Shown here one piece after another: positions 1-64,000 of a stretch of 64,000 nucleotides of DNA (positions are counted from its first letter, which is position 1; each line of letters starts with the position of its first letter). The stretch covers positions 1 to 64,000 of the IMG/VR virus record IMGVR_UViG_3300010883_028422. One strand, 5' to 3'. This DNA is from a virus. Under the pieces are notes generated by a model. The model was not told the DNA's origin and made no database searches. It worked only from the letters and a program-made list of their open reading frames with translations. Both the position numbers and the translations under genes were made by a program.

Positions 1-3000
1 CAAGCCCTGAAAGATCATGGAAACATTCGCCCCTCAGGTCTTCAGCATTCTAAGTTTTTCTCCAACAACCAAGGGTGGATTCCCAATGACCTTGCTCACG
101 TCTCCTGGAACGCCACGTTGGAAAGCATATTTAAAGTTATTTTGGGCACAGCGGAAAGCGAGGGCTCTATCGGTGCTCGCATTGATAGTTTAACTGCCGA
201 AGACTTCATTGGCTTTAGACATTATATTGACGAGCTAGAGAGAGTGTTCTATAAAGCAACCACTGAGGAGGGCTTTAATGAGCAATTTACATCTTTAGAG
301 GAGGTCAAATCAATATATATTATGGCTAGAGAGACGGCGTATATGCTCGCAGTGCTTCGAGTTTCTGGCGCAAAAAGAGTTTCGTTTGGCCTCGGAATTT
401 CTTCTGATATAGAATATAAACTAACTTCTGTTGGCAGGGAGATTGACAATGCTGATGGCTTTCTAAAGCAAGTTGATGCTGATGGCAAATTATTGCCCAA
501 AGAGGAGCGTCTTGGTAGCTTGCTCGAACACTCAAAGACTAATCCGATTTTTAATGGTCGTGGGAATGCGCATGGATTGACAGATGACATGGGTTATGAC
601 AGTCCTTATTCTCAAATAGGTGAAACCGGTGGCCAACTTGGTGTAAAGGCAAATCGCGGAAGCTTGGCTGGTGGCACACCTAGCGAAAGTGTTGACTGGT
701 TTTTGTCGTTAGAGGTTGTATTTTATGAAAGAATAAGGATCGCAGTTTCGCGGTTTTTCTTAGGTAATCCGCACGATGGTCACTTTGAAGATTTTCTTAT
801 TTCGATGTCTATGCTGACAAGAGTACATGGCCCGGAAGAGGTGCTTAATGTTGTGACGCCCGCCGGCCGCTGGATGAACGAGGCCGAATCTAGAAAAGTT
901 GTGCTGGATATGATGGGGCCAGGCACTCTTGGTAAGCTTAGGAATAATTTTATTGATAATTTTATCGCCATGTTTACCTCAAGGCTTGATAGGTTGCCCG
1001 CAGAGGCAAAGGAGGCCGCCCTGGCAGACCTTAAAGAATTGTTAGAAACAGCGCGTCTTGGGGCTGCTGCAGAATCTGGGCATGTTGACAATTTGTTTGA
1101 TTCAATCAGGGGCTTGCTCGGAAAAGCGCATATGGCTCCGCCTTCTGATGCCTATGCAGAGCCTGTGCTGTTATTTAAAAATGGTTCATGGAAATACTTG
1201 GAGTTAGGTGAGCATGAGTCTTATAACTGGGCAAGTGGGCATCAAAAGTATATTAGAGATAATTTTTCGGAAACTGCATTTACTGGAAACTCAGGTCAGC
1301 CTACGCCGGCACGTCCTGTAATTAAAAACCAGGATGGCTCGATTGCCGAGGATCTGGACATCGGTGGGCATGGTACGGATAGTCGAATTATGGACTTAAG
1401 TGGGCTTTACGGCAACTCAGGAGAACAGTGGGCTGTTTGGGGAAATTTTGAGCTGATAGAGTATAGGGCCCTACGATTTATAGATGATGCCTATGAAGAA
1501 AAGATTGCTGATGATCGGCACGGCGTCGTCATGCTTATAGACCGTACGTTTCAATTTCATATTGCCAATGATGGTGTAGTGCTGTATGATGGGCATCAGA
1601 GCTACTTTCTTAGGACTCATATAGAAATAAACAGGAAGATGGGGAAGATCCAACGTATTTTGTTTGACTGGAACCACGCCATCATGAACGGCGACGAGAC
1701 AATCGAAGCGCCGCCCGCGAGCATAGCTGATGAATTAACGGGACTTTTTAAATTAATATCTGAATCATCTAAACATTTTAGATGGTTATATGACCATGGA
1801 TATATATCAAAAAATCAATACCTATTCTATCTTGATGAAGTATATATTTTCTCAAATAATATAGTTAGGCTGGAGAAGGTGGGCGTTCATATACCTCCCG
1901 AGGTTAAAGTGCTTGATGATACCGGCAAGCTCGGGAGTCTTTTTGCTATAACTCCAGAGGAGATAGCTGGCATAATATCTAAAGAGGAGCTGGCGAGAGG
2001 GGGTTATTGGGAAAGAGGCATCTTCTTGGGCAAAGTAAAGAATGGCGGCGCTGATCTAGACTTTGCAGGTGTCAAAGGAAGGGACCGCGGCGGGTATACA
2101 GGGTTGAGCACCGAGATTAATGAAGCTCGAAAGACTAATGATCTTTTTTCAGAACGCACCAGGGGCGCTAGATCGGGCGAGCCTGGTGGTGATATTGATG
2201 ATTTAGTTCGTGTTACTGATGATCTTGGTGAGCCGACACCAACCCCCGTAGAGTGGCTTAATCCACCTGATGCTCCTAACCCTAGAACACCTACGAGAAA
2301 TGCTGATGATCCTAGCGACCCAATGCATGGGAGATTGACGGCCGAGGGGGCTGCTTATAGTAAGTCAAGCGCCCAATTACCAAGTTTTCTTGATTACCCA
2401 GACCCCAAAGGGTTTGAGGGCGCGTATGTTTTATTCGGAAATAACCCCCTTGGTGATAAACTAATTTGGTACAGCGTTGTCCCTCCAGAAAATATACGAG
2501 AAGCATATGCCGATAGAGTATTGGCTGGTCCGCTAATCATTGACTTTAAAGAGGTTGGTCCTAGTAGGGTGCGGGTGGCTATATATTCGGGAAGTAAGCC
2601 CACCGAAGCTGCTCCGGACCCCAAAATGGTTAGGGTCTATTGGAAAGACGCACCAACAAATAGATATGCACCAGAGAGCCTGGGGGGGGGCGACCTTGAT
2701 TCATTTTTAAAAACCCTTTCTCATGAAAATTTTTCGGGCCCATATAAAGGTGTTGATAATGCTCTTGCTGATGCGGGGATAAGCTCGGCTAGAATTCCGG
2801 AGCCGGACGTTCCAGAGCCGCCTGCCGAAGGAATGGTGGTTTCGCTACATACGCTTGCATCAGAAAGGGTTGTTAGTTTGAATAAGTTGGTAGAGCATAT
2901 AGATGATGGCTTGCTGGATGCATCCGGAATGACTGATGGGCAAAAAACATATTATAAGGTTCTGAAGGGAATAACTGGCGATGCAGGGGGAGAGGCCGGC

Positions 3001-6000
3001 TTATTTAAATCTTCAGATGGGTTGTATTATGTGCAATATGATAATGGACCAATAATCGTTGTTGGAGCGGAAGCCGGAGGGCTTGAGAACCTTCGGGGTA
3101 TTGCGAGCGCTTTGGACAACATTCATTTTAGAATTACTGATGGAAACCTGCAGGTGTCTGGAAAGGCAGGTTCTTCTGCGGATGACTTTTCTCCATTATC
3201 TAACACAGGCAATGTTAGGTTCAGTGATCTTCTCTCCGGAGTGCTGGATGAGTCCAGCAGGCCTGTAGGATCTACGCAAGTATCACTTCCTATCCCGCTA
3301 AAAAATATTGATAGAGGAACTTTAGATAATATTAGTGCAGGAGTATTGGACGAGCTGCTCAGGCTAAACCCTGATATTCATGTTGCGAGAAAGAACGCGA
3401 TATATAATGGAGAAGATAATCTTGAAAGTTTTGATATAGTGTTTTTCGTACGTGAGGGTGGGGAAGAAGTTCTTATTGATCTTGGAAATCTTCCTGCAGA
3501 TGCTATTGATGCTTTTGCGCATAAGCTTTTGGGTAAGCCAAAAGTTGGAGCGGAAGCTGGGGAGGCATTTGATGATAGCATGCGCTTTGTAAAGAGCCAT
3601 TGGGAAGGCTTGTTAGATGACTCAATTGAGGCTGAGCGTGCGCATGCGAAAGCATCAGAGGGCGGAGCCGCAATTTCAAAATATAGGTTGGGAGACGAAG
3701 TTGTTGATTCGGATGGTAAAAAAGCTGTAGTTATAAAGGTTCATGGCGGGAAAGGCTCTCCAGGTCAGCAGCTTGCCGTTCGGTATGAAGATGGCACTCA
3801 AAAGATTATTGATGATGTTTCTTCGCTAAAGTTTAAAGGTGAATCGGAAGTAAGGACCGCTGTAGATGAGTCTGTTCCGGATTTGCTTAGACATAGAAGT
3901 ACTGCTGATTATCAAAATATAGTTGATAATTATCGCTTAACAACAACAATAACTTTTAATACAGGCTTGTTTGATGAGTCAGAAGGCACGCTGCTTCTTC
4001 GCCCGAATATATTAAAGAATGCAGGCTTTGAGGGTACGCCGGGTACTGATAGGTTCCCGAGACTAATTCCGCATCTTCAGGATGAAGAGATTTTTGGAAG
4101 TAAGTATTCGGGCGAGTCTGTGGTTGCCGTCTGGATTGATGATGGCCCGCTACCAGCTATGTTCGTTCTCCGCAAGACTGAGGGTTCAAATGGTTTGGAC
4201 CCACATGATGGAGACTACAGAAGCCCGCTTCGTATTGTTTCAGAAGGAACGGCTGATACAGACATTAGGTTTGCAAAATCAGAGACTGCGCCGGAAGCCA
4301 CGGTGAAGCGTCGTACGGGAATTGAATTGCAGGCTATAACTCCAGAGGGAAGGGACGGAAATTCTTATGAGTTAGATTTATTTATGACGGGCATGGGGAC
4401 CCGAGGTCCCGCTGTAAGTCGGGTTGATGGCGTGGCCGCCACATTAAGGCCTCTTGCTAGCGGAGAGGATGACCCATTTAGAACTTTTACTATGGCTGCA
4501 AAAAATCAGTATATAGCAGACGCAGAAGAGGGAAGCTTGGTTAGGCTTAGAAATCTTAATCATGAGACACAAAGAGCGGTATTGGAGCAGGCAAAAGCTT
4601 TGGGGCTCGAGCAGAGTGTGGCCACATTAAGAAGTAATGGCGTTAGTGACGGCAAGATTAGAATGCTTTTGATTAGAGATTCTGAGCTTGGAGTAGCCCC
4701 GAACGGACAGGTATTCGATTTATGGTCAGAATTGTTGGATTTGGAGGATGGTCACCTTATAGTTGCTGTTGATGGTATAAAGTTTACAACCCATCCCCGT
4801 TCTAGTCACTCAAGACAATTCACATTTGTATGGAACGCAAGAACCCCTGTGCATCGCGGAATTGGAGAGATTGATTTGTCAACAGCTGAGTTGCGTGCAG
4901 CGCCATCTAAATGGGATGAGCCTTTGTCCTACTGGGATGAGGGCCAGCCTGTAATAATAGCCAGCCCTGATGCTACTCCAGAGGGCGTAACTACAGTTAG
5001 AAATATCAAAGGATTAGCTGACTTTTTAGATTCCGCAACTGATAGTGCAGATGGCGTAAAGAAGCATACGTCTATAGTTGGCAGGAAGCCCGCGCAGGGT
5101 GAAGAGGTTAGGGTAACATTTAATGAGCCATATGAGCCTCCAAGGCGCTATACTCATAGTTATGACGGAACCTCATTGGGTCCAGATAAGTTGGGTAAGG
5201 TTTCTTATTTAGACGGAGTTTTTTACGGTATAGAGCCTCTCGATACTGATGGTGGATATAGGGCTTTTCTCAAAACATCTGAGCTTGATGCGGATGGTGA
5301 CGAGGTGGTGAGGATAATTCGTAATAAATATATTAAAGATTATAGCACTGCAAGCAATGTCTTGAGGGCTACCGATAACATCTTTCCTCACTTAGAAGAT
5401 CCAGATGCGGATAAGCTCAAAGAGCTTTGTAGTATTTTAATAACGATAAAAGATCAATTGGCCGGGAATGATGCTGTAAGAATAAATGATCCTTTCTTTA
5501 AAAAATTATTCGATAAGGCTACGAGTAAAAGATTTGCAACATTAAGCAGCTATATTGATGATAACTCTTTAAAAAATACAGCATTGGCCAAGAAGTCTTT
5601 GGAAGATACGATTGGCTCTATAGAGGTTGTTGAGGAAACAAGGGGTCTTAGCTCATTAGTCATCAGAGCTGGTAAGAATAAGTATATCAAGGTTGGCGTA
5701 GAAGTCATGTCTGACGGTGGATATAGGATTTATGGATTTCAAACATCAACTGATGGAGTAAATTTTGAAAATTTAAGTGCTGCTGTTGACATATCTGCGC
5801 TAAAAAGTCTAAAGGGGTTTGGAGCAACGCCTTCAACTGCTCATGTTGCTCGTAATCAAGCGCAGTATCTTGGAGTAGTATCTACTCCGGGTAATGTTCG
5901 CTCAATAATAACCAATCCCAATAACAACACTATACAGGTTGAGGTGGTAGAAGCAGGGCAGGTATATGTTTACAAAATATTGGGTAGTGGTGATAGTGAG

Positions 6001-9000
6001 ACCTTAGAGGGGACTCCTGCAGCAATACTCGGTAGGGCAATTGGGGACAGTTCTGTTCTTGGAGTTCCGCCAAGACTGGGGTCTGGAGACGTTATAAGAT
6101 ATAGAACGTCATCAGTAAGATCTCATATGAATATAGATGCAATATTTATAACAAATCAGAGGGGCGCGGCAGCTGGAGATATAAACTACTGGTATCAGGG
6201 TTCTAGGGCGGGAGCAGATTGGACAGACGAGGCCGCGCTAATTGGGCCAAAGAATACATATGTTGTTGGTGGAATTGCAGGTGGAGGGGTAAAGGGCCAC
6301 GTTGATTTTGTAAGTGAATTTTTTGACAACCTTCCAGAGGGTCATGGGCCTAATCCGTTTTATATTAACAATGGTCAAGGCCTGATGCATAGGACTAGGT
6401 ATGGTAAAGATGGCCGCTTGGTATCTGAATATGTATCTAGTATTTCGCAAGGCCCATCGGAGTCTGTAGGCGTGCCCGCCCCCTATGTTGATTTTGTATG
6501 GCCGCAAGCTCCAACCAGAAGGCAGCTTGATCTTTTGTCAGAAGAGTTAGCTGCGATGTGTGTAGACTGCAAAAAGGGCACCTATATACCTGGATATGGT
6601 ACAGTTGAAGAAGTAAGGTACGACCCCAGCAAGCAGTATATAGTGTCAATTTCCTTTAGAAGGCCGCTCGAAGGCGTGATTGATAGTGGTGGAAACACAA
6701 AAGACTATATTACAGAGCATATTCCAGTAGAGGTCCTTAGGGGCAGGGACACCGGCATGGACGTATTAAAGGCGCTGGTTACAGCGGATGGGACTCAGGC
6801 CCAGGCTGTAGGCGCGTTTATTGACCAAGTAACAGACGTTTTTAAGAGATACCAAGATCTTGGCATAAGGCCTGTGGATAATAAAAGGATTAAAATTTAT
6901 TTTGATAATGAAACAGGTGCGCTAAGAAATACCAACTCCAATGATGCCGTAGAGTTAGTGATAAATCTTGGCCTGCCAAGAATGGACTCTTTGGGCAAAA
7001 ATATAGATTATTATGACCAAACTATGGCAATGGTATTAGATCTGCTTCAATTTAAAAACCAGAGACTTGCTGAAGCAGAGCAGAAGATTAAGCAGGTTGC
7101 TGCATTAGCTAACTTGTTACAGCAGCGCGTAGCGAGAAAGGGCGAGGCCTATTTAGATATAGACCCTAATCTGGCCAAACTCCCGGGCGTAAGAGATGTT
7201 GGCTATAATAAACTTCCAAAAAGGCCGTCATCTATTGATTCTGCTCCATTTGCAACAAAAGAGGAGGCCGTATGGAAGATGATTTACGCCAAAAGAGGAG
7301 AGAGCGGAGGACCTGGCTTTATTGCTTTGTTGCAAGAGATAGGCTATCATCCATCTTCTAATAATTACGGAATGACATTCCAGACTGAATTTTTAGCAAT
7401 TCAAAGGCTTGGTGAATCTCTAACCGAATTGTATACGCCCAAAGGAAGAGAGCCTGGGTGGCAGGCCGGGTTGGATCATAGAGACAATATTGCAACGTTA
7501 TTTTCAAAGGAAGGAATGTTTGGAACAAGGGCTTTAAACCCCCCAGTTGACCCTGGCAACCCACTTAATTTTCAGCCTATGAGTAAAGTCAAGAGTACTG
7601 AGGCGTATGTGGACGGAATAACGGATTTTGAGCAGGCTTATGTAGCTATGAGGAACTTAGCCCTTGATTTGGATAGAGAAATTTCAAATAGAATAAAGGA
7701 TGAAGTTTTAAGGGCAGCAGGTAAGTCACTCAGAAAGATGGTTTCTGGAGATGACCCGGGTAATGTTCTTGCAAGAGAATTTTTATTGCACAATACACAT
7801 CTAAAGCCAGAAACGAAGTCTGGGCTCGGGAAAAACTATCAGGAGGCTGCAAAGAAGGCTGCAAAAGAGCGTAGCCGTTTACTCTCAGGAAATTTAAAAT
7901 ATCACACCGATCTTGACTCTCCAGTGCCGGGTTTTTCGGCTCGCATTCAGGCTGCACAAAGAGGTGGCAGAACCGATGAGGGTGTCCCGCAACTCCAAGG
8001 TGAATGGACTAGCTTGGCGAATAAGCCAATAAAGGCTTCGTACTTTTTTATGGATCATATTAGAAATGGTACTCATAGATGGATGATGGATGATTTAAAA
8101 ATACCGGTCATGAGTGAACTTGCCGGATCTGGAATGCCTCCAGAGGTAGGAGCCCCTTTCCACCTGGGAGGGCCCTTTAGCCCATGGGCTCTTGTGGGGC
8201 TACCATCACTAATGAGATATCCTGGAGCGAGTGTTGATAGGGTAAATGATCTTGGAAAAAGCCGCTGGTGGATGGGAGGAGGCCCGGCCGGCGAAGGAGT
8301 GGCAGCTGGGGTGCCACGATTGGCGTTTGGTCCAAAAAGAAAAATATTTACAACGTCTGATGGTCTTGCTAAATCTCGATTTATAAGGCTTATTGGCGCG
8401 ATGGACGAAGGTGCTTTGAGCCTCAAGGGGTGGGATGACCTCTATTGGAATGCCGGCAGGGCCAAGCAGTCGATCATGATTATCACCGGGCTTGTTCATA
8501 ATGTTATTGCGAATTTTACATCAGCAATGTCGGCTGTTATTGTGCGTGGTGGAGGATTTTGGATTAACCACTCATCCGCCAAGTCAATTTACAAGTTTTG
8601 GGAAGTGGGCAACGAGAAGGGTGCACTTAAGCTTCTTAAAGGAGCAGGAGGTTTGTGGGGGCTTTTATGCTTTGTTGACCTGTTAGACCATGTCATCGAA
8701 GGCACAACGGGGCATAATATAATCCCCGGGCACGCAGGAACTCCTTTTCGTACTTTACACCACATGACTCATACAGAGGGTGGTGGGCTAAAGACTGAGG
8801 GCACTTTACCTGTTGGAGATTTATATGAATTTTATAAAAAATATATAGAGTCTATGCCGGTTTGTGCAAATGACGTATTTCAATGGGCCAGTAATGATAT
8901 TGTATTAAAGAACATACACAGGCAGAAGGAAATGATGTCTGGTGACCCAGAGTTTACTAAACAGATTCACCAACTGGTTCATGACTTTGTTATGAAGGGC

Positions 9001-9954
9001 ATACATACCGATAAGGGAGGAAGGCAGTCCGATCCGGATAAATGTTATTTTTCACATATATCGTCTGGTACGAATTGGGCAGAAGAAGGCTTGACATCAT
9101 TGCTCCTCTCCTCAACTGGTTTTGCTCCAAACTTAGATCTTCACAGGGGGATGAGGGAGGAGACGGAATGGTGGATGGAGGATTCTGTCGGAGGCGCTCC
9201 AACAGAAGATGAGATTGTTGAGTTTATTTCTGATGCATTGTTAGCAGATACAATTAGAAAGGCATATGGCGAAGAAGGAACATGGTCGCAGATGGGAGAG
9301 GAGGGCCTGGTGGTATATGATGAAGATATTGCGGGTTGGCATAGCGAGATGGCTAGATATAGGGCGGGCATTGAGAATCCAGATGGTACCTTTAATAATA
9401 AATTAAGTCAATGCGATGCGAAGAGGATTAGGCATGAAGAAACTGGGACTGGAACGTTTAATCCATCTACAGAATGTCAGGGTGATGAGAGTACAACTTT
9501 ATACTATCATTTCCAAGCCGAAGAAAGTGATAAGGGCGAAGAAGGTAATGAGAGCCATCCAACCGGGCTTACTACAACTGCACATGATGAGTTGATGATA
9601 CAGATTGATGTACTAGCAGCAGGATTGGATAGTTTGGTCAAAGAATACGATAAGCAGTTTGACGATAACAGGGGTCTGGCCGCAAGGTATACAGATGGAG
9701 ATCTTTTTGAAACATTTAAAAATGTAACATGGGACCTCATTGCGAGTCATGATTCGGGTAGCGTAAAGGATAGAGCTCTGAAGGATGACTTGTGGTATGG
9801 AAGTTGGGAGTTTGATTTTAAAGACCCTGATAGCGCCACCCCTGCCGCCGACGACGATGATGACTCTTCGGATGATGCCGATAATCGTATACCAGTCAGT
9901 GAGCAAAAGACAATTGAGCCGCTAGATCCTAATTCCAACATCCAAAGACCATAG
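1..9954 (+). CDS. Giant hypothetical protein (>3300 aa, 5'-truncated), probably virion-associated or ejected
   Basis: Frame 1 is open from base 1 (QALKDHGNIRPSG...) through the track's TTG at 118 to TAG at 9952-9954, so the real start lies upstream of the window. Contains an SH3/Tudor-like patch near 3679-3816 and hydrophobic Gly-rich segments near 8470-8685. Function is inferred from position only. Confidence 0.85.
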   Translation, partial: QALKDHGNIRPSGLQHSKFFSNNQGWIPNDLAHVSWNATLESIFKVILGTAESEGSIGARIDSLTAEDFIGFRHYIDELERVFYKATTEEGFNEQFTSLEEVKSIYIMARETAYMLAVLRVSGAKRVSFGLGISSDIEYKLTSVGREIDNADGFLKQVDADGKLLPKEERLGSLLEHSKTNPIFNGRGNAHGLTDDMGYDSPYSQIGETGGQLGVKANRGSLAGGTPSESVDWFLSLEVVFYERIRIAVSRFFLGNPHDGHFEDFLISMSMLTRVHGPEEVLNVVTPAGRWMNEAESRKVVLDMMGPGTLGKLRNNFIDNFIAMFTSRLDRLPAEAKEAALADLKELLETARLGAAAESGHVDNLFDSIRGLLGKAHMAPPSDAYAEPVLLFKNGSWKYLELGEHESYNWASGHQKYIRDNFSETAFTGNSGQPTPARPVIKNQDGSIAEDLDIGGHGTDSRIMDLSGLYGNSGEQWAVWGNFELIEYRALRFIDDAYEEKIADDRHGVVMLIDRTFQFHIANDGVVLYDGHQSYFLRTHIEINRKMGKIQRILFDWNHAIMNGDETIEAPPASIADELTGLFKLISESSKHFRWLYDHGYISKNQYLFYLDEVYIFSNNIVRLEKVGVHIPPEVKVLDDTGKLGSLFAITPEEIAGIISKEELARGGYWERGIFLGKVKNGGADLDFAGVKGRDRGGYTGLSTEINEARKTNDLFSERTRGARSGEPGGDIDDLVRVTDDLGEPTPTPVEWLNPPDAPNPRTPTRNADDPSDPMHGRLTAEGAAYSKSSAQLPSFLDYPDPKGFEGAYVLFGNNPLGDKLIWYSVVPPENIREAYADRVLAGPLIIDFKEVGPSRVRVAIYSGSKPTEAAPDPKMVRVYWKDAPTNRYAPESLGGGDLDSFLKTLSHENFSGPYKGVDNALADAGISSARIPEPDVPEPPAEGMVVSLHTLASERVVSLNKLVEHIDDGLLDASGMTDGQKTYYKVLKGITGDAGGEAGLFKSSDGLYYVQYDNGPIIVVGAEAGGLENLRGIASALDNIHFRITDGNLQVSGKAGSSADDFSPLSNTGNVRFSDLLSGVLDESSRPVGSTQVSLPIPLKNIDRGTLDNISAGVLDELLRLNPDIHVARKNAIYNGEDNLESFDIVFFVREGGEEVLIDLGNLPADAIDAFAHKLLGKPKVGAEAGEAFDDSMRFVKSHWEGLLDDSIEAERAHAKASEGGAAISKYRLGDEVVDSDGKKAVVIKVHGGKGSPGQQLAVRYEDGTQKIIDDVSSLKFKGESEVRTAVDESVPDLLRHRSTADYQNIVDNYRLTTTITFNTGLFDESEGTLLLRPNILKNAGFEGTPGTDRFPRLIPHLQDEEIFGSKYSGESVVAVWIDDGPLPAMFVLRKTEGSNGLDPHDGDYRSPLRIVSEGTADTDIRFAKSETAPEATVKRRTGIELQAITPEGRDGNSYELDLFMTGMGTRGPAVSRVDGVAATLRPLASGEDDPFRTFTMAAKNQYIADAEEGSLVRLRNLNHETQRAVLEQAKALGLEQSVATLRSNGVSDGKIRMLLIRDSELGVAPNGQVFDLWSELLDLEDGHLIVAVDGIKFTTHPRSSHSRQFTFVWNARTPVHRGIGEIDLSTAELRAAPSKWDEPLSYWDEGQPVIIASPDATPEGVTTVRNIKGLADFLDSATDSADGVKKHTSIVGRKPAQGEEVRVTFNEPYEPPRRYTHSYDGTSLGPDKLGKVSYLDGVFYGIEPLDTDGGYRAFLKTSELDADGDEVVRIIRNKYIKDYSTASNVLRATDNIFPHLEDPDADKLKELCSILITIKDQLAGNDAVRINDPFFKKLFDKATSKRFATLSSYIDDNSLKNTALAKKSLEDTIGSIEVVEETRGLSSLVIRAGKNKYIKVGVEVMSDGGYRIYGFQTSTDGVNFENLSAAVDISALKSLKGFGATPSTAHVARNQAQYLGVVSTPGNVRSIITNPNNNTIQVEVVEAGQVYVYKILGSGDSETLEGTPAAILGRAIGDSSVLGVPPRLGSGDVIRYRTSSVRSHMNIDAIFITNQRGAAAGDINYWYQGSRAGADWTDEAALIGPKNTYVVGGIAGGGVKGHVDFVSEFFDNLPEGHGPNPFYINNGQGLMHRTRYGKDGRLVSEYVSSISQGPSESVGVPAPYVDFVWPQAPTRRQLDLLSEELAAMCVDCKKGTYIPGYGTVEEVRYDPSKQYIVSISFRRPLEGVIDSGGNTKDYITEHIPVEVLRGRDTGMDVLKALVTADGTQAQAVGAFIDQVTDVFKRYQDLGIRPVDNKRIKIYFDNETGALRNTNSNDAVELVINLGLPRMDSLGKNIDYYDQTMAMVLDLLQFKNQRLAEAEQKIKQVAALANLLQQRVARKGEAYLDIDPNLAKLPGVRDVGYNKLPKRPSSIDSAPFATKEEAVWKMIYAKRGESGGPGFIALLQEIGYHPSSNNYGMTFQTEFLAIQRLGESLTELYTPKGREPGWQAGLDHRDNIATLFSKEGMFGTRALNPPVDPGNPLNFQPMSKVKSTEAYVDGITDFEQAYVAMRNLALDLDREISNRIKDEVLRAAGKSLRKMVSGDDPGNVLAREFLLHNTHLKPETKSGLGKNYQEAAKKAAKERSRLLSGNLKYHTDLDSPVPGFSARIQAAQRGGRTDEGVPQLQGEWTSLANKPIKASYFFMDHIRNGTHRWMMDDLKIPVMSELAGSGMPPEVGAPFHLGGPFSPWALVGLPSLMRYPGASVDRVNDLGKSRWWMGGGPAGEGVAAGVPRLAFGPKRKIFTTSDGLAKSRFIRLIGAMDEGALSLKGWDDLYWNAGRAKQSIMIITGLVHNVIANFTSAMSAVIVRGGGFWINHSSAKSIYKFWEVGNEKGALKLLKGAGGLWGLLCFVDLLDHVIEGTTGHNIIPGHAGTPFRTLHHMTHTEGGGLKTEGTLPVGDLYEFYKKYIESMPVCANDVFQWASNDIVLKNIHRQKEMMSGDPEFTKQIHQLVHDFVMKGIHTDKGGRQSDPDKCYFSHISSGTNWAEEGLTSLLLSSTGFAPNLDLHRGMREETEWWMEDSVGGAPTEDEIVEFISDALLADTIRKAYGEEGTWSQMGEEGLVVYDEDIAGWHSEMARYRAGIENPDGTFNNKLSQCDAKRIRHEETGTGTFNPSTECQGDESTTLYYHFQAEESDKGEEGNESHPTGLTTTAHDELMIQIDVLAAGLDSLVKEYDKQFDDNRGLAARYTDGDLFETFKNVTWDLIASHDSGSVKDRALKDDLWYGSWEFDFKDPDSATPAADDDDDSSDDADNRIPVSEQKTIEPLDPNSNIQRP

Positions 9955-9970
9955 GTTTGATTTATTTATT

Positions 9971-9982
9971 CTGTTAATTAAT
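9971..9982 (+). promoter_or_regulatory. Candidate late-promoter element CTGTTAATTAAT
   Basis: One mismatch to CTATTAATTAAT at 13048. Lies 41 nt upstream of the 10012 start. Related motifs recur in other intergenic gaps. Confidence 0.4.
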
Positions 9983-10011
9983 ATTTATTATGAGTAAGCT
10001 AGGAGAATGCT

Positions 10012-13000
10012 TTGATACTTAAGCACAATAGAAATACAGAGATAGCCAAAGAAATAGAGGAATATCTGTATAAGTCAGGTTTTCACAAGATAGTGAAGCA
10101 CGCAGGCGACTCTATTGAGGAGTGGTGTCGTAGTGTTAGTATTAATACCGGTGGCACGACATGGCTGACTTATACCGGAGGGTCAGCACTCCCCGAAGCT
10201 GCAGGCGCCTCAGGAAGTACTGTTGTTAAAGATGCATTAAAAACTAAACTTGTTAAAAAATTAATAACCAATCAATTAGGTACAGCATCAAGTTTTTTCA
10301 AAGCTGAACAGAACAAACATTGGTTGGCCACAAAACACAAAACAGTTGATGGCGAATTTACATATATATTTCCCGGAGAGGACGGGTATGACACTGCCGG
10401 AACCAACTATGTCTTCGGAGATGTTAGAAGCCGTGCTTCGATTATTAGCCTTTTTACAAGCTCCAAACTTAATTCGGATTCTAAAGGGGCTTTATTTTTT
10501 GACGAATTGGCCGATGGAACATCGGCCACCGTAACTATTCATGATCGTTACGATACAAAAGATATTCCTGAAATAAATATAAATAGCACCGCAGAAGAAC
10601 ATATAAGCGTGATGAAGCATCGACATGCCGATAAGTTTAAAAAGATAAACTTTTTATTTTTGGGTCCCGACTATACCTCAGATGGAACCTCAATTAATGA
10701 AAGATTTATTAATTATTACAAAGATAATTGGTTTACAAATCTAACTGATGGTCAAGTCGCAGGCATAATCGGATGCACTACCACTGCCGAGGACGGGCCC
10801 GCCGAGGACGAGCCCCCCAAGGCCGAGCAGCCCGAGCCTGCGCCCGAGCCTGCGCCTGCGCCCGAGCCCGAGCGGTCCGAGCCCACGCCCGTTCTGGGCG
10901 GCGACGATAATCTTGAAGAACTTAAAGAAGAAGATAAGGTTGTCCCCGGTGGCACATATAGTATGAATGATAAAGCTTATGTGCCAATAACAAATGAGGA
11001 TAAGGTGTGGCATGCTGATGATTCATGGTATATTATTCCTCCAAAAGACTCTGAGGATTGTGGTGCTGTTAAAGAGTATCTTGCGATAAATACGGCATGG
11101 ATGAGTGGTAACACAGAAGAGCTTGATACATCATGGATGAGCTACGAAGACTGGTTCGGTGAGTATAATAAGCTAAATAGCTCTTCTGAAAAAGTGAAGG
11201 CCACCCAAAAGGCCCTTGCCACGTGCAAGGCAAATGCTCAAGGAGGAGCTAATGATCCAACTACTTGCGCATTAGAACAGGGCGAGTTTGATACGGCAGT
11301 GAAAAGTGCAGATTATATTGAATTTAAAAAATTATTAAAAGATGCATACGCCGTTGGCGTTGCTTATGGGTGCCAGATTGGTAGGGTTGATGCCGATTGG
11401 GTGTTGGGAGCGGCAGGAAGCGATCCCACCGGCTCTGCCACGTATGGTAAAAAAACAGCAACTAACATTGAGACTGGCGGAGAAGTTAAGAAGGAAGAGA
11501 GGACTAAATATGAGCCTGGGCTTAGTGGGTATGACCAATGGCATGGGGATTATTCCACCAGGCCACAGGGAGACAGGCCGTTATATTCGGACGATACCAT
11601 GGTCAATGTTTCTTTCGGGCCCGGCCTGGAAAGCATACAGATTCCCATAAAAAGCTTTCTTCTTGGAAAAGGAGGGAGCCGAGAGCATAACGCAAGGTCT
11701 TTTGCGAGCAAAATAGGAGATGCATTTAATGTGGGGTATCCAGGATCTTGCATAATGAATGCAATATTTGACCCAGGGGAAGCGGTAATTGTAGAAGATA
11801 ACAAGGGTGTTAATGAAGTTAGGTATGTTTATTTAAGTGGTGGGGTAACAGGCTCTCGTAGCTTGGGCCCGGATCACGCAGGCACTGCTGAATATGATAG
11901 TGCATACGGAAAAGTCATAACTAGGTATAATGAGCTTTTAAATGTATTATTTAACGCAGATCAAGTTGGAGAAATTAATGGCTTGTTTTTGCCAACAATT
12001 CTTTTGTGGTATTATGATTATAAGCTAAAGGGCCAGGGCGCTTCTGAGTTTGGGGCGGCCGTAAGAAGGTGGTGCGGCAGCGACGGCATTCCTTGGACCG
12101 CTTTAATTGATCAGGCAATTCCTTATGTGGAGCAATGGCTGAAGGACACCCCATATCTTATTAGAGATGGTAGCAAGAAGATTCTGAATCCAGATTGGCC
12201 AACAAGACCAAATGGTAAACCGTATGGTCGCGGGACTTTTGGTGGCCAGCCAACCATAGATAGGGCGGTCGAGGAAATGAGAAAGGATTGGGAGAGCGAG
12301 ATTAGCTCCAAGTTTGTTTCGTGGAGAAAGGGCGGTAGCCTTATAGATTCGCGCCAAGCAATAATAAAAAATAGCTCTGCTCCAATTTATGATAGGATTA
12401 TGACGAATGATCCTGAATATTTAAAATATAAAATAATTAAGTCAAATTCCAAAAAACTAGATGAGGATATGGCCATTAGAGAGATTCAACTTAGTAAGAT
12501 TGCATTAAATAACTTTAATCATTCTACTAATGATAATGAATTAAAACGTAATAACACAAAAACTACTAATTTTTATGATGATATTATGAAAAAGTATGCA
12601 GATGATTTTTTAAATACTTATTTGGACGACGCCTTACAGGGTCTGTCCAAGGAGTATGCTGGTTCTTTTTATACGGGGCTGGATGGCACGTATAAATTAA
12701 ACGATAATGCTGAAGAGGATAAATATAGCTCTTATTACAACGTTCATGACGAAACTGGTGCAGATTTAATTGGTTCTGCTCATCCAAAGTCAATAAACTT
12801 AGCAGATGCTATGGGTAATGGCGGATTGGTAGAAAATGCAGTTGAAAGTGGCAATAGAATGGCGGAGATTGCAAGGAATACGCCATCAGGTAACTACAGA
12901 TCAAAGCACGCAGGTATTGCTGAGAGATTAAATAAACTAGCAAAATTTGCAGGCCTTAGTGGTGACCGGCAGTCTATGAAAAAAATAAATATTGCAATTC

Positions 13001-13020
13001 GCAAATTTAAAAGGGAATAA
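10012..13020 (+). CDS. Hypothetical 1002-aa protein, probably a head-associated or internal protein
   Basis: TTG start 5 nt after AGGAGA. Carries a Pro/Glu/Ala linker. Sits directly upstream of the decoration-capsid pair. Confidence 0.85.
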   Translation: MILKHNRNTEIAKEIEEYLYKSGFHKIVKHAGDSIEEWCRSVSINTGGTTWLTYTGGSALPEAAGASGSTVVKDALKTKLVKKLITNQLGTASSFFKAEQNKHWLATKHKTVDGEFTYIFPGEDGYDTAGTNYVFGDVRSRASIISLFTSSKLNSDSKGALFFDELADGTSATVTIHDRYDTKDIPEININSTAEEHISVMKHRHADKFKKINFLFLGPDYTSDGTSINERFINYYKDNWFTNLTDGQVAGIIGCTTTAEDGPAEDEPPKAEQPEPAPEPAPAPEPERSEPTPVLGGDDNLEELKEEDKVVPGGTYSMNDKAYVPITNEDKVWHADDSWYIIPPKDSEDCGAVKEYLAINTAWMSGNTEELDTSWMSYEDWFGEYNKLNSSSEKVKATQKALATCKANAQGGANDPTTCALEQGEFDTAVKSADYIEFKKLLKDAYAVGVAYGCQIGRVDADWVLGAAGSDPTGSATYGKKTATNIETGGEVKKEERTKYEPGLSGYDQWHGDYSTRPQGDRPLYSDDTMVNVSFGPGLESIQIPIKSFLLGKGGSREHNARSFASKIGDAFNVGYPGSCIMNAIFDPGEAVIVEDNKGVNEVRYVYLSGGVTGSRSLGPDHAGTAEYDSAYGKVITRYNELLNVLFNADQVGEINGLFLPTILLWYYDYKLKGQGASEFGAAVRRWCGSDGIPWTALIDQAIPYVEQWLKDTPYLIRDGSKKILNPDWPTRPNGKPYGRGTFGGQPTIDRAVEEMRKDWESEISSKFVSWRKGGSLIDSRQAIIKNSSAPIYDRIMTNDPEYLKYKIIKSNSKKLDEDMAIREIQLSKIALNNFNHSTNDNELKRNNTKTTNFYDDIMKKYADDFLNTYLDDALQGLSKEYAGSFYTGLDGTYKLNDNAEEDKYSSYYNVHDETGADLIGSAHPKSINLADAMGNGGLVENAVESGNRMAEIARNTPSGNYRSKHAGIAERLNKLAKFAGLSGDRQSMKKINIAIRKFKRE
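10785..10906 (+). repeat. GC-rich short tandem repeat (CCCGAG/CCTGCG hexamer units) encoding a Pro-Glu-Ala linker
   Basis: cccgagcctgcg x2 (10831-10854), cctgcg, then cccgag x2 (10861-10872). Translates as AEDGPAEDEPPKAEQPEPAPEPAPAPEPERSEPTPV. Confidence 0.85.
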
Positions 13021-13047
13021 GGTTTAATTTTTAACTTTATTCACATT

Positions 13048-13059
13048 CTATTAATTAAT
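13048..13059 (+). promoter_or_regulatory. Candidate late-promoter element CTATTAATTAAT upstream of the decoration/capsid genes
   Basis: Intergenic, 31 nt upstream of ATG 13079. Near-copies at 9971 and 22108. Confidence 0.45.
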
Positions 13060-13078
13060 GTTTTAAGGAGAAATTATT

Positions 13079-13852
13079 ATGGCATTAACACTTTTACAGC
13101 CGGGCATGGAGCCTCTTGGTCAATTTGACCTGGCTGATGGCGTCACCCCAGTTGGTGGCGAGTGCGCCACGTTTGGTGCAGCCGCAGGTACATCTACGGC
13201 TGACGATTGGGCAGGTTTAACAACCCTGATCCTTGACGGGCCACTAGATGTAGCCCCTACATTGGGTCTCAACGCGGGTACAGCTTTGCTTGACAGTACC
13301 ACTGCTGCTGTCGCGGGGGCTCTACCGATGCCCGAACTTCATGGACTTGTCGATGAAGGTGCAACTGGTTATGGCACACTGTTTGGTACCGTAATTGGCG
13401 GTACTGCAGGTCAGGGAACTGGTCTGGGCGGCACACCGGGAGTCGGTGTTGTCGTTGTAGGACCAAATACTAATCTTGGTTCTGGCAAGGCAACCCTTTG
13501 GGATAAGCCGGGCCTTTATGGTGCAAGCCAGCCTGCATGGGTTGGTCTTGCTGCTGCTGGAGCTGATGGTGCAGTTTTGAACTCTGCTATTTATGCTGTT
13601 ACCGCTACCTCAGCTACTGCCTTGGCCGTAGTCACGGGAGCTACTGCTGGTGAGCTTTGCTCTAACGTAGATACCGCAGGTTGTGTTGCGGGAATGATAA
13701 CAACTGACAACGAAGCCATACAGGCTGTTGGATTATTTGTTGGAACCCTCGCGGATTCATCCCTGGTATCTACGTCAAATGTTGCGGCCGGTGTTGCTGC
13801 TGTAACTGAAACACATGCAATTTACTTTTTTGGTAATGGAGGTGCAAGATGA
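13079..13852 (+). CDS. Probable head decoration (cementing) or minor capsid protein
   Basis: Gly/Ala/Thr/Val-rich 257 aa with a strong AAGGAG RBS. Its stop overlaps the capsid gene start (ATGA at 13849-13852), the usual position of a decoration protein. Confidence 0.6.
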   Translation: MALTLLQPGMEPLGQFDLADGVTPVGGECATFGAAAGTSTADDWAGLTTLILDGPLDVAPTLGLNAGTALLDSTTAAVAGALPMPELHGLVDEGATGYGTLFGTVIGGTAGQGTGLGGTPGVGVVVVGPNTNLGSGKATLWDKPGLYGASQPAWVGLAAAGADGAVLNSAIYAVTATSATALAVVTGATAGELCSNVDTAGCVAGMITTDNEAIQAVGLFVGTLADSSLVSTSNVAAGVAAVTETHAIYFFGNGGAR

Positions 13853-14916
13853 GTAACATATTTAATACAAATGGTGAGCTTAATGCTGGTAACGTAAAGG
13901 ATGCATTAAGTCAGATCGTGAAGTATGCTTCTATTGTTGAAGAGCTTCAGTCTGCCAATGATGTTGCTTCTGCAGCGCCTTCTCTGAATGATTCTCAGAG
14001 AGATGATATGATTAAGCAGGCGCTTATGACACAAGAGGGCAAGATTGCTCTTGGTCAGGCAATGGCGAACCCAATCCGTAGGAACTTGGATTATCAAGGT
14101 GTAGGTCGCAAGGCCCTCGTCGTTGATCCTCTCCCACAGGGTGCGCTTCCAGTGTATGACCGAGATATTGATGTTGCAGCTGTCGTTGTTTCTAGCAACG
14201 GTTCTGCTCCAGAGTCTCGTGTCTTCGGTGACCGTGTGACTGTTCCTGAGTTTGAAGTTGTTTCAAATCCAACTGTCCGTATTGCAGAAGTTAAGCGCCG
14301 TCGTTTCAATGTAATCGATCGTGCTCAGCAGAAGGCAAGGCAGGAGATCCAGGCTCAAGAGGATGCTAACGTATTCGGAGCACTTGGTTTCTGTACTGCT
14401 GCCGCTGGTGGTGAAAACGCGCTTGTCAACCTTGACTATAATGCTGCTCCTGGTGCGATGATTGCTGCTGCTGCTGGTGGTGCAACACCAACTAACACGA
14501 CCATGCTATCAAAGGCTGGCCTGGTTGAGCTGAAGCGCTCTGTTGATCGCTGGGACCTTGTAACTTCTAAGTACTTCATGAATATCAATGAATTCACTGA
14601 TATGCTGAACTGGGAAGCTGCTGGTGGTGCTGGTGCGTCACAGGTTGATCCTGTAACGCAGAGAGAGATTCTTCAGACTGGACTTTATGGACACATTTTT
14701 GGTGCCGACATTGTCGTATCCAAGGTTGTTCCTGCACGTAGCGTTTTCGCTGTTGCAGATCCTGAGTTTGTCGGTGTCATGCCGGTCAGACAGGATATTG
14801 AGGTTCTTCCTGCAGATGAGCCCAAGCAACTTAAGCTTGGTTGGGTTGTTAGCGAAATCATCGGTATTGGTATCGTTAACCCACGTGGTGTCGCTGTTGG
14901 TCAGGTAACTGCCTAA
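13849..14916 (+). CDS. Major capsid protein, HK97 fold
   Basis: 355 aa. Segments GQAMANPIRRNLDYQGVGRKALVVDPLPQG, RRRFNVIDRAQQKARQEIQAQEDANVF (spine helix), GLYGHIFGADIVVSKVVP and LGWVVSEIIGIGIVNPRGVA match the HK97-fold layout. Followed by a strong terminator. Confidence 0.92.
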   Translation: MSNIFNTNGELNAGNVKDALSQIVKYASIVEELQSANDVASAAPSLNDSQRDDMIKQALMTQEGKIALGQAMANPIRRNLDYQGVGRKALVVDPLPQGALPVYDRDIDVAAVVVSSNGSAPESRVFGDRVTVPEFEVVSNPTVRIAEVKRRRFNVIDRAQQKARQEIQAQEDANVFGALGFCTAAAGGENALVNLDYNAAPGAMIAAAAGGATPTNTTMLSKAGLVELKRSVDRWDLVTSKYFMNINEFTDMLNWEAAGGAGASQVDPVTQREILQTGLYGHIFGADIVVSKVVPARSVFAVADPEFVGVMPVRQDIEVLPADEPKQLKLGWVVSEIIGIGIVNPRGVAVGQVTA

Positions 14917-14948
14917 TTTGTCGATAGCCATAGTTGGCTAAAAATATT

Positions 14949-14982
14949 AAAGACCTCGGAGTTTTCTCCGGGGTCTTTTTTT
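14949..14982 (+). terminator. Rho-independent terminator after the capsid gene
   Basis: AGACCTCGGAG-tttt-CTCCGGGGTCT (11 bp, one G-U pair) followed by a T run. Confidence 0.85.
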
Positions 14983-15028
14983 ATCTTTTTTATTTATAGT
15001 ATTATATTTGTAGTAAGTGGAGGTTGTG

Positions 15029-15670
15029 ATGAATCCAAATGATATAAGGAAGAGGCAGATTTATGTCAAAGGAAGGCCGCTTGAGAATAGGCTTTCTGTG
15101 GTAAAATATCAGAGAAGAGACGCAAATTTTGTTGACACTCCGTCTGTCGAGAATATAGAGTTTGATACATTTTTTGACTATGAAGATGAGCTATCAGGCT
15201 TAAAGCCATCAAATGAACAAATAGAAGTATCTTCTAATGACAGTATGGTTATGGAGGAAAGCAATGATTATACCAAGGGCAATGGCGCGTATACGGCTAG
15301 GCCCGCAACACCAGACGAAGTAGCTGATGCGGGAATTTCAATGCAGCGGGATGATGCAGGTGCGAATAGATTTGTCCCAACAGCACAACACGGAGGGGAC
15401 GGCCATATTCTGCACGGAGAGGATGTGACGCCAGTTATAATGAGACCTGTTTATAAAAAGGCGGAAGGGGCACCTGTTAGCCTGGATATTTCCAAAGAAG
15501 TAGCGGCACCCAAGGAACACTCTTCTGATGAAAAAAGAAAGTATGATGACGTTGTTGGGTTCGAGTTTGTAAGGTGCGCGTACGTAATGAAGAGCAAGAG
15601 GCAGTGCAAGCGCCAGGCTCCAAAAAATAGCACAATATGCTCAATTCATAAAAAAATGTTAAATAATTAA
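15029..15670 (+). CDS. Hypothetical protein with C-terminal CCCH zinc-finger-like motif
   Basis: C-x9-C-x10-C-x2-H at 15575-15649. Start moved from the track's GTG 15017 to ATG 15029 because GGAGG lies at 15019-15023. Confidence 0.75.
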   Translation: MNPNDIRKRQIYVKGRPLENRLSVVKYQRRDANFVDTPSVENIEFDTFFDYEDELSGLKPSNEQIEVSSNDSMVMEESNDYTKGNGAYTARPATPDEVADAGISMQRDDAGANRFVPTAQHGGDGHILHGEDVTPVIMRPVYKKAEGAPVSLDISKEVAAPKEHSSDEKRKYDDVVGFEFVRCAYVMKSKRQCKRQAPKNSTICSIHKKMLNN

Positions 15671-15916
15671 AGATCTTAGAAGTTATTGATATACAGATAT
15701 TTTATATATGCTGTCATTTTTTTAATAAAATAATATTGCTAATATATTGAAGTTGGTCATGAAAAAGGCAGACGTATTGGTCGCCAATGGAGTATCGCAA
15801 TTACACGACCATAAGTAAGCATTATAATATTTAAATAAAAAAAATTATGGCCACCCTATATTTTAAAAGATTTAATATAAAATAGATGGCATAGGTTTAA
15901 GGGGAATCAGCAAATA

Positions 15917-16138
15917 ATGAATATATATAAAACATCAGATTTAGCTTTAGCTGCATATATAACTATGAAGGGACTAAAGCTTGTATCTGCGTCAAAATTG
16001 CCAAGTGGTAATTTTAACTTTGAAATAGAAGATCCGGATGAGAACGCTCAATCTTTAGCGATAGAGTATGTTGGCAGCGATTTTTGTCAATTTGATAACA
16101 AGGTAAGGGCATTAAAAAAATTACTCTACTCAGATTAG
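15917..16138 (+). CDS. Small DUF5659-like protein
   Basis: The N-terminus MNIYKTSDLALAAYI resembles the recalled DUF5659 signature. RBS AAGGGG upstream. Confidence 0.6.
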   Translation: MNIYKTSDLALAAYITMKGLKLVSASKLPSGNFNFEIEDPDENAQSLAIEYVGSDFCQFDNKVRALKKLLYSD

Positions 16139-16152
16139 CATGAGCGATTATT

Positions 16153-16782
16153 ATGAAAAGGAATATAAAAAGTTCATTTTTAAAGGCAAGATATTTAAAC
16201 GAAGAGTATCGGGAGGCGAAGGAGCTGTTTGACAAATACTATATGGAGTTTTTTAAAGCTTTGGATGTTTTCATAAAGGAAAATAATATTGAAGGATTAA
16301 ATGTTCTGCTTCCTGATGAAAGTAAGGAGTCTGCGGTGGCTGAAGCTGTAAATGATAAGCCCGAATCAGAGACAGAGAATGCTGACGAAGATTTTAAGAA
16401 TATAGCATCAGAAGAGTTAAAAAAATTATATAGAAAGATAGCGATGATAGCACATCCAGATAGACATCCAAAGCATATATCAGAGGACAAAAAGAAAGAG
16501 ATGATTGAGATTTACAATAAAAGCACAATGGCCATGAACGATGGCGATGTATTTTCCGTATTAGATGCAGCATCTGAGCTATATATCGATTTGCCAAAAC
16601 TTAGTGATGAAGAGATTAAAATAATAAAGGAAAAATGTTTATTTCTTGAAGACAACATAAAGGCTTTAAAAAATACTTATCCATTTATATGGGGCGAAGA
16701 AGATAATTTTAATAAAAGAAAGTCTATTATTGAAACATTTATTGATTCAATAAACAGGGAGCAACGTAATGAAGCCGACTAA
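16153..16782 (+). CDS. J-domain (DnaJ-like) co-chaperone protein
   Basis: ELKKLYRKIAMIAHPDRH followed by a helix: HPD motif at 16453-16461 in J-domain helix II/III context, flanked by helical charged regions. Confidence 0.8.
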   Translation: MKRNIKSSFLKARYLNEEYREAKELFDKYYMEFFKALDVFIKENNIEGLNVLLPDESKESAVAEAVNDKPESETENADEDFKNIASEELKKLYRKIAMIAHPDRHPKHISEDKKKEMIEIYNKSTMAMNDGDVFSVLDAASELYIDLPKLSDEEIKIIKEKCLFLEDNIKALKNTYPFIWGEEDNFNKRKSIIETFIDSINREQRNEAD

Positions 16783-17323
16783 GCATTTAATAGAAAAATA
16801 TCCTGGTCTATATGATTATATATTTATACATAATGGAAAGTATTGGTTCATGAAAGAAGGTCCTGGAAGTTTTTATGTCATTCCAGCTGTTGGTGATATA
16901 GTAGAGTATCAGAATGGAGAGAGAAATATTGTTTTACATGTAGAAGCAGAAGCTGGAAGTGATGGAGGTGTTTCGTTTGACATTAGGGCATCTACAGGGG
17001 TTCAGATGGTCTTAGCGAGAAAGGGTCGTTCAACTTCAGTGCTTACAATTACATATGATCAGGATGAAGAGTGGTCCTTAGAAGATGCCAGGCTAATTAG
17101 AGACGGCACACTTATATATCCAGTTTCTAGATATTTTTATCTTTTAAATAATTTTATAATATTTAAAAATAATTTACCGAACAAGGTAAAGCATATAGTT
17201 GCACTTTCTAAAGCAAAGCTTTTAAATATTTACAATGCAACTACATCAATGATCGAAGGTATAAAAAAGAAATTAAAATCTACTTTATTAAAAATAAAGC
17301 AGGTTTGTTTCAGGAAAAAATAG
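16769..17323 (+). CDS. Hypothetical protein
   Basis: 184-aa ORF overlapping the upstream gene. Basic C-terminus. No recognisable motif. Confidence 0.7.
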   Translation: MKPTKHLIEKYPGLYDYIFIHNGKYWFMKEGPGSFYVIPAVGDIVEYQNGERNIVLHVEAEAGSDGGVSFDIRASTGVQMVLARKGRSTSVLTITYDQDEEWSLEDARLIRDGTLIYPVSRYFYLLNNFIIFKNNLPNKVKHIVALSKAKLLNIYNATTSMIEGIKKKLKSTLLKIKQVCFRKK

Positions 17324-17436
17324 ATTTTTACGAATAAGTAAGTTAAGTTTGGTTTGGTTAGAGTTTTTTAATTTTATTAGTTATATTTAAGTTGTTTTAA
17401 GTTTTTAAACAAAACATAATATAAGGAGAAATTATT

Positions 17437-18984
17437 ATGGCTAAAACAAAAATACATCCACATCAGATGGATTTCACAAAAAACCTTGGTGACATTGATA
17501 TTCAGGGCTTTAGGTTGACTGCTCAACAGCTGACCTTGGACGTTGGCGATGGTCTTGCCCCGATGCTTGTTACTTCGACAACTAAGGTTGTTAACCTTAA
17601 CGTTGATAAACTTGATGGCGCTGATTGGGCGGCTCCAGCTGATCTTGGCTCCGGCACTCCGGCCGCTGTTACTGGTACTATATTGAAGGGTAATACTTCG
17701 GTACGAACCCCTCTTATTGAATTCACCGATGGTGATGATGCTATTACCATAGTTGATGGTGGTGGTGTAACCATAGGAAATTTAACAGCTACAACTGCTG
17801 ATATTAATGGTGGTAACATTGACGCAACTGTAATTGGAGCTTCTGGTGCTCTTGCTGGTACCTTTCAAGCTCTTGTTTGTACCACAGCCGCTCCAAGCAC
17901 AAGCTTGGCAATTGCTGCTGACGGTGCTGTTGTTACTGGTATCAAAAATGAGGCCAACATGGCGTCTAACTCTGCTGTAAAGCTTGCTACCCAGGCTTCC
18001 ATTAAGTCTTATGTTGATGATCAGATTGATGCACACATTGAAGGCATAGACACAAAGCAGTCTGTTAAGCGCGCGACGACTCAAGCGCTTCCTGGTTGTA
18101 ATTACGCTAATGGAACCGCTGGAGTAGGGGCAACCTTAACTGCCACTGCCAATGGCGCTTTGGCAGATATTGACGGGTCTGCTTCGGCTGTAGGTGATAG
18201 GCTGCTTGTCAAAAACCAAGCCGCTGAGTTGCAAAATGGTATATATGAGGTTACCGTCATCGGTCCCGTTGACGAACCGTTCGTACTAACTAGGGTCCCA
18301 GGTCTCGATCAGGCCCAGGACTTCCCCGGTGCGTTTGTATTCATTGAGTCAGGTGCGGTCCATGCGGGACAAGGCTGGATTTGTAATGTGACCCCACAAA
18401 CAGTGGGTACCAACGATGTTGACTTTGCTCAGTTTTCCTATGCTGGTGTTGCTACCTATGGAGACGGTCTGGATCAATCTGGTGCAGGTCTGATAACCGT
18501 TGATGTTTCTGACCTTTTCGTCGCAGACCATGGTCTTGAAGAAGATAGCAACAACTTGAGGCTTTCTGCGCAAGGTAACGGTCTTACTGGTGGTGCTGGT
18601 GCCGTACTGTCTCTTGATCTAGATGGCGCTTCGCTGGCTCTTGGTGGTTCTGGTGTTAAAATTAACGATACTGGTGTGACCGAAGCTCATCTGAACGCTT
18701 CTGTTGCAGGCGTGGGCTTAGTCGGTGGTGCAAATAGCCCCCTCGGCATAAACTTTATAAGAGAGACATACGCTTATAATGGCGGACCTGGTAGTTCTAC
18801 TACAGTCTTTGATTTGGCGCAACAGCATGGCGCTGCTAGTGACATGCTGTTATTCCTAAATGGCATATTGCAGGAGGAAGGTGCTGGTGACGACTATGTA
18901 CGTACTGATAACAATACCATTACATTCGCGAACGCATGTGTTGCTGGTGATGTTATCCATGCTGCCTACTTTAAGAGCAACTAG
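17437..18984 (+). CDS. Virion fibre or whisker-like structural protein
   Basis: Strong RBS. Contains ATQASIKSYVDDQI, GDRLLVKNQ...QNGIYEVT, repeated G-x-G-L shaft-like motifs and a C-terminal LFLNGILQEEGAGDDY module typical of phage fibre proteins. A terminator follows. Confidence 0.7.
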   Translation: MAKTKIHPHQMDFTKNLGDIDIQGFRLTAQQLTLDVGDGLAPMLVTSTTKVVNLNVDKLDGADWAAPADLGSGTPAAVTGTILKGNTSVRTPLIEFTDGDDAITIVDGGGVTIGNLTATTADINGGNIDATVIGASGALAGTFQALVCTTAAPSTSLAIAADGAVVTGIKNEANMASNSAVKLATQASIKSYVDDQIDAHIEGIDTKQSVKRATTQALPGCNYANGTAGVGATLTATANGALADIDGSASAVGDRLLVKNQAAELQNGIYEVTVIGPVDEPFVLTRVPGLDQAQDFPGAFVFIESGAVHAGQGWICNVTPQTVGTNDVDFAQFSYAGVATYGDGLDQSGAGLITVDVSDLFVADHGLEEDSNNLRLSAQGNGLTGGAGAVLSLDLDGASLALGGSGVKINDTGVTEAHLNASVAGVGLVGGANSPLGINFIRETYAYNGGPGSSTTVFDLAQQHGAASDMLLFLNGILQEEGAGDDYVRTDNNTITFANACVAGDVIHAAYFKSN

Positions 18985-19039
18985 TAGTTCTTGAATATTA
19001 TTGAAAACTTGGTTGTATATTAATTTTTGAATAATTTTG

Positions 19040-19070
19040 AAGGGGGGAGGAGTTCCTCCCCCCTTATTTT
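19040..19070 (+). terminator. Rho-independent terminator after the fibre gene
   Basis: AAGGGGGGAGG-agtt-CCTCCCCCCTT, a perfect 11-bp stem, followed by ATTTT. Confidence 0.8.
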
Positions 19071-19143
19071 GATATTGAATATCTAATTTTGCATACTAAT
19101 TAATCTTTACTATTATGATCACACCCAATAGGGTTAGGAAGAC

Positions 19144-19608
19144 ATGGGAACCACAAGCTATACACCACCAGGAATAACAATTGTAGGATCAACTGGAGAG
19201 CTTCAGGTTACGCGGTCTTATATTAGAAAAAATACAGACGGATCTTTTACAAAGGCTCTAGAGCTTATAGAAGATGTAACGCCTGATTCGTCAATTTCTT
19301 CTATTATAAATAAGGTTAATGAAGACATTGCAAACGGACATATAGACATACCGTCAAGCTCGGTTAAATTCCAGTGGGTTAATTTATCACACCTGTTAGA
19401 AAATGGAAAATACATATATGAAATAGGTGCTGATTTGAATGTAGATATTGATACAATTAATTTATATTTCAACGGACTTCTTATAAATCCAGATATAACA
19501 AAAACGGCTGATGCTGAAACGGGCGTTATATCTCTTGAGTTTGCTCCAGAGTATCCAGAGGCAGGTTTTCATGGCAGCGAATTTTCTATATTTTTTATTG
19601 AGGAATAG
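19144..19608 (+). CDS. Hypothetical virion protein
   Basis: 154 aa with an RBS (AGGAAG). C-terminal INLYFNGLLI resembles the fibre's LFLNGIL module. Confidence 0.7.
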   Translation: MGTTSYTPPGITIVGSTGELQVTRSYIRKNTDGSFTKALELIEDVTPDSSISSIINKVNEDIANGHIDIPSSSVKFQWVNLSHLLENGKYIYEIGADLNVDIDTINLYFNGLLINPDITKTADAETGVISLEFAPEYPEAGFHGSEFSIFFIEE

Positions 19609-19617
19609 GATAATATT

Positions 19618-19941
19618 ATGGCAATGGGAAGTTATACATTAGGAACATCGGTTAGGATTCCGCTTCAGGTGACGGCTGGAGGAATAGCGGAAACAAGCGA
19701 TATTTCTCCTACAATAACCTCAATAATTAAGCCAGATGGAACATCTGAATCTGGGTTTCCTGATTCAATGAGTGAGATTGATCATCATTATGGAACATAC
19801 TATTACGATTATTCGCCCGAATCTGAGGGCGATTATGTAGTAATCATTTCATATACAGTAGGGGCGCAAGAGTATGCTACTCTTGAAAACTTTACAGTTA
19901 AATCTGCATCGAGAGCGGCACCAAGAGCAGAGGCAAGATAA
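19618..19941 (+). CDS. Small Ig-like beta-sandwich virion protein
   Basis: Alternating beta-strand pattern (GTYYYDYSPESEGDYVVIISYTVG), similar to the N-terminal part of the next gene (GLYTYTYDIGSGVDKGLWTDLW). Confidence 0.55.
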   Translation: MAMGSYTLGTSVRIPLQVTAGGIAETSDISPTITSIIKPDGTSESGFPDSMSEIDHHYGTYYYDYSPESEGDYVVIISYTVGAQEYATLENFTVKSASRAAPRAEAR

Positions 19942-20849
19942 TGGCTAATAATAGAAATAAAGCAATTCGCGGAGAAGAACTAGAGCTGAGCATTCAGTTC
20001 TTTGGCCCAGATGGGCTTCCGATGGATGCAGACTCTACCCCCCAGATACGAATAACAGATATAGATGGAAACATTGTTGTTGCATCTACATCTGATGATG
20101 TTGAAAGGGCAGGGCTCGGCCTCTACACCTACACGTATGATATTGGCAGTGGTGTTGATAAGGGCTTGTGGACAGATCTATGGTCTGCATCAGTTGATGG
20201 TGTACAGCTTATAAATGAGTTTAAATTCCTAGTCGTAGATGAGGCGTCGGCTACAGCCGGAACTGTAACGCTTGGTGATGAAGTTAATTTTGACTTTTCT
20301 GATGAAGAATTAGAGGGTCTGAATGTTTTGTTAAAATTTTTAAAGTGCAGGTTAAGATCTGAAGGTCAGAAGCCCGTAAGAGATGAATTTGGAGCGTTTG
20401 TTACAGATGGATATGGCGAGTTGGAAATGGAAGATTGCCCAGTTTTTACAGATGAAATACTTGCTTGCTTTTTGTGCCAAGCCCTTTCTGAGTTTAATAT
20501 GGTGCCGTTTTTCACGTCTTATTTGTTTTCAGACTCCATCATCAGAACTCTGTTTTCTTCTGCGATAGTAGAGGGCGCGTATGTTATTGGATTGGCGTCA
20601 CAATCGTTGATAGAGAAGGGCAGAGACTTCACTATATCTGACGGCGGAATATCATATCAGCCGCCACAGCTTGGTGACTTTTTATCGACACACTATAGTC
20701 AGTGGCTAACTGCGTATAGGGAACGGTTAAAATTTATTAAAAATAGCATCAGACCCGGACCTCGTGGCTTCGGCACATATACGAATGTGGCGAGCGGGGC
20801 CCCGGCCTTCATACGATTACGCCACCTGCGCCAGCGTAGGATAGTCTAG
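19941..20849 (+). CDS. Probable head-tail adaptor (neck) protein with N-terminal Ig-like domain
   Basis: Helical C-half (ILACFLCQALSEFN...) plus a beta hairpin (DFTISDGGISYQ) as in adaptor proteins. Position lies between head and tail genes. Confidence 0.55.
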   Translation: MANNRNKAIRGEELELSIQFFGPDGLPMDADSTPQIRITDIDGNIVVASTSDDVERAGLGLYTYTYDIGSGVDKGLWTDLWSASVDGVQLINEFKFLVVDEASATAGTVTLGDEVNFDFSDEELEGLNVLLKFLKCRLRSEGQKPVRDEFGAFVTDGYGELEMEDCPVFTDEILACFLCQALSEFNMVPFFTSYLFSDSIIRTLFSSAIVEGAYVIGLASQSLIEKGRDFTISDGGISYQPPQLGDFLSTHYSQWLTAYRERLKFIKNSIRPGPRGFGTYTNVASGAPAFIRLRHLRQRRIV

Positions 20850-20865
20850 TTTTAGGGAGTAATAA

Positions 20866-21189
20866 GTGGAGAGTTTTTTATTTAAAGCGTTGATTGAGGA
20901 CGGCGGGGTGTGGGGCCTTATGGCCGCAATGTCATTCTTTTGGGCACTATATGTCGGAAAAAATTCAAGGCAGAAGCAGGAAGATGTTATCACACAAATA
21001 CAAGAGCAATCTAAAAAAATTAGAGAGCTTGAGATTATAAACACACGGAGACTTGAGGAGCTAAATGAGTGTGCAGACGAGAGGGTGTCGGATCTGAAGG
21101 TTATGCTCGAAGATTATCACAAAACAATGAGTGACATCAATCTTGTGCTGGATCATATAAAGTTTATTATGGATAATAAGTTACAATAA
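20866..21189 (+). CDS. Single-TM coiled-coil protein, holin-like
   Basis: N-terminal hydrophobic helix GGVWGLMAAMSFFWALYVG followed by a charged heptad region. GTG start with GGAG RBS. Confidence 0.5.
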   Translation: MESFLFKALIEDGGVWGLMAAMSFFWALYVGKNSRQKQEDVITQIQEQSKKIRELEIINTRRLEELNECADERVSDLKVMLEDYHKTMSDINLVLDHIKFIMDNKLQ

Positions 21190-21211
21190 AGTTATATTTG
21201 GAGACTTTAGC

Positions 21212-21412
21212 ATGGGTTATGAGATTAAAGAGATAGATGAGTTAAAGAAAAAATGTATATTATTGCGTAAAAAGATTAAGGAATCTGTGTTGAGCTTGTC
21301 AGAATATGCATGCTTATGCGTGGATTTAGACGAAGCTGATGAGGATGCTTCTGATGCTAATAATTTAGATAATAAAGAGGAAGGTGATGATGAGAGAGCC
21401 AGAGAGTTGTAA
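21212..21412 (+). CDS. Small acidic hypothetical protein
   Basis: 66 aa with GGAG upstream, in the packed gene run. Confidence 0.6.
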   Translation: MGYEIKEIDELKKKCILLRKKIKESVLSLSEYACLCVDLDEADEDASDANNLDNKEEGDDERAREL

Positions 21413-21602
21413 GGTTGATTATTGTGGGTATTTAAACCCAAGAACTCCAGATGAGGTTTCTTTTGAAATACTTGGTCTTAAAAGTTTAATAAAAACCGCA
21501 GAGCAGAGAATTTCTGTTTTGGAGCAAAGTCGATATTTGGCTGAAGCAATGGTGCTAAGTGAGTCTGAAGAAGAGGTTAAAGAGTTAGATGGAGATATTT
21601 AA
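21384..21602 (+). CDS. Small hypothetical protein
   Basis: About 70 aa, overlapping both neighbours. The start may be ATG 21387 or 21390. Confidence 0.6.
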   Translation: MMMREPESCKVDYCGYLNPRTPDEVSFEILGLKSLIKTAEQRISVLEQSRYLAEAMVLSESEEEVKELDGDI

Positions 21603-22098
21603 ATTAGCAAAGAAAAACAATAAATATAGCATAGAAGACCGCTTATTTCATTTGTCAAATATTAGAAAATTTTTGCTTACTAACAAGGTGGCCCTTGAGG
21701 TATGCGCTGAGTTTGGATTTGAAAAAGATATTCTTCTTGGCATACCAATATCTTTTTCAGATGAATTGGATGTTTCTGCAAAAACAATAGATGGCGAAAT
21801 GTCTGTTAGTACAGAGTTGATATCAGAAGGATATGATATTATGCTTAGGTATATAATTCATGAGCTAGTTCATGTATTTCAGCATATGGATAATAAGTCA
21901 AAAAAAGACTTGTATCCAGAGCATGAATACTTGGATCGTCCAGATGAAATGCAGGCGTTTCAGTATCAAATAGAGTTTGATGAGAGTGCGCGTGGTGAAA
22001 AAAATGTTGTAGAGTATATTGAAGAACTTCTTGATTATCATGAAATTCCCAGGGGTGAAAAGAAAGAAAAGGCTGTAGAGCTTATGGAAAACATATAG
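21589..22098 (+). CDS. Zincin-type metallopeptidase-like protein
   Basis: HELVH (HExxH) at 21859-21873 with a downstream DEMQA Glu as candidate third ligand. Confidence 0.7.
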   Translation: MEIFKLAKKNNKYSIEDRLFHLSNIRKFLLTNKVALEVCAEFGFEKDILLGIPISFSDELDVSAKTIDGEMSVSTELISEGYDIMLRYIIHELVHVFQHMDNKSKKDLYPEHEYLDRPDEMQAFQYQIEFDESARGEKNVVEYIEELLDYHEIPRGEKKEKAVELMENI

Positions 22099-22107
22099 TT
22101 CTAAGCT

Positions 22108-22119
22108 CTATTAATAAGT
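22108..22119 (+). promoter_or_regulatory. Candidate late-promoter element CTATTAATAAGT
   Basis: Intergenic, 36 nt upstream of ATG 22144. Shares CTATTAAT with 13048. Confidence 0.4.
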
Positions 22120-22143
22120 GGTTGTCTTATTGGAGGAACGCCA

Positions 22144-24129
22144 ATGCTTTCTTTATTAGGAAGATCTCCGTCAGAAGGGGAAAAAAATGTAGATTTAGAT
22201 TCAATTATTGAGTTTTTCATAATTGATGATGGGTCTGGCACAGATATTTCTAGTTTAATTGTATATATCGGCGGCCAGCTAGCAATAAAATCTTCGGGGT
22301 TTGAGGATGATTTCGACGGAGAGTTCTCAGAGATAGTTCCGGATGGAGATAATTACCTTATATCTATAGACCCGAATTCTGACTTTGGGCAAGGAGAGGT
22401 GGTCCTGGTAAAAATCCAGGTTAAAAATTTAGACGGAGGTTACTTTAATACATCATATGTATTCAAGACAATTCCTGCGAAGCCCATCTTGGATCTCTCC
22501 TCACCTTCAGATGGCGGTATAGTTAGATATCATCAAGTTTTATATATGGAGTTTATAGACACGCTAGATGGCATTGATAGCGATCACATCAATATAAAAA
22601 TAAATAATTTAGATGTGATAATAAATAGTGTATTTCAAAATGGATTTAACGGAACACTCTCCGATATAGATGAGATTTTAGATGGAATTTTCATAAAGAT
22701 TGACAAAGAAGAGCCGTTTAGAAATGATAATTACAAGCTTGATTATGATGTGCCAGATAATAGCGGAAATGTTTTATCTGGAAGCATAAAGTTTGAAGTA
22801 AATGTTGCTGCGGCAGTATTGCCTGCAGCATTTCCTCAGACAGGGTTTGTTGGGCCGCAAGGTGTAGTCAGGGCAACTGATATTGGAATTGGAGATTCGA
22901 TAACTTTGGAGTGGTCGCAGCCAACTAGAAGATATTACGGCAGTGATGTTTATGTGTTAATATACAAAAGCACGGATAGACTGACATTGTTTGAAGATGA
23001 ACCGTCATATTTTGTTGAAGAAAGTGTCCTTGAGGCAACTATAGATGGGCTGACGACTGGAGATATGGTTTATTTTGGGGCAAGAGCTCTCGAGACCTAT
23101 AAAAACACAATAGACGTAGATGGTATGGTGGAGATCGAAGACCATGTTTTTGAGTTTCCAGCGGAAACCACTCTGTCCCAGACAATTTTAGACTCAGACT
23201 TTCTCATTCCGGTTGAGTCTACGGACGGATACCCCGATAGCGGATTACTACTTGTGGGGGGGGAGGTTATTAGGTATTCTGATATATCAGAAACACAGGT
23301 TGCGTTTTTAGTTGATGATAACGGAAGAGGGCTGAATAATACATCTAGGTCTGCGCATGTTTCTGGAGAAGAGATCTCCTTGTTTGTTGCGTGTCAAGAT
23401 TCAAATCAAATAATAATTGGCGCAGTTCCAACCTACCATGGCGATGTTGATAGTGATAGAGAGGTTGATAATATCGGTGTTGTTGTTAATGATTACTCTG
23501 ATAATGATCGAAAGTTTTTTCAAGGCTTTGATTTTTGCGGATATCATACGCCATTGCCTCAGCAAATTTTTCAAAGTAAAAATGACTGCGGAAGTTATCT
23601 TGGTGGTGAATTTAATGGCTTTAGGGGCATGAATCTTTTTGATAGAATGTTAAATAGAGAGGAGGTCCTTTTGGACCAAGTTGGCGAACCTGTTATATTG
23701 TTAAAAAGAATATGGGACGGCCAAACATGTAGCTGCTCCACGTTAAGAAGGGAACACCCATCTGTTAAAAAATGCAAAGAGTGTTTTGGAACGGGGTATG
23801 AGAACGGGTTTGATAGGTATGTAAATCTAAGAAGAGAGGACGAGCGAGTTATGCTTAGCTTTGCAGATACGCTTGAAGACCTCGCCCTGCAGGCTCATAA
23901 AAGCCTTGAGGTTATTTATGAGCCAAGCTGCTGGACTCTGCCTATTCCGGCGATAAAGGATAGGGACCTCGTTGTTAGGTTTGATTTTACAAGTGATACA
24001 GAATATATATATGAAGTTTTAACTGTTACAAAGGAAAAGTTAATGTATAAGCATTATACAAGACAACGTCTTCAGCTCAAAAGGCTTGATAAGACCGATA
24101 TAGTTTATACTTTTCCATTTTTAGATTAG
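22144..24129 (+). CDS. Probable head closure (neck) protein with N-terminal Ig/FN3-like domains
   Basis: C-terminal LLDQVGEPVILLKR...CSC...CKECFGTG (23728-23784), then IKDRDLVVRFD and YEVLTVT, a head-completion-like beta barrel with a Cys cluster. The N-terminal ~400 aa are beta-sandwich-like. Confidence 0.55.
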   Translation: MLSLLGRSPSEGEKNVDLDSIIEFFIIDDGSGTDISSLIVYIGGQLAIKSSGFEDDFDGEFSEIVPDGDNYLISIDPNSDFGQGEVVLVKIQVKNLDGGYFNTSYVFKTIPAKPILDLSSPSDGGIVRYHQVLYMEFIDTLDGIDSDHINIKINNLDVIINSVFQNGFNGTLSDIDEILDGIFIKIDKEEPFRNDNYKLDYDVPDNSGNVLSGSIKFEVNVAAAVLPAAFPQTGFVGPQGVVRATDIGIGDSITLEWSQPTRRYYGSDVYVLIYKSTDRLTLFEDEPSYFVEESVLEATIDGLTTGDMVYFGARALETYKNTIDVDGMVEIEDHVFEFPAETTLSQTILDSDFLIPVESTDGYPDSGLLLVGGEVIRYSDISETQVAFLVDDNGRGLNNTSRSAHVSGEEISLFVACQDSNQIIIGAVPTYHGDVDSDREVDNIGVVVNDYSDNDRKFFQGFDFCGYHTPLPQQIFQSKNDCGSYLGGEFNGFRGMNLFDRMLNREEVLLDQVGEPVILLKRIWDGQTCSCSTLRREHPSVKKCKECFGTGYENGFDRYVNLRREDERVMLSFADTLEDLALQAHKSLEVIYEPSCWTLPIPAIKDRDLVVRFDFTSDTEYIYEVLTVTKEKLMYKHYTRQRLQLKRLDKTDIVYTFPFLD

Positions 24130-24139
24130 GGGGTGCGAA

Positions 24140-24403
24140 GTGTGGATTAAAAATACATCAGGAAAACCAGACGCTATGCTTACTTTTGCAAGCATAGCTT
24201 TCGCTGTGGTTACATTTAATGTTTTATTGGCAACAATTAATGCATTATCATTTAATGAGTGGAACATATCGTTTTCTCCAATGGAGGCCAGCACTCTTAC
24301 GGCATATCTTGGAGCAACATTTGGAGCATACGTGTCCAGAAGATGGACTTCTGCTAAATATTATAGTGAAGAAGAAGATGATGGAGAAGATAGTGATGAG
24401 TGA
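24140..24403 (+). CDS. Small two-TM membrane protein, holin-like
   Basis: Hydrophobic helices AMLTFASIAFAVVTFNVLLATI and LTAYLGATFGAYV. Acidic tail. GTG start after AGGGGG. Confidence 0.55.
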   Translation: MWIKNTSGKPDAMLTFASIAFAVVTFNVLLATINALSFNEWNISFSPMEASTLTAYLGATFGAYVSRRWTSAKYYSEEEDDGEDSDE

Positions 24404-24743
24404 TGAACCGAAAGAAGAAGCCTCCTTTTTTTCAAAAATAGGGACAAAGATAAAGCTTATCGTGGCTGGAATAGCGGCGGCTATTGGTTTTGTTTTTATA
24501 GTTATTTTTAATAGAAGGACTAGTCGGCTAAAGATGCTTGAGCATGAGCTAAAGACAGTTCGTAGTGAGATTGAAATTGAAAAAGCATCGGAAGATATTG
24601 AAGAGAACAATAGCAGAATTCGTGAGCTGGAAGAGAAAGAGGGGGCTATTAAGAAGAAGATATGGGGGCTTGATAATAAAGCTATTTCTGATGATGTGAC
24701 GAACGAAGAACTTGATAAATTTTTTGATGAACGTGGGTTTTGA
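24396..24743 (+). CDS. Single-TM coiled-coil protein, inner-spanin-like topology
   Basis: TM LIVAGIAAAIGFVFIVIF followed by heptads. The real start is more likely ATG 24396 (GGAGA RBS, overlapping the upstream stop) than the track's 24219. Confidence 0.55.
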   Translation: MSDEPKEEASFFSKIGTKIKLIVAGIAAAIGFVFIVIFNRRTSRLKMLEHELKTVRSEIEIEKASEDIEENNSRIRELEEKEGAIKKKIWGLDNKAISDDVTNEELDKFFDERGF

Positions 24744-24746
24744 TGT

Positions 24747-24974
24747 ATGAAGGATAATTATAAAGAAAAGATCCTAGATATTTATAAATATGCAAAAAGT
24801 ATAGACTCCAACTTGTCTGACAAGGTTTTGGAGATAGATAAAAGTATCATAGATGATGATGCTCTTGGTGGGAAAGAGCATATTACCTTGGACCTTATAG
24901 AGCTTATGGGCCTGGTTGACCCCGATTATGTTCAATCAGACCTTAAGGTAGATTCGGTTTTTATGGAGGATTAG
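24747..24974 (+). CDS. Small acidic hypothetical protein
   Basis: 75 aa packed between its neighbours. Confidence 0.65.
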   Translation: MKDNYKEKILDIYKYAKSIDSNLSDKVLEIDKSIIDDDALGGKEHITLDLIELMGLVDPDYVQSDLKVDSVFMED

Positions 24975-25415
24975 ATGGGTTTTATATATAAAGTTTTTTG
25001 CTTATGTTTTGTTACAATATTTATCAGTAGCGTTAGTTATGCTGGCGATATAATGCCAGCAGGTACTGTTCTTGGGGAGGAGTCGTATGTCTTTACTGTA
25101 GATGAGGCGAAAGACCTTCTGAAGAGGATAGAGGAGCTTGAGATAAAAGAAGAAAAGTTAAATTATTATCTTGAGCTTGAGCCTATAAAAGAAGAAAAGT
25201 TCAGGTTAAATAATGCGAACATAGATCTTTATAAGTTTCAAATAACAGAGTATGACAGAATGGTTCATATGAATAGAATAGAGATTGACAGGCTTCAAAA
25301 AAGAGAGAAGTGGAGGTGGCTTGAAAATTACGGGATGCTCTTCTTAGGAGTGGCATTAACAACTGGTGGTTTTTTGGCCGCTGATGCTATAACAGATCAC
25401 ATGGAATCCAATTAA
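24975..25415 (+). CDS. Secreted or membrane coiled-coil protein, possibly spanin-like
   Basis: Signal-peptide-like N-terminus ending SVSYA, a central coiled coil and a C-terminal hydrophobic helix YGMLFLGVALTTGGFLAA. No clear lipobox. Confidence 0.5.
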   Translation: MGFIYKVFCLCFVTIFISSVSYAGDIMPAGTVLGEESYVFTVDEAKDLLKRIEELEIKEEKLNYYLELEPIKEEKFRLNNANIDLYKFQITEYDRMVHMNRIEIDRLQKREKWRWLENYGMLFLGVALTTGGFLAADAITDHMESN

Positions 25416-25477
25416 TATTTATATTATTATTTATGGTCAGGTATATAAAGTAATTAGATTAATATGGGTGGAGAATC

Positions 25478-28400
25478 ATGCCTAAATCCAAGTATCCAAC
25501 TCAACTCGATACATCTATAGAGATACCGGTTGTTCGGGATAATATTTTAGAAATCGGCTCTGATGCTTTGAATAGCATTCGCTCTGCTATATTTCAAATA
25601 GAAAGAACTCTCGGTATAAACCCGCAGGGTGCAGTCGGAAACACTGTTGCTGACAGGCTTAATAAGGTTGTTGACGGCAATGGAAATATACTAAAAGAGG
25701 CGCTAAGCAGGGCCAATATAGTATCTGGGCCGATATCAGATTCTGATATTTCAAAGACAGCAGCTATAAGCGAGGCGAAATTAAATTTAAATTTTCCAAC
25801 TCAACTATTGCAAGATGAAATATCATATATTAATTCGCAAATAGATAAAGTAATAGCGCTTGTTGATGAGATAAATATAACGCTATCTGCGCATATAAAT
25901 CCGTTTGCCATAAATAGGCACCCCGCAACCGCAATATCTGTAGAGGGTGTTGGTGTAATTCCAAGTGACGAGGGAACAAGGCTACTTGTTGATGGGTCCG
26001 TACAGTCTATATTTGAGTTGCTTTATAATGCGCATATAAATTACACAGGCAGCACGATATCTGATGAGAACAATTCTCATCTTGCAAATCAAATATTTTT
26101 TGATACCAGCGGTTCTATATCCTCAATGACGGATGCAGGTGATGTGCAAGAGGTGATTGAAGATTTAGCCGCCTCAATGCTTAATTTTGAAATAAATCAT
26201 CAAGACTTATTTCATTCGAATGGGATATTAAGATTTGGAAGATCTGAGGATCCGGCGTTTAGTGGCGATGGAGTTGAGGTCTACTCTGAAATTTATGCAG
26301 GCTATATAAAGACTACTCTTGATGGACATAAGATATCAAAAATTACAATGTTTGATACGGTGGATTCTGTTGACTTTAATCCTGAGAGATCAGATGTCAT
26401 TAGCGTATCTGATGGAGATTTAGAGAAAGAGATGCAGATAGAGTCTATTGCTCTTTCTTTGGATGGCTCAGAGATTGACTCTATAAATGTTTTTGGTGAG
26501 TTCATTGACGATTCAACTGATGCTGCTGTAATTAGCGTAGTTAGAAATATAAATCAAAAAGTAAAGGATTCGGGGCTCTTGTGTACTGCGGGAGAGGTTG
26601 CTAATGATACATCTTCGTATGTCATACGTGTTGCGAATCCAAATTCGGTTTCAATAATATCATCTGGATTAAATCCTGAGGCATTTACATCTTCAGTTAG
26701 ATATATTTCATTATCAATAGATAACGGCGTTAATATATCAGTAGACTTATATGAAGCTAGTGAGGCAAGGCAGACTATAGACACTGTCGTTGCAAGAATA
26801 AACGAACAGGCCGTAGAGGAACACTGGGATATATTGGCGTACAGAGTTGATATAGAAAATGTAACTTCTGAAATTGCAATAGTTCATAACCTTCCGGATA
26901 CCGATACCTTTAGTCACACGCTAAAGGTAAAGAGATCTCCGCTTGATAATGCCATAGACAGTGCTGGTTTTGTATATATAGAAGATAAAGAGATTGTTGC
27001 AGAATTTGGAACAGACTATTATATACAAGGAAGATCTTATAATGGTCTTAGAGAAAAGGTTCTTACTTTTGATATAAGCTTTACTACTGGCGAAAGAATT
27101 ATTTATGCCGGAAGCTCTGCGGTCAACTTTGAAGAGTCCGGATTGTCTGCTGGTGATACAGTAACTATAAGCGGATCTTCTGATGATGATGGCTCGTACA
27201 TGGTGACCGGTGTGCGTGAAAACCAGATTGAGCTAGATATTGGACAGCTGCCTAGCGGCTTTACATCGCCAAGCTCTCTTGGAGAGACTTATTTATTTTG
27301 CTATGATAATAACTTATCTTTAGTTAATTTTAATTTTGATGCAATATCTACAACATTTGGCGCAATGCTTTTTGATGTTTTTATGAACATAGACCAGCAC
27401 ATTTTTGCCGCAAAAAGGCTAGAATACAGTGTTGTTAATTTTTCATCTCAATCCTTGATTGAAATAGTTGATTTTGATGGTGAGCTTAGAAATGATGACT
27501 CTATGAGCCTAAGTGTTTATAGCGACCCGATTGATGGAGAGTTATACGCAAGTCTTGATGGTGGTGATTCAATTAGAATAACTGGTATGAATAGCGATGT
27601 TTATTTATTATCAGGAGCAAGAAACATTAAATTAAAGATTTTATTTAAAGATGAAGACTTAATTAATGCATATATAGCTGCAAATGGCGACATATCTACA
27701 GATATTTTTTGTTATTCCCCAATAAATATTGACTACAATCTTCTTTTGTCCAGAGTTGCATTTGGTAACTTCAAAGGAAGGGTCATCGGTGGGCATGGTG
27801 CAAATTCAACACGGTCTATATCAAAATTAGAACGCGGAACAGTCGGCGTTAAAGATATTGGCACATCTGTAAAACACAAGCTGCTGGAGCAGCCAATATA
27901 TGATATAAGGTCCAATGGCGTTATACATGGCCTTGGGGTTAGCAACATACAAAAAACAACCGCTGATGGCTTTCACTTTTATACATTTGACCTCGAAAGA
28001 GGGGTGGCATATGTTATGGGTGAAAGGTTTGAGTTGGAATCTGCAACAATTATAACAGACATACCGTCTGATGGCTCGGTTGATAAATTTTTTATATTTA
28101 TAGATGAGTATGGAAATGTAAGGTTTGAAAAGGCAGATCCCGCGTGTAGTTCGCCAACAGGTGATTCTGAAGTTTGCATACTTGCGGTAATGGAAGATGA
28201 CGGAGTAACTGCAACCGCAATAGACTTGAGATTATTTATTAATGACTTAGACTTAAAAGTTCTTAACTCAATCACCGTAAGTCCGCAGCCAGGCATGGGG
28301 CACTTTAGCGAAATTGGTCCTGCTATAAAATATGCAAAGAGATTCTCTGAGATATTTCCAAATGCCGGTGTTCCAACGGTTCATTTAAAATCTGGAGTTC

Positions 28401-30616
28401 ACAAGGTTGTTATAGATACGGGGGTTAATCTGGCTGACCATACTTCTGCTGATAGCAAACAGGCATCATCAGATTATGGAGCTTGGATAAATTTTCCCGT
28501 AAATATAACCGGAGAGGGGCACTCAACGGTCTTGGATATGATCAAGATATATAGTGACCAAGGCGAAGAGAGTGATGATAGGGCTAATTCTGGCAACCCT
28601 GACCATGATTCTTTTTTATATATTGCCGGCCCGGGATTAACTTCTACGCCAGATGGAAATTCTGATGTGCTAAGCAGTGGCTTTGTAACTCTAAGCAACT
28701 TTAGAATGAGACTCTGTGCGTTGCTTCTTCTAGATCCAAGCGTCAAAGATGGCGATGGGAATAAGCTTAACTGGGGAGTTAAAGTTGATAATGTAATATT
28801 TGATCAATCGGAAAAGTCCGGTTGGGGACAATATAATCGAGGAGTAGCGTTAACCCATGTAGATACGGCGTCGTCCACCATAGGGTCTGGCAATATAGCG
28901 ATATCAAATTGCGAATTTTTAAACTCACACATACATACTAACAATTGGGACGCCGCTGATCATAGAAATATAAGTATTTTAAACAATACCTTTAGAGGAT
29001 CTGGAGACGGGGCGGAAGATGGCGAAGACCATTATGCTGTTTACGTAGCAGGAGCTGGCCATATTTTTGATTGCGCAGATGTCGCAGCAGAAAATAATAT
29101 ATACTTCATAGGAAATGTTATTGCTGATAATCATGGTTTGACCACGCCTTATATTGATTCAGGAGGAGTTCACCCTTGGGGTGATAGGGTGAGCAGAAAC
29201 TTTATTGTCGGCGGAAGTGTTGGGATTGGAACATCTACTCCGGATGAGCTTTTGCATGTGCACTCAGAGACTGGGTCTGCGTTTATAAAATTAAGTGCAG
29301 ACCCGGATGACGATCCTGCTGGTGAGGCTTTAAATGTAGGAGTAATATTTGAACAAGATGGGGGCAATACTACGGGTGAGGTGAGGCTTGAGGGCGCAAC
29401 TGGTGCAACGTATACCGGCTCATATCAAAATGCATTATGCATAAACAAAACTGGTGGTTCTGATAATAAAGTCCAGATTGGTGCTAGTAATAGCATGGTC
29501 CTTACTGTGACAAACGATAGTGTTGGAGTCGATACAACTGCTCCTACGCGCGCGCTAGATGTTGATAAAGGCACCACAAGGTCAACTGTTTTTTATAGTA
29601 ATTCAATTGCTGGTGTTGGTGGGGTGAGCGATCTACGCAGTATCAATATGGCCGCTGGCGAGAATGGGGATTCACACAGTAGACTCTTTATAGCTGATAA
29701 CTCGGGTGACCAGGATATGGTCGTCACCAATACTAGCTATATATCACCATGCGTTGGGTTTCTTGGATGCACCGATCATGGAAATGCACACATTCAAACG
29801 GGCACTACAGCGATTATTGCATATCAACCAGCCCTCACTCTTTCTGATGATATACAAACCTCAGCAATTACTGCCACCGGACTCGTACAGGCATTGATAT
29901 GGGGCCAGTTTCTCGGAGAGCGCTGGCCTGATGATGGAATGAACCTCATCGTTGGAACGGGTAAGTATGGTGATATTTTTTATAGAGTAAGTGGTGATGG
30001 TCTTGGCGGATATAGTGTAACAAATTCTTTTACCGGCTCTCATGATACAGTATGCCCAAAGAGGGGACTTTCATCAGGCCTTATAGTGGAGTCAACCGGA
30101 GAGGTTTGGGGTAAGTTAGCAACAGGTTCTGGTGGCGGACGGTATGACGTGGGGCTTCCAAAAACTAGAATTTCAAAAACAAATGGCTCAAGAACAGTTT
30201 TTGGAGTCACAGGTGTTGATCCAAAGGAGAGCGTTCTTGCTGAAGATGATTCTGATGCTGCTGAGTTATATAAATCTGTTCCGAATCCAAACTTCGGCAA
30301 AGCGCTGCGAGGATGCTTTTCTGGTTATGCTAAAAATTTTGGTGTAAAAGATAACGAAATGCACATATCTGTTATGGCCCTGGGAGAGGGGGTTGTTTGG
30401 GTTACAAATATTAATGGCGAGATACAAAATGGTGACTATATAGAGTCATCGGTTATCCCTGGCCATGGAAGGCTTCAGGATGATGACATAATGAGATCAA
30501 GAACTGTGGCGAAGTGCACTGAGAGCATAGACTGGAATTCTATTACAGACACTATAGAGTATGAGGGTAAGCTATATAAAAAACATCTTACCTGCGCAAC
30601 CTTTCATTGCGGTTAA
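25478..30616 (+). CDS. Tailspike/appendage-like protein A: conserved anchor, beta-helix, fibre repeats and C-terminal autocleaving chaperone-like domain
   Basis: Beta-helix cap FSEIGPAIKYA...VHLKSG and repeats such as ISNCEFLNS/ISILNNTFRG. Fibre motif GGSVGIGTSTPDELLHV. C-terminal NSFTGSH...LGEGVVWVTNINGEIQNGDYIESS...DDDIMRSRTVAK, a peptidase G2-like intramolecular chaperone pattern. Confidence 0.7.
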   Translation: MPKSKYPTQLDTSIEIPVVRDNILEIGSDALNSIRSAIFQIERTLGINPQGAVGNTVADRLNKVVDGNGNILKEALSRANIVSGPISDSDISKTAAISEAKLNLNFPTQLLQDEISYINSQIDKVIALVDEINITLSAHINPFAINRHPATAISVEGVGVIPSDEGTRLLVDGSVQSIFELLYNAHINYTGSTISDENNSHLANQIFFDTSGSISSMTDAGDVQEVIEDLAASMLNFEINHQDLFHSNGILRFGRSEDPAFSGDGVEVYSEIYAGYIKTTLDGHKISKITMFDTVDSVDFNPERSDVISVSDGDLEKEMQIESIALSLDGSEIDSINVFGEFIDDSTDAAVISVVRNINQKVKDSGLLCTAGEVANDTSSYVIRVANPNSVSIISSGLNPEAFTSSVRYISLSIDNGVNISVDLYEASEARQTIDTVVARINEQAVEEHWDILAYRVDIENVTSEIAIVHNLPDTDTFSHTLKVKRSPLDNAIDSAGFVYIEDKEIVAEFGTDYYIQGRSYNGLREKVLTFDISFTTGERIIYAGSSAVNFEESGLSAGDTVTISGSSDDDGSYMVTGVRENQIELDIGQLPSGFTSPSSLGETYLFCYDNNLSLVNFNFDAISTTFGAMLFDVFMNIDQHIFAAKRLEYSVVNFSSQSLIEIVDFDGELRNDDSMSLSVYSDPIDGELYASLDGGDSIRITGMNSDVYLLSGARNIKLKILFKDEDLINAYIAANGDISTDIFCYSPINIDYNLLLSRVAFGNFKGRVIGGHGANSTRSISKLERGTVGVKDIGTSVKHKLLEQPIYDIRSNGVIHGLGVSNIQKTTADGFHFYTFDLERGVAYVMGERFELESATIITDIPSDGSVDKFFIFIDEYGNVRFEKADPACSSPTGDSEVCILAVMEDDGVTATAIDLRLFINDLDLKVLNSITVSPQPGMGHFSEIGPAIKYAKRFSEIFPNAGVPTVHLKSGVHKVVIDTGVNLADHTSADSKQASSDYGAWINFPVNITGEGHSTVLDMIKIYSDQGEESDDRANSGNPDHDSFLYIAGPGLTSTPDGNSDVLSSGFVTLSNFRMRLCALLLLDPSVKDGDGNKLNWGVKVDNVIFDQSEKSGWGQYNRGVALTHVDTASSTIGSGNIAISNCEFLNSHIHTNNWDAADHRNISILNNTFRGSGDGAEDGEDHYAVYVAGAGHIFDCADVAAENNIYFIGNVIADNHGLTTPYIDSGGVHPWGDRVSRNFIVGGSVGIGTSTPDELLHVHSETGSAFIKLSADPDDDPAGEALNVGVIFEQDGGNTTGEVRLEGATGATYTGSYQNALCINKTGGSDNKVQIGASNSMVLTVTNDSVGVDTTAPTRALDVDKGTTRSTVFYSNSIAGVGGVSDLRSINMAAGENGDSHSRLFIADNSGDQDMVVTNTSYISPCVGFLGCTDHGNAHIQTGTTAIIAYQPALTLSDDIQTSAITATGLVQALIWGQFLGERWPDDGMNLIVGTGKYGDIFYRVSGDGLGGYSVTNSFTGSHDTVCPKRGLSSGLIVESTGEVWGKLATGSGGGRYDVGLPKTRISKTNGSRTVFGVTGVDPKESVLAEDDSDAAELYKSVPNPNFGKALRGCFSGYAKNFGVKDNEMHISVMALGEGVVWVTNINGEIQNGDYIESSVIPGHGRLQDDDIMRSRTVAKCTESIDWNSITDTIEYEGKLYKKHLTCATFHCG
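25781..25846 (+). repeat. 66-bp perfect direct repeat, copy 1
   Basis: ttaaatttaaattttccaactcaactattgcaagatgaaatatcatatattaattcgcaaatagat, identical to 30932-30997. Confidence 0.95.
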
Positions 30617-30628
30617 AGAGGAACTAGA

Positions 30629-33600
30629 ATGCCAAAATCAAATTATCCAAATAAGCTAGACACTTCGGTAGAGATACCGGTTGTGCGTGATAATATAACG
30701 GAGATTGGCTCTGACGTTCTTAATAGCTTAAGGTCTGCTATATTTAATATAGAGAGAGCTCTTGGCATAAACCCGCATGGTGCCGTTGGTGGAACTGTAT
30801 CATCAAGGATATCAAGGTCTCTTGATGACACTGGAAATATAAAAAAAGAAGCTCTTGACCGCGCAAATGTGCTTTCTGGTCCATTATCAGATTCTGACGT
30901 ATCTCTTACGGCAGCAATAAAAGAATCTAAGTTAAATTTAAATTTTCCAACTCAACTATTGCAAGATGAAATATCATATATTAATTCGCAAATAGATGAT
31001 ATTATAAATAAGATACAAGAGCTAAATGCAATAATAGCTACACACATTCATCCTGATGCAATAGGTAGTCATAAAGCATCAGCGATATCCGTAGAGTCGA
31101 GTCCCAATAATCCTAGTGACACTTCAACAAACTCTCTTGGTACGAATGATCTGCAGGAAGCTTTAAAGACATTGTATGATAATCATATAAATTATACAGG
31201 CTTGAATATAAGTGAGACAAATAACTCACATCTTGCAAATCAAGTTTATTATAATAATGAAGATACAAAAGGCATTCTGTCAGACCTCGACGTTCAGTCA
31301 GCGATTACAAGCCTATCTCTGCTCGGCGCGCAGGGAATAAGGGACTTTGTCTTAAATTTAAGCTCAAATGGGATTGTTAGAGCAGGTTCTGTTTCAAATC
31401 AATACTTACAGAGTGACCTTGGCGAAGTTATAATTGACGAAACTCCTATAACATATTTTTATAATTTTGATTCTACGACAAGTATTATGATTCCGGAACA
31501 TCCAATTCCAAACGAAAGTATATCAGAATTTGATGTTCTTACTATATCTAATGCGACAAATTCTGATGATGACGGAAATTATAAAATAAAATCTGTAACC
31601 ATCAATGCATCACTTGAGGTTACAAATATAGAGATTTATGGAATTTTAAATTCTGATTCAGAATCTGGCACGATAGGTGTTGTTACAAAAAATATTTATT
31701 CTCCATATAATGAGAATGGGCTAAACTGTGCTGTTAGGCCGAGGTCACTAAAGACGAACACCCCGGACGTTCAAGTCGCAAACCCAAACTCTGCTACAGT
31801 TATTTCATCAAGAATATCTCCACAGTCGCTCACGGTGGACAATCATGTATTTTCCATATCTATTGATTCTGGAGATTTTATAGATATAGAAACCTATGAC
31901 GAAACAGCAAGTGAGCAAACTTTATCTTCTGTTATACATAAAATAAATACTCAGTTTGTAAGCATGCATTTGAATTGCCTCGCATATAGGCTCAGGGTTG
32001 GCATGTGCTATGAGCTTGCGATATCTCATAATATTCCAAACATGGGCAGTGATCTTAAGAGGAGGATTATAACTGTAAAATCTGCAGACTCTCTTGATGG
32101 GTTAGCCGTTCTTGGTATGTTTGGGCTAAATGAGGTTGAGCATGTTGGTAGGGCGTCTAATGCGTATCACATAAATGGATACATACATTCAGATTTTGGA
32201 AGAATACAGTTCCTCACATCAGATGACTTAACGATGACAACAGGAACTACGAGGCTTGCTTTTGTGTCTGAGGCTGGCGCTCTGGAATACGATGTAAGGG
32301 TCGGAGATATTTTAGTTATAGATGGATCTTCTGAATCATCAGATGATGGAACCTATAGAATAAAGACTTTAAATGAATCATCTATATATGTTGATGATAG
32401 TTCTGTTGCATTTTCAGGTGAATTAGAGCGTGATACTTCTGTTGTATATATAATACGGTGCACAATTCCCGTTGGAGAAATGACATTTACAGAGGCCGTT
32501 CTTCCGGATGGAACAATCCTTTTTGATGGATTTTTGGATGAAGAAAAGAACGTATTTTTCAAAAAGAGAATGGAGGTTGATGGGGACTTGGTCGTAACAG
32601 GGTTTGTTGTTGGTGTAGTTGATGTGTCAAGAAACTTTATAAAAGCTGATGAAGAAGCAACGTTAAAAGTTTATCCTGATAGCACCATGGATCTTGAGGG
32701 CCCGCTTGGCATGCGCGGGCCAAAGGTATTCGCCGGTAGTAGCGGGGAGTACAAGGTATATTCCGCTGATGGATTGTCATATATAGTTGTTCATGTCCAT
32801 ACGACCAGTGCACCTCCTGTCGAAATGACAGTGACTCTTCATGGGTTTGACGAGATCATGGGTGGTGCTCTTTGGCTTTGCAGAGGTATGTTCTCTAATT
32901 CCTTGGGGTATGTTATCGGCCATGTTGATGGAGACCAGTGGGTGCCGACCGTTATAGACAAGAGGGCTACGGGCACTGTTGATGACACGATTATAAGTGA
33001 AAATATATTAGAAAGATATATACAGGGGCCAAGAAACGAGCTTCGTGGATCTGGAGTTATAAGGGGCCTTGAGATAACAAATCATACTAGTCATGCAGAT
33101 TTGCTTGATGACGGCGTTACTGTCGATTCATATCAGACTGTTGATATATCTGCTGGAGTTGCAGTTGTTAATGGAATAAGAATTGAGTTTGTTGGTGCAA
33201 ATAGTTATAGGGTAAATTTAACTGATGACTTTTATATCGCGATGGATGCATATGGATGTATAATATATGCACCTCCGACACCACCCGCACCTGTAAAATT
33301 TCCATTTAAAGATGTAAATGTTGCACTTTTAGCGCATGTAGATATTTCTGAATTTTTAGCTACAGACTTAAGATTATTTGTTGACCATATTGATTATAAG
33401 TATCTTGGAGATGTTACTGTTTCAAATGACCAGAGGTTTAGCCACTTTACAAATATACACAAAGCTGTAGATTACGCCAGGATGTTTTCTAAAATATTTC
33501 CAGACATGGGCACCCCAACTATTTTTGTAAAAGAAGGAGAGTACGAGGTAGAGGAGACGATCTTTTTAGATTTTGACTTAACTTTTCGTGGAGCAGGACC

Positions 33601-34177
33601 TCAGACTATACTAAAAAGATCTGCTGATTTTGGACTCCTCGGCTCTTCCCCGGAATGGGCTGCAAATGAAGTTATTGTGCTTGGAGCAAAGTATGATAGC
33701 TCCGGATCTCATGCGGCAGATGACATCGCAGGCGGAATAACCCTGCAAGATTTCTCTTATTATGGCCTATCTGGAGAGACTGGAGGAGATTGCACGATAC
33801 AAATTAGGCATGATACGACTGTTAATTCCGATAGTCACTTTTTTGTTATTAAAGGAATTCGATTTATTGCAGCAGATGATTATCTGCTAGACCTAGACCC
33901 ACTGGTAAGCGTTCCAAACGAAATGCCAATTCATATTGGCGCAGATGATTCTGGTAGCTTTGAAAATATTCTAATAGAAGGCTGTTATTTTGATGGTATG
34001 GGCTATATGGAGGGAGTTGTGTATTTGAACTCTGATAATGATTATAGAAATATAAATGTTGTTGGTAATATTTCAAGAAGGACAATCGACCCTGCATTTG
34101 GTATGATTATAACATCAGCTGCAGGCATAACCACATCTGGTGTGCAAGAAGTCTCCAACGTTATTGACTATGTGTAG
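30629..34177 (+). CDS. Tailspike/appendage-like protein B, paralog of A, with C-terminal beta-helix
   Basis: Aligns to A by eye over about 950 aa (MPKSNYPNKLDTSVEIPVVRDNI; VANPNS; DLRLF; HFTNIHKAVDYARMFSKIFP). Diverges into a shorter beta-helix (IEGCYFDG, INVVGNIS) with no chaperone tail. Confidence 0.7.
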   Translation: MPKSNYPNKLDTSVEIPVVRDNITEIGSDVLNSLRSAIFNIERALGINPHGAVGGTVSSRISRSLDDTGNIKKEALDRANVLSGPLSDSDVSLTAAIKESKLNLNFPTQLLQDEISYINSQIDDIINKIQELNAIIATHIHPDAIGSHKASAISVESSPNNPSDTSTNSLGTNDLQEALKTLYDNHINYTGLNISETNNSHLANQVYYNNEDTKGILSDLDVQSAITSLSLLGAQGIRDFVLNLSSNGIVRAGSVSNQYLQSDLGEVIIDETPITYFYNFDSTTSIMIPEHPIPNESISEFDVLTISNATNSDDDGNYKIKSVTINASLEVTNIEIYGILNSDSESGTIGVVTKNIYSPYNENGLNCAVRPRSLKTNTPDVQVANPNSATVISSRISPQSLTVDNHVFSISIDSGDFIDIETYDETASEQTLSSVIHKINTQFVSMHLNCLAYRLRVGMCYELAISHNIPNMGSDLKRRIITVKSADSLDGLAVLGMFGLNEVEHVGRASNAYHINGYIHSDFGRIQFLTSDDLTMTTGTTRLAFVSEAGALEYDVRVGDILVIDGSSESSDDGTYRIKTLNESSIYVDDSSVAFSGELERDTSVVYIIRCTIPVGEMTFTEAVLPDGTILFDGFLDEEKNVFFKKRMEVDGDLVVTGFVVGVVDVSRNFIKADEEATLKVYPDSTMDLEGPLGMRGPKVFAGSSGEYKVYSADGLSYIVVHVHTTSAPPVEMTVTLHGFDEIMGGALWLCRGMFSNSLGYVIGHVDGDQWVPTVIDKRATGTVDDTIISENILERYIQGPRNELRGSGVIRGLEITNHTSHADLLDDGVTVDSYQTVDISAGVAVVNGIRIEFVGANSYRVNLTDDFYIAMDAYGCIIYAPPTPPAPVKFPFKDVNVALLAHVDISEFLATDLRLFVDHIDYKYLGDVTVSNDQRFSHFTNIHKAVDYARMFSKIFPDMGTPTIFVKEGEYEVEETIFLDFDLTFRGAGPQTILKRSADFGLLGSSPEWAANEVIVLGAKYDSSGSHAADDIAGGITLQDFSYYGLSGETGGDCTIQIRHDTTVNSDSHFFVIKGIRFIAADDYLLDLDPLVSVPNEMPIHIGADDSGSFENILIEGCYFDGMGYMEGVVYLNSDNDYRNINVVGNISRRTIDPAFGMIITSAAGITTSGVQEVSNVIDYV
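30932..30997 (+). repeat. 66-bp perfect direct repeat, copy 2
   Basis: Identical to 25781-25846. Spacing 5151 bp. Confidence 0.95.
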
Positions 34178-34208
34178 GCTGATATGTCTATAAACAATAG
34201 AGGTTCTA

Positions 34209-34697
34209 ATGTCAGATAATAATAGAGCTGAATCTGCAATTGATATGATTTTTAACTTATCGAGTCAGATTGAGCTTTTAGATAAAAAACTAACGGTTAT
34301 TGACTCAAATTTAAAATTATTAAACAATAAAGTTTCAAAACTATCAAAGCAAGAGCAGGGAAGACCTCTTGCTTTGAATGTAGACAGAGATTTCAAAAAT
34401 AATTCTGATAATGTAATTGTAGATGACGAAGCAGGGCCCAATGGGCTGATTCTCGGAAATGTGTCAGTATTTGGACATATAATAGGTGGAAATAAAAAAC
34501 CAATAAGTGATGTATTTGTAACCCTGTATGATTCAAAAAACAAATTAATAAAAGATATATCAAGCAATAAAGATGGATTTTGGTCAGTAAGACTTCCTTC
34601 GGGAGATTATTCGGTTAAGTATGAGATAGAAGGGTATAAGGATATTAAGCGTAAATTTGAATTAAAAGACAATATGAAAAGGTATGAGGTAAAGTGA
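34209..34697 (+). CDS. Coiled-coil plus carboxypeptidase-regulatory-like (beta-sandwich) domain protein
   Basis: N-terminal heptads (LSSQIELLDKKLTVIDSNLKLL). C-terminal VFGHII...KPISDVFVTLYD...SNKDGFWSVRLPSGDYSVKYEIEGYK. Confidence 0.65.
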   Translation: MSDNNRAESAIDMIFNLSSQIELLDKKLTVIDSNLKLLNNKVSKLSKQEQGRPLALNVDRDFKNNSDNVIVDDEAGPNGLILGNVSVFGHIIGGNKKPISDVFVTLYDSKNKLIKDISSNKDGFWSVRLPSGDYSVKYEIEGYKDIKRKFELKDNMKRYEVK

Positions 34698-35041
34698 TGT
34701 TTTCTTTGAAAATTTTTAATAAAATAGATAATAGATCTGGTAACTTTAACGAGACATTAAAAACAATTCTTGGGATTTTAAATTCAAAATTAAAAAAACC
34801 AACAAAAGTTATTTCTGATAAAAATTGTATAGAAGTTACATTTGGCTCCTCTGAGTGGCCCATAAATGATGGGATAGTTACTGAGTTAGTTATTAAAAAA
34901 ACATTATTTATTAATAATGATGATTTAAAAGATAGGCAGAAACTTGATGCTTATATCTCCGAAATAAGAGGCTTTTGTGATGGTGCAACAAGCATAGAGA
35001 ATGTTGAATATCTTCCTTTGCATTTTAGAGAGCAAGCTTAA
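34694..35041 (+). CDS. Hypothetical protein
   Basis: 115 aa, overlapping the upstream stop. Confidence 0.6.
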   Translation: MMFSLKIFNKIDNRSGNFNETLKTILGILNSKLKKPTKVISDKNCIEVTFGSSEWPINDGIVTELVIKKTLFINNDDLKDRQKLDAYISEIRGFCDGATSIENVEYLPLHFREQA

Positions 35042-35056
35042 TATAAGGGGTTAATA

Positions 35057-35863
35057 ATGTCAGATGTTCAAAACTTGCCAGGAACAGGTATCCGTGGCGA
35101 ACACAGAGTTTATTCTGATTTCTTTTCTGATAATAATATTATTCAGCAAACAGCAATCGTTGCGCCAAAAAGCCTTCTCATAGACGGGCTCAGAAGTGTT
35201 TTTAGAAATGATAATATTTTTACATATCGTGCCGATGAATATGGGTATCCACTAACTGTTGACTTGACAGGTGGAGATATAGATTCTGAAGACACCACAA
35301 AAATATTAATATCCGACGCATATAGATATGATGTAAAGTTTTTTCCTGCTATAATTATAAAGTCATCTGGTGGCACATACAAGCCATTATCGTTTAATCA
35401 AAATATGACATATAGATACAGAAGGGAGGCGGTTACGGATGAGTATGGTGCGACAAGGGTTGTTAGCACACCAACTCACAGGGTGTATTCCGGCTTTTGG
35501 GATATGAATTTTGAAGTCGGAATATATTCGGAAAGTTACTCTGAGCTGGAGGAGTTGGTGGACATAGTATCAATAGCTCTTCAGTACACACTTTGGAATG
35601 ATTTAAGAGAAAATGGTTTATTTATAAAAAGATTAAGCATTGGCGCTGAATCTGCCGAGCCATATGCTAATGACTATATATATAGTCAGAATATATCTAT
35701 AAACACTCATAGTGAGTGGAGAGTTGAAATTCCGCTGGATAATGTGATAGAAAAATTGGTGTTTTATTTTGATTCCGTTATGCACCCAATACCGGGTCAA
35801 AAAGATGAGGCGGACATGCTTAGTTTGAATTACAATGACATATTACAATTATCAGAAATATAG
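35057..35863 (+). CDS. Probable tail terminator (tail completion) protein
   Basis: FPAIIIK...DMNFEVGIYSESYSELEELVDIVSIAL pattern of gpU/gp15-like folds. Lies immediately before the sheath. Confidence 0.65.
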   Translation: MSDVQNLPGTGIRGEHRVYSDFFSDNNIIQQTAIVAPKSLLIDGLRSVFRNDNIFTYRADEYGYPLTVDLTGGDIDSEDTTKILISDAYRYDVKFFPAIIIKSSGGTYKPLSFNQNMTYRYRREAVTDEYGATRVVSTPTHRVYSGFWDMNFEVGIYSESYSELEELVDIVSIALQYTLWNDLRENGLFIKRLSIGAESAEPYANDYIYSQNISINTHSEWRVEIPLDNVIEKLVFYFDSVMHPIPGQKDEADMLSLNYNDILQLSEI

Positions 35864-35936
35864 AAAATGATTTTAAAAAACAAACTACTAATAATAATAA
35901 CTCAAATGAGTTATGTATTGAATCGGAGGATGATAG

Positions 35937-38900
35937 ATGCCTAATATACCAGGAATATCAGGATACACACAGCCCGGTGTTTTTGCTAGGGATCGTGTTG
36001 TATCAAGAGGGGTTTCGATCCCTGGGGGGATACGAATTGCATGCATTATGGGCGAGGGCATTCGCGAGGAACTTGTCGTTGCTAATGCGGCAGGATCCGG
36101 TGCGGATGGGAATGCCACAATAAGCCCAACTGGGAGCGGTGATGGAAGGTATTTCAGCCTTGCCTCATCTCCCGTTATTAGCGGAAGAACAGAGCTTTAT
36201 CTAAACGGGTCTATCCTGTATGGGCAAGAGGCCTCTACTAGGGTTAACGGTGTATGGGACTCGGCTGGCTTCTCTGGAGAGTTTGACTATAGGGTTGACA
36301 TTACAAATGGGGCAATTGAGCTTCAAGGCGCATCTATAGGGGATCAAGACGGAGCTATGTTTTCTGCGTCTTCTTTAAACATAGGTGATACAATAATTTT
36401 ATCTGGTACATGCGGCACAAGTGAGCTCATATCGACCGTTGACTCAAACGCTCCAGAGGAGCGCTGGACGGTTAGGTGCGTTAGTGTCGCTAGGGATTCA
36501 AATGGCGACCCAATTGCCGGAAGAGCGACCTTTACAGTCTCCGGATCATCGTCTGGATTAGTAAGAGATAGGGCCGGCTCGCCGTATTTTTGGGATAGCA
36601 ATGCATATATGTCTGCGGCTGGTGCATTATCCGGGTCTGCAACTCCGGACGAAGGTGTTGTTGTTGCTCAAGGAGATACTACGTCAGCAGACGGCAGCCT
36701 TTCTTCTGCAGATTTTTGGCCAGATGGTACGTTAGTAGTAAGAACCATCGGGGATTTATTAACTGATGAGTTTGATGTGCCAGGAAACCTCTTAGCCGCA
36801 GGGCAGGCTATGGTCGGAGATCATTTGGCGGTTACCGGCGAAGATATTGTTACAATAAGTAATATCGCTTATAATGCCATAACAGATGTTACAACTATAA
36901 CTGTTGAAAGTGTAGTTTTAACAGCAACTGGTGCAGCTACCACCTGGGTCATCTATGCCACAAATATGTTGGTTGATGATAGCACAGAGGTTCACAACCA
37001 TATGGACGGAACTATCGATGGTGGAAGCGCGGGTAGCTTTACAAGCTCTGATGTCGGTAAGGTCGTATTAGTGTGTGCTGGTGAGGCCGAAGGTAGATAT
37101 TATATTTCTGCCGTAAATTCATCCAGAAGAGCGAGGCTTGTTTCGTTTGACGACGACTCTGCAGGCCTCCCATCTGCTGCTAGTGGGGGAGGCGGAACTC
37201 CAGTTAGTGGTGGTTTTATTGCTGGCTTTGGCGCAACTCAGTTTTATTTATTACAAACAAATGGGGTGTTGCTATTTGGACTTCAAGCTCAGACCATTCC
37301 ATCGGAAGTTGGAGATAAATTCTATATTGATATAAAGTCAAAAACACTTAGTCTTGGCGATACTCTTGAGACAAGATATATTTATCAGCTAGATTTAGAA
37401 GATCCAGAATATTTTAGTTCGGCTCAGGATTTAATGAATAAACACGGCACTCCGAGTCTTACAAACACATTATCTCTTGGTGCGCAAATGGCGTTTGAAA
37501 ATGGAGCGCCAGCAGTGCTTGCCCTCCAGTGCAGGCCACCGCTTCCAAGAAGAACTTCTTCTCATATATTGGAAGAGGCTGTAGATGGTGTTGGTGGATT
37601 TAGTGGCGGAAGTGAAATTGATGATTTATACTTCCCATTGACGCGCCCAGTCTTAGGGCTTCTTGATGGCAGGCCAGACACAGATACCCAAGTTAACATA
37701 ATGATTATAAGAAATGGCGCAGAGACACAGACCTTTCCAAATAAAATTGGGTTTTATAACTCTCAGTATGAAAACGCAGTTGGTCAGACTACATTTATAA
37801 CAGGGGCAGATACTGCGTATTCGTACACTATTGTAAATACAGAAAGAGACGTTCTCGGGACAGGTGATTCTGGAGCCATATCATCGGCCAGCAGTGAGTT
37901 TTCTTCTGCAGAGTTTGATTTTGACGGTGAAGATATAAACCCGGGATCCGCAATGATCGTTGTGCAGTCGCTGGTTGACATTACAGACACTGTATTAACC
38001 ACTCAGGCGGATATTGCAACCTATCTTTTTGGTGATGCAACTGAAACTGCCGTATTGGTTGTTTCGAGCATATCTGATGACAATACGGTTGTGGTGCAGT
38101 CAGAGAATGGGGGCTTGGCAATTTTAGCTGGACATGAAGCAACGGATGTTCAATTTTATGTTTATGATGATTCAACAACTGGCGGTGGCGCAGCTCTTAT
38201 GTTAAATGCAGATCTTGTTACAAATCAGATTTTGCAGCAAGGTGATGGGATTAGGGTCTCATATATAGATGAGCGAGATGCAAACTTTTTCGATGTTAAT
38301 TGGTTTAGCGCACTCGAAAGACTTGAGGCTGCTGATGCTCAAATGATTATTCCTCTTCCAACTAAAAATAGGTTTGGAATATTTAGAGCGGCAGTCAATC
38401 ACTGCGAAAATATGAGTACAATTGCTATACAAAAAGAAAGAATGGCTCTGTTCGGTGCACAAAGAGGCATTACAGCAGAGGCGCTTGTCGGGATGGAAGA
38501 ACTCGCTGTCGAGGATATTGGAGTTATAGAGGGAATTCAGGGCGACGATCCAGAAGAGGTCCTTGATGGGAACATCGAAGACTTGGTTAATCTGAAGCTT
38601 AGTGATAATTACACTAGTAATCGTGCAGTTTATTTTTTCCCAGATGAGATAGTTAGAAATGTAAATGGAACAAATACCTTTATTGATGGATTTTATATGG
38701 CAGCATGTGCGGCGGGCTGGCTATCTGCCAGGCAGAATGTTGCTATACCGCTAACATATAAGAAGTTGAGTGGGTTTTCCATATTGCGAGATAAGAATTA
38801 TACGAGGACTATGCAAAATTCAATCGGCTCTGTTGGCGGGACATTAGTTACGCCTGTTACTGGTGGGGGCAAGATTCTTCACGCAAGAACAACTAGTAAC

Positions 38901-39206
38901 TCAGGGTTTGTTGAGGATGAAGAGATCTCTATAATGTTCATTAGAGACCGTGTCAAGGAGATTCTGAGACAGTCCCTTCAGGGCTTTCTCGGAACTGTCG
39001 AGAACCCAAACACTCAGGGTCTCATTACTGCTCGTGTTACAAACATAATGGCAGGGTTAGTTAGCCAAGAGCTTATTACAGCTTTTGAAAATATAAGGGT
39101 AGCGCGGGACAAAGTTGACCCAAGGCAGTGGAATGTGTTTTGCAGATTCCAGCCATCATACCCGATAAACTACATCTTCGTTGATATCGAAGTTGGCGTA
39201 ATTTAA
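35937..39206 (+). CDS. Contractile tail sheath protein with large insertions
   Basis: N-terminal YTQPGVFARD. C-terminal EISIMFIRDRVKEILRQSLQGFLG...DKVDPRQWNVFCRFQPSYPINYIFVDIEV, the conserved sheath C-domain. Confidence 0.92.
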   Translation: MPNIPGISGYTQPGVFARDRVVSRGVSIPGGIRIACIMGEGIREELVVANAAGSGADGNATISPTGSGDGRYFSLASSPVISGRTELYLNGSILYGQEASTRVNGVWDSAGFSGEFDYRVDITNGAIELQGASIGDQDGAMFSASSLNIGDTIILSGTCGTSELISTVDSNAPEERWTVRCVSVARDSNGDPIAGRATFTVSGSSSGLVRDRAGSPYFWDSNAYMSAAGALSGSATPDEGVVVAQGDTTSADGSLSSADFWPDGTLVVRTIGDLLTDEFDVPGNLLAAGQAMVGDHLAVTGEDIVTISNIAYNAITDVTTITVESVVLTATGAATTWVIYATNMLVDDSTEVHNHMDGTIDGGSAGSFTSSDVGKVVLVCAGEAEGRYYISAVNSSRRARLVSFDDDSAGLPSAASGGGGTPVSGGFIAGFGATQFYLLQTNGVLLFGLQAQTIPSEVGDKFYIDIKSKTLSLGDTLETRYIYQLDLEDPEYFSSAQDLMNKHGTPSLTNTLSLGAQMAFENGAPAVLALQCRPPLPRRTSSHILEEAVDGVGGFSGGSEIDDLYFPLTRPVLGLLDGRPDTDTQVNIMIIRNGAETQTFPNKIGFYNSQYENAVGQTTFITGADTAYSYTIVNTERDVLGTGDSGAISSASSEFSSAEFDFDGEDINPGSAMIVVQSLVDITDTVLTTQADIATYLFGDATETAVLVVSSISDDNTVVVQSENGGLAILAGHEATDVQFYVYDDSTTGGGAALMLNADLVTNQILQQGDGIRVSYIDERDANFFDVNWFSALERLEAADAQMIIPLPTKNRFGIFRAAVNHCENMSTIAIQKERMALFGAQRGITAEALVGMEELAVEDIGVIEGIQGDDPEEVLDGNIEDLVNLKLSDNYTSNRAVYFFPDEIVRNVNGTNTFIDGFYMAACAAGWLSARQNVAIPLTYKKLSGFSILRDKNYTRTMQNSIGSVGGTLVTPVTGGGKILHARTTSNSGFVEDEEISIMFIRDRVKEILRQSLQGFLGTVENPNTQGLITARVTNIMAGLVSQELITAFENIRVARDKVDPRQWNVFCRFQPSYPINYIFVDIEVGVI

Positions 39207-39223
39207 TCTAGGAGAAATAAGTA

Positions 39224-39832
39224 ATGGCCGATTATCCAAAAACAGGAAGTGTTTTAGATGAAACAATAAGGACCGCCTTATCAACACAAATTATTATTAT
39301 GGTTAATAATGAGCCTGTTGGGGCGGTACAAAGTTTTCAAGAAACACAAAACAGAACACTTAAGGCAATTACAGAGGTTGGCACTGATGGTATAATTGAA
39401 TTAGTTCCATCAAGTGCAACAAGAACATCATTAACTTTAAGAAGAATTGCTTTTGATGGCCTATCTATAACTGAAGCATTTTCTCGTGGCTTTAGAAATA
39501 TACAGGCCCAAAGAATTCCGTTTGATATCGTAGTTGTAGACCAGTTTACTGGAACAGATAATGATGCTATTATAACAACTTATCATAATTGCTTTTTTGA
39601 AAGAATTGGAAAAACCTATAGTAGCGATGACTATGTTATTGTTGAAGATGCTACAGTTCAGACTGAATATATATCATCACTTCGCGGCGGCGAGGCGGTT
39701 GTGCTTACACAAGGTGTTGGCGGTGGAAGGCAGCTGGCCGGTACTCAGACGGATAATGTCGAGATATTGGCGGATAGCGGGACGCGAAGAGGCTCTTTGG
39801 ACTTCCCGGGGCTTATATCAGCGGCATTCTGA
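39224..39832 (+). CDS. Tail tube protein
   Basis: Follows the sheath. IIIMVNNEPVGAVQSF...ITEVG...LTLRRIAFD...PFDIVV...YHNCFF pattern. A strong terminator follows. Confidence 0.85.
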   Translation: MADYPKTGSVLDETIRTALSTQIIIMVNNEPVGAVQSFQETQNRTLKAITEVGTDGIIELVPSSATRTSLTLRRIAFDGLSITEAFSRGFRNIQAQRIPFDIVVVDQFTGTDNDAIITTYHNCFFERIGKTYSSDDYVIVEDATVQTEYISSLRGGEAVVLTQGVGGGRQLAGTQTDNVEILADSGTRRGSLDFPGLISAAF

Positions 39833-39877
39833 TTGATATATAATTTAACAACAAATATAATTCATTTTAAGTAAAAT

Positions 39878-39912
39878 AAAACCACCATAGCTCAAGCTAT
39901 GGTGGTTTTTTA
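39878..39912 (+). terminator. Rho-independent terminator after the tail tube gene (possibly bidirectional)
   Basis: AAAACCACCATAGC-tcaa-GCTATGGTGGTTTT, a perfect 14-bp stem with A and T runs on both flanks. Confidence 0.88.
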
Positions 39913-39937
39913 ATGCATTAAAATAATTGGAGATGGT

Positions 39938-40390
39938 ATGACTAGAAAGAAGGCTACTATAAAGTCTGACGGTGATGAGTTAGAACTTGAAAAAGAAACT
40001 GAATTGCCATTGATATCGGCACCAAACCTAAGGGACTTGATTTTTCTTGGCTCTATCGAAAAGGTTGTTGATATTGGTGGCTTTAGGTTTAAAATAAGAA
40101 CTTTAAGCGGTAGGCAGCAGAAGGCTGCGCTTGCAAAGACTATGCGGCACGATGAGGAGGAAAGACTTTCTGTCCTTAGAACCTCAATACTTGCATCAGC
40201 AATAGTTGATGTAAATGGTGTTCCGCTAGAGAATGCTTATGACGGAGATGATTTAGATACAGATTTGGACAGAAAGATGTTCGTTGTTGAAGGGCTACAA
40301 ACATCTGTTGTTGATAAATTATACTTAGCATATGATGATCTTACAAAGCAATCAAGCGCGGATGTGGAGGAAAATACGCTAAAAAAATAA
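39938..40390 (+). CDS. Tail assembly chaperone (gpG-like)
   Basis: Lies between tube and tape measure. FRFKIRTLSGRQQ and LSVLRTSILASAIVDVNGVPL pattern. Ends at an A7 slippery site. Confidence 0.8.
   Translation: MTRKKATIKSDGDELELEKETELPLISAPNLRDLIFLGSIEKVVDIGGFRFKIRTLSGRQQKAALAKTMRHDEEERLSVLRTSILASAIVDVNGVPLENAYDGDDLDTDLDRKMFVVEGLQTSVVDKLYLAYDDLTKQSSADVEENTLKK
40381..40387 (+). promoter_or_regulatory. Predicted -1 programmed ribosomal frameshift site (A AAA AAA)
   Basis: CTA AAA AAA TAA ends the chaperone. The -1 frame is open (ATA ACA TCT GAC ATA GAG TCT ATG) into ORF 40408-40830. Confidence 0.8.
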
Positions 40391-40407
40391 CATCTGACAT
40401 AGAGTCT

Positions 40408-40830
40408 ATGTTGCGTTGGGAGCTTTGTAAGGTTTGGAAGTGCAAGGTCGATGACGCAATATTTTCTGGCATTAATCAATATCAGTGGTCCTGGTATGCA
40501 AGAATGATACTTTTAGATAGGCAGAGCGAATCTGAAAGAGATATTAGCTATATAGAATATTTAGCATCATTCTCTAATTATGAAGCCGTTAAAGCAGTCC
40601 AAGACGCAAGGTCTCAGGATGAAGAGCACACCTTTGCCTCGGACCAAGAGTTCGATGAGCGGGTTAGGACTGGAGAGTTTAAGGATAACGAATATCTTGA
40701 TGCGGTCAGGATCTCTAAGGAAAATACTAATTTTAATACTAATAGTGACCAGAAAACTTCTTCATCAGACAGATTTAGGGCGCCAAGAAGTCTGGCTTCA
40801 TTAAGAAAGGTTATAGAGGACAATGAGTAA
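40408..40830 (+). CDS. Tail assembly chaperone gpT-like segment, probably expressed as a G-T fusion
   Basis: In the -1 frame relative to the upstream chaperone, with no clear RBS before ATG 40408. Its stop overlaps the tape measure start. Confidence 0.75.
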   Translation: MLRWELCKVWKCKVDDAIFSGINQYQWSWYARMILLDRQSESERDISYIEYLASFSNYEAVKAVQDARSQDEEHTFASDQEFDERVRTGEFKDNEYLDAVRISKENTNFNTNSDQKTSSSDRFRAPRSLASLRKVIEDNE

Positions 40831-42971
40831 TGGCAGCAAATAAAATTAAACAACTTATGACCCTCCTAGACTCTGATGCTGCGGGGTCCCTAGAGAAGGT
40901 TGCGGGATCCTTCGATAAGCTCACCAGAGGTCTTACGGGGTTTTCTGACGCCGCAAATGCAGGTAGTGATAATTATCAAGCATTACTAAATGGTTTAACT
41001 AAAATTGGAGCAGCGTTTGGTGAACTAGATGAGGTCACCAAAACGTTATTTGGAGGGACATCCAAACTTGCTGGTGCATTTGGGGGGCTGCTAAAGCCAC
41101 TTAAGCTTATAAGTCAGTCAGTCGGCGCTTTTGCGCAAATCCAAAGAATATTTGGCGAGATGACCGGAGCTTTAGATTCTTTATCTGCTGGAGTTAGGGA
41201 GAATTATTCTGAATTCCATGTTTTAACAAATTCATTTGGAGGGACATACAACGAGGCCAAGAGGCTTTCTGTTTTATTTACTGAAATTCAACAAAAATCT
41301 GGCTCAAAAGAATTTGGGTTTGTAAACAGGAAGGAGCTTTTGGACACCGCAAAAGCAATGGAGTCTAGCAATCTTCAGATTTCAAGAATGTCAGAAATAA
41401 TACCTTCTGCTGGGCGAAATATGGATTTGCTTACGACATCCGTATTGCAAGCAGACGCAATGAGTATGAGTATAACTGAGCATATGGGTCTTCTATCTAG
41501 TGCTATAATGAAGACAGGCTTAAGCTCAGATGAAGCGTTTAAGCAGCTTGCTGGATTTAAAGACGTTGCGGATAAGACTGGCCTTAGCACATCAACGATA
41601 GCTACAGCTCTTCAGTCTGCTGTATCTAATTTTCAACAACTTGGTTTATCAGCAGATTTTGCAAAGCCATTAATATTGGGATTTGCAGAAAGTCTTGGCG
41701 AGGTTGGGGTCGGTATAGAAAATGCCGTTGGATTGTCACAGGCGTTAGCAAAATCGCTAGGCTCTCTTGGCGAGGATTATGGCATGTCATATCTTGTTTC
41801 GCAATTAGGAGGCCTTGACTACGGGCAGGGTGGTAACGCATTATCTTCCGGAATAGGGATGCAAAAGGCAATGCTTGATGCAGAAACAACTGGTGATTTT
41901 GAATCGCTTGGCGCGGAGCTTGCCGGTGGAATGAAAACCATGCTTGAGGGCTTTGGCGGTGGTGAAATAGTTACCGTTACAGATGCAGCAAACGACCCAA
42001 CAAAAGCTTCTGCTTTTTATACGCAACAACAGCTCTTGTCGAGTCAATTCTCAATGAGTCAGTCTGAAGCAACAAGAACTTTGGAAATGCTTAAGGGTCT
42101 TGATTCTGCCGTAGCCTCTGGGGACACAGAGACTGCCAAGAAGCTAAGGGAGCAGATCGCGGATCAGAAGTCTGGTAGGAATGATACGATTTCTTTGATG
42201 GAAAAGCAGAATATTCATACGGCAGGGATATTTGCTCAAGCCCAAATGCAGACAAGAATGCAGGCGATGATGCTTAGGGATGAGGCCGGGGGCGAGATGC
42301 TCGCACAGATGAATGCAGAAGCTACCGAAATGGCTAATGAATATTTAAAGGCAACCGAGGGGGGATTGAAGCCAGAATATATAAAGAATGCTGCTGATGC
42401 TCTAAATCAGGCATTCCAGAAGAGTGATGCCTTCGCAGGCAAGGGCAAGGGTGCGGATGCAAGAGGTACATTTACTGAGACTGGAATTGAGTTAGTTGGA
42501 AGTGCTGTCGAGGAGGCTGTGCAATATAAGCCCGAAGATGTGAGAAAGGAATTCGAGGGCTTTTTTGATGATCTTAAGAAAGCAATTTGGGGCTCCGCTA
42601 CTTTAGTGGCAGGCTCTAATGTTGGCGCGGTGGTCTCCGGCAGCGGTGTGCCGATTGTTTTAGGCCCAGTTCCGGCGCCCGGCAGCGCCGGAGGAAGTGA
42701 TATACGTTTGAAAGAAGATATAACACATATTGGAGTTTCGGAGTCTGGGTTGAATATTTATACATTTAGATATATTGGAGGCGGCATACTTTATCAAGGA
42801 GTTATGGCTCAAGAGCTGCTTGTGTCAAACCCAGAGGCAGTTCTTGTTGGTGATAATGGATATTACATGGTTGACTATAGCCTTATTGATGTTGATTTCT
42901 TCCCGGTTGAAATAAATAATATTTTACTAGAAAACAATAGTACATTAGGATATACAAATGCAAGGATATAG
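40830..42971 (+). CDS. Tape measure protein with C-terminal peptidase S74-like chaperone domain
   Basis: Ala/Gly/Leu/Met-rich amphipathic helical sequence after the G/GT pair. From 42696: SDIRLKEDITHIG...NIYTFRY...YQGVMAQEL...PEAV...YYMVDYSLI. Confidence 0.82.
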   Translation: MAANKIKQLMTLLDSDAAGSLEKVAGSFDKLTRGLTGFSDAANAGSDNYQALLNGLTKIGAAFGELDEVTKTLFGGTSKLAGAFGGLLKPLKLISQSVGAFAQIQRIFGEMTGALDSLSAGVRENYSEFHVLTNSFGGTYNEAKRLSVLFTEIQQKSGSKEFGFVNRKELLDTAKAMESSNLQISRMSEIIPSAGRNMDLLTTSVLQADAMSMSITEHMGLLSSAIMKTGLSSDEAFKQLAGFKDVADKTGLSTSTIATALQSAVSNFQQLGLSADFAKPLILGFAESLGEVGVGIENAVGLSQALAKSLGSLGEDYGMSYLVSQLGGLDYGQGGNALSSGIGMQKAMLDAETTGDFESLGAELAGGMKTMLEGFGGGEIVTVTDAANDPTKASAFYTQQQLLSSQFSMSQSEATRTLEMLKGLDSAVASGDTETAKKLREQIADQKSGRNDTISLMEKQNIHTAGIFAQAQMQTRMQAMMLRDEAGGEMLAQMNAEATEMANEYLKATEGGLKPEYIKNAADALNQAFQKSDAFAGKGKGADARGTFTETGIELVGSAVEEAVQYKPEDVRKEFEGFFDDLKKAIWGSATLVAGSNVGAVVSGSGVPIVLGPVPAPGSAGGSDIRLKEDITHIGVSESGLNIYTFRYIGGGILYQGVMAQELLVSNPEAVLVGDNGYYMVDYSLIDVDFFPVEINNILLENNSTLGYTNARI

Positions 42972-43914
42972 AAAGACATTAAAGTTTTTAGTTCCAAGGA
43001 ACAAAAATGCTATTGGAAATTTCTCACTAGAAAATAGAGATATTGTTCCTATTTATATAAATCCACAGTCTATTAACATACGTGAAAGAAAGATTATAAA
43101 TAAACAACTAACCAAGGGCGGATATGTGATCCAGTATTGGGGAGAGGAGCTTCCGGTTATGTCTGTAAATGGAACAACTGGCTCCTCGGGTGTTGAGGGT
43201 ATCAACTTATTAAGAGATGTATATAGAAATGAGCAAATTGCAGTTAGAAGACAGCTTTTGGAAAAAATGGAAAATCAAACAGAGTCGATGATTGGCAATT
43301 TAACAGGACTTGCAGAGATTGGATCTAAAGCAACAAGTTTTTGGGGCGGCTTAAGCAGCGCATTTGATAATGGTGGCTTTACAGATTTGATTGGCTCACA
43401 ATGGCTTGCTGGGTCAAAAAGCGTTGTTGATTCCTGGGTTAGTGCGTTTCAAGGCACTGCTGATGATGCTGTCCAAAGAACTGTTTTGAACCCATCTCTT
43501 GGCGCATTTGCAGTAAGTATGGATGTTTATTTTCAAGCCGAAAGGTTTCGTGGATATTTTTCAAATTTTAGCTCAAGTGAAAGAGCGGGCACGCCTGGAT
43601 TATTTGAATATAATTTTGAATTTATAATAACAAAAAGAATGGGCAAGAGAAATAACTTTATGCCATGGCATAGAAGCCCCGTTGACGCAACCGGAGACCC
43701 AATACCAGCGTCAATACCTGCCGGAAAGCAGGTTGGAGGCATCGACCATGGCTTATCATATCCTCCAACATATGATTCTACTGCTATTGTCAGGTTCGAT
43801 CCAAATCCTGATAGCTTAGTGACCGAAGGTGCTTTTGCTGGAGAGTCGATACCTGATGCTGCTGAGGTTGAGGTTGCTATTGATAGACGCAGTAGTATAA
43901 CAGAAGGAGATTAA
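42958..43914 (+). CDS. Tube initiator / baseplate-tube junction protein (gp48/gp54-like)
   Basis: IYINPQSINIRERK...YVIQYWGEELPVMSVNGTTG and FRGYFSNFSSSE...FEYNFEF, a tube-like fold. Directly after the tape measure gene. Confidence 0.65.
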   Translation: MQGYRKTLKFLVPRNKNAIGNFSLENRDIVPIYINPQSINIRERKIINKQLTKGGYVIQYWGEELPVMSVNGTTGSSGVEGINLLRDVYRNEQIAVRRQLLEKMENQTESMIGNLTGLAEIGSKATSFWGGLSSAFDNGGFTDLIGSQWLAGSKSVVDSWVSAFQGTADDAVQRTVLNPSLGAFAVSMDVYFQAERFRGYFSNFSSSERAGTPGLFEYNFEFIITKRMGKRNNFMPWHRSPVDATGDPIPASIPAGKQVGGIDHGLSYPPTYDSTAIVRFDPNPDSLVTEGAFAGESIPDAAEVEVAIDRRSSITEGD

Positions 43915-43916
43915 TT

Positions 43917-46900
43917 ATGGCAATATCAGACCCTTCCGCAATGTCAGGCGGGATTGCAGACCGTCTCGCTGCAGGCTTAGAGCAGTATTCCGACTATGTT
44001 ACGTCAAATGAAGGAGAGACTAGCTATGAGGAGGTAGGGCAAGAGGTCCAAAAGATCATAAGTGAGAAGACAAATAGGGTTGATTTGGTTGAAGATGGCG
44101 TATCAACATATTTGAATCAAAATAGATCTGAATCGATTAGACCTAATACTAGAAATATAGTCAGTATGGCTCCAGAAGCTGTAATTTTAATAAAGAAAAA
44201 AGCCTTTTCTGCGTTAAAATCAACAAACGACTTACAATGGATGGATAAAACTGAAAAGTTTTTACTTAGAGCTACCAAGACGCTCTTTGCTTACAAGGTA
44301 ACTCAAATAAGAGCGTACGAGGCTTTGACCAAGCTGGATGACTATTATGAAAAGAATAGGTCTGTAAATTTATTATTATTTTCAGAGTTTCTTTTCAACA
44401 TGAAGATGCTGGCGTTACCCGAAAGTACAAATGACCAGCAGTCTAATTATCTTATTGAACAGTTTACGCTTAGGTACGGGCCATCTGAGGCTTGGAGTGC
44501 TGCTCAGCGTGATGAGTTTCAGAGAGAGATAGGCGCTATAAGTGAGAGTCAGCTTAGCCTTTCTATTGATGGGCGAATAGACCTGCTTGTATCAAATGTA
44601 AGAAGAAATATGGGCGATATAGACTATGGCGCGATGGATGTATCTGAGTTTGCGGCCATAACTAGTATATTAAAAAGAAACGCATTTGGAGCGGACTCTG
44701 GCCTCACAACATGGATTGTTGACCCAAGCAATACCGATAATTTTACTACCGGGCCTGGAACTGGAGTTATTGAGCTAACGCTTTTTAATTCATTTTCTAC
44801 AAACTGCTCAAATACGCCAACTCCAAGCCAAACTTCTTTTACAATAGAAGATCCATACAGAATTACAGACATTATAGAGGATGACATAGAGATAGCTATA
44901 AATGAGGCCCTAAGCGGCTCTATAGGGATACTCAGTGCTATGAGTGGGCAAAGCGGCGTCATGGCTAGTCAAAAGTCAAGCGTGCCCCTTATAGACGGCT
45001 CTATGATTGGCTCATCTATGCTTGAGGTTATGGGGCTCGGAAGTATGGATGACACCCTTGATATAGATTACGTGAGAGATAGGCTTAGAACTTTTTATCT
45101 AGGAAGGCCATTTATAAATGCCGCAGATAGTGTAAATATTTTTATTCGTGGTAATAGAATGACTGATGATTATTCTAATTCTGGTGCAGCGCTAAATTCA
45201 CTATCTGTTATGGATAGTTCAGAGTTTGCAGTTGACGAAGTAATGCTTAAAGCAGAAAAGAAATTATATGCAGGAAATGTGAACGAAGATGTTCTTGATT
45301 TAGATGCATATATAAGAATGAGGGACAAGTCCTCTTTGTCAATGGTGCATGTTTTTGGTGGATTTGTTACAAATACATCTTCTTCATTTAATGGAGGCAA
45401 AAACACTGTTACCGTTAATTGTGTTGACAATATGGAGTGGCTAAAGTGGTCCAGGGTGATAGGTCAGCCAGCATTAAATGATCCGCAGGGTTTGCTCGAA
45501 GATCCCGTCACTCCTTTTGATATAAAAACAGATGCTTCTGGGTCAATGGTTTTTGAAGACGCACCAGAGCTTTTATATGAAAATAAAATTTTAATTGGAA
45601 CTGGGCTTTTGACATATAATTCTGGTATTTTAAATGGGCAATTTGCATCAGAAGGAAATATAGTACAGGGTCAATATAATCTTGGCGGTTCACTTTTTGG
45701 TGCTATGAAAGTGCAGGCTCCAAGTGGATTTGTTTATAGGTGGAAGAGTGGAATAGTCACTGCAACCGCAGGTCTTACATCGAATAATCCTATGTTTAAT
45801 GACTGGAGTAATATCAGTCAATATACCGAGGGGTATGGTGTTTCGATAGGTGATGATGTATTTAATAACTTAGATACTGCAAATATATTGAGCATGTTAA
45901 TTGTTGGTCAGCCATACAATGTTGATTCGTTTATACGTCAAGCATATGAGATACAGGGTATATCTGGAACAAATGCTTCGACTCTTAGTTCTTTAGACCC
46001 GCTTTTTTCTGTTCTTAATGCGACTAGAAAGCAAAATTTAAAATTTGGAAACTTTAAGCCATACCGAGTTATAACATTAAGTGCCAGTTCCGCAGAAAGA
46101 CTTGCTTCAGATAGTGTATTAAAAACTCAAACAAATACTAAGATAGAGCAACTTCAGAAGAGAAAGGCTGAGCTTAGCAGCATGATAAGGCAGCTAAATT
46201 CAAAAAGCACTAGTGGTGCATCTAAAAGCTCCTCGATTACATCATCTTTATTTTCAGAAATAAAGTCCATTGATGCTGGAATACAAGAGCAGCTTGCAAG
46301 AGCAAATATGGATAATAACAGCTTAAATAACGCTGGATTCGATACTAGTTTTAATTTATTTGGTGAAACTCAAGATATGGCAAATTCTGGTAATTACGAA
46401 GCTGATCAGAATATATCTAGAGCAATGACGCAAGTCGGCGCACAAAGAAGGGTTGATGACGTTAGGATGAATAATGATCAAAATCTTTTTATGATATCTG
46501 ATCAATATGATAGCAACACCGAGATAAAGCAGTATATTTTTCAGCTAAAAAAGGGCGGTTGGAATTTATTTAGTGGACAATTCTATACCTCATATGAGAA
46601 GTGTGTAGAGGCATCGGCTATAATTGATTTAGAATTCTTTTGTAATACAGCTGGGCATTTGGAACTCAGACCTCCACAGTGGAATAGAACCCCGCTTAGT
46701 GTGTTAAAAGATTATCTTGAATTATCAAAATCAGAAAATAAAAATATTATTCCTGAGTTTTTACAAAATTTATTTCAAACCAGAATACAATCTTTGAGAA
46801 GAGAGGTTCATGGTTTAAATGTAAAAATTGCGCTAACATCATTGTTGCTGGGCTTTTTCCCAGATAAATCAATAATTCCTGGTGTACCAATTAGTGGTCC

Positions 46901-49193
46901 AGACTCATTAAAGTTTTTTGGAATTTTAGTAGAAGACACGGGCTCCTCCTCTGGCGGCTCTTTTGACGGGGTTAATGCTTCGTTATATACAGAACGTCAG
47001 GGGTTTGGCGATAAGGTTCTTGGTGCATTAACAAAGGGTGCGAATCTTATAGATGCGGGAAATGACAGCGGTACCCTTGGATTTTCTATGGATATTAATG
47101 GTGGAGAGCCAGAGGGCGATATACTTCTTGGTGATACAGAGACTTTAATTGGTGATTTTGATCCAATATCTCAAGAAGTTATGTCTATATCGGGTGGTGG
47201 AAGGAATATAATAGGTGAGTTGTTTCCGACAAAATTAGTAAGCGGGCCACCAGACAATGTGAGCACCGGAGGAATGTTCGGGTCCTCATCTAAGGTGAAC
47301 GTTGTTGCGGTAGCAAGAATATCTGTAGTGGAGGGTATACGAAGATCATTTAAGAAGCTATCTGGAATAGACCCATTGTCGAGTTTTGCGAGCGGAAGAT
47401 CTATTGGGCCGGATGATTTTGCATCTGGAAATACCGCAATACCTGTTGATAGATTGTCTTCTTCAATTACAAATTCTATGAAGGCTCAAAATCAAATGAA
47501 TGAGTCTATACAGGTGACTAAAAAGTTTGAACTACTAAAGGTTCTCGAGAATGCAATTTCTGGCAGAGATAGTAAGGTTTCCACGTTAAAAAGAAATATT
47601 GCAAAACAAGAAGAGCTGGAGGAGGTCGAAAGGGCTCTTTCTAGCGGATACGAGGACCCATTTGACCAGATGCTTGAGCAGGCAGATGACCCAGATGCCC
47701 TTATTACAAACGAAAGTGGATGGCTCAATGTGGCAAAGGGCATATATGATGTAACAAAGCAGTCCATAGATATATTGACGGGTGACGCAACAGAATCAAC
47801 TTTGTGGGATCACTTGATTATAGATGATACGAGGAACTACCTTGGACCGGGGTCTGGGAAGAGATTTGTTATAAAAAATCATAATATTATACGTGCAGAT
47901 TTCAAAGAAAGACCTCCGGATTTTACAAGGATAAACGTTGTTGGTGATGCTCCAATTTATGGTGATGCATACAGAAAGTCGTTTCAGGGTGTTGCATTTT
48001 GGTGCGGAGCAACTGACTTTGATCTATGGCGACAGTACGGATACAAGCAAGGCGGAGATGTTAAGCTTAATTTTGCCAGCAACGCAGAGCTTCAATGTAA
48101 GCCGTATGCTCTTATGCAGCTTCAAATGCAGCGAGCAAAAATAAACTCTGGTTCAATAACTTTGGTTGGAAACGAATATTATCAGCCGGGAGATGTTATT
48201 TATGTTCAATATAAAAACTTACTCTACTATGTTACCCAGGTAAATCACTCCTTTCAGATGGGTGGTTCGTTTACCACAACGCTTGCGCTAACAAATGGCC
48301 ATCCAGTTGGAACATATTTGCCAAGCCCATTTGATATAATAGGACAACAATTTGTTGGGAATCCATTGCATGAAAATATATTAGTTCATAAAAATGTAAC
48401 AGGTGATGATGGCTATATTCCATTGCAGCCAGATTGCGCTATTATATTTCCCAGCAACACGGGGTCGGGAGAGGGCGATAATAAAATAACTGGAGATAAT
48501 TTAAGTACATTGTTAGATTATCAGAATAATCAGCAGAGATATTATAATATGATGTTGGATCTATCATCAAAAAGTGTTATGACGGACGATACGTATGTTG
48601 TGATAAGAGGGTTTGTTAATAATAATACGGCAAAGGCAGAGGTCCAGGATAGAATGAAGATTATGCGGGACTTGTTGGTAGACCCCGTGCAGATAACACA
48701 GGGTCAGTTCTCTTCGATGGGCGGAGATGATACTCTTGATCTTCTTAGGAGTATGGGCGGCGGTGCAAAAAATAGTACAAAAGGTATTGTCACAATGATA
48801 CTTCCAAACGGCTCTTTGGCTCGCTCTGTACCTGAAGATAAAATAATAATGCAGACCGTTAATTTATCAGGAGGAAATAAAACTGTTCAATATGATATAG
48901 AGTGTATGAACAGGGGTATATTCAATAGATATGAAATTGAGCAAGGAAACGTTTCTAGCTCTGCAGTATCAGATATATCGTCTGACTCCAGAGGTATGTT
49001 TTCATCCAGCTCCTTTTGGCTTAGTGAGGATGAAGAGAAGAATATAAAAGAAGCAACTATAAAGGAGTCAAAGAACAAATTTCCAAATGGTGGCCCAAGT
49101 CAAGGTACATGGCTTCATTTTAGGGATGCGCTTGCCGATGGTGATAACGCGGCAGTGCATAGAGTCATAGAGGTTGGAATTATAAACTTATAA
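43917..49193 (+). CDS. Baseplate hub protein (gp27/gp44/gpD-like), greatly enlarged
   Basis: VFGGFVTNTSS...VTVNCVDNMEWL and C-terminal SGSITLVGNEYYQPGDVIYV...YYVTQVNHSF...FTTTLALT are hub-family patterns, separated by long insertions. Confidence 0.72.
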   Translation: MAISDPSAMSGGIADRLAAGLEQYSDYVTSNEGETSYEEVGQEVQKIISEKTNRVDLVEDGVSTYLNQNRSESIRPNTRNIVSMAPEAVILIKKKAFSALKSTNDLQWMDKTEKFLLRATKTLFAYKVTQIRAYEALTKLDDYYEKNRSVNLLLFSEFLFNMKMLALPESTNDQQSNYLIEQFTLRYGPSEAWSAAQRDEFQREIGAISESQLSLSIDGRIDLLVSNVRRNMGDIDYGAMDVSEFAAITSILKRNAFGADSGLTTWIVDPSNTDNFTTGPGTGVIELTLFNSFSTNCSNTPTPSQTSFTIEDPYRITDIIEDDIEIAINEALSGSIGILSAMSGQSGVMASQKSSVPLIDGSMIGSSMLEVMGLGSMDDTLDIDYVRDRLRTFYLGRPFINAADSVNIFIRGNRMTDDYSNSGAALNSLSVMDSSEFAVDEVMLKAEKKLYAGNVNEDVLDLDAYIRMRDKSSLSMVHVFGGFVTNTSSSFNGGKNTVTVNCVDNMEWLKWSRVIGQPALNDPQGLLEDPVTPFDIKTDASGSMVFEDAPELLYENKILIGTGLLTYNSGILNGQFASEGNIVQGQYNLGGSLFGAMKVQAPSGFVYRWKSGIVTATAGLTSNNPMFNDWSNISQYTEGYGVSIGDDVFNNLDTANILSMLIVGQPYNVDSFIRQAYEIQGISGTNASTLSSLDPLFSVLNATRKQNLKFGNFKPYRVITLSASSAERLASDSVLKTQTNTKIEQLQKRKAELSSMIRQLNSKSTSGASKSSSITSSLFSEIKSIDAGIQEQLARANMDNNSLNNAGFDTSFNLFGETQDMANSGNYEADQNISRAMTQVGAQRRVDDVRMNNDQNLFMISDQYDSNTEIKQYIFQLKKGGWNLFSGQFYTSYEKCVEASAIIDLEFFCNTAGHLELRPPQWNRTPLSVLKDYLELSKSENKNIIPEFLQNLFQTRIQSLRREVHGLNVKIALTSLLLGFFPDKSIIPGVPISGPDSLKFFGILVEDTGSSSGGSFDGVNASLYTERQGFGDKVLGALTKGANLIDAGNDSGTLGFSMDINGGEPEGDILLGDTETLIGDFDPISQEVMSISGGGRNIIGELFPTKLVSGPPDNVSTGGMFGSSSKVNVVAVARISVVEGIRRSFKKLSGIDPLSSFASGRSIGPDDFASGNTAIPVDRLSSSITNSMKAQNQMNESIQVTKKFELLKVLENAISGRDSKVSTLKRNIAKQEELEEVERALSSGYEDPFDQMLEQADDPDALITNESGWLNVAKGIYDVTKQSIDILTGDATESTLWDHLIIDDTRNYLGPGSGKRFVIKNHNIIRADFKERPPDFTRINVVGDAPIYGDAYRKSFQGVAFWCGATDFDLWRQYGYKQGGDVKLNFASNAELQCKPYALMQLQMQRAKINSGSITLVGNEYYQPGDVIYVQYKNLLYYVTQVNHSFQMGGSFTTTLALTNGHPVGTYLPSPFDIIGQQFVGNPLHENILVHKNVTGDDGYIPLQPDCAIIFPSNTGSGEGDNKITGDNLSTLLDYQNNQQRYYNMMLDLSSKSVMTDDTYVVIRGFVNNNTAKAEVQDRMKIMRDLLVDPVQITQGQFSSMGGDDTLDLLRSMGGGAKNSTKGIVTMILPNGSLARSVPEDKIIMQTVNLSGGNKTVQYDIECMNRGIFNRYEIEQGNVSSSAVSDISSDSRGMFSSSSFWLSEDEEKNIKEATIKESKNKFPNGGPSQGTWLHFRDALADGDNAAVHRVIEVGIINL

Positions 49194-49291
49194 TGCTATT
49201 AAATAACTTACTATTTTAATACCTATTTGGTAACATAGTAAGATAGACAATTGTCTTATGAAAATCATTTATTATTTTTATTGGTTTAGGT

Positions 49292-51703
49292 ATGATTGGC
49301 GAATTTTTTGAAGCAAAAATAGTTAAGGTTGGTAAGAGGGGTAGGAAGGCTGGCACCTGCACCTTGGTCTCCATTGTTAATGGAGAGGCTGGCAAGACGA
49401 TTGATGATGTCCCACTTCCACAGCAGTCGGGCAACTCTCACGTTGGAACGTTTGTTGACTATCCAAAGGGAACTAGAGTCCTTGCGTTTTTTGCCCCGTC
49501 TGTAACTAGGCATTCAGTCACAATATTGAATGTATTTTCCGAATCGCATCTTCCTGGAGATGGCACCCTAGATCCGATGGACATGGATGCAAACATTCTT
49601 AGCAATCCAAGAATGGGCGATTCTGTTTCGTCTCCAGACGCCATAATGAGAGGTTCCGCAGGCTCAGATGTTGGAGTTTATAAATCAGGGGATGTAAGGC
49701 TATCTACGAGCAGGGGGAGCGGTCTTTTCCTGAGAAGGCGAAATTGGGGTGATAGCATGTACCTGTCATCTCATATTATGATAGGTCATAGCAACTCTCA
49801 TAGCTCTGTATATGGAAACGTGATAAGGGTTTTTGGAGAAGATAGAGCTGCTCATCAGCCAGGAGAGTTTTATCAAAACGATCTTAAATGTGACTTTAAT
49901 CAAGATAATCCATCGGGAATGCATGAAGTTGGGATGTTCCCATTAAGCAAGTCTTGTGACACAAAAGGTGTTATGGATTATGAGAGAAACCCTAGAAGGG
50001 CCGAATATGTTTTAAAGATAAAAGAGTATGCTGAGCAATCTGTATTTAGGGGCTTTGATAGCGAAGTTAAAATGCAGAGTGGTGATTCGAGCATAGTTGA
50101 TAATGCCCATACTCACTCCAGGGATCTTAGCACCACAAATAGGCTGCATATGCCGGAAAATGAGCTAATAGAAATAATAGCGGGAAATCTTGTTGATATA
50201 AATGGAAATATATTAGATATAAATTATAACAATGTTGTTCTTGGCGATATAAATGGCGCATATCCAAGGGGTGACAACAGGCCACTAGAAGAGATCATAG
50301 GCGTTGATAGCATGTTAAAAAGCAGGCGTGAGATAGGATATCATTTTCAATTATCTACAAATGTTTTATCAACACATTCAAGCACAAATACAACAAATTT
50401 TACATTAGATATAGATAAAGAGGGCGTTTTAAAAATTAACGTTCCAAAGTCATCAAGCACTGGTAATGTTCCGTTTGTCTCTACGGCAGACTACCTGGGT
50501 CCAGGCGATAGCGTTCGGGTAACGTATGATAATCCAAGCAAGAGTGAGCCCGTACCCATAACCCTGTGGAGTGATATTCTTAAGACAAATGATACAGATG
50601 ATGATGGCACAGTAGACAAAGATGTTCAAACTATCGGTGGAGTCTTCAGAAAGCCTCTGCTGCCCAGAGCAAAGACTCTTATTAAAAGAGATACTGGAGT
50701 TGAGTATCAAAATCCTGATGAAAATCAATATTTTCCACCAACAAATAGTGGCGCAACAAAGTCTAGAATTAGGGTTAATACAACAAAATATCATAATATG
50801 TATGCGGCAGCGGAAAGAGCTATAGCCAATAGAATTGCGACAATCGAAATGCATAGAATAGGAAATAAAAGCCTGGTGAAGAGCAGCCCGTATGGGAAGC
50901 AATTTGAGGTGCTTCCTCTAACGAAATTTAACAAGGATGAGCAGCTTGACCCCCCATATCCTTACGATAGAAGCGTTGTAACTGTAAATCCCGGCTTTCC
51001 GGCCATAAACCCGGGAGGCAAAGATTGCGTTGTCGCCGGGAGTGAAGTTACTGAGTGGGAGACGTATTCTAATAGTTATACAACAACTACAGACAAGGAT
51101 GGCCCAAGGCCGGAGCAGGCTGCCAAAGGTGATGGATTTTCTAAAACATTAGATCCTGGTGGTAAAAGTGCAAATATAAACTTTGAAGGCAGCATTGAAA
51201 TGTCTGTTGGAGAAGACAATTATGATGCAAAAAGCATTGTTTTAGATACGGCAGGCTCTCTTATTGCGTGGCTTGGTAAAGATCGCGCGGGAAGGAGCGC
51301 TGTTTTACAGACAGATGGGGAGGTTGTAATTAATATCGGAGGAAGTTACGGAGACCCTGGAAATTCTATGGAATTCACAAAAATAAGTGATAGAAAGCAG
51401 TTTGAAAGTGGGTTTAATCCAGGAAGGCTTGATATAAAAGTTAATGTCGGAGATAAAGGATTTGTCGGAACATCCGGATCTAGTGTTGATGGCTCGAATG
51501 TTTATAGAACTGGAGACTATACTATATCAATAAGCGATAAGGGGCTGGTTATCGCCGGGTGCAACACTGGTGCGCCAATGATTATAAGAAATGATGGAAA
51601 TATAAGTATAGAGGCGACAAACAAGCTTAAGCTTTATGGTGGACACTCAATAGAGCTTATTGATGGAAAGCAGAAGCCAAAGACTCTTAAGGTGGACCAC
51701 TAA
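49292..51703 (+). CDS. Baseplate central spike protein (gp5/gpV-like)
   Basis: N-terminal OB-fold-like FEAKIVKV...TIDDVPLP...YPKGTRVLAFF. C-terminal beta-strand repeats (ISISDKGLVIAG...IIRNDGNISIEATNKLKLYG). Follows the hub. Confidence 0.65.
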   Translation: MIGEFFEAKIVKVGKRGRKAGTCTLVSIVNGEAGKTIDDVPLPQQSGNSHVGTFVDYPKGTRVLAFFAPSVTRHSVTILNVFSESHLPGDGTLDPMDMDANILSNPRMGDSVSSPDAIMRGSAGSDVGVYKSGDVRLSTSRGSGLFLRRRNWGDSMYLSSHIMIGHSNSHSSVYGNVIRVFGEDRAAHQPGEFYQNDLKCDFNQDNPSGMHEVGMFPLSKSCDTKGVMDYERNPRRAEYVLKIKEYAEQSVFRGFDSEVKMQSGDSSIVDNAHTHSRDLSTTNRLHMPENELIEIIAGNLVDINGNILDINYNNVVLGDINGAYPRGDNRPLEEIIGVDSMLKSRREIGYHFQLSTNVLSTHSSTNTTNFTLDIDKEGVLKINVPKSSSTGNVPFVSTADYLGPGDSVRVTYDNPSKSEPVPITLWSDILKTNDTDDDGTVDKDVQTIGGVFRKPLLPRAKTLIKRDTGVEYQNPDENQYFPPTNSGATKSRIRVNTTKYHNMYAAAERAIANRIATIEMHRIGNKSLVKSSPYGKQFEVLPLTKFNKDEQLDPPYPYDRSVVTVNPGFPAINPGGKDCVVAGSEVTEWETYSNSYTTTTDKDGPRPEQAAKGDGFSKTLDPGGKSANINFEGSIEMSVGEDNYDAKSIVLDTAGSLIAWLGKDRAGRSAVLQTDGEVVINIGGSYGDPGNSMEFTKISDRKQFESGFNPGRLDIKVNVGDKGFVGTSGSSVDGSNVYRTGDYTISISDKGLVIAGCNTGAPMIIRNDGNISIEATNKLKLYGGHSIELIDGKQKPKTLKVDH

Positions 51704-54700
51704 TGAGCGCCCTTACCAGTGGATTTGTCGGGATAAAGTTATCTTACAATGTTGTAGGTGATACCAAGGTAACGGGATGCGGATCCGATTGTGTTGAGGC
51801 AGCAGAGGTTGGCGAAGATCTTGTTATGCTTTACCCAACAAAGCATGATATTAACTGGGGCGTAACCGGCAAGGTTCCCATACCTTTATCTGGCGGGGTT
51901 ATATTAAAAATACCGGGGCCAAAAGATGAGCCGAATCATGCGGCAAATGATGCTGATAGACTAAATGCACTTTTATCAGCAATAAGAGATGATGGGATGC
52001 TAGCAGCGCACCTTGCCGTAGAGGAAGAGGAAGAGGAAGTCGGGGGGAGTGGCGGCAGCTTGCTTAATCGCGGAACAACTCTTGGCTCGAGTGAGGCCGA
52101 GACCGAAGACTACCCCGCGTATTTTCTGGTCAACCAGGCGAAAAAAGAGCTGAATAGGGTTTTGTATAACATTTCAAAGAATGAAGGCCTTACTACTGGA
52201 TACAAAAACTTAGAAGATTTAAAAATTATAATAGGCACAAGCACTATTGAAGACCCGTCAAAAATTGAGACGGGCAATGATTGCGCTATTAGTTCTGATA
52301 TAAAGTCATGCTTTGAGTTAACATATATACCATTAGAAGTTATATGTGGAACAAAAAGTATAGCCCAAATGTTTGGTGAAAGATTCAAGAATGTTTATGG
52401 AGTCTGCGGGAACTCATATGATAGAATCGCAGATTATATGAATTCTGACGAACATTCAGGCCCGGATGATTTTGAAGGAGACAAGGTTCTTACGCAAGAT
52501 GGAGAGATTACTTCGGCTGTTGCAGATTTAATGGGGAAGCTTGGTGGTGGAATTGATATACTTGCGCTTTTGGCAGGATTATTTAATTTAGACTTTTTCC
52601 CATTAGACATTGAGGCAATTATTATGGCTCTTGCGGGGGATCTTGTGGCGGAAATTGCCGGCGCTATAGGTATAGAGTTTGGAGAGATGGAGTTAGCTGA
52701 AAAAAAGAGAATGCTTTTGGCACAGCTATTAGACGTGCTTAAAGAGACGCAAATTAGAGAGCTTTTGCTTGAATTTTTTCCAATACAAAATGTTGAAGAA
52801 GAGCTTGTTAGGGGCACCGGCAAGATCGCCCTAGATCGTCGTGGGTTTTATACGATGCACAAAGGGGAGATTTTTATAAAACTTCCAAACATGTCGTGTA
52901 TGGACGCCGCCGGGTTTGTGCCCGCAGGGGTTTTTTATGATACTGTAGATGGTAAAGCTGTTTTAAATAGAGTCTTCTTTATAGAGCAACACTATCAGAA
53001 AAAGATTACAAGGTGGGGTTTCCTCCCCCTGCCTCCTCCAGCTCCATTGATAGAGAATGGTAATGACATTACGTTTCCAGAGACAAGTGATGTTGAGTTT
53101 TTAGTTGACGGCATAAATCTCCCCGAGGGCCAGGGGAAGCATACATACTTTTTATCGCCAATAGCAGACCCCGTAGGAAAGCTCGATGTCAATCAGTTTC
53201 AATGCAATAAAGAGGGTAGGGAGCTATTTACTGCTCCATTAATTACAAGATTTATATTTGCACCAAGTGAAGCGAAGGCCGGCCCTTATGATGATTACCA
53301 AGCCTCTGTAGGCATAGCTATATTTGACGCTATGATCCGCAAGAGCGTAGGCCGCTATGGCGCTATGGGCGATTTGTTTGAGACATCTACGACTTTTGGC
53401 GAGAACAAGGATGGGGATAAGACGCTAATAATAAAGAAGCAAAATTTGGACGGTGCCGCTGCAGAGTCTGTAAGAAAGCTGGGCGATGCACAGATGTTGG
53501 TTGCGTTTATGCTTTATGAACTAGGAGACCTTGCTGGTGCGGAGAGCACAGTGAACACAGCTCAGGGGTTTTATGACACGGCAGAGTTTATTCTTGGGAA
53601 GGTAGATGAAACAGAAGAAATTAGGATTTTAAATATTGGATTTCCACTGACGGATCCAAGTCAGACCTTTGCCGGGGATGCAAAATATCTAATTGGCGAA
53701 AAAAATAGGGCAGACTTAATTCTTGCTCCGCTTCGAGTTGCGATGTCTGGATCGACAAAGAACAATAGGTTGCATAACAATCCTGGGATAAATGGACTAA
53801 GCAATTTATATTCATCAAATAGACCAAAGTTTTGTTCTCTTCCCAAAGATGGCGATTATGCTAGTTCACACATACCTGAGTTCTTTTGGATACCATGCTC
53901 TGAAGAAGGCAAGGTTGGAGAGAGCATAAAGTTAAAAGTAAAGGCTGATGAATTAAAGCTTAGATTTGTAAAAAGAGAGGTAAAGTTTGCTTTATACGCT
54001 GTAGACATAATGGGTCAAATAGCAAGAGCTCCAAATGGGTTAATATCTTTTGACTCTCCCGCACCATCTATAGAGGAGGTCCTTCCGTCAGGGTGCGCTG
54101 GCGGCGGAAGAATAACCACTGATACATTTTTCACGTTAAGAATTGTTGGCTCTGACCTAGGAAATGTAAAGACGATTGTGTTTGACGGACCAAACCAAAA
54201 GATTACATTTTCTTCTTCTAGTGGTGGTGATTATAATGTAAGTGTTGACGATGAGACAATACAGATAACTTTTGCTGGAAATGCATCTCCGGTAAAGTCA
54301 ACCTTTGGAAGCTGGGGCTTTACGAATGGTGAGTGGGAATGCACCCTGATTGATGGTGATAGAAGGGAGTCTAAGCAAGAGGTGTCATTATATGTTAGTC
54401 TTGCTGATGAAGAGCTTCCGAGTACATGCTCATCTAGCCTTGCATATATACCGCATGATTCATTTTCTGCACCAGGATTTGATGATGAAATTTATGGGGT
54501 TCCATTATATTTGGATGAGAGCAATAATGCAAATATAGAGATAGGGTCTAAATCTAAATTATTTAGTGGCAAATATGACGGTCTTCATGCATATTTAGCC
54601 GTACAGATTGGCGCCGGTGTTGACGAGAGATGCGATACATTTTCATTTGCAGAAGACAGGATCGAGGTATTTATAAATATTGATGGAAGAAACCAGAGGG

Positions 54701-57700
54701 TTATTCTTATAAAGTCTATTGAGTACGAGTTTTCTGCGTCCGCTCTGTCTGGATTTTATAAAAAGCCTACCTTCTGGGGCTGGGGATCTGGGAAAAAGGC
54801 AATTATCGAGTTTCCTGGCAAATATAACAAATTAAACTTTACGCCATTAGTCGATATGTCTAGTGTATTTTTTATAGTTACAAATAGAAAGATAGATGAG
54901 TACGAATATACAGACAACAGCATAATGGATGATGGAACATATTCTTTCGTTAGAGTTGGAGATAATACAAATAAAGACTCGGATGGCAACCTTAATCCGG
55001 GATTTATTGTTTCCCCAAGAATCGCCGGAATAATAGCGCTTGTTCCGGAGAAAGTTAGCGACGGAACCACGACGTATGATGGATACAATACTCTTCCGAT
55101 GGAGATATCTGCAAATTTAGAGAAGTTTATAAAAGACGACTTAGGCTTTGGGGGTTCAAAGCTTGCCCACAGGGCTGTCAAAACTCAAGGCTATTTTCAA
55201 AATTTGGCCATTATATTTACCGGCTCTATGATATCTCCAGATCCAGAAAAGAGTTATTCTTTCTTTTGGGGCAAAACTCCAGATAAAAAGAATAATTTAA
55301 AGAAGAAGCTTAAATCTAAGATAAAGAAAGTTCCCGGAATGCCAGGGTATATGTATGCGGTATTTGAAGACGTTAGTACGACAGAAACTGGTAGTGATAT
55401 CGGGTTGTTTTTAACTCATGCAGATAAGAAGTTTAATCCATTAGGACTTTATTCCTCAGAGACCTTATATTTTAAAGCAACAACTAATGATATAAATTAT
55501 GTAGAGGCAGATATTGATGATGAGGATCTCTCGCTAACTCTACCTGATGATATAAATAAGTTGCTTGAGCCATTGCTTGCGGGGCCCTCCGGCCCCGGCA
55601 ATGATGCATTAACTAAAAGAAGAGACGATGGTATTAATCATTATTTAATTCCAATTAAGGCCAGATCAAATATAGATATGGCTATGCCAGGAGCAGTAGC
55701 TAGTTCGTTAGGCGAGGTCCTTTCTTTGAAAGCTGGAGAGCCAGTTGCAAATGCTACGGGAATAGGCAATACGGTAGCTGTGACAATACCAAAGCAAAGT
55801 GTTGTGCCGCATGGTGATTATTTTACAGGCGAAGTTGGTGGAAAGCCGGTTACAAGAATCATCACCACAATACAAATATCCCCAAATCAGCCTGCATGGG
55901 TTGTCCCAGAAATATATCAGCTTCAAATTGGAGGCCAGATTGAAAATACAGAAGAGGGGATGAAGAAACTTGATTGGGGCAAGCAAGATTCTATAAAAGT
56001 GTGGGCCAGGGGCGCTTCGTTAACAAAAGATTGGGCTATTGTTTTTGATGTAGCTAACGATGGAAGGGGGGCTATACCGCTTATTAATCGCAGTGTTGAA
56101 AAAATAAAGCCTGGTGACTTTATGTTTGATGCAGAGTTGTCGCCCTTGCTTAAGGCGGCATTTGCTACAAAGCCAAAGGGCGATGGAAACACGGTCTCAT
56201 GCATGCCGGGCCTTGGGCTGTCTGACACAAATTTAAAATATGACTCCGCTAAGGCTACGCTTGGCTCTGTGGTGACTTTGGACATGACCACCGTTATGAA
56301 GAATATGATGAATGGTCCGCATAAGAATAAGCGAAGATCTCCGGGGCTATGGAAGCCTGTTCCGAAGCTTACGCTAGGACCGGTAAAGTTGCAGCTTCCC
56401 GTTATCAATCCAGCCTTAATGCAATCGTTTTGTGATTTCTCCTTTCACCTAACCGGAGAGCTAAAGGTTCACTTAGAACAATTTTATATTTTATGTATTC
56501 CGATCCAAGTTTTATTGTGCATTATTGATGTTATATGCGCATTGTTAAATCCGTTCAAACTTGTTTTGGCAATAATAAGATTATTTGAATGCCTATTTGA
56601 TTTGCTGCTTCTTTTGCCACAAATATCTATTCCGGTCATGTTTTTAAACTTAGTGCTTCATCTTCTTGAGATATTAGAGTGCATAATAAGAAAGATACTC
56701 TGGTTGATATTGGCAATTAATGCGCTGGTTATAGCGTTTAAAAATGCTATACCTATAAATCCAGAGACCAATGAGATTGACTACAGGTATATAGATTGGG
56801 AAGCGATACAGACACTCGAAGAGACCATTGGTGAGTACTTATTTGATATGGAGGCGGACTTAGACTTCCTTGGTCCAGTTATGAGCGTTCTGGGGATGTT
56901 CTTGCAGCTTCTGCAGCTATTATTTAGATTCCCATGTCGCATAAATCCAAGCGGTGGTTCATATATCTGCGGTATAGACGGCTCAATGTTGGGCGGCTTA
57001 ATCAGAGGCAAGGCGATGCCCGCTGAAGGTTCAATAGATACAAACTACTTGTTGCCGGTTGCACAGGTTTATTCTAAAGAAGAGGGCGAGATTAAGGGTG
57101 TTGGTAAGACAGATGATGAGAGGACTGTCATCTTGGGTTGTTTTTCCGGCTCTACACATCTGTACTTGCCTCATATGACTTCGGAAATTGGGAAAGTATA
57201 CGCTCAGGAGTCAGATTCTGATGGTACATTGCTAACAAACCTGATAGATGATGGAACATATGATAAAAAATCATATAGGGCCAAAGGTAGTGGAGGCGAT
57301 GTTAGTAGCATTGGTGACCTAACTTTTACAGCCTCTATAACAAAGTCTGTTGCCGGTTTTAATCTTTTTGAGAGTGACCCGAAGCTTACAACCTTTCACT
57401 TTAATAGCTCCTATGAGGGCTGGTGCTTTCCCGTTCCGTGGAAACCAGCCGATGGTGCCGGATCTTGGTCTTATCCAATTAGAAGCTATATAGATCTTCC
57501 CAGGCCGGGAGATTCGCCATTGGTTCTTTTTGATGATAGCGACATTTCTATTCTGAAGACAAAATCTGGTGGGAATTTTGTAAGCCCTCACGACGGATAT
57601 TCATTTTTAAAGGGCATTGAGACCGACTTAGAGAGAAACGTTAAGCCCCTAACGGTTACTTTTGAGTGGTCTGAGTTTACTGTTAATCCAGATACTGGAG

Positions 57701-59163
57701 AGATGGAAGAGGAGATTAAGAGTGTAACAAATACTTATGACGAAATACCTTCTTTGGCCATTATTGATGGAAACGGAGATGTCTATTTTCCAACAAAGTT
57801 TTATTTTGGAGATGATAGTAGCGATAGTGGCGCAGGAAGTGAAAAGAAGGTTATAGCGATTGATGCGAAGGTTATCAATAGAGACACGGCTCAGATGCTT
57901 GCTAAATCAAAAGAAACAAGAAAAGAGATGACGGATGCCACAAAGGCAGAGGTGGATACTTGCAATGCGATGGAGGGCAACGATGCTGATGGCTACCCTC
58001 TCTCAGACGGCTGCTTGGAAAAATTAGAATACGAGTATAATGAGTATAAGACAATTAGTTATCCACAAATTATGTTTTTTGATATGAGGCAGATAGAACA
58101 AGAGCTAGAGGACCTGTGTATGCCTGCTCAAATGAATGCAGAGGTTATACCGGATGAGGAGCCGGACGAGCTTATAGACATAGTTCAGGAGACGAGCGAC
58201 TGTATTCAGAAGTTTATCGACCAAGTTAATGAGCAGAGAACTGCGATACTTGATGCGATGGCAGAAACGCCGCCAGGAGACGGCGAAACATGGCTCACCG
58301 TTCCAGACATACCGCAGTTCGATGTTGAGGTGTTTACGTTAAATGGACAAACCCTTAAGGACTGCCTCAATGATAGTGTAGATAAAATATGCAAATTTGT
58401 TGTAAATCCATTAACGACATCATTTAAGGTTCTTGAGGACACGGACACGGCATCTGTAGGAGACTTATTCCCTGAGCTTGTTCTTAGCGAAACATATTCT
58501 GATGGTGCAGCAACAATGCTTGGTTTGTCACCAGCCCCTCCAATAACTGCAGAAACGCTAATTGATCCAGATCCGACGATAACAGATGAGGAGTTCCTTG
58601 AGGGATCCAAATTTATAGGAGCCAGAGAATATGCCGCTGGCATAGGAGATAACGCGGCTATAAAGATTGGCTCTGAGGCAACAATTCAGATTATACCTAG
58701 AGATATTTATAATGAAGCAATAAATGAAAATGCTGATTTGACTAGCAAAATAGAATTAGAGATCTTATCGGACGGAACAGGAGATGCGGAGTTTGAGCTA
58801 TATGAGCATGAAGATGGTGAAAAATATAATGTACGAAAAATGGGCGAAATATATGAAGGAAAGCTGTCTTCCGGCAAGCCAGGCGTAGTTAAATTAAAAG
58901 TATCCATATGTTTAAAAACTATAAAGGCATTTGCAAATGCCGGCCTGTCGTCAGAAGTGGAGGTTGTAGCTGAAGTTGATTGCATAGATACGGTAGAGAC
59001 AGAAGAAGAGGTTGCCGTAACTGCAATAGGCGGGATAGTGAAGGTTGATAGGATACTAACAATATTGTTTGTGTCGAAGACTGCAGCCTCAATTGGCGAT
59101 GGAGATGATGCAGCTGTCGCGAAACCGGGCCCACAGACGTTCGGCACTAGTTTGGAGAACTAA
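51703..59163 (+). CDS. Giant (2486 aa) baseplate-region virion protein with Ig-like domains and a hydrophobic helical module
   Basis: TAATG overlap with the spike gene. IPT/TIG-like PAPSIEEVLPS...LRIVGSDL; C-terminal filamin/Ig-like IGSEATIQIIPRDIYNE; Leu/Ile/Cys-rich block at about 56482-56937. Confidence 0.75.
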   Translation: MSALTSGFVGIKLSYNVVGDTKVTGCGSDCVEAAEVGEDLVMLYPTKHDINWGVTGKVPIPLSGGVILKIPGPKDEPNHAANDADRLNALLSAIRDDGMLAAHLAVEEEEEEVGGSGGSLLNRGTTLGSSEAETEDYPAYFLVNQAKKELNRVLYNISKNEGLTTGYKNLEDLKIIIGTSTIEDPSKIETGNDCAISSDIKSCFELTYIPLEVICGTKSIAQMFGERFKNVYGVCGNSYDRIADYMNSDEHSGPDDFEGDKVLTQDGEITSAVADLMGKLGGGIDILALLAGLFNLDFFPLDIEAIIMALAGDLVAEIAGAIGIEFGEMELAEKKRMLLAQLLDVLKETQIRELLLEFFPIQNVEEELVRGTGKIALDRRGFYTMHKGEIFIKLPNMSCMDAAGFVPAGVFYDTVDGKAVLNRVFFIEQHYQKKITRWGFLPLPPPAPLIENGNDITFPETSDVEFLVDGINLPEGQGKHTYFLSPIADPVGKLDVNQFQCNKEGRELFTAPLITRFIFAPSEAKAGPYDDYQASVGIAIFDAMIRKSVGRYGAMGDLFETSTTFGENKDGDKTLIIKKQNLDGAAAESVRKLGDAQMLVAFMLYELGDLAGAESTVNTAQGFYDTAEFILGKVDETEEIRILNIGFPLTDPSQTFAGDAKYLIGEKNRADLILAPLRVAMSGSTKNNRLHNNPGINGLSNLYSSNRPKFCSLPKDGDYASSHIPEFFWIPCSEEGKVGESIKLKVKADELKLRFVKREVKFALYAVDIMGQIARAPNGLISFDSPAPSIEEVLPSGCAGGGRITTDTFFTLRIVGSDLGNVKTIVFDGPNQKITFSSSSGGDYNVSVDDETIQITFAGNASPVKSTFGSWGFTNGEWECTLIDGDRRESKQEVSLYVSLADEELPSTCSSSLAYIPHDSFSAPGFDDEIYGVPLYLDESNNANIEIGSKSKLFSGKYDGLHAYLAVQIGAGVDERCDTFSFAEDRIEVFINIDGRNQRVILIKSIEYEFSASALSGFYKKPTFWGWGSGKKAIIEFPGKYNKLNFTPLVDMSSVFFIVTNRKIDEYEYTDNSIMDDGTYSFVRVGDNTNKDSDGNLNPGFIVSPRIAGIIALVPEKVSDGTTTYDGYNTLPMEISANLEKFIKDDLGFGGSKLAHRAVKTQGYFQNLAIIFTGSMISPDPEKSYSFFWGKTPDKKNNLKKKLKSKIKKVPGMPGYMYAVFEDVSTTETGSDIGLFLTHADKKFNPLGLYSSETLYFKATTNDINYVEADIDDEDLSLTLPDDINKLLEPLLAGPSGPGNDALTKRRDDGINHYLIPIKARSNIDMAMPGAVASSLGEVLSLKAGEPVANATGIGNTVAVTIPKQSVVPHGDYFTGEVGGKPVTRIITTIQISPNQPAWVVPEIYQLQIGGQIENTEEGMKKLDWGKQDSIKVWARGASLTKDWAIVFDVANDGRGAIPLINRSVEKIKPGDFMFDAELSPLLKAAFATKPKGDGNTVSCMPGLGLSDTNLKYDSAKATLGSVVTLDMTTVMKNMMNGPHKNKRRSPGLWKPVPKLTLGPVKLQLPVINPALMQSFCDFSFHLTGELKVHLEQFYILCIPIQVLLCIIDVICALLNPFKLVLAIIRLFECLFDLLLLLPQISIPVMFLNLVLHLLEILECIIRKILWLILAINALVIAFKNAIPINPETNEIDYRYIDWEAIQTLEETIGEYLFDMEADLDFLGPVMSVLGMFLQLLQLLFRFPCRINPSGGSYICGIDGSMLGGLIRGKAMPAEGSIDTNYLLPVAQVYSKEEGEIKGVGKTDDERTVILGCFSGSTHLYLPHMTSEIGKVYAQESDSDGTLLTNLIDDGTYDKKSYRAKGSGGDVSSIGDLTFTASITKSVAGFNLFESDPKLTTFHFNSSYEGWCFPVPWKPADGAGSWSYPIRSYIDLPRPGDSPLVLFDDSDISILKTKSGGNFVSPHDGYSFLKGIETDLERNVKPLTVTFEWSEFTVNPDTGEMEEEIKSVTNTYDEIPSLAIIDGNGDVYFPTKFYFGDDSSDSGAGSEKKVIAIDAKVINRDTAQMLAKSKETRKEMTDATKAEVDTCNAMEGNDADGYPLSDGCLEKLEYEYNEYKTISYPQIMFFDMRQIEQELEDLCMPAQMNAEVIPDEEPDELIDIVQETSDCIQKFIDQVNEQRTAILDAMAETPPGDGETWLTVPDIPQFDVEVFTLNGQTLKDCLNDSVDKICKFVVNPLTTSFKVLEDTDTASVGDLFPELVLSETYSDGAATMLGLSPAPPITAETLIDPDPTITDEEFLEGSKFIGAREYAAGIGDNAAIKIGSEATIQIIPRDIYNEAINENADLTSKIELEILSDGTGDAEFELYEHEDGEKYNVRKMGEIYEGKLSSGKPGVVKLKVSICLKTIKAFANAGLSSEVEVVAEVDCIDTVETEEEVAVTAIGGIVKVDRILTILFVSKTAASIGDGDDAAVAKPGPQTFGTSLEN

Positions 59164-59165
59164 TA

Positions 59166-61148
59166 ATGGCAGAAGTTAAACTAACAAATGTATTTGAACA
59201 GGCATTATCTGTTTTAAACAAGGCGTTTGCCGATGTTGCATTTGACGGACAAAAGGTAGAAACTTTAAATTTAAAGCACTTTGTAGAGGAGTATTCTGAC
59301 AGTCAGAAGAATGCGGTAACGTCTATAGCTGAGTACCTATCTTCATCGTCAAAGACTATTACAAAGATGCGCTCTAGTTACTTGCCGCAAGACCTTTTCC
59401 CTTCGCTATATTCGGACACCGAGGCAATGGGTGTTAACGTAGCTGGAGTTTCATTGAGTACGGTACGGGGCATCGATTCCGCTTCTGGTGGTAATTTTAC
59501 TGAGATGGAATCCTATGAGAATGCATTTATGAGAATGCTTGGTATGCCAATGAGCGATGATTCAAGGCTTAAGGGAAAAACAATAAGCTTTCTTGATCCA
59601 AAGTCTAAGAGCTTGATTGGTGACGGCAAATTTGCCCAAACAATTGAAGCTTTAGAAGAAACGGTATTAAATGAACGACAAAAAAATATTTTAACTAGAA
59701 GCAGGATTATAGATGATGCAATATTTAATAAAGATGAATCTGCATTGGCCTATAACCACAAGTGGACAGATGTAGAGGTTGAGGCTATAAAGGCGGCGAT
59801 TGACGGCTGGAAGACCTTTTCTGAGCAGAAGGCCAAAGATAAAACGACCGGCAAAGAGGCACCGACTCTCACAACAGAGAGGGGGAGGTTGATGCAGGTG
59901 ATGGAGAGGACTATAAATAATGATGAAAATATAAAAGAATTATACGGCATTCTTAATTCAACGCCAAAGCTAAGAGATGAGTACCTGTCCACCGTCAAAA
60001 CAGCAACAGAAGGGGGCGGAAATGTAAGTGATGCGATTAATAAGTTTCTTTTAGCAAATAAAAAAAATCTAAGTGTATACACTCTTCATGAAGATTTTTA
60101 TAGCTTTAAATATTTGCTTTTCCCACCAGTTCAAGATGCAAGAATATCAAAATGTTTAAATGAGCCAGAAAAGATAGTCTCTAGGCCGTTTTATGGGGCT
60201 AGCGATCACGTTAATTCAAAAAAAATAAGAATGAGTCTTCTTGAGGCCATAATAAGAATAAGAATGGACCGAGGATCTGGCGCCGGCCCAGAGATTCAGG
60301 ATTTATCGCTAGATAGTAGTGAGCGTCTTAATCCAAATACATTTGGAGTTCTCGAAGCACTTGTTATTGTTAGACTGCAAGCAGCTGTTGAGGCTTATTC
60401 GGTTAATATTCGTGATGATTTAGAGTCTTTATCAAATTATGCTTCAAAACTACATGTAGCGATCTCTGAGCATGAGGCTAGAAATGCGCAAGCAAGCCTT
60501 CTTGACGGAAGGGCACCCATTGTAACATACGAAGATGACTCATTTGATGGTGAGTTTTTGAGGAAAAGTCACTCGAAAACTGTTGAAACTGCAATATTAA
60601 CTTTGTTTGGAAATACAAATAAGGTTCCCGGCCTAAGCTCGGTTGTTCCGGCTACAAATGGAAATGTTTTAGACTCACAGGTTGGCGGCCTAAGGACCTC
60701 GTCTGTTTTAGACGCACATCTTTTGGCCCCAACCCTTGGAATAGTCGGCCTTCCGCTTAAGGCTATAAATGACAGACTTCAAGAGATGCGGGATGGAATC
60801 GAAAGGTCATCTGGGCCTGATATAAAGAAAAGTGTTGCCGGAATAAGAACAATTCTTGGCTCAACAAATGGCGTTGGCGCTATTGATGTTGCTGTTTTTT
60901 CCCTCGCACTGTTTACAATGCGCGAAGATCTGCTTCTCGGCCTAATACCAGTGGAATCTTATGATATGCTTAAAAATTCTAAAGAATTTAAGTATTTGCT
61001 CGGAAACACTGCAAATGACCAGCCAGATTTGATTGACTCATTAGAAAACTTATCTGCTCGGTTAAAGATTGGATACGACTCTTTTGTTAAAAAAATGAAG
61101 AAATTTAGGTACGAAGAAGACGTGTTGGCTAAGAAATCTGCAAAGTAA
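59166..61148 (+). CDS. Hypothetical 660-aa protein in the baseplate cluster
   Basis: Long ORF starting 2 nt after the upstream stop. Mostly helical composition, no recognised motif. Confidence 0.8.
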   Translation: MAEVKLTNVFEQALSVLNKAFADVAFDGQKVETLNLKHFVEEYSDSQKNAVTSIAEYLSSSSKTITKMRSSYLPQDLFPSLYSDTEAMGVNVAGVSLSTVRGIDSASGGNFTEMESYENAFMRMLGMPMSDDSRLKGKTISFLDPKSKSLIGDGKFAQTIEALEETVLNERQKNILTRSRIIDDAIFNKDESALAYNHKWTDVEVEAIKAAIDGWKTFSEQKAKDKTTGKEAPTLTTERGRLMQVMERTINNDENIKELYGILNSTPKLRDEYLSTVKTATEGGGNVSDAINKFLLANKKNLSVYTLHEDFYSFKYLLFPPVQDARISKCLNEPEKIVSRPFYGASDHVNSKKIRMSLLEAIIRIRMDRGSGAGPEIQDLSLDSSERLNPNTFGVLEALVIVRLQAAVEAYSVNIRDDLESLSNYASKLHVAISEHEARNAQASLLDGRAPIVTYEDDSFDGEFLRKSHSKTVETAILTLFGNTNKVPGLSSVVPATNGNVLDSQVGGLRTSSVLDAHLLAPTLGIVGLPLKAINDRLQEMRDGIERSSGPDIKKSVAGIRTILGSTNGVGAIDVAVFSLALFTMREDLLLGLIPVESYDMLKNSKEFKYLLGNTANDQPDLIDSLENLSARLKIGYDSFVKKMKKFRYEEDVLAKKSAK

Positions 61149-61240
61149 TGATTTTCTTATGAAATATGTTGGTATTTTGACAGACCGCTTTCTATTATTT
61201 TAATACAATTTAACGAATATTTAAATCTAGGTTAATACAC

Positions 61241-61672
61241 ATGTCGTTTGATTTGAGGATACAGAATGGTGATATAAAAATCTCAAGAGATGGGGACCTT
61301 GGTGTTGTTCTTGATAATGAAAAAATTAGACAAGATATAATAAAGATATTGCTTACAAAGTTGGGGGAAAATAAATATCATGCATATTACGGAAGCTCGC
61401 TTGGTGCGCTGGAAATTGGTGGAGTTCCGGATGTAGAAATCGTTGAGGGGGACTTATTAAGAATGACGGAGGAGTCGATGGCTGTATTGATGAGGCTTCA
61501 ATCAAATCAGGCCGGGGCCCAGTATATAACTCCTGGAGAAACAATTGTAGATATTTTAAATGTTGATATAAATAGAGATGTATCAGACCCAAGGGGATAT
61601 AACGTAAGCGTAACAGTTTTAACAAGAAAGCTAACAAAAGTTACAGAATCTGTAACGGTTAGAATTTTATAG
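61241..61672 (+). CDS. Baseplate wedge / sheath initiator protein (gp25/gpW-like)
   Basis: KIRQDIIKILLTKLGENKYHAYYGSSL matches the gp25 'ILxTxxGE...P.YGS' signature. Precedes the baseplate J-like gene. Confidence 0.85.
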   Translation: MSFDLRIQNGDIKISRDGDLGVVLDNEKIRQDIIKILLTKLGENKYHAYYGSSLGALEIGGVPDVEIVEGDLLRMTEESMAVLMRLQSNQAGAQYITPGETIVDILNVDINRDVSDPRGYNVSVTVLTRKLTKVTESVTVRIL

Positions 61673-61679
61673 GTGAACC

Positions 61680-64000
61680 GTGATATTTAGATCATTTAAT
61701 GAGATAGTAAATTCAATGCTTTCGAGGCTAAAGCTTGTTCAGCCGAATTTAGATACAAAGCCCGGTACTGTTTCCAGGGATTTGTTTGTTGACGTTCAAG
61801 CGGAGCAGCTTGAAAAGTTGCATCGCGCAATATCCTTGGTATCAAAGAAGCAGTCGCTTGCCTCTGCGACGGGTCAGGACTTAGATAGGCTATCAAGAAA
61901 CTTTTCTTTAACGAGGCGCGGCGGCTCTGTTTCGACAGGAATGGTTGTGTTTACAATATCTGATATATTTACTGATATATCCATACCCGATGGAACCATT
62001 GTTAGTTCCAGAGCCGGCGTAACGTTTAAAACAGTCGGCACTTTTAATATTAGTTCTTCAGAGAAGAATATGTTTGCTGCAAATGCTAATAGAATGAGAT
62101 CTGCGCTTGATTTAGCCGGAATAACTGATTCGTATGCGATAGAAATTCCCGTTCAATCAATGAGGGCTGGGCTGTCTGGAAATATAGGTACTATGCAGAT
62201 AGTGGATACGGCATTGCAGGAGAATATGAAGATAACAAACATTTCTGCATTTAGTGGTGGGTCAAACATTGAGGCAGACTCATCGTTTAGGGCTAGAATT
62301 TTAGCAATATTTAGTGGATCAAACATAGGCACTTCGTCTGGATATAAAAATGCCGCCTTAGATGTTAGCGGAGTTATTGATGTTTTGGTTGTAGAGCCAG
62401 GAAATACGCTGATGCTTAGAGACGGAACAGAGATAATAGAGGTTAACGACGGAACCTCTAGAATATTAAACTCTGGAACCGGCGGGAAAGTTGATATGTA
62501 TATATTGGGAAGACTTTTAAATCAAATAACAGAGTCTTTTATATATTCTGATATATCTGGTAGTGGTAACGCCTATGACGATAGGAATGATTATACGTTA
62601 GGTGTTCAATCACAAGATATAACAATGACATCTGACGAAAGAAGGCTCTATGCTTTTAAAAGTGGCAACATTCCATTCCAGCCTGTTGATTCAATAGTTC
62701 AGGCCTCTGGAACAAAGTCTGGTATATTTGCAGAAAAGTTTGTAGATGCAGATGGTGATGAGAGCGGCAACTATGAGCTTTTAGTAGATGATAATGTTGA
62801 TACCGGAGGCTCGCCGTTCGGCCTGGACCGGTTGCATTGGATCTCTAATACGAAAAATGTTATTGGAGAGATATATACAAAGTCCAATATGAATGAGATA
62901 TCTACGCTAAGCTTTTCTGATATAGATAGCATAGATCAGGTTTATCGAGATGTATCCATATTTGGAGAAAACTCTGCGCTTAGCATATCTGACAAGACGG
63001 TGATACAGATAAGTCATTATCCTGCTGTAAGAATATCTAGAGTTGTGAACAGAACAACTGGAGAAGTTTACTCTGTTGAAAATTCAAATATTGATTCAGA
63101 CCTTGGCCTAAATACAGATGGCCTTATAAGTATATCCGGAAGAACTCTGCCTACCCAGTCTGATATTTTGTCTGTTGATTATACATGGAGACATATATAT
63201 GATCCTTATATAGATTATGATGGGATGGGCTCCATATCAATTTTCAAAGATGAATCTGTTTCGGACTCAATAGATTGGGGCGCTTCATGTGGAATATTTG
63301 AAGAAGAGGCTTTGTTGACAGTATCAGATGATGGATTACAGTTTTTTGCAGAAGTAGACCATGATATAAGCAGAATTGTTTCGGCTTGTTCAAAAGAAAT
63401 ACTAAGTCTTGAGATAGAGGTGGTTGAGCTTGACGAAAAGACACTATATGGCGTAGTAATCGGGGATGACCATGATGCTGTGGATAATATTATATCAATA
63501 ACTAATTCGCATGGTGTTGAGATATACAACACTTCAGAGGCGAATGGAACGTTCTCATCTAGAACAATATATTTGCCATCAGACTGTGTTTCTGGCCCTG
63601 GAGATGAAGTTACCGTTTATTATAATAAGATTGAATTCTTTGACTTGTCGGGTGGTGATGGTGCATTTTTTGACAAAACGATTACGCTTCCATCTGCTGA
63701 CATATTAAGAACAAATGATGCTTATGATTCAGCAAAATATACTAGTGACTATGCTTTAAATGTTTATGTAAAATATGTTGGAGTAGTATCTGATACGGCC
63801 ACATCAAGTGACTTTTCTTTGCTTCCAATATCTGGTTCGGAGACCAGTCGGTCGCTCTTTGACTCAAACCTAAGCCCTATGGACGGAAGCAATCAGCCTA
63901 TATTCTTTGAATATAATTCTGATGGTACAGAAAATTATATAGCCAGATTTGGTCCATCAAGATTGAGTGTAACAACTTCAAATACCTCTAAAAGTGGAAA
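61680..64000 (+). CDS. Baseplate wedge protein J-like (gp6/gp47), 3'-truncated (>773 aa)
   Basis: Missing from the ORF track. GTG start at 61680 after AGGTG: VIFRSFNEIVNSMLSRL...PGTVSRDLF...ATGQDLDRLSRNFSLTRR and EADSSFRARILAIFSGSNIGTSSGYKNAALDVSGV. The frame has no stop where I read it, including at the window end. Confidence 0.88.
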   Translation, partial: MIFRSFNEIVNSMLSRLKLVQPNLDTKPGTVSRDLFVDVQAEQLEKLHRAISLVSKKQSLASATGQDLDRLSRNFSLTRRGGSVSTGMVVFTISDIFTDISIPDGTIVSSRAGVTFKTVGTFNISSSEKNMFAANANRMRSALDLAGITDSYAIEIPVQSMRAGLSGNIGTMQIVDTALQENMKITNISAFSGGSNIEADSSFRARILAIFSGSNIGTSSGYKNAALDVSGVIDVLVVEPGNTLMLRDGTEIIEVNDGTSRILNSGTGGKVDMYILGRLLNQITESFIYSDISGSGNAYDDRNDYTLGVQSQDITMTSDERRLYAFKSGNIPFQPVDSIVQASGTKSGIFAEKFVDADGDESGNYELLVDDNVDTGGSPFGLDRLHWISNTKNVIGEIYTKSNMNEISTLSFSDIDSIDQVYRDVSIFGENSALSISDKTVIQISHYPAVRISRVVNRTTGEVYSVENSNIDSDLGLNTDGLISISGRTLPTQSDILSVDYTWRHIYDPYIDYDGMGSISIFKDESVSDSIDWGASCGIFEEEALLTVSDDGLQFFAEVDHDISRIVSACSKEILSLEIEVVELDEKTLYGVVIGDDHDAVDNIISITNSHGVEIYNTSEANGTFSSRTIYLPSDCVSGPGDEVTVYYNKIEFFDLSGGDGAFFDKTITLPSADILRTNDAYDSAKYTSDYALNVYVKYVGVVSDTATSSDFSLLPISGSETSRSLFDSNLSPMDGSNQPIFFEYNSDGTENYIARFGPSRLSVTTSNTSKSG

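Follow-up and report, generated by a model that had tools for sequence, protein, structure and literature searches.

A tape measure gene of an uncultured marine phage with an optional, predicted S74 autoprotease module at its C-terminal end

Removal of a C-terminal piece from the tape measure protein is a known theme of phage tail maturation, as in the conversion of lambda gpH to gpH*. To our knowledge, such processing has not been attributed to a built-in S74 autoprotease, and the register of tape measure chains and their C-terminal trimming during tail initiation are poorly understood. Likewise, we know of no studies of S74 modules other than those on fibres, spikes and MyRF. The locus described here raises the question of whether a ruler protein can carry such a module at its own C-terminus and what the module would do there. 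It lies in a stretch of 64,000 nucleotides, hereafter the window, taken from the 135-kb record of a large, uncultured, marine, contractile-tailed phage. The first-pass annotation had read its ORF 40830-42971 (plus strand, 713 aa) as a tape measure protein terminating in an S74-type domain, and a GC shift had suggested to it that the domain was grafted.

The tape measure gene and its neighbours

The ORF is part of a tail gene cluster (Table 1) in which the sheath gene, the tube gene and a frameshifted chaperone pair precede it and baseplate genes lie downstream. The same order is found in three related loci (L001, L002 and L003), including the synteny of the downstream chaperone ORF, and the tail tube protein is 96-99% identical to its counterparts in L001 and L002. 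The slippery heptamer sits at the end of the upstream chaperone ORF, shortly before the stop codon, and its position is kept in the relatives (A AAA AAA in L001, A AAA AAC in L002 and A AAA AAG in L003).

Table 1. Features of the tail region around the tape measure gene of the window
Feature	Coordinates	Strand	Evidence or remark
Tail sheath gene, 1089 aa	35937..39206	+	phrog_2839 (E 8e-14) and phrog_279 (E 5e-13), both 'tail sheath'; weak Pfam Phage_sheath_1C
Tail tube gene, 202 aa	39224..39832	+	Placed after the sheath gene; phrog_985 (E 9e-11)
Tail assembly chaperone, upstream gpG-like ORF, 150 aa	39938..40390	+	Weak phrog_2992 'tail assembly chaperone' (E 0.0045)
Slippery heptamer A AAA AAA	40381..40387	+	-1 shift into ORF 40408-40830; read directly
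Downstream chaperone ORF, gpT-like part, 140 aa	40408..40830	+	-1 frame relative to 39938-40390
Tape measure body, residues 1-590, all alpha-helical	40830..42599	+	AF2 model, BFVD matches, TMP_3 matches of the family
Gly/Pro/Ala/Val linker, residues 591-622, predicted disordered	42600..42695	+	pLDDT <50; GC 0.646
Ser623 codon, predicted nucleophile, first residue of the module	42696..42698	+	PF13884 position 1; invariant in 53 homologues
Lys628 codon, predicted general base (Ser+5)	42711..42713	+	Invariant in 53 homologues
S74 core, residues 623-672	42696..42845	+	Part matched by PF13884
Rest of the module, residues 673-713, and stop codon	42846..42971	+	Final 14 nt shared with the beginning of the next gene
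318-aa gene after the tape measure gene, putative tube initiator or baseplate-proximal	42958..43914	+	Weak PF23980 Phage_tail_tube_init (E 0.063); phrog_1011 (E 1.7e-4)

This gene order with its conserved heptamer, an all-helical model, fold matches in BFVD and profile matches among relatives support the earlier assignment of the ORF as a tape measure gene. Residues 2-590 are helical according to DSSP on the AF2 model, and residues 120-470 (pLDDT 85-95) form a confident, compact helical array, not one long rod. Nearly all BFVD fold matches carry a tape measure or minor tail protein annotation (E 1e-9 to 1e-4), with low TM-scores of 0.2-0.36 for the tape measure matches. The Pfam family TMP_3 (PF20155) was matched by 19 of 46 sampled and aligned relatives with a best E of 5.7e-07, and the window protein resembles TMP_3 tape measure proteins in its gene position, its helical make-up and as a candidate for determining tail length. 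The family comprises about 100 cluster representatives at E<1e-30, and its profile matches coiled-coil chains in the PDB.

Profile searches with the window's ORF itself returned no Pfam or PHROG tape measure match, and this result, the compact array in place of a single long rod and the low TM-scores would also fit another helical internal tail or baseplate protein, in which case the fusion would be uninformative on ruler maturation. We regard this as very improbable: the ORF occupies the canonical place after the chaperone pair, in an order conserved in four loci, tape measure proteins dominate the BFVD match list, TMP_3 is found in the relatives and no rival candidate of a suitable type lies between the tube and baseplate genes. 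By the rule of thumb of about 0.15 nm of tail per tape measure residue, 622 residues would predict a tail of roughly 90-100 nm.

The predicted S74 domain

All elements of the C-terminal motif described by the first-pass annotation are present, namely SDIRLKEDI with Ser623 and Lys628, the preceding linker, YTFRY, QGVMAQEL, PEAV and VDYS. The profile comparison that it had proposed gave a match of residues 623-672 to positions 1-58 of 58 of PF13884. The isolated 133-aa C-terminus scores 22.8 bits and a six-frame search of the genome gives 24 bits, both over the cut-off of 22; on the whole protein the score falls under it with 19.5 bits, so that the match is marginal. The domain also matches phrog_6121 (E 8.8e-16), and none of the 53 rows of an alignment of homologous domains deviates at Ser623, Asp624, Arg626 or Lys628; together, these scores and residues place the S74 match well beyond chance. 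Moreover, all 15 members of a further alignment (A3) match PF13884, with a best E of 1.8e-10.

Within SDIRLK, at the very start of the domain, the Ser/Lys pair lies five residues apart. Counterparts of Ser623 are S911 of endoNF, S587 of MyRF and S1264 of T5 pb1, each followed by its lysine at the same distance (K916, K592 and K1269, respectively; PMC8326128, PMC4690869). The domain resembles the intramolecular chaperone (CIMCD/ICA, MEROPS S74) domains of the K1F endosialidase (3GW6), GA-1 gp12 (3GUD), the T5 L-shaped fibre protein pb1 and MyRF (7DC3) in its C-terminal location, its S-D-x-R-x-K start and its serine with a lysine at +5.

At the structural level, an AF2 model built with the 53-row alignment reaches a pLDDT of 91-96 over residues 625-690. 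When the domain was compared with 48,161 chains using VIA-align, the MyRF ICA (7DC3) ranked first with a Z of 3.6 and an rmsd of 2.2 A over 52 residues, while 3GUD and 3GW6 ranked 10 and 19; all Z values are below 5, and the model compared is a monomer, whereas the solved ICA domains are intertwined trimers. In this alignment the beta-rich core of the window domain coincides with the 'donut' part of the MyRF ICA. Foldseek searches of the PDB with the whole model and the domain model gave nothing significant, and neither phmmer nor hmmsearch found a significant S74 structure in the PDB (best 8jov, E 0.15). Taken together, the full-model PF13884 match, phrog_6121, the invariant residues, the confident domain model and the structural ranking support the identification of residues 623-713 as a predicted short-form Peptidase_S74 domain.

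The domain departs from classical CIMCD/ICA domains in several respects. It has 91 residues, whereas the known ones have about 120-150; it lacks a long helix or coiled coil at its C-terminus; and its carrier is an alpha-helical ruler joined through a disordered linker, in contrast to the triple beta-helix or fibre that carries the classical domains. The AF2 models contain only short helices at 660-666 and 695-701, and about 25 low-confidence residues follow the core. Since the coiled coil is missing from these models, we class the domain as a short form and not as a full-length CIMCD. In MyRF the C-terminal trimeric coiled coil is the main driver of trimerisation, and it is central in the T5 pb1 chaperone (PMC8326128, PMC4690869). 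Upstream of the serine, the 32 residues of the linker are modelled as disordered (pLDDT <50 for residues 586-632) and not as a triple beta-helix. In endoNF (R897) and pb1 (R1250) a basic sensor residue upstream of the serine completes the active site (PMC4690869); among the three carriers of the tape measure fusion, no basic residue is conserved upstream of the serine and no candidate sensor is evident.

The domain occupies residues 623-713 of 713 and is thus C-terminal, as in the full-length homologues checked, which extend 65-90 residues after the serine. Homologous domains stop about 65-75 residues past the serine, and an extra tail of about 20 residues, with low pLDDT, is exclusive to the copies fused to tape measure proteins. 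The codons of the final residues, NARI, coincide with ATG-CAA-GGA-TAT-AG, the start region of the 318-aa gene, in another frame. The module lacks a separate stop codon, its reading frame continuing into the next gene.

The closest relatives of the domain (45-61% identity) are found on 'virion structural proteins' of podoviruses of about 40 kb, which match phrog_6121 and phrog_4287, e.g. gp23 of Brucella phage Tb. Further close relatives occur on metagenomic hub, spike and fibre proteins, always at the C-terminus with 65-90 residues after the serine, and the carriers of these short modules are unrelated to the tape measure family of the window. An annotated tape measure protein was found in none of 60 of the 76 matching phage records. 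A search for longer carriers returned one fibre-like protein of 1397 aa and no tape measure protein, and a literature search found no published fusion of a tape measure protein with S74, which is no proof that it is unpublished.

Carriers, relatives and exchange of the module

As the first-pass annotation had suggested, we searched related genomes for the same fusion and found it in L001/P0002 and P0003, where the frame of the join and the overlap with the following gene are identical. This recurrence bears on the possibility that an assembly chimera or read-through artefact has placed an unrelated S74 fragment behind a tape measure gene, as the abrupt change in composition at the junction and a depth of just 2-5x in the runs examined might suggest. 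However, each of the two further carriers was assembled independently. In addition, runs X1 and X2, which belong to different studies, yielded contigs that span position 42696 without a single difference. A chimeric join, which had been raised as a possible objection, is therefore effectively refuted.

The module is restricted to one sub-lineage, consisting of the window, L001/P0002 and P0003, and is present in only one of the roughly 100 clusters of the tape measure family. On the tape measure tree the carriers do not form a single clade, and their tape measure bodies are 61-65% identical across at least three diverged genomes. Among the relatives that do not carry the module, the closest ones, namely P0001 (620 aa, 88% identical), L002 (607 aa, stop codon verified) and P0004, as well as P0027, stop no more than a few residues from the predicted Gly622|Ser623 cut. 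On a contig of a P0004-type relative the tape measure stop codon abuts the ATG of the next gene, and in L002 the homologue of the 318-aa gene begins 19 nt downstream of the tape measure stop codon. For P0001 and P0003 the ends are those of the protein records, taken together with L002 and the contigs of the sequencing runs. A metagenome scan added one further close relative, L005, which breaks off at residue 578, before the predicted cut site.

Comparison of the window with L001 suggests how this distribution arose. DNA identity rises from about 30% to 92-95% in a step located exactly at the Ser623 codon, and dS is 0.31 in the module compared with 1.2-3.8 in the flanking genes, which indicates that the S74 module is a recently exchanged cassette. 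In line with this, 83% of the conserved residues in the module are encoded by identical codons, while the flanks reach only 45-67% (Fisher p 2e-5 to 2e-7). A dN/dS of about 0.24 points to functional constraint. Constraint at the nucleotide level as a cause of the low dS was considered and rejected: the z-score of the RNA fold is -0.73, promoter-like sites number 1 against 2.6 expected, and there is no overlapping ORF of at least 60 aa. A megablast search of 15 kb against deposited phages gave no match, an exact 26-nt word of the S74 sequence occurs in IMG/VR only in the contig of L001, with no donor identified, and a six-frame search of the 135-kb record for additional S74 copies that could have served as donors found none at E<=1. 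A large survey did not confirm recent mosaicism in the tape measure protein class (PMC10684548), and against this background the locus is a well-resolved case of cassette exchange below the level of the gene.

A shift in GC content had previously been taken as a sign of a domain graft. The shift is real, with a GC of 0.646 in the linker, 0.341 in the S74 module, 0.445 in the tape measure body and 0.409 in the window. As evidence of a graft it does not hold, because the high GC sits in the linker, where it reflects the Gly/Ala/Pro/Val composition, and the GC3 of the module (0.24) resembles that of neighbouring genes (0.27 in the tube gene and 0.29 in the 318-aa gene). The graft itself is supported on other grounds, by the patchy distribution, the relatives ending at the predicted cut site, the identity breakpoint and the low synonymous divergence. 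Linker DNA cannot be aligned between the window and L001 (22-43% identity), and the last linker residues (...SAGG) represent the predicted mature C-terminus.

Possible roles of the module

The reading that we favour, with moderate confidence, is that of a tape measure protein with an optional, linker-joined short S74 module that cuts itself off at Gly622-Ser623 during tail initiation and is exchangeable as a cassette. In such a scheme the C-termini of the tape measure chains would meet at the tail-tip end and allow the module to fold, the Ser623-Lys628 dyad would then cut the Gly622-Ser623 bond, and the 91-residue module would depart and leave a mature ruler of 622 residues. The new end would fall where the proteins of relatives that have always lacked the module naturally stop. 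The module itself behaves as a cassette that closely related phages have exchanged or lost, with an upstream boundary exactly at the predicted cut site. We infer cleavage, oligomerisation and an assembly role for the module; for self-cleavage the comparative support is indirect and comes from the module-less relatives ending near the predicted cut. Several observations speak against this reading. The short form would have to trimerise without the coiled coil that mainly drives this step in MyRF, the linker before the serine is disordered with no conserved basic sensor in the three carriers, the Pfam score lies at the threshold and for the whole protein below it, and PDB sequence searches gave no significant match while the structural Z is weak. 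Furthermore, most relatives manage without the module, so that any benefit to assembly must be dispensable.

This last point also fits a self-removing passenger, a mobile cassette among tail genes that would be tolerated through scarless self-excision and have no role in assembly. Such a passenger would account for the sporadic occurrence in a single cluster next to 88%-identical relatives lacking the module, for the recombination signature, for the same short domain on unrelated hubs, spikes, fibres and gp23 of Brucella phage Tb, and for a module that lacks its own stop codon and extends into the next gene. Its persistence in at least three diverged genomes with tape measure bodies 61-65% identical, at the low dN/dS given above, argues against this view, even though selection that merely preserves self-removal would yield the same dN/dS signal, and overall we consider a pure passenger rather unlikely. 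Alternatively, the domain might stay uncleaved, or be cleaved and remain bound, and serve as a plug or docking piece inside the hub of the baseplate, or be expelled along with the tape measure protein into the host envelope. The short form without a coiled coil is compatible with this, as is the fact that the upstream sensor arginine of phage CIMCDs (PMC4690869) is not evident, and the closest homologues in cultured phages are podovirus 'virion structural proteins' among internal or ejection-type genes. A purely structural knob would, however, have no need of a Ser and Lys dyad that is invariant in 53 of 53 homologues, the proteins of relatives that lack the domain stop at the predicted cut site, and MyRF shows that cleavage can proceed without upstream stalk contacts (PMC8326128). 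We therefore judge a retained domain to be improbable.

A more far-reaching version of the favoured self-cutting module, in which a built-in S74 domain both matures the tape measure protein autocatalytically and sets the register of the C-termini at the tail tip, and in which the scarless cassette moves between tail genes and related phages through recombination at the boundary of the cut site, is put forward here only tentatively, as somewhat less than an even prospect. If true, self-removing domains would form a general class of aids to phage assembly that can be swapped freely, and the locus would offer a simple model for C-terminal processing of tape measure proteins. In contrast to processing of the lambda gpH type, the predicted protease module would be part of its own substrate and is optional among close relatives. 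With the phage uncultured and the module absent from most relatives, only a modest practical impact can be expected. As a ruler protein with a built-in, optional predicted autoprotease, the locus comes in variants with and without the module that differ in little else; since these variants are 88% identical and the shorter one ends at the predicted cut site, they allow a clean comparison.

A putative tape measure protein with a C-terminal S74 module

We consider it highly probable that the 713-aa product of the ORF at 40830-42971 (+) is a tape measure protein, as the first-pass annotation had proposed for its N-terminal part, because several lines of evidence agree: its place in a gene order that three related loci share (table); an AF2 model in which residues 2 to 590 are helical; BFVD fold matches (E 1e-9 to 1e-4, with low TM-scores) that nearly all carry a tape measure or minor tail protein annotation; a family of 99 proteins, typically of 580-715 aa, retrieved at E<=1e-30 from 1.8 billion cluster representatives; and matches to Pfam TMP_3 in 19 of 46 aligned family members. 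Upstream, four loci (the window and the related loci L001, L002 and L003) retain a -1 slippery heptamer, with the sequence A AAA AAA, A AAA AAC or A AAA AAG, directly ahead of the stop codon that ends the first chaperone ORF; together with the following -1-frame ORF it constitutes a predicted gpG/gpGT-type frameshift. The window represents the structural module within a virus record of 135,425 b, which CheckV puts at only 24% completeness, suggesting a very large genome. In public runs the stretch was found in marine or seawater metagenomes in every case. The window also contains several structural ORFs of giant size (1712-3317 aa).

Features of the window and contigs compared with it, with supporting matches
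Feature	Coordinates	Remarks
Giant structural ORF	1-9954	
Major head protein	13849-14916	phrog_2522, E 2.8e-71; first in gene order
Sheath, then tube		1089 aa and 202 aa; after major head protein
Giant structural ORF	25478-30616	no significant match in PHROG/Pfam search
Two small (chaperone) ORFs		after tube; first ends A AAA AAA right before its stop, second in -1 frame
Slippery heptamer (-1)	40381-40387	
Tape measure ORF	40830-42971 (+)	after the two small ORFs; S74 module at 3' end
Contig of run X1	42300-42731	
Contig of run X2	42627-42799	
Ser623 codon	42696-42698	
Contig of run X7	42956-43160	aligned part; P0004-type relative
Overlap of module and 318-aa gene	42958-42971	
318-aa gene	42958-43914 (+)	after tape measure ORF; weak tube-initiator matches; very large baseplate-region genes follow
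Giant structural ORF, 1758 aa	43917-49193	no significant match in PHROG/Pfam search; best, weak phrog_14367, E 0.0048
Giant structural ORF	51703-59163	

Reading of the ORF translation located Ser623 and, five residues on, Lys628 within SDIRLKEDI, along with the linker and all downstream motifs that had been quoted from the sequence. The PF13884 (Peptidase_S74) profile aligned residues 623-672 over its entire 58 positions and scored 19.5 bits in the full protein, 22.8 bits with the isolated 133-aa C-terminus and 24 bits in a six-frame genome search (curated cut-off, 22), and phrog_6121 matched with an E-value of 8.8e-16. The Ser, Asp, Arg and Lys of the SDIRLKEDI motif do not vary across an alignment of 53 homologous domains. 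In an AlphaFold model built with this alignment, residues 625-690 (pLDDT 91-96) form a small domain that is rich in beta structure and has short helices. In an all-against-all structural comparison with 48,161 chains, the MyRF ICA domain (7DC3) ranked first (Z 3.6, rmsd 2.2 A over 52 residues), while the GA-1 (3GUD) and K1F (3GW6) domains ranked 10th and 19th; with all Z low, this ranking is consistent with an S74 chaperone fold and is not decisive.

Distribution of the module among relatives

The same fusion, for which a search of related genomes had been proposed, was found in locus L001 (protein P0002; 65% identity to the window protein) and in P0003 (61% identity). These two were the only carriers of the SDxRxK motif among 106 family members checked (99 cluster representatives, P0027-P0125, and seven closer proteins, P0001-P0007), and the window protein belongs to the cluster of P0002. 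A chimeric join was ruled out by this recurrence in independent assemblies and by contigs from two runs of different studies, X1 and X2, which bridge position 42696 without differences.

The module is absent from P0001 (620 aa) and P0027, both 88% identical to the window protein, from L002 (69% identical; 607 aa up to a verified stop codon, 19 nt ahead of the next gene) and from P0004 (55% identical). Since all four proteins stop no more than a few residues away from the cut predicted at Gly622|Ser623, the mature product of the window phage would correspond to the native protein of its relatives. Moreover, the module-less version circulates in a seawater metagenome that also contains near-identical window sequence, because a P0004-type contig of run X7 reads ...GVGGR, a stop codon and then directly the ATG of the next gene. 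Rather than bringing its own stop codon, the module ends at one that lies within the 318-aa gene: its last four codons (NARI plus stop) overlap the ATG-CAA-GGA-TAT-AG start of that gene, so that the conserved NARI at the C-terminus results from reading the beginning of the 318-aa gene in another frame. In L001/P0002 and P0003, too, the module overlaps the following gene by 14 nt.

Evidence for cassette exchange

Carriers of the module are not monophyletic, since maximum-likelihood analysis of the tape measure body pairs the window with module-less P0001 (support 100/100), apart from P0002 and P0003, which form a sister clade; L002 joins the window-P0001 clade with weaker support (80/82). Between the window and L001, the linker DNA is unalignable (22-43% identity); the Ser codon marks the exact point at which identity rises to 92-95%, and the next 150 nt or so remain more than 90% identical. 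The dS of the module is 0.31 (Nei-Gojobori), compared with saturated values of 1.2-3.8 in the tube, chaperone, tape measure body, 318-aa and 1758-aa genes. Likewise, conserved residues use the identical codon in 83% of cases in the module versus 45-67% in the flanks (Fisher p 2e-5 to 2e-7), a comparison that takes in the tube gene, with the same GC3 as the module and 99% protein identity.

As causes of this DNA conservation, RNA structure (z -0.73), promoter-like sites (no excess) and an overlapping ORF (none found) were each rejected. The module thus appears to be a recently exchanged cassette: judging from the sequence comparisons, either it moved between lineages, or its common ancestor is more recent than that of the flanks and two losses occurred. 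The GC shift, which the first-pass annotation had taken as a sign of a domain graft, is real in the linker (0.646) and carries less weight as evidence for a graft, because the GC-rich part is the linker and the GC3 of the module resembles that of neighbouring genes. A dN/dS of about 0.24 shows that the module is under purifying selection. No description of a tape measure-S74 fusion was found in a full-text literature search; the strength of the case lies in unusually clean comparative and recombination evidence, with cleavage itself as a prediction.

Predicted cleavage and other short S74 domains

The corresponding Ser/Lys dyad of endoNF, T5 pb1 and MyRF cleaves the chain on the N-terminal side of the Ser, after trimerisation of the domain (PMC8326128, PMC4690869). 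The S74 module would, by homology, cut at Gly622|Ser623 and then leave the tape measure protein. We only infer cleavage, oligomeric state and any benefit for assembly, because the module differs from the classical domain: it is short (91 residues); it is predicted to lack a C-terminal coiled coil, which in MyRF drives trimerisation; a disordered linker precedes it instead of a triple beta-helix; and the upstream basic "sensor" residue is not conserved. Given that most relatives do without it, the module may be an aid to assembly that the phage can spare, or no more than a self-removing passenger that is tolerated.

The nearest homologues of the domain (45-61% identical) lie at the C-termini of unrelated proteins, including hub and spike proteins (Phage_base_V, phrog_13211), fibres, Brucella phage Tb gp23 and similar podovirus "structural proteins". 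Among the matches listed (60 of the 76 deposited phage records matching the domain), none bears a tape measure annotation. Also one of the nearest homologues, the 408-aa protein P0008 begins with an N-terminal glycine-zipper/hydrophobic region (weak match to the tape measure family phrog_167, E 3.7e-5), continues with low-complexity Ala/Gly/Pro sequence and ends in a short S74 domain; it may represent a separate fusion of the ejection-protein or tape-measure-like type. Many database matches, such as P0146, P0166, P0167 and P0152, are stand-alone proteins of 110-165 aa with a signal-peptide/transmembrane-like N-terminus directly before the short S74 domain, and these may not be phage tail proteins. 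Tandem pairs of short S74 domains (two matched stretches) occur in P0126, P0127, P0134, P0141 and P0143, and P0141 has a second SDVRLK motif beyond its first domain. An unusual carrier is P0173, whose N-terminal domain is kinase-like (phrog_18508, E 7e-22) and whose C-terminal domain is a short S74 domain.
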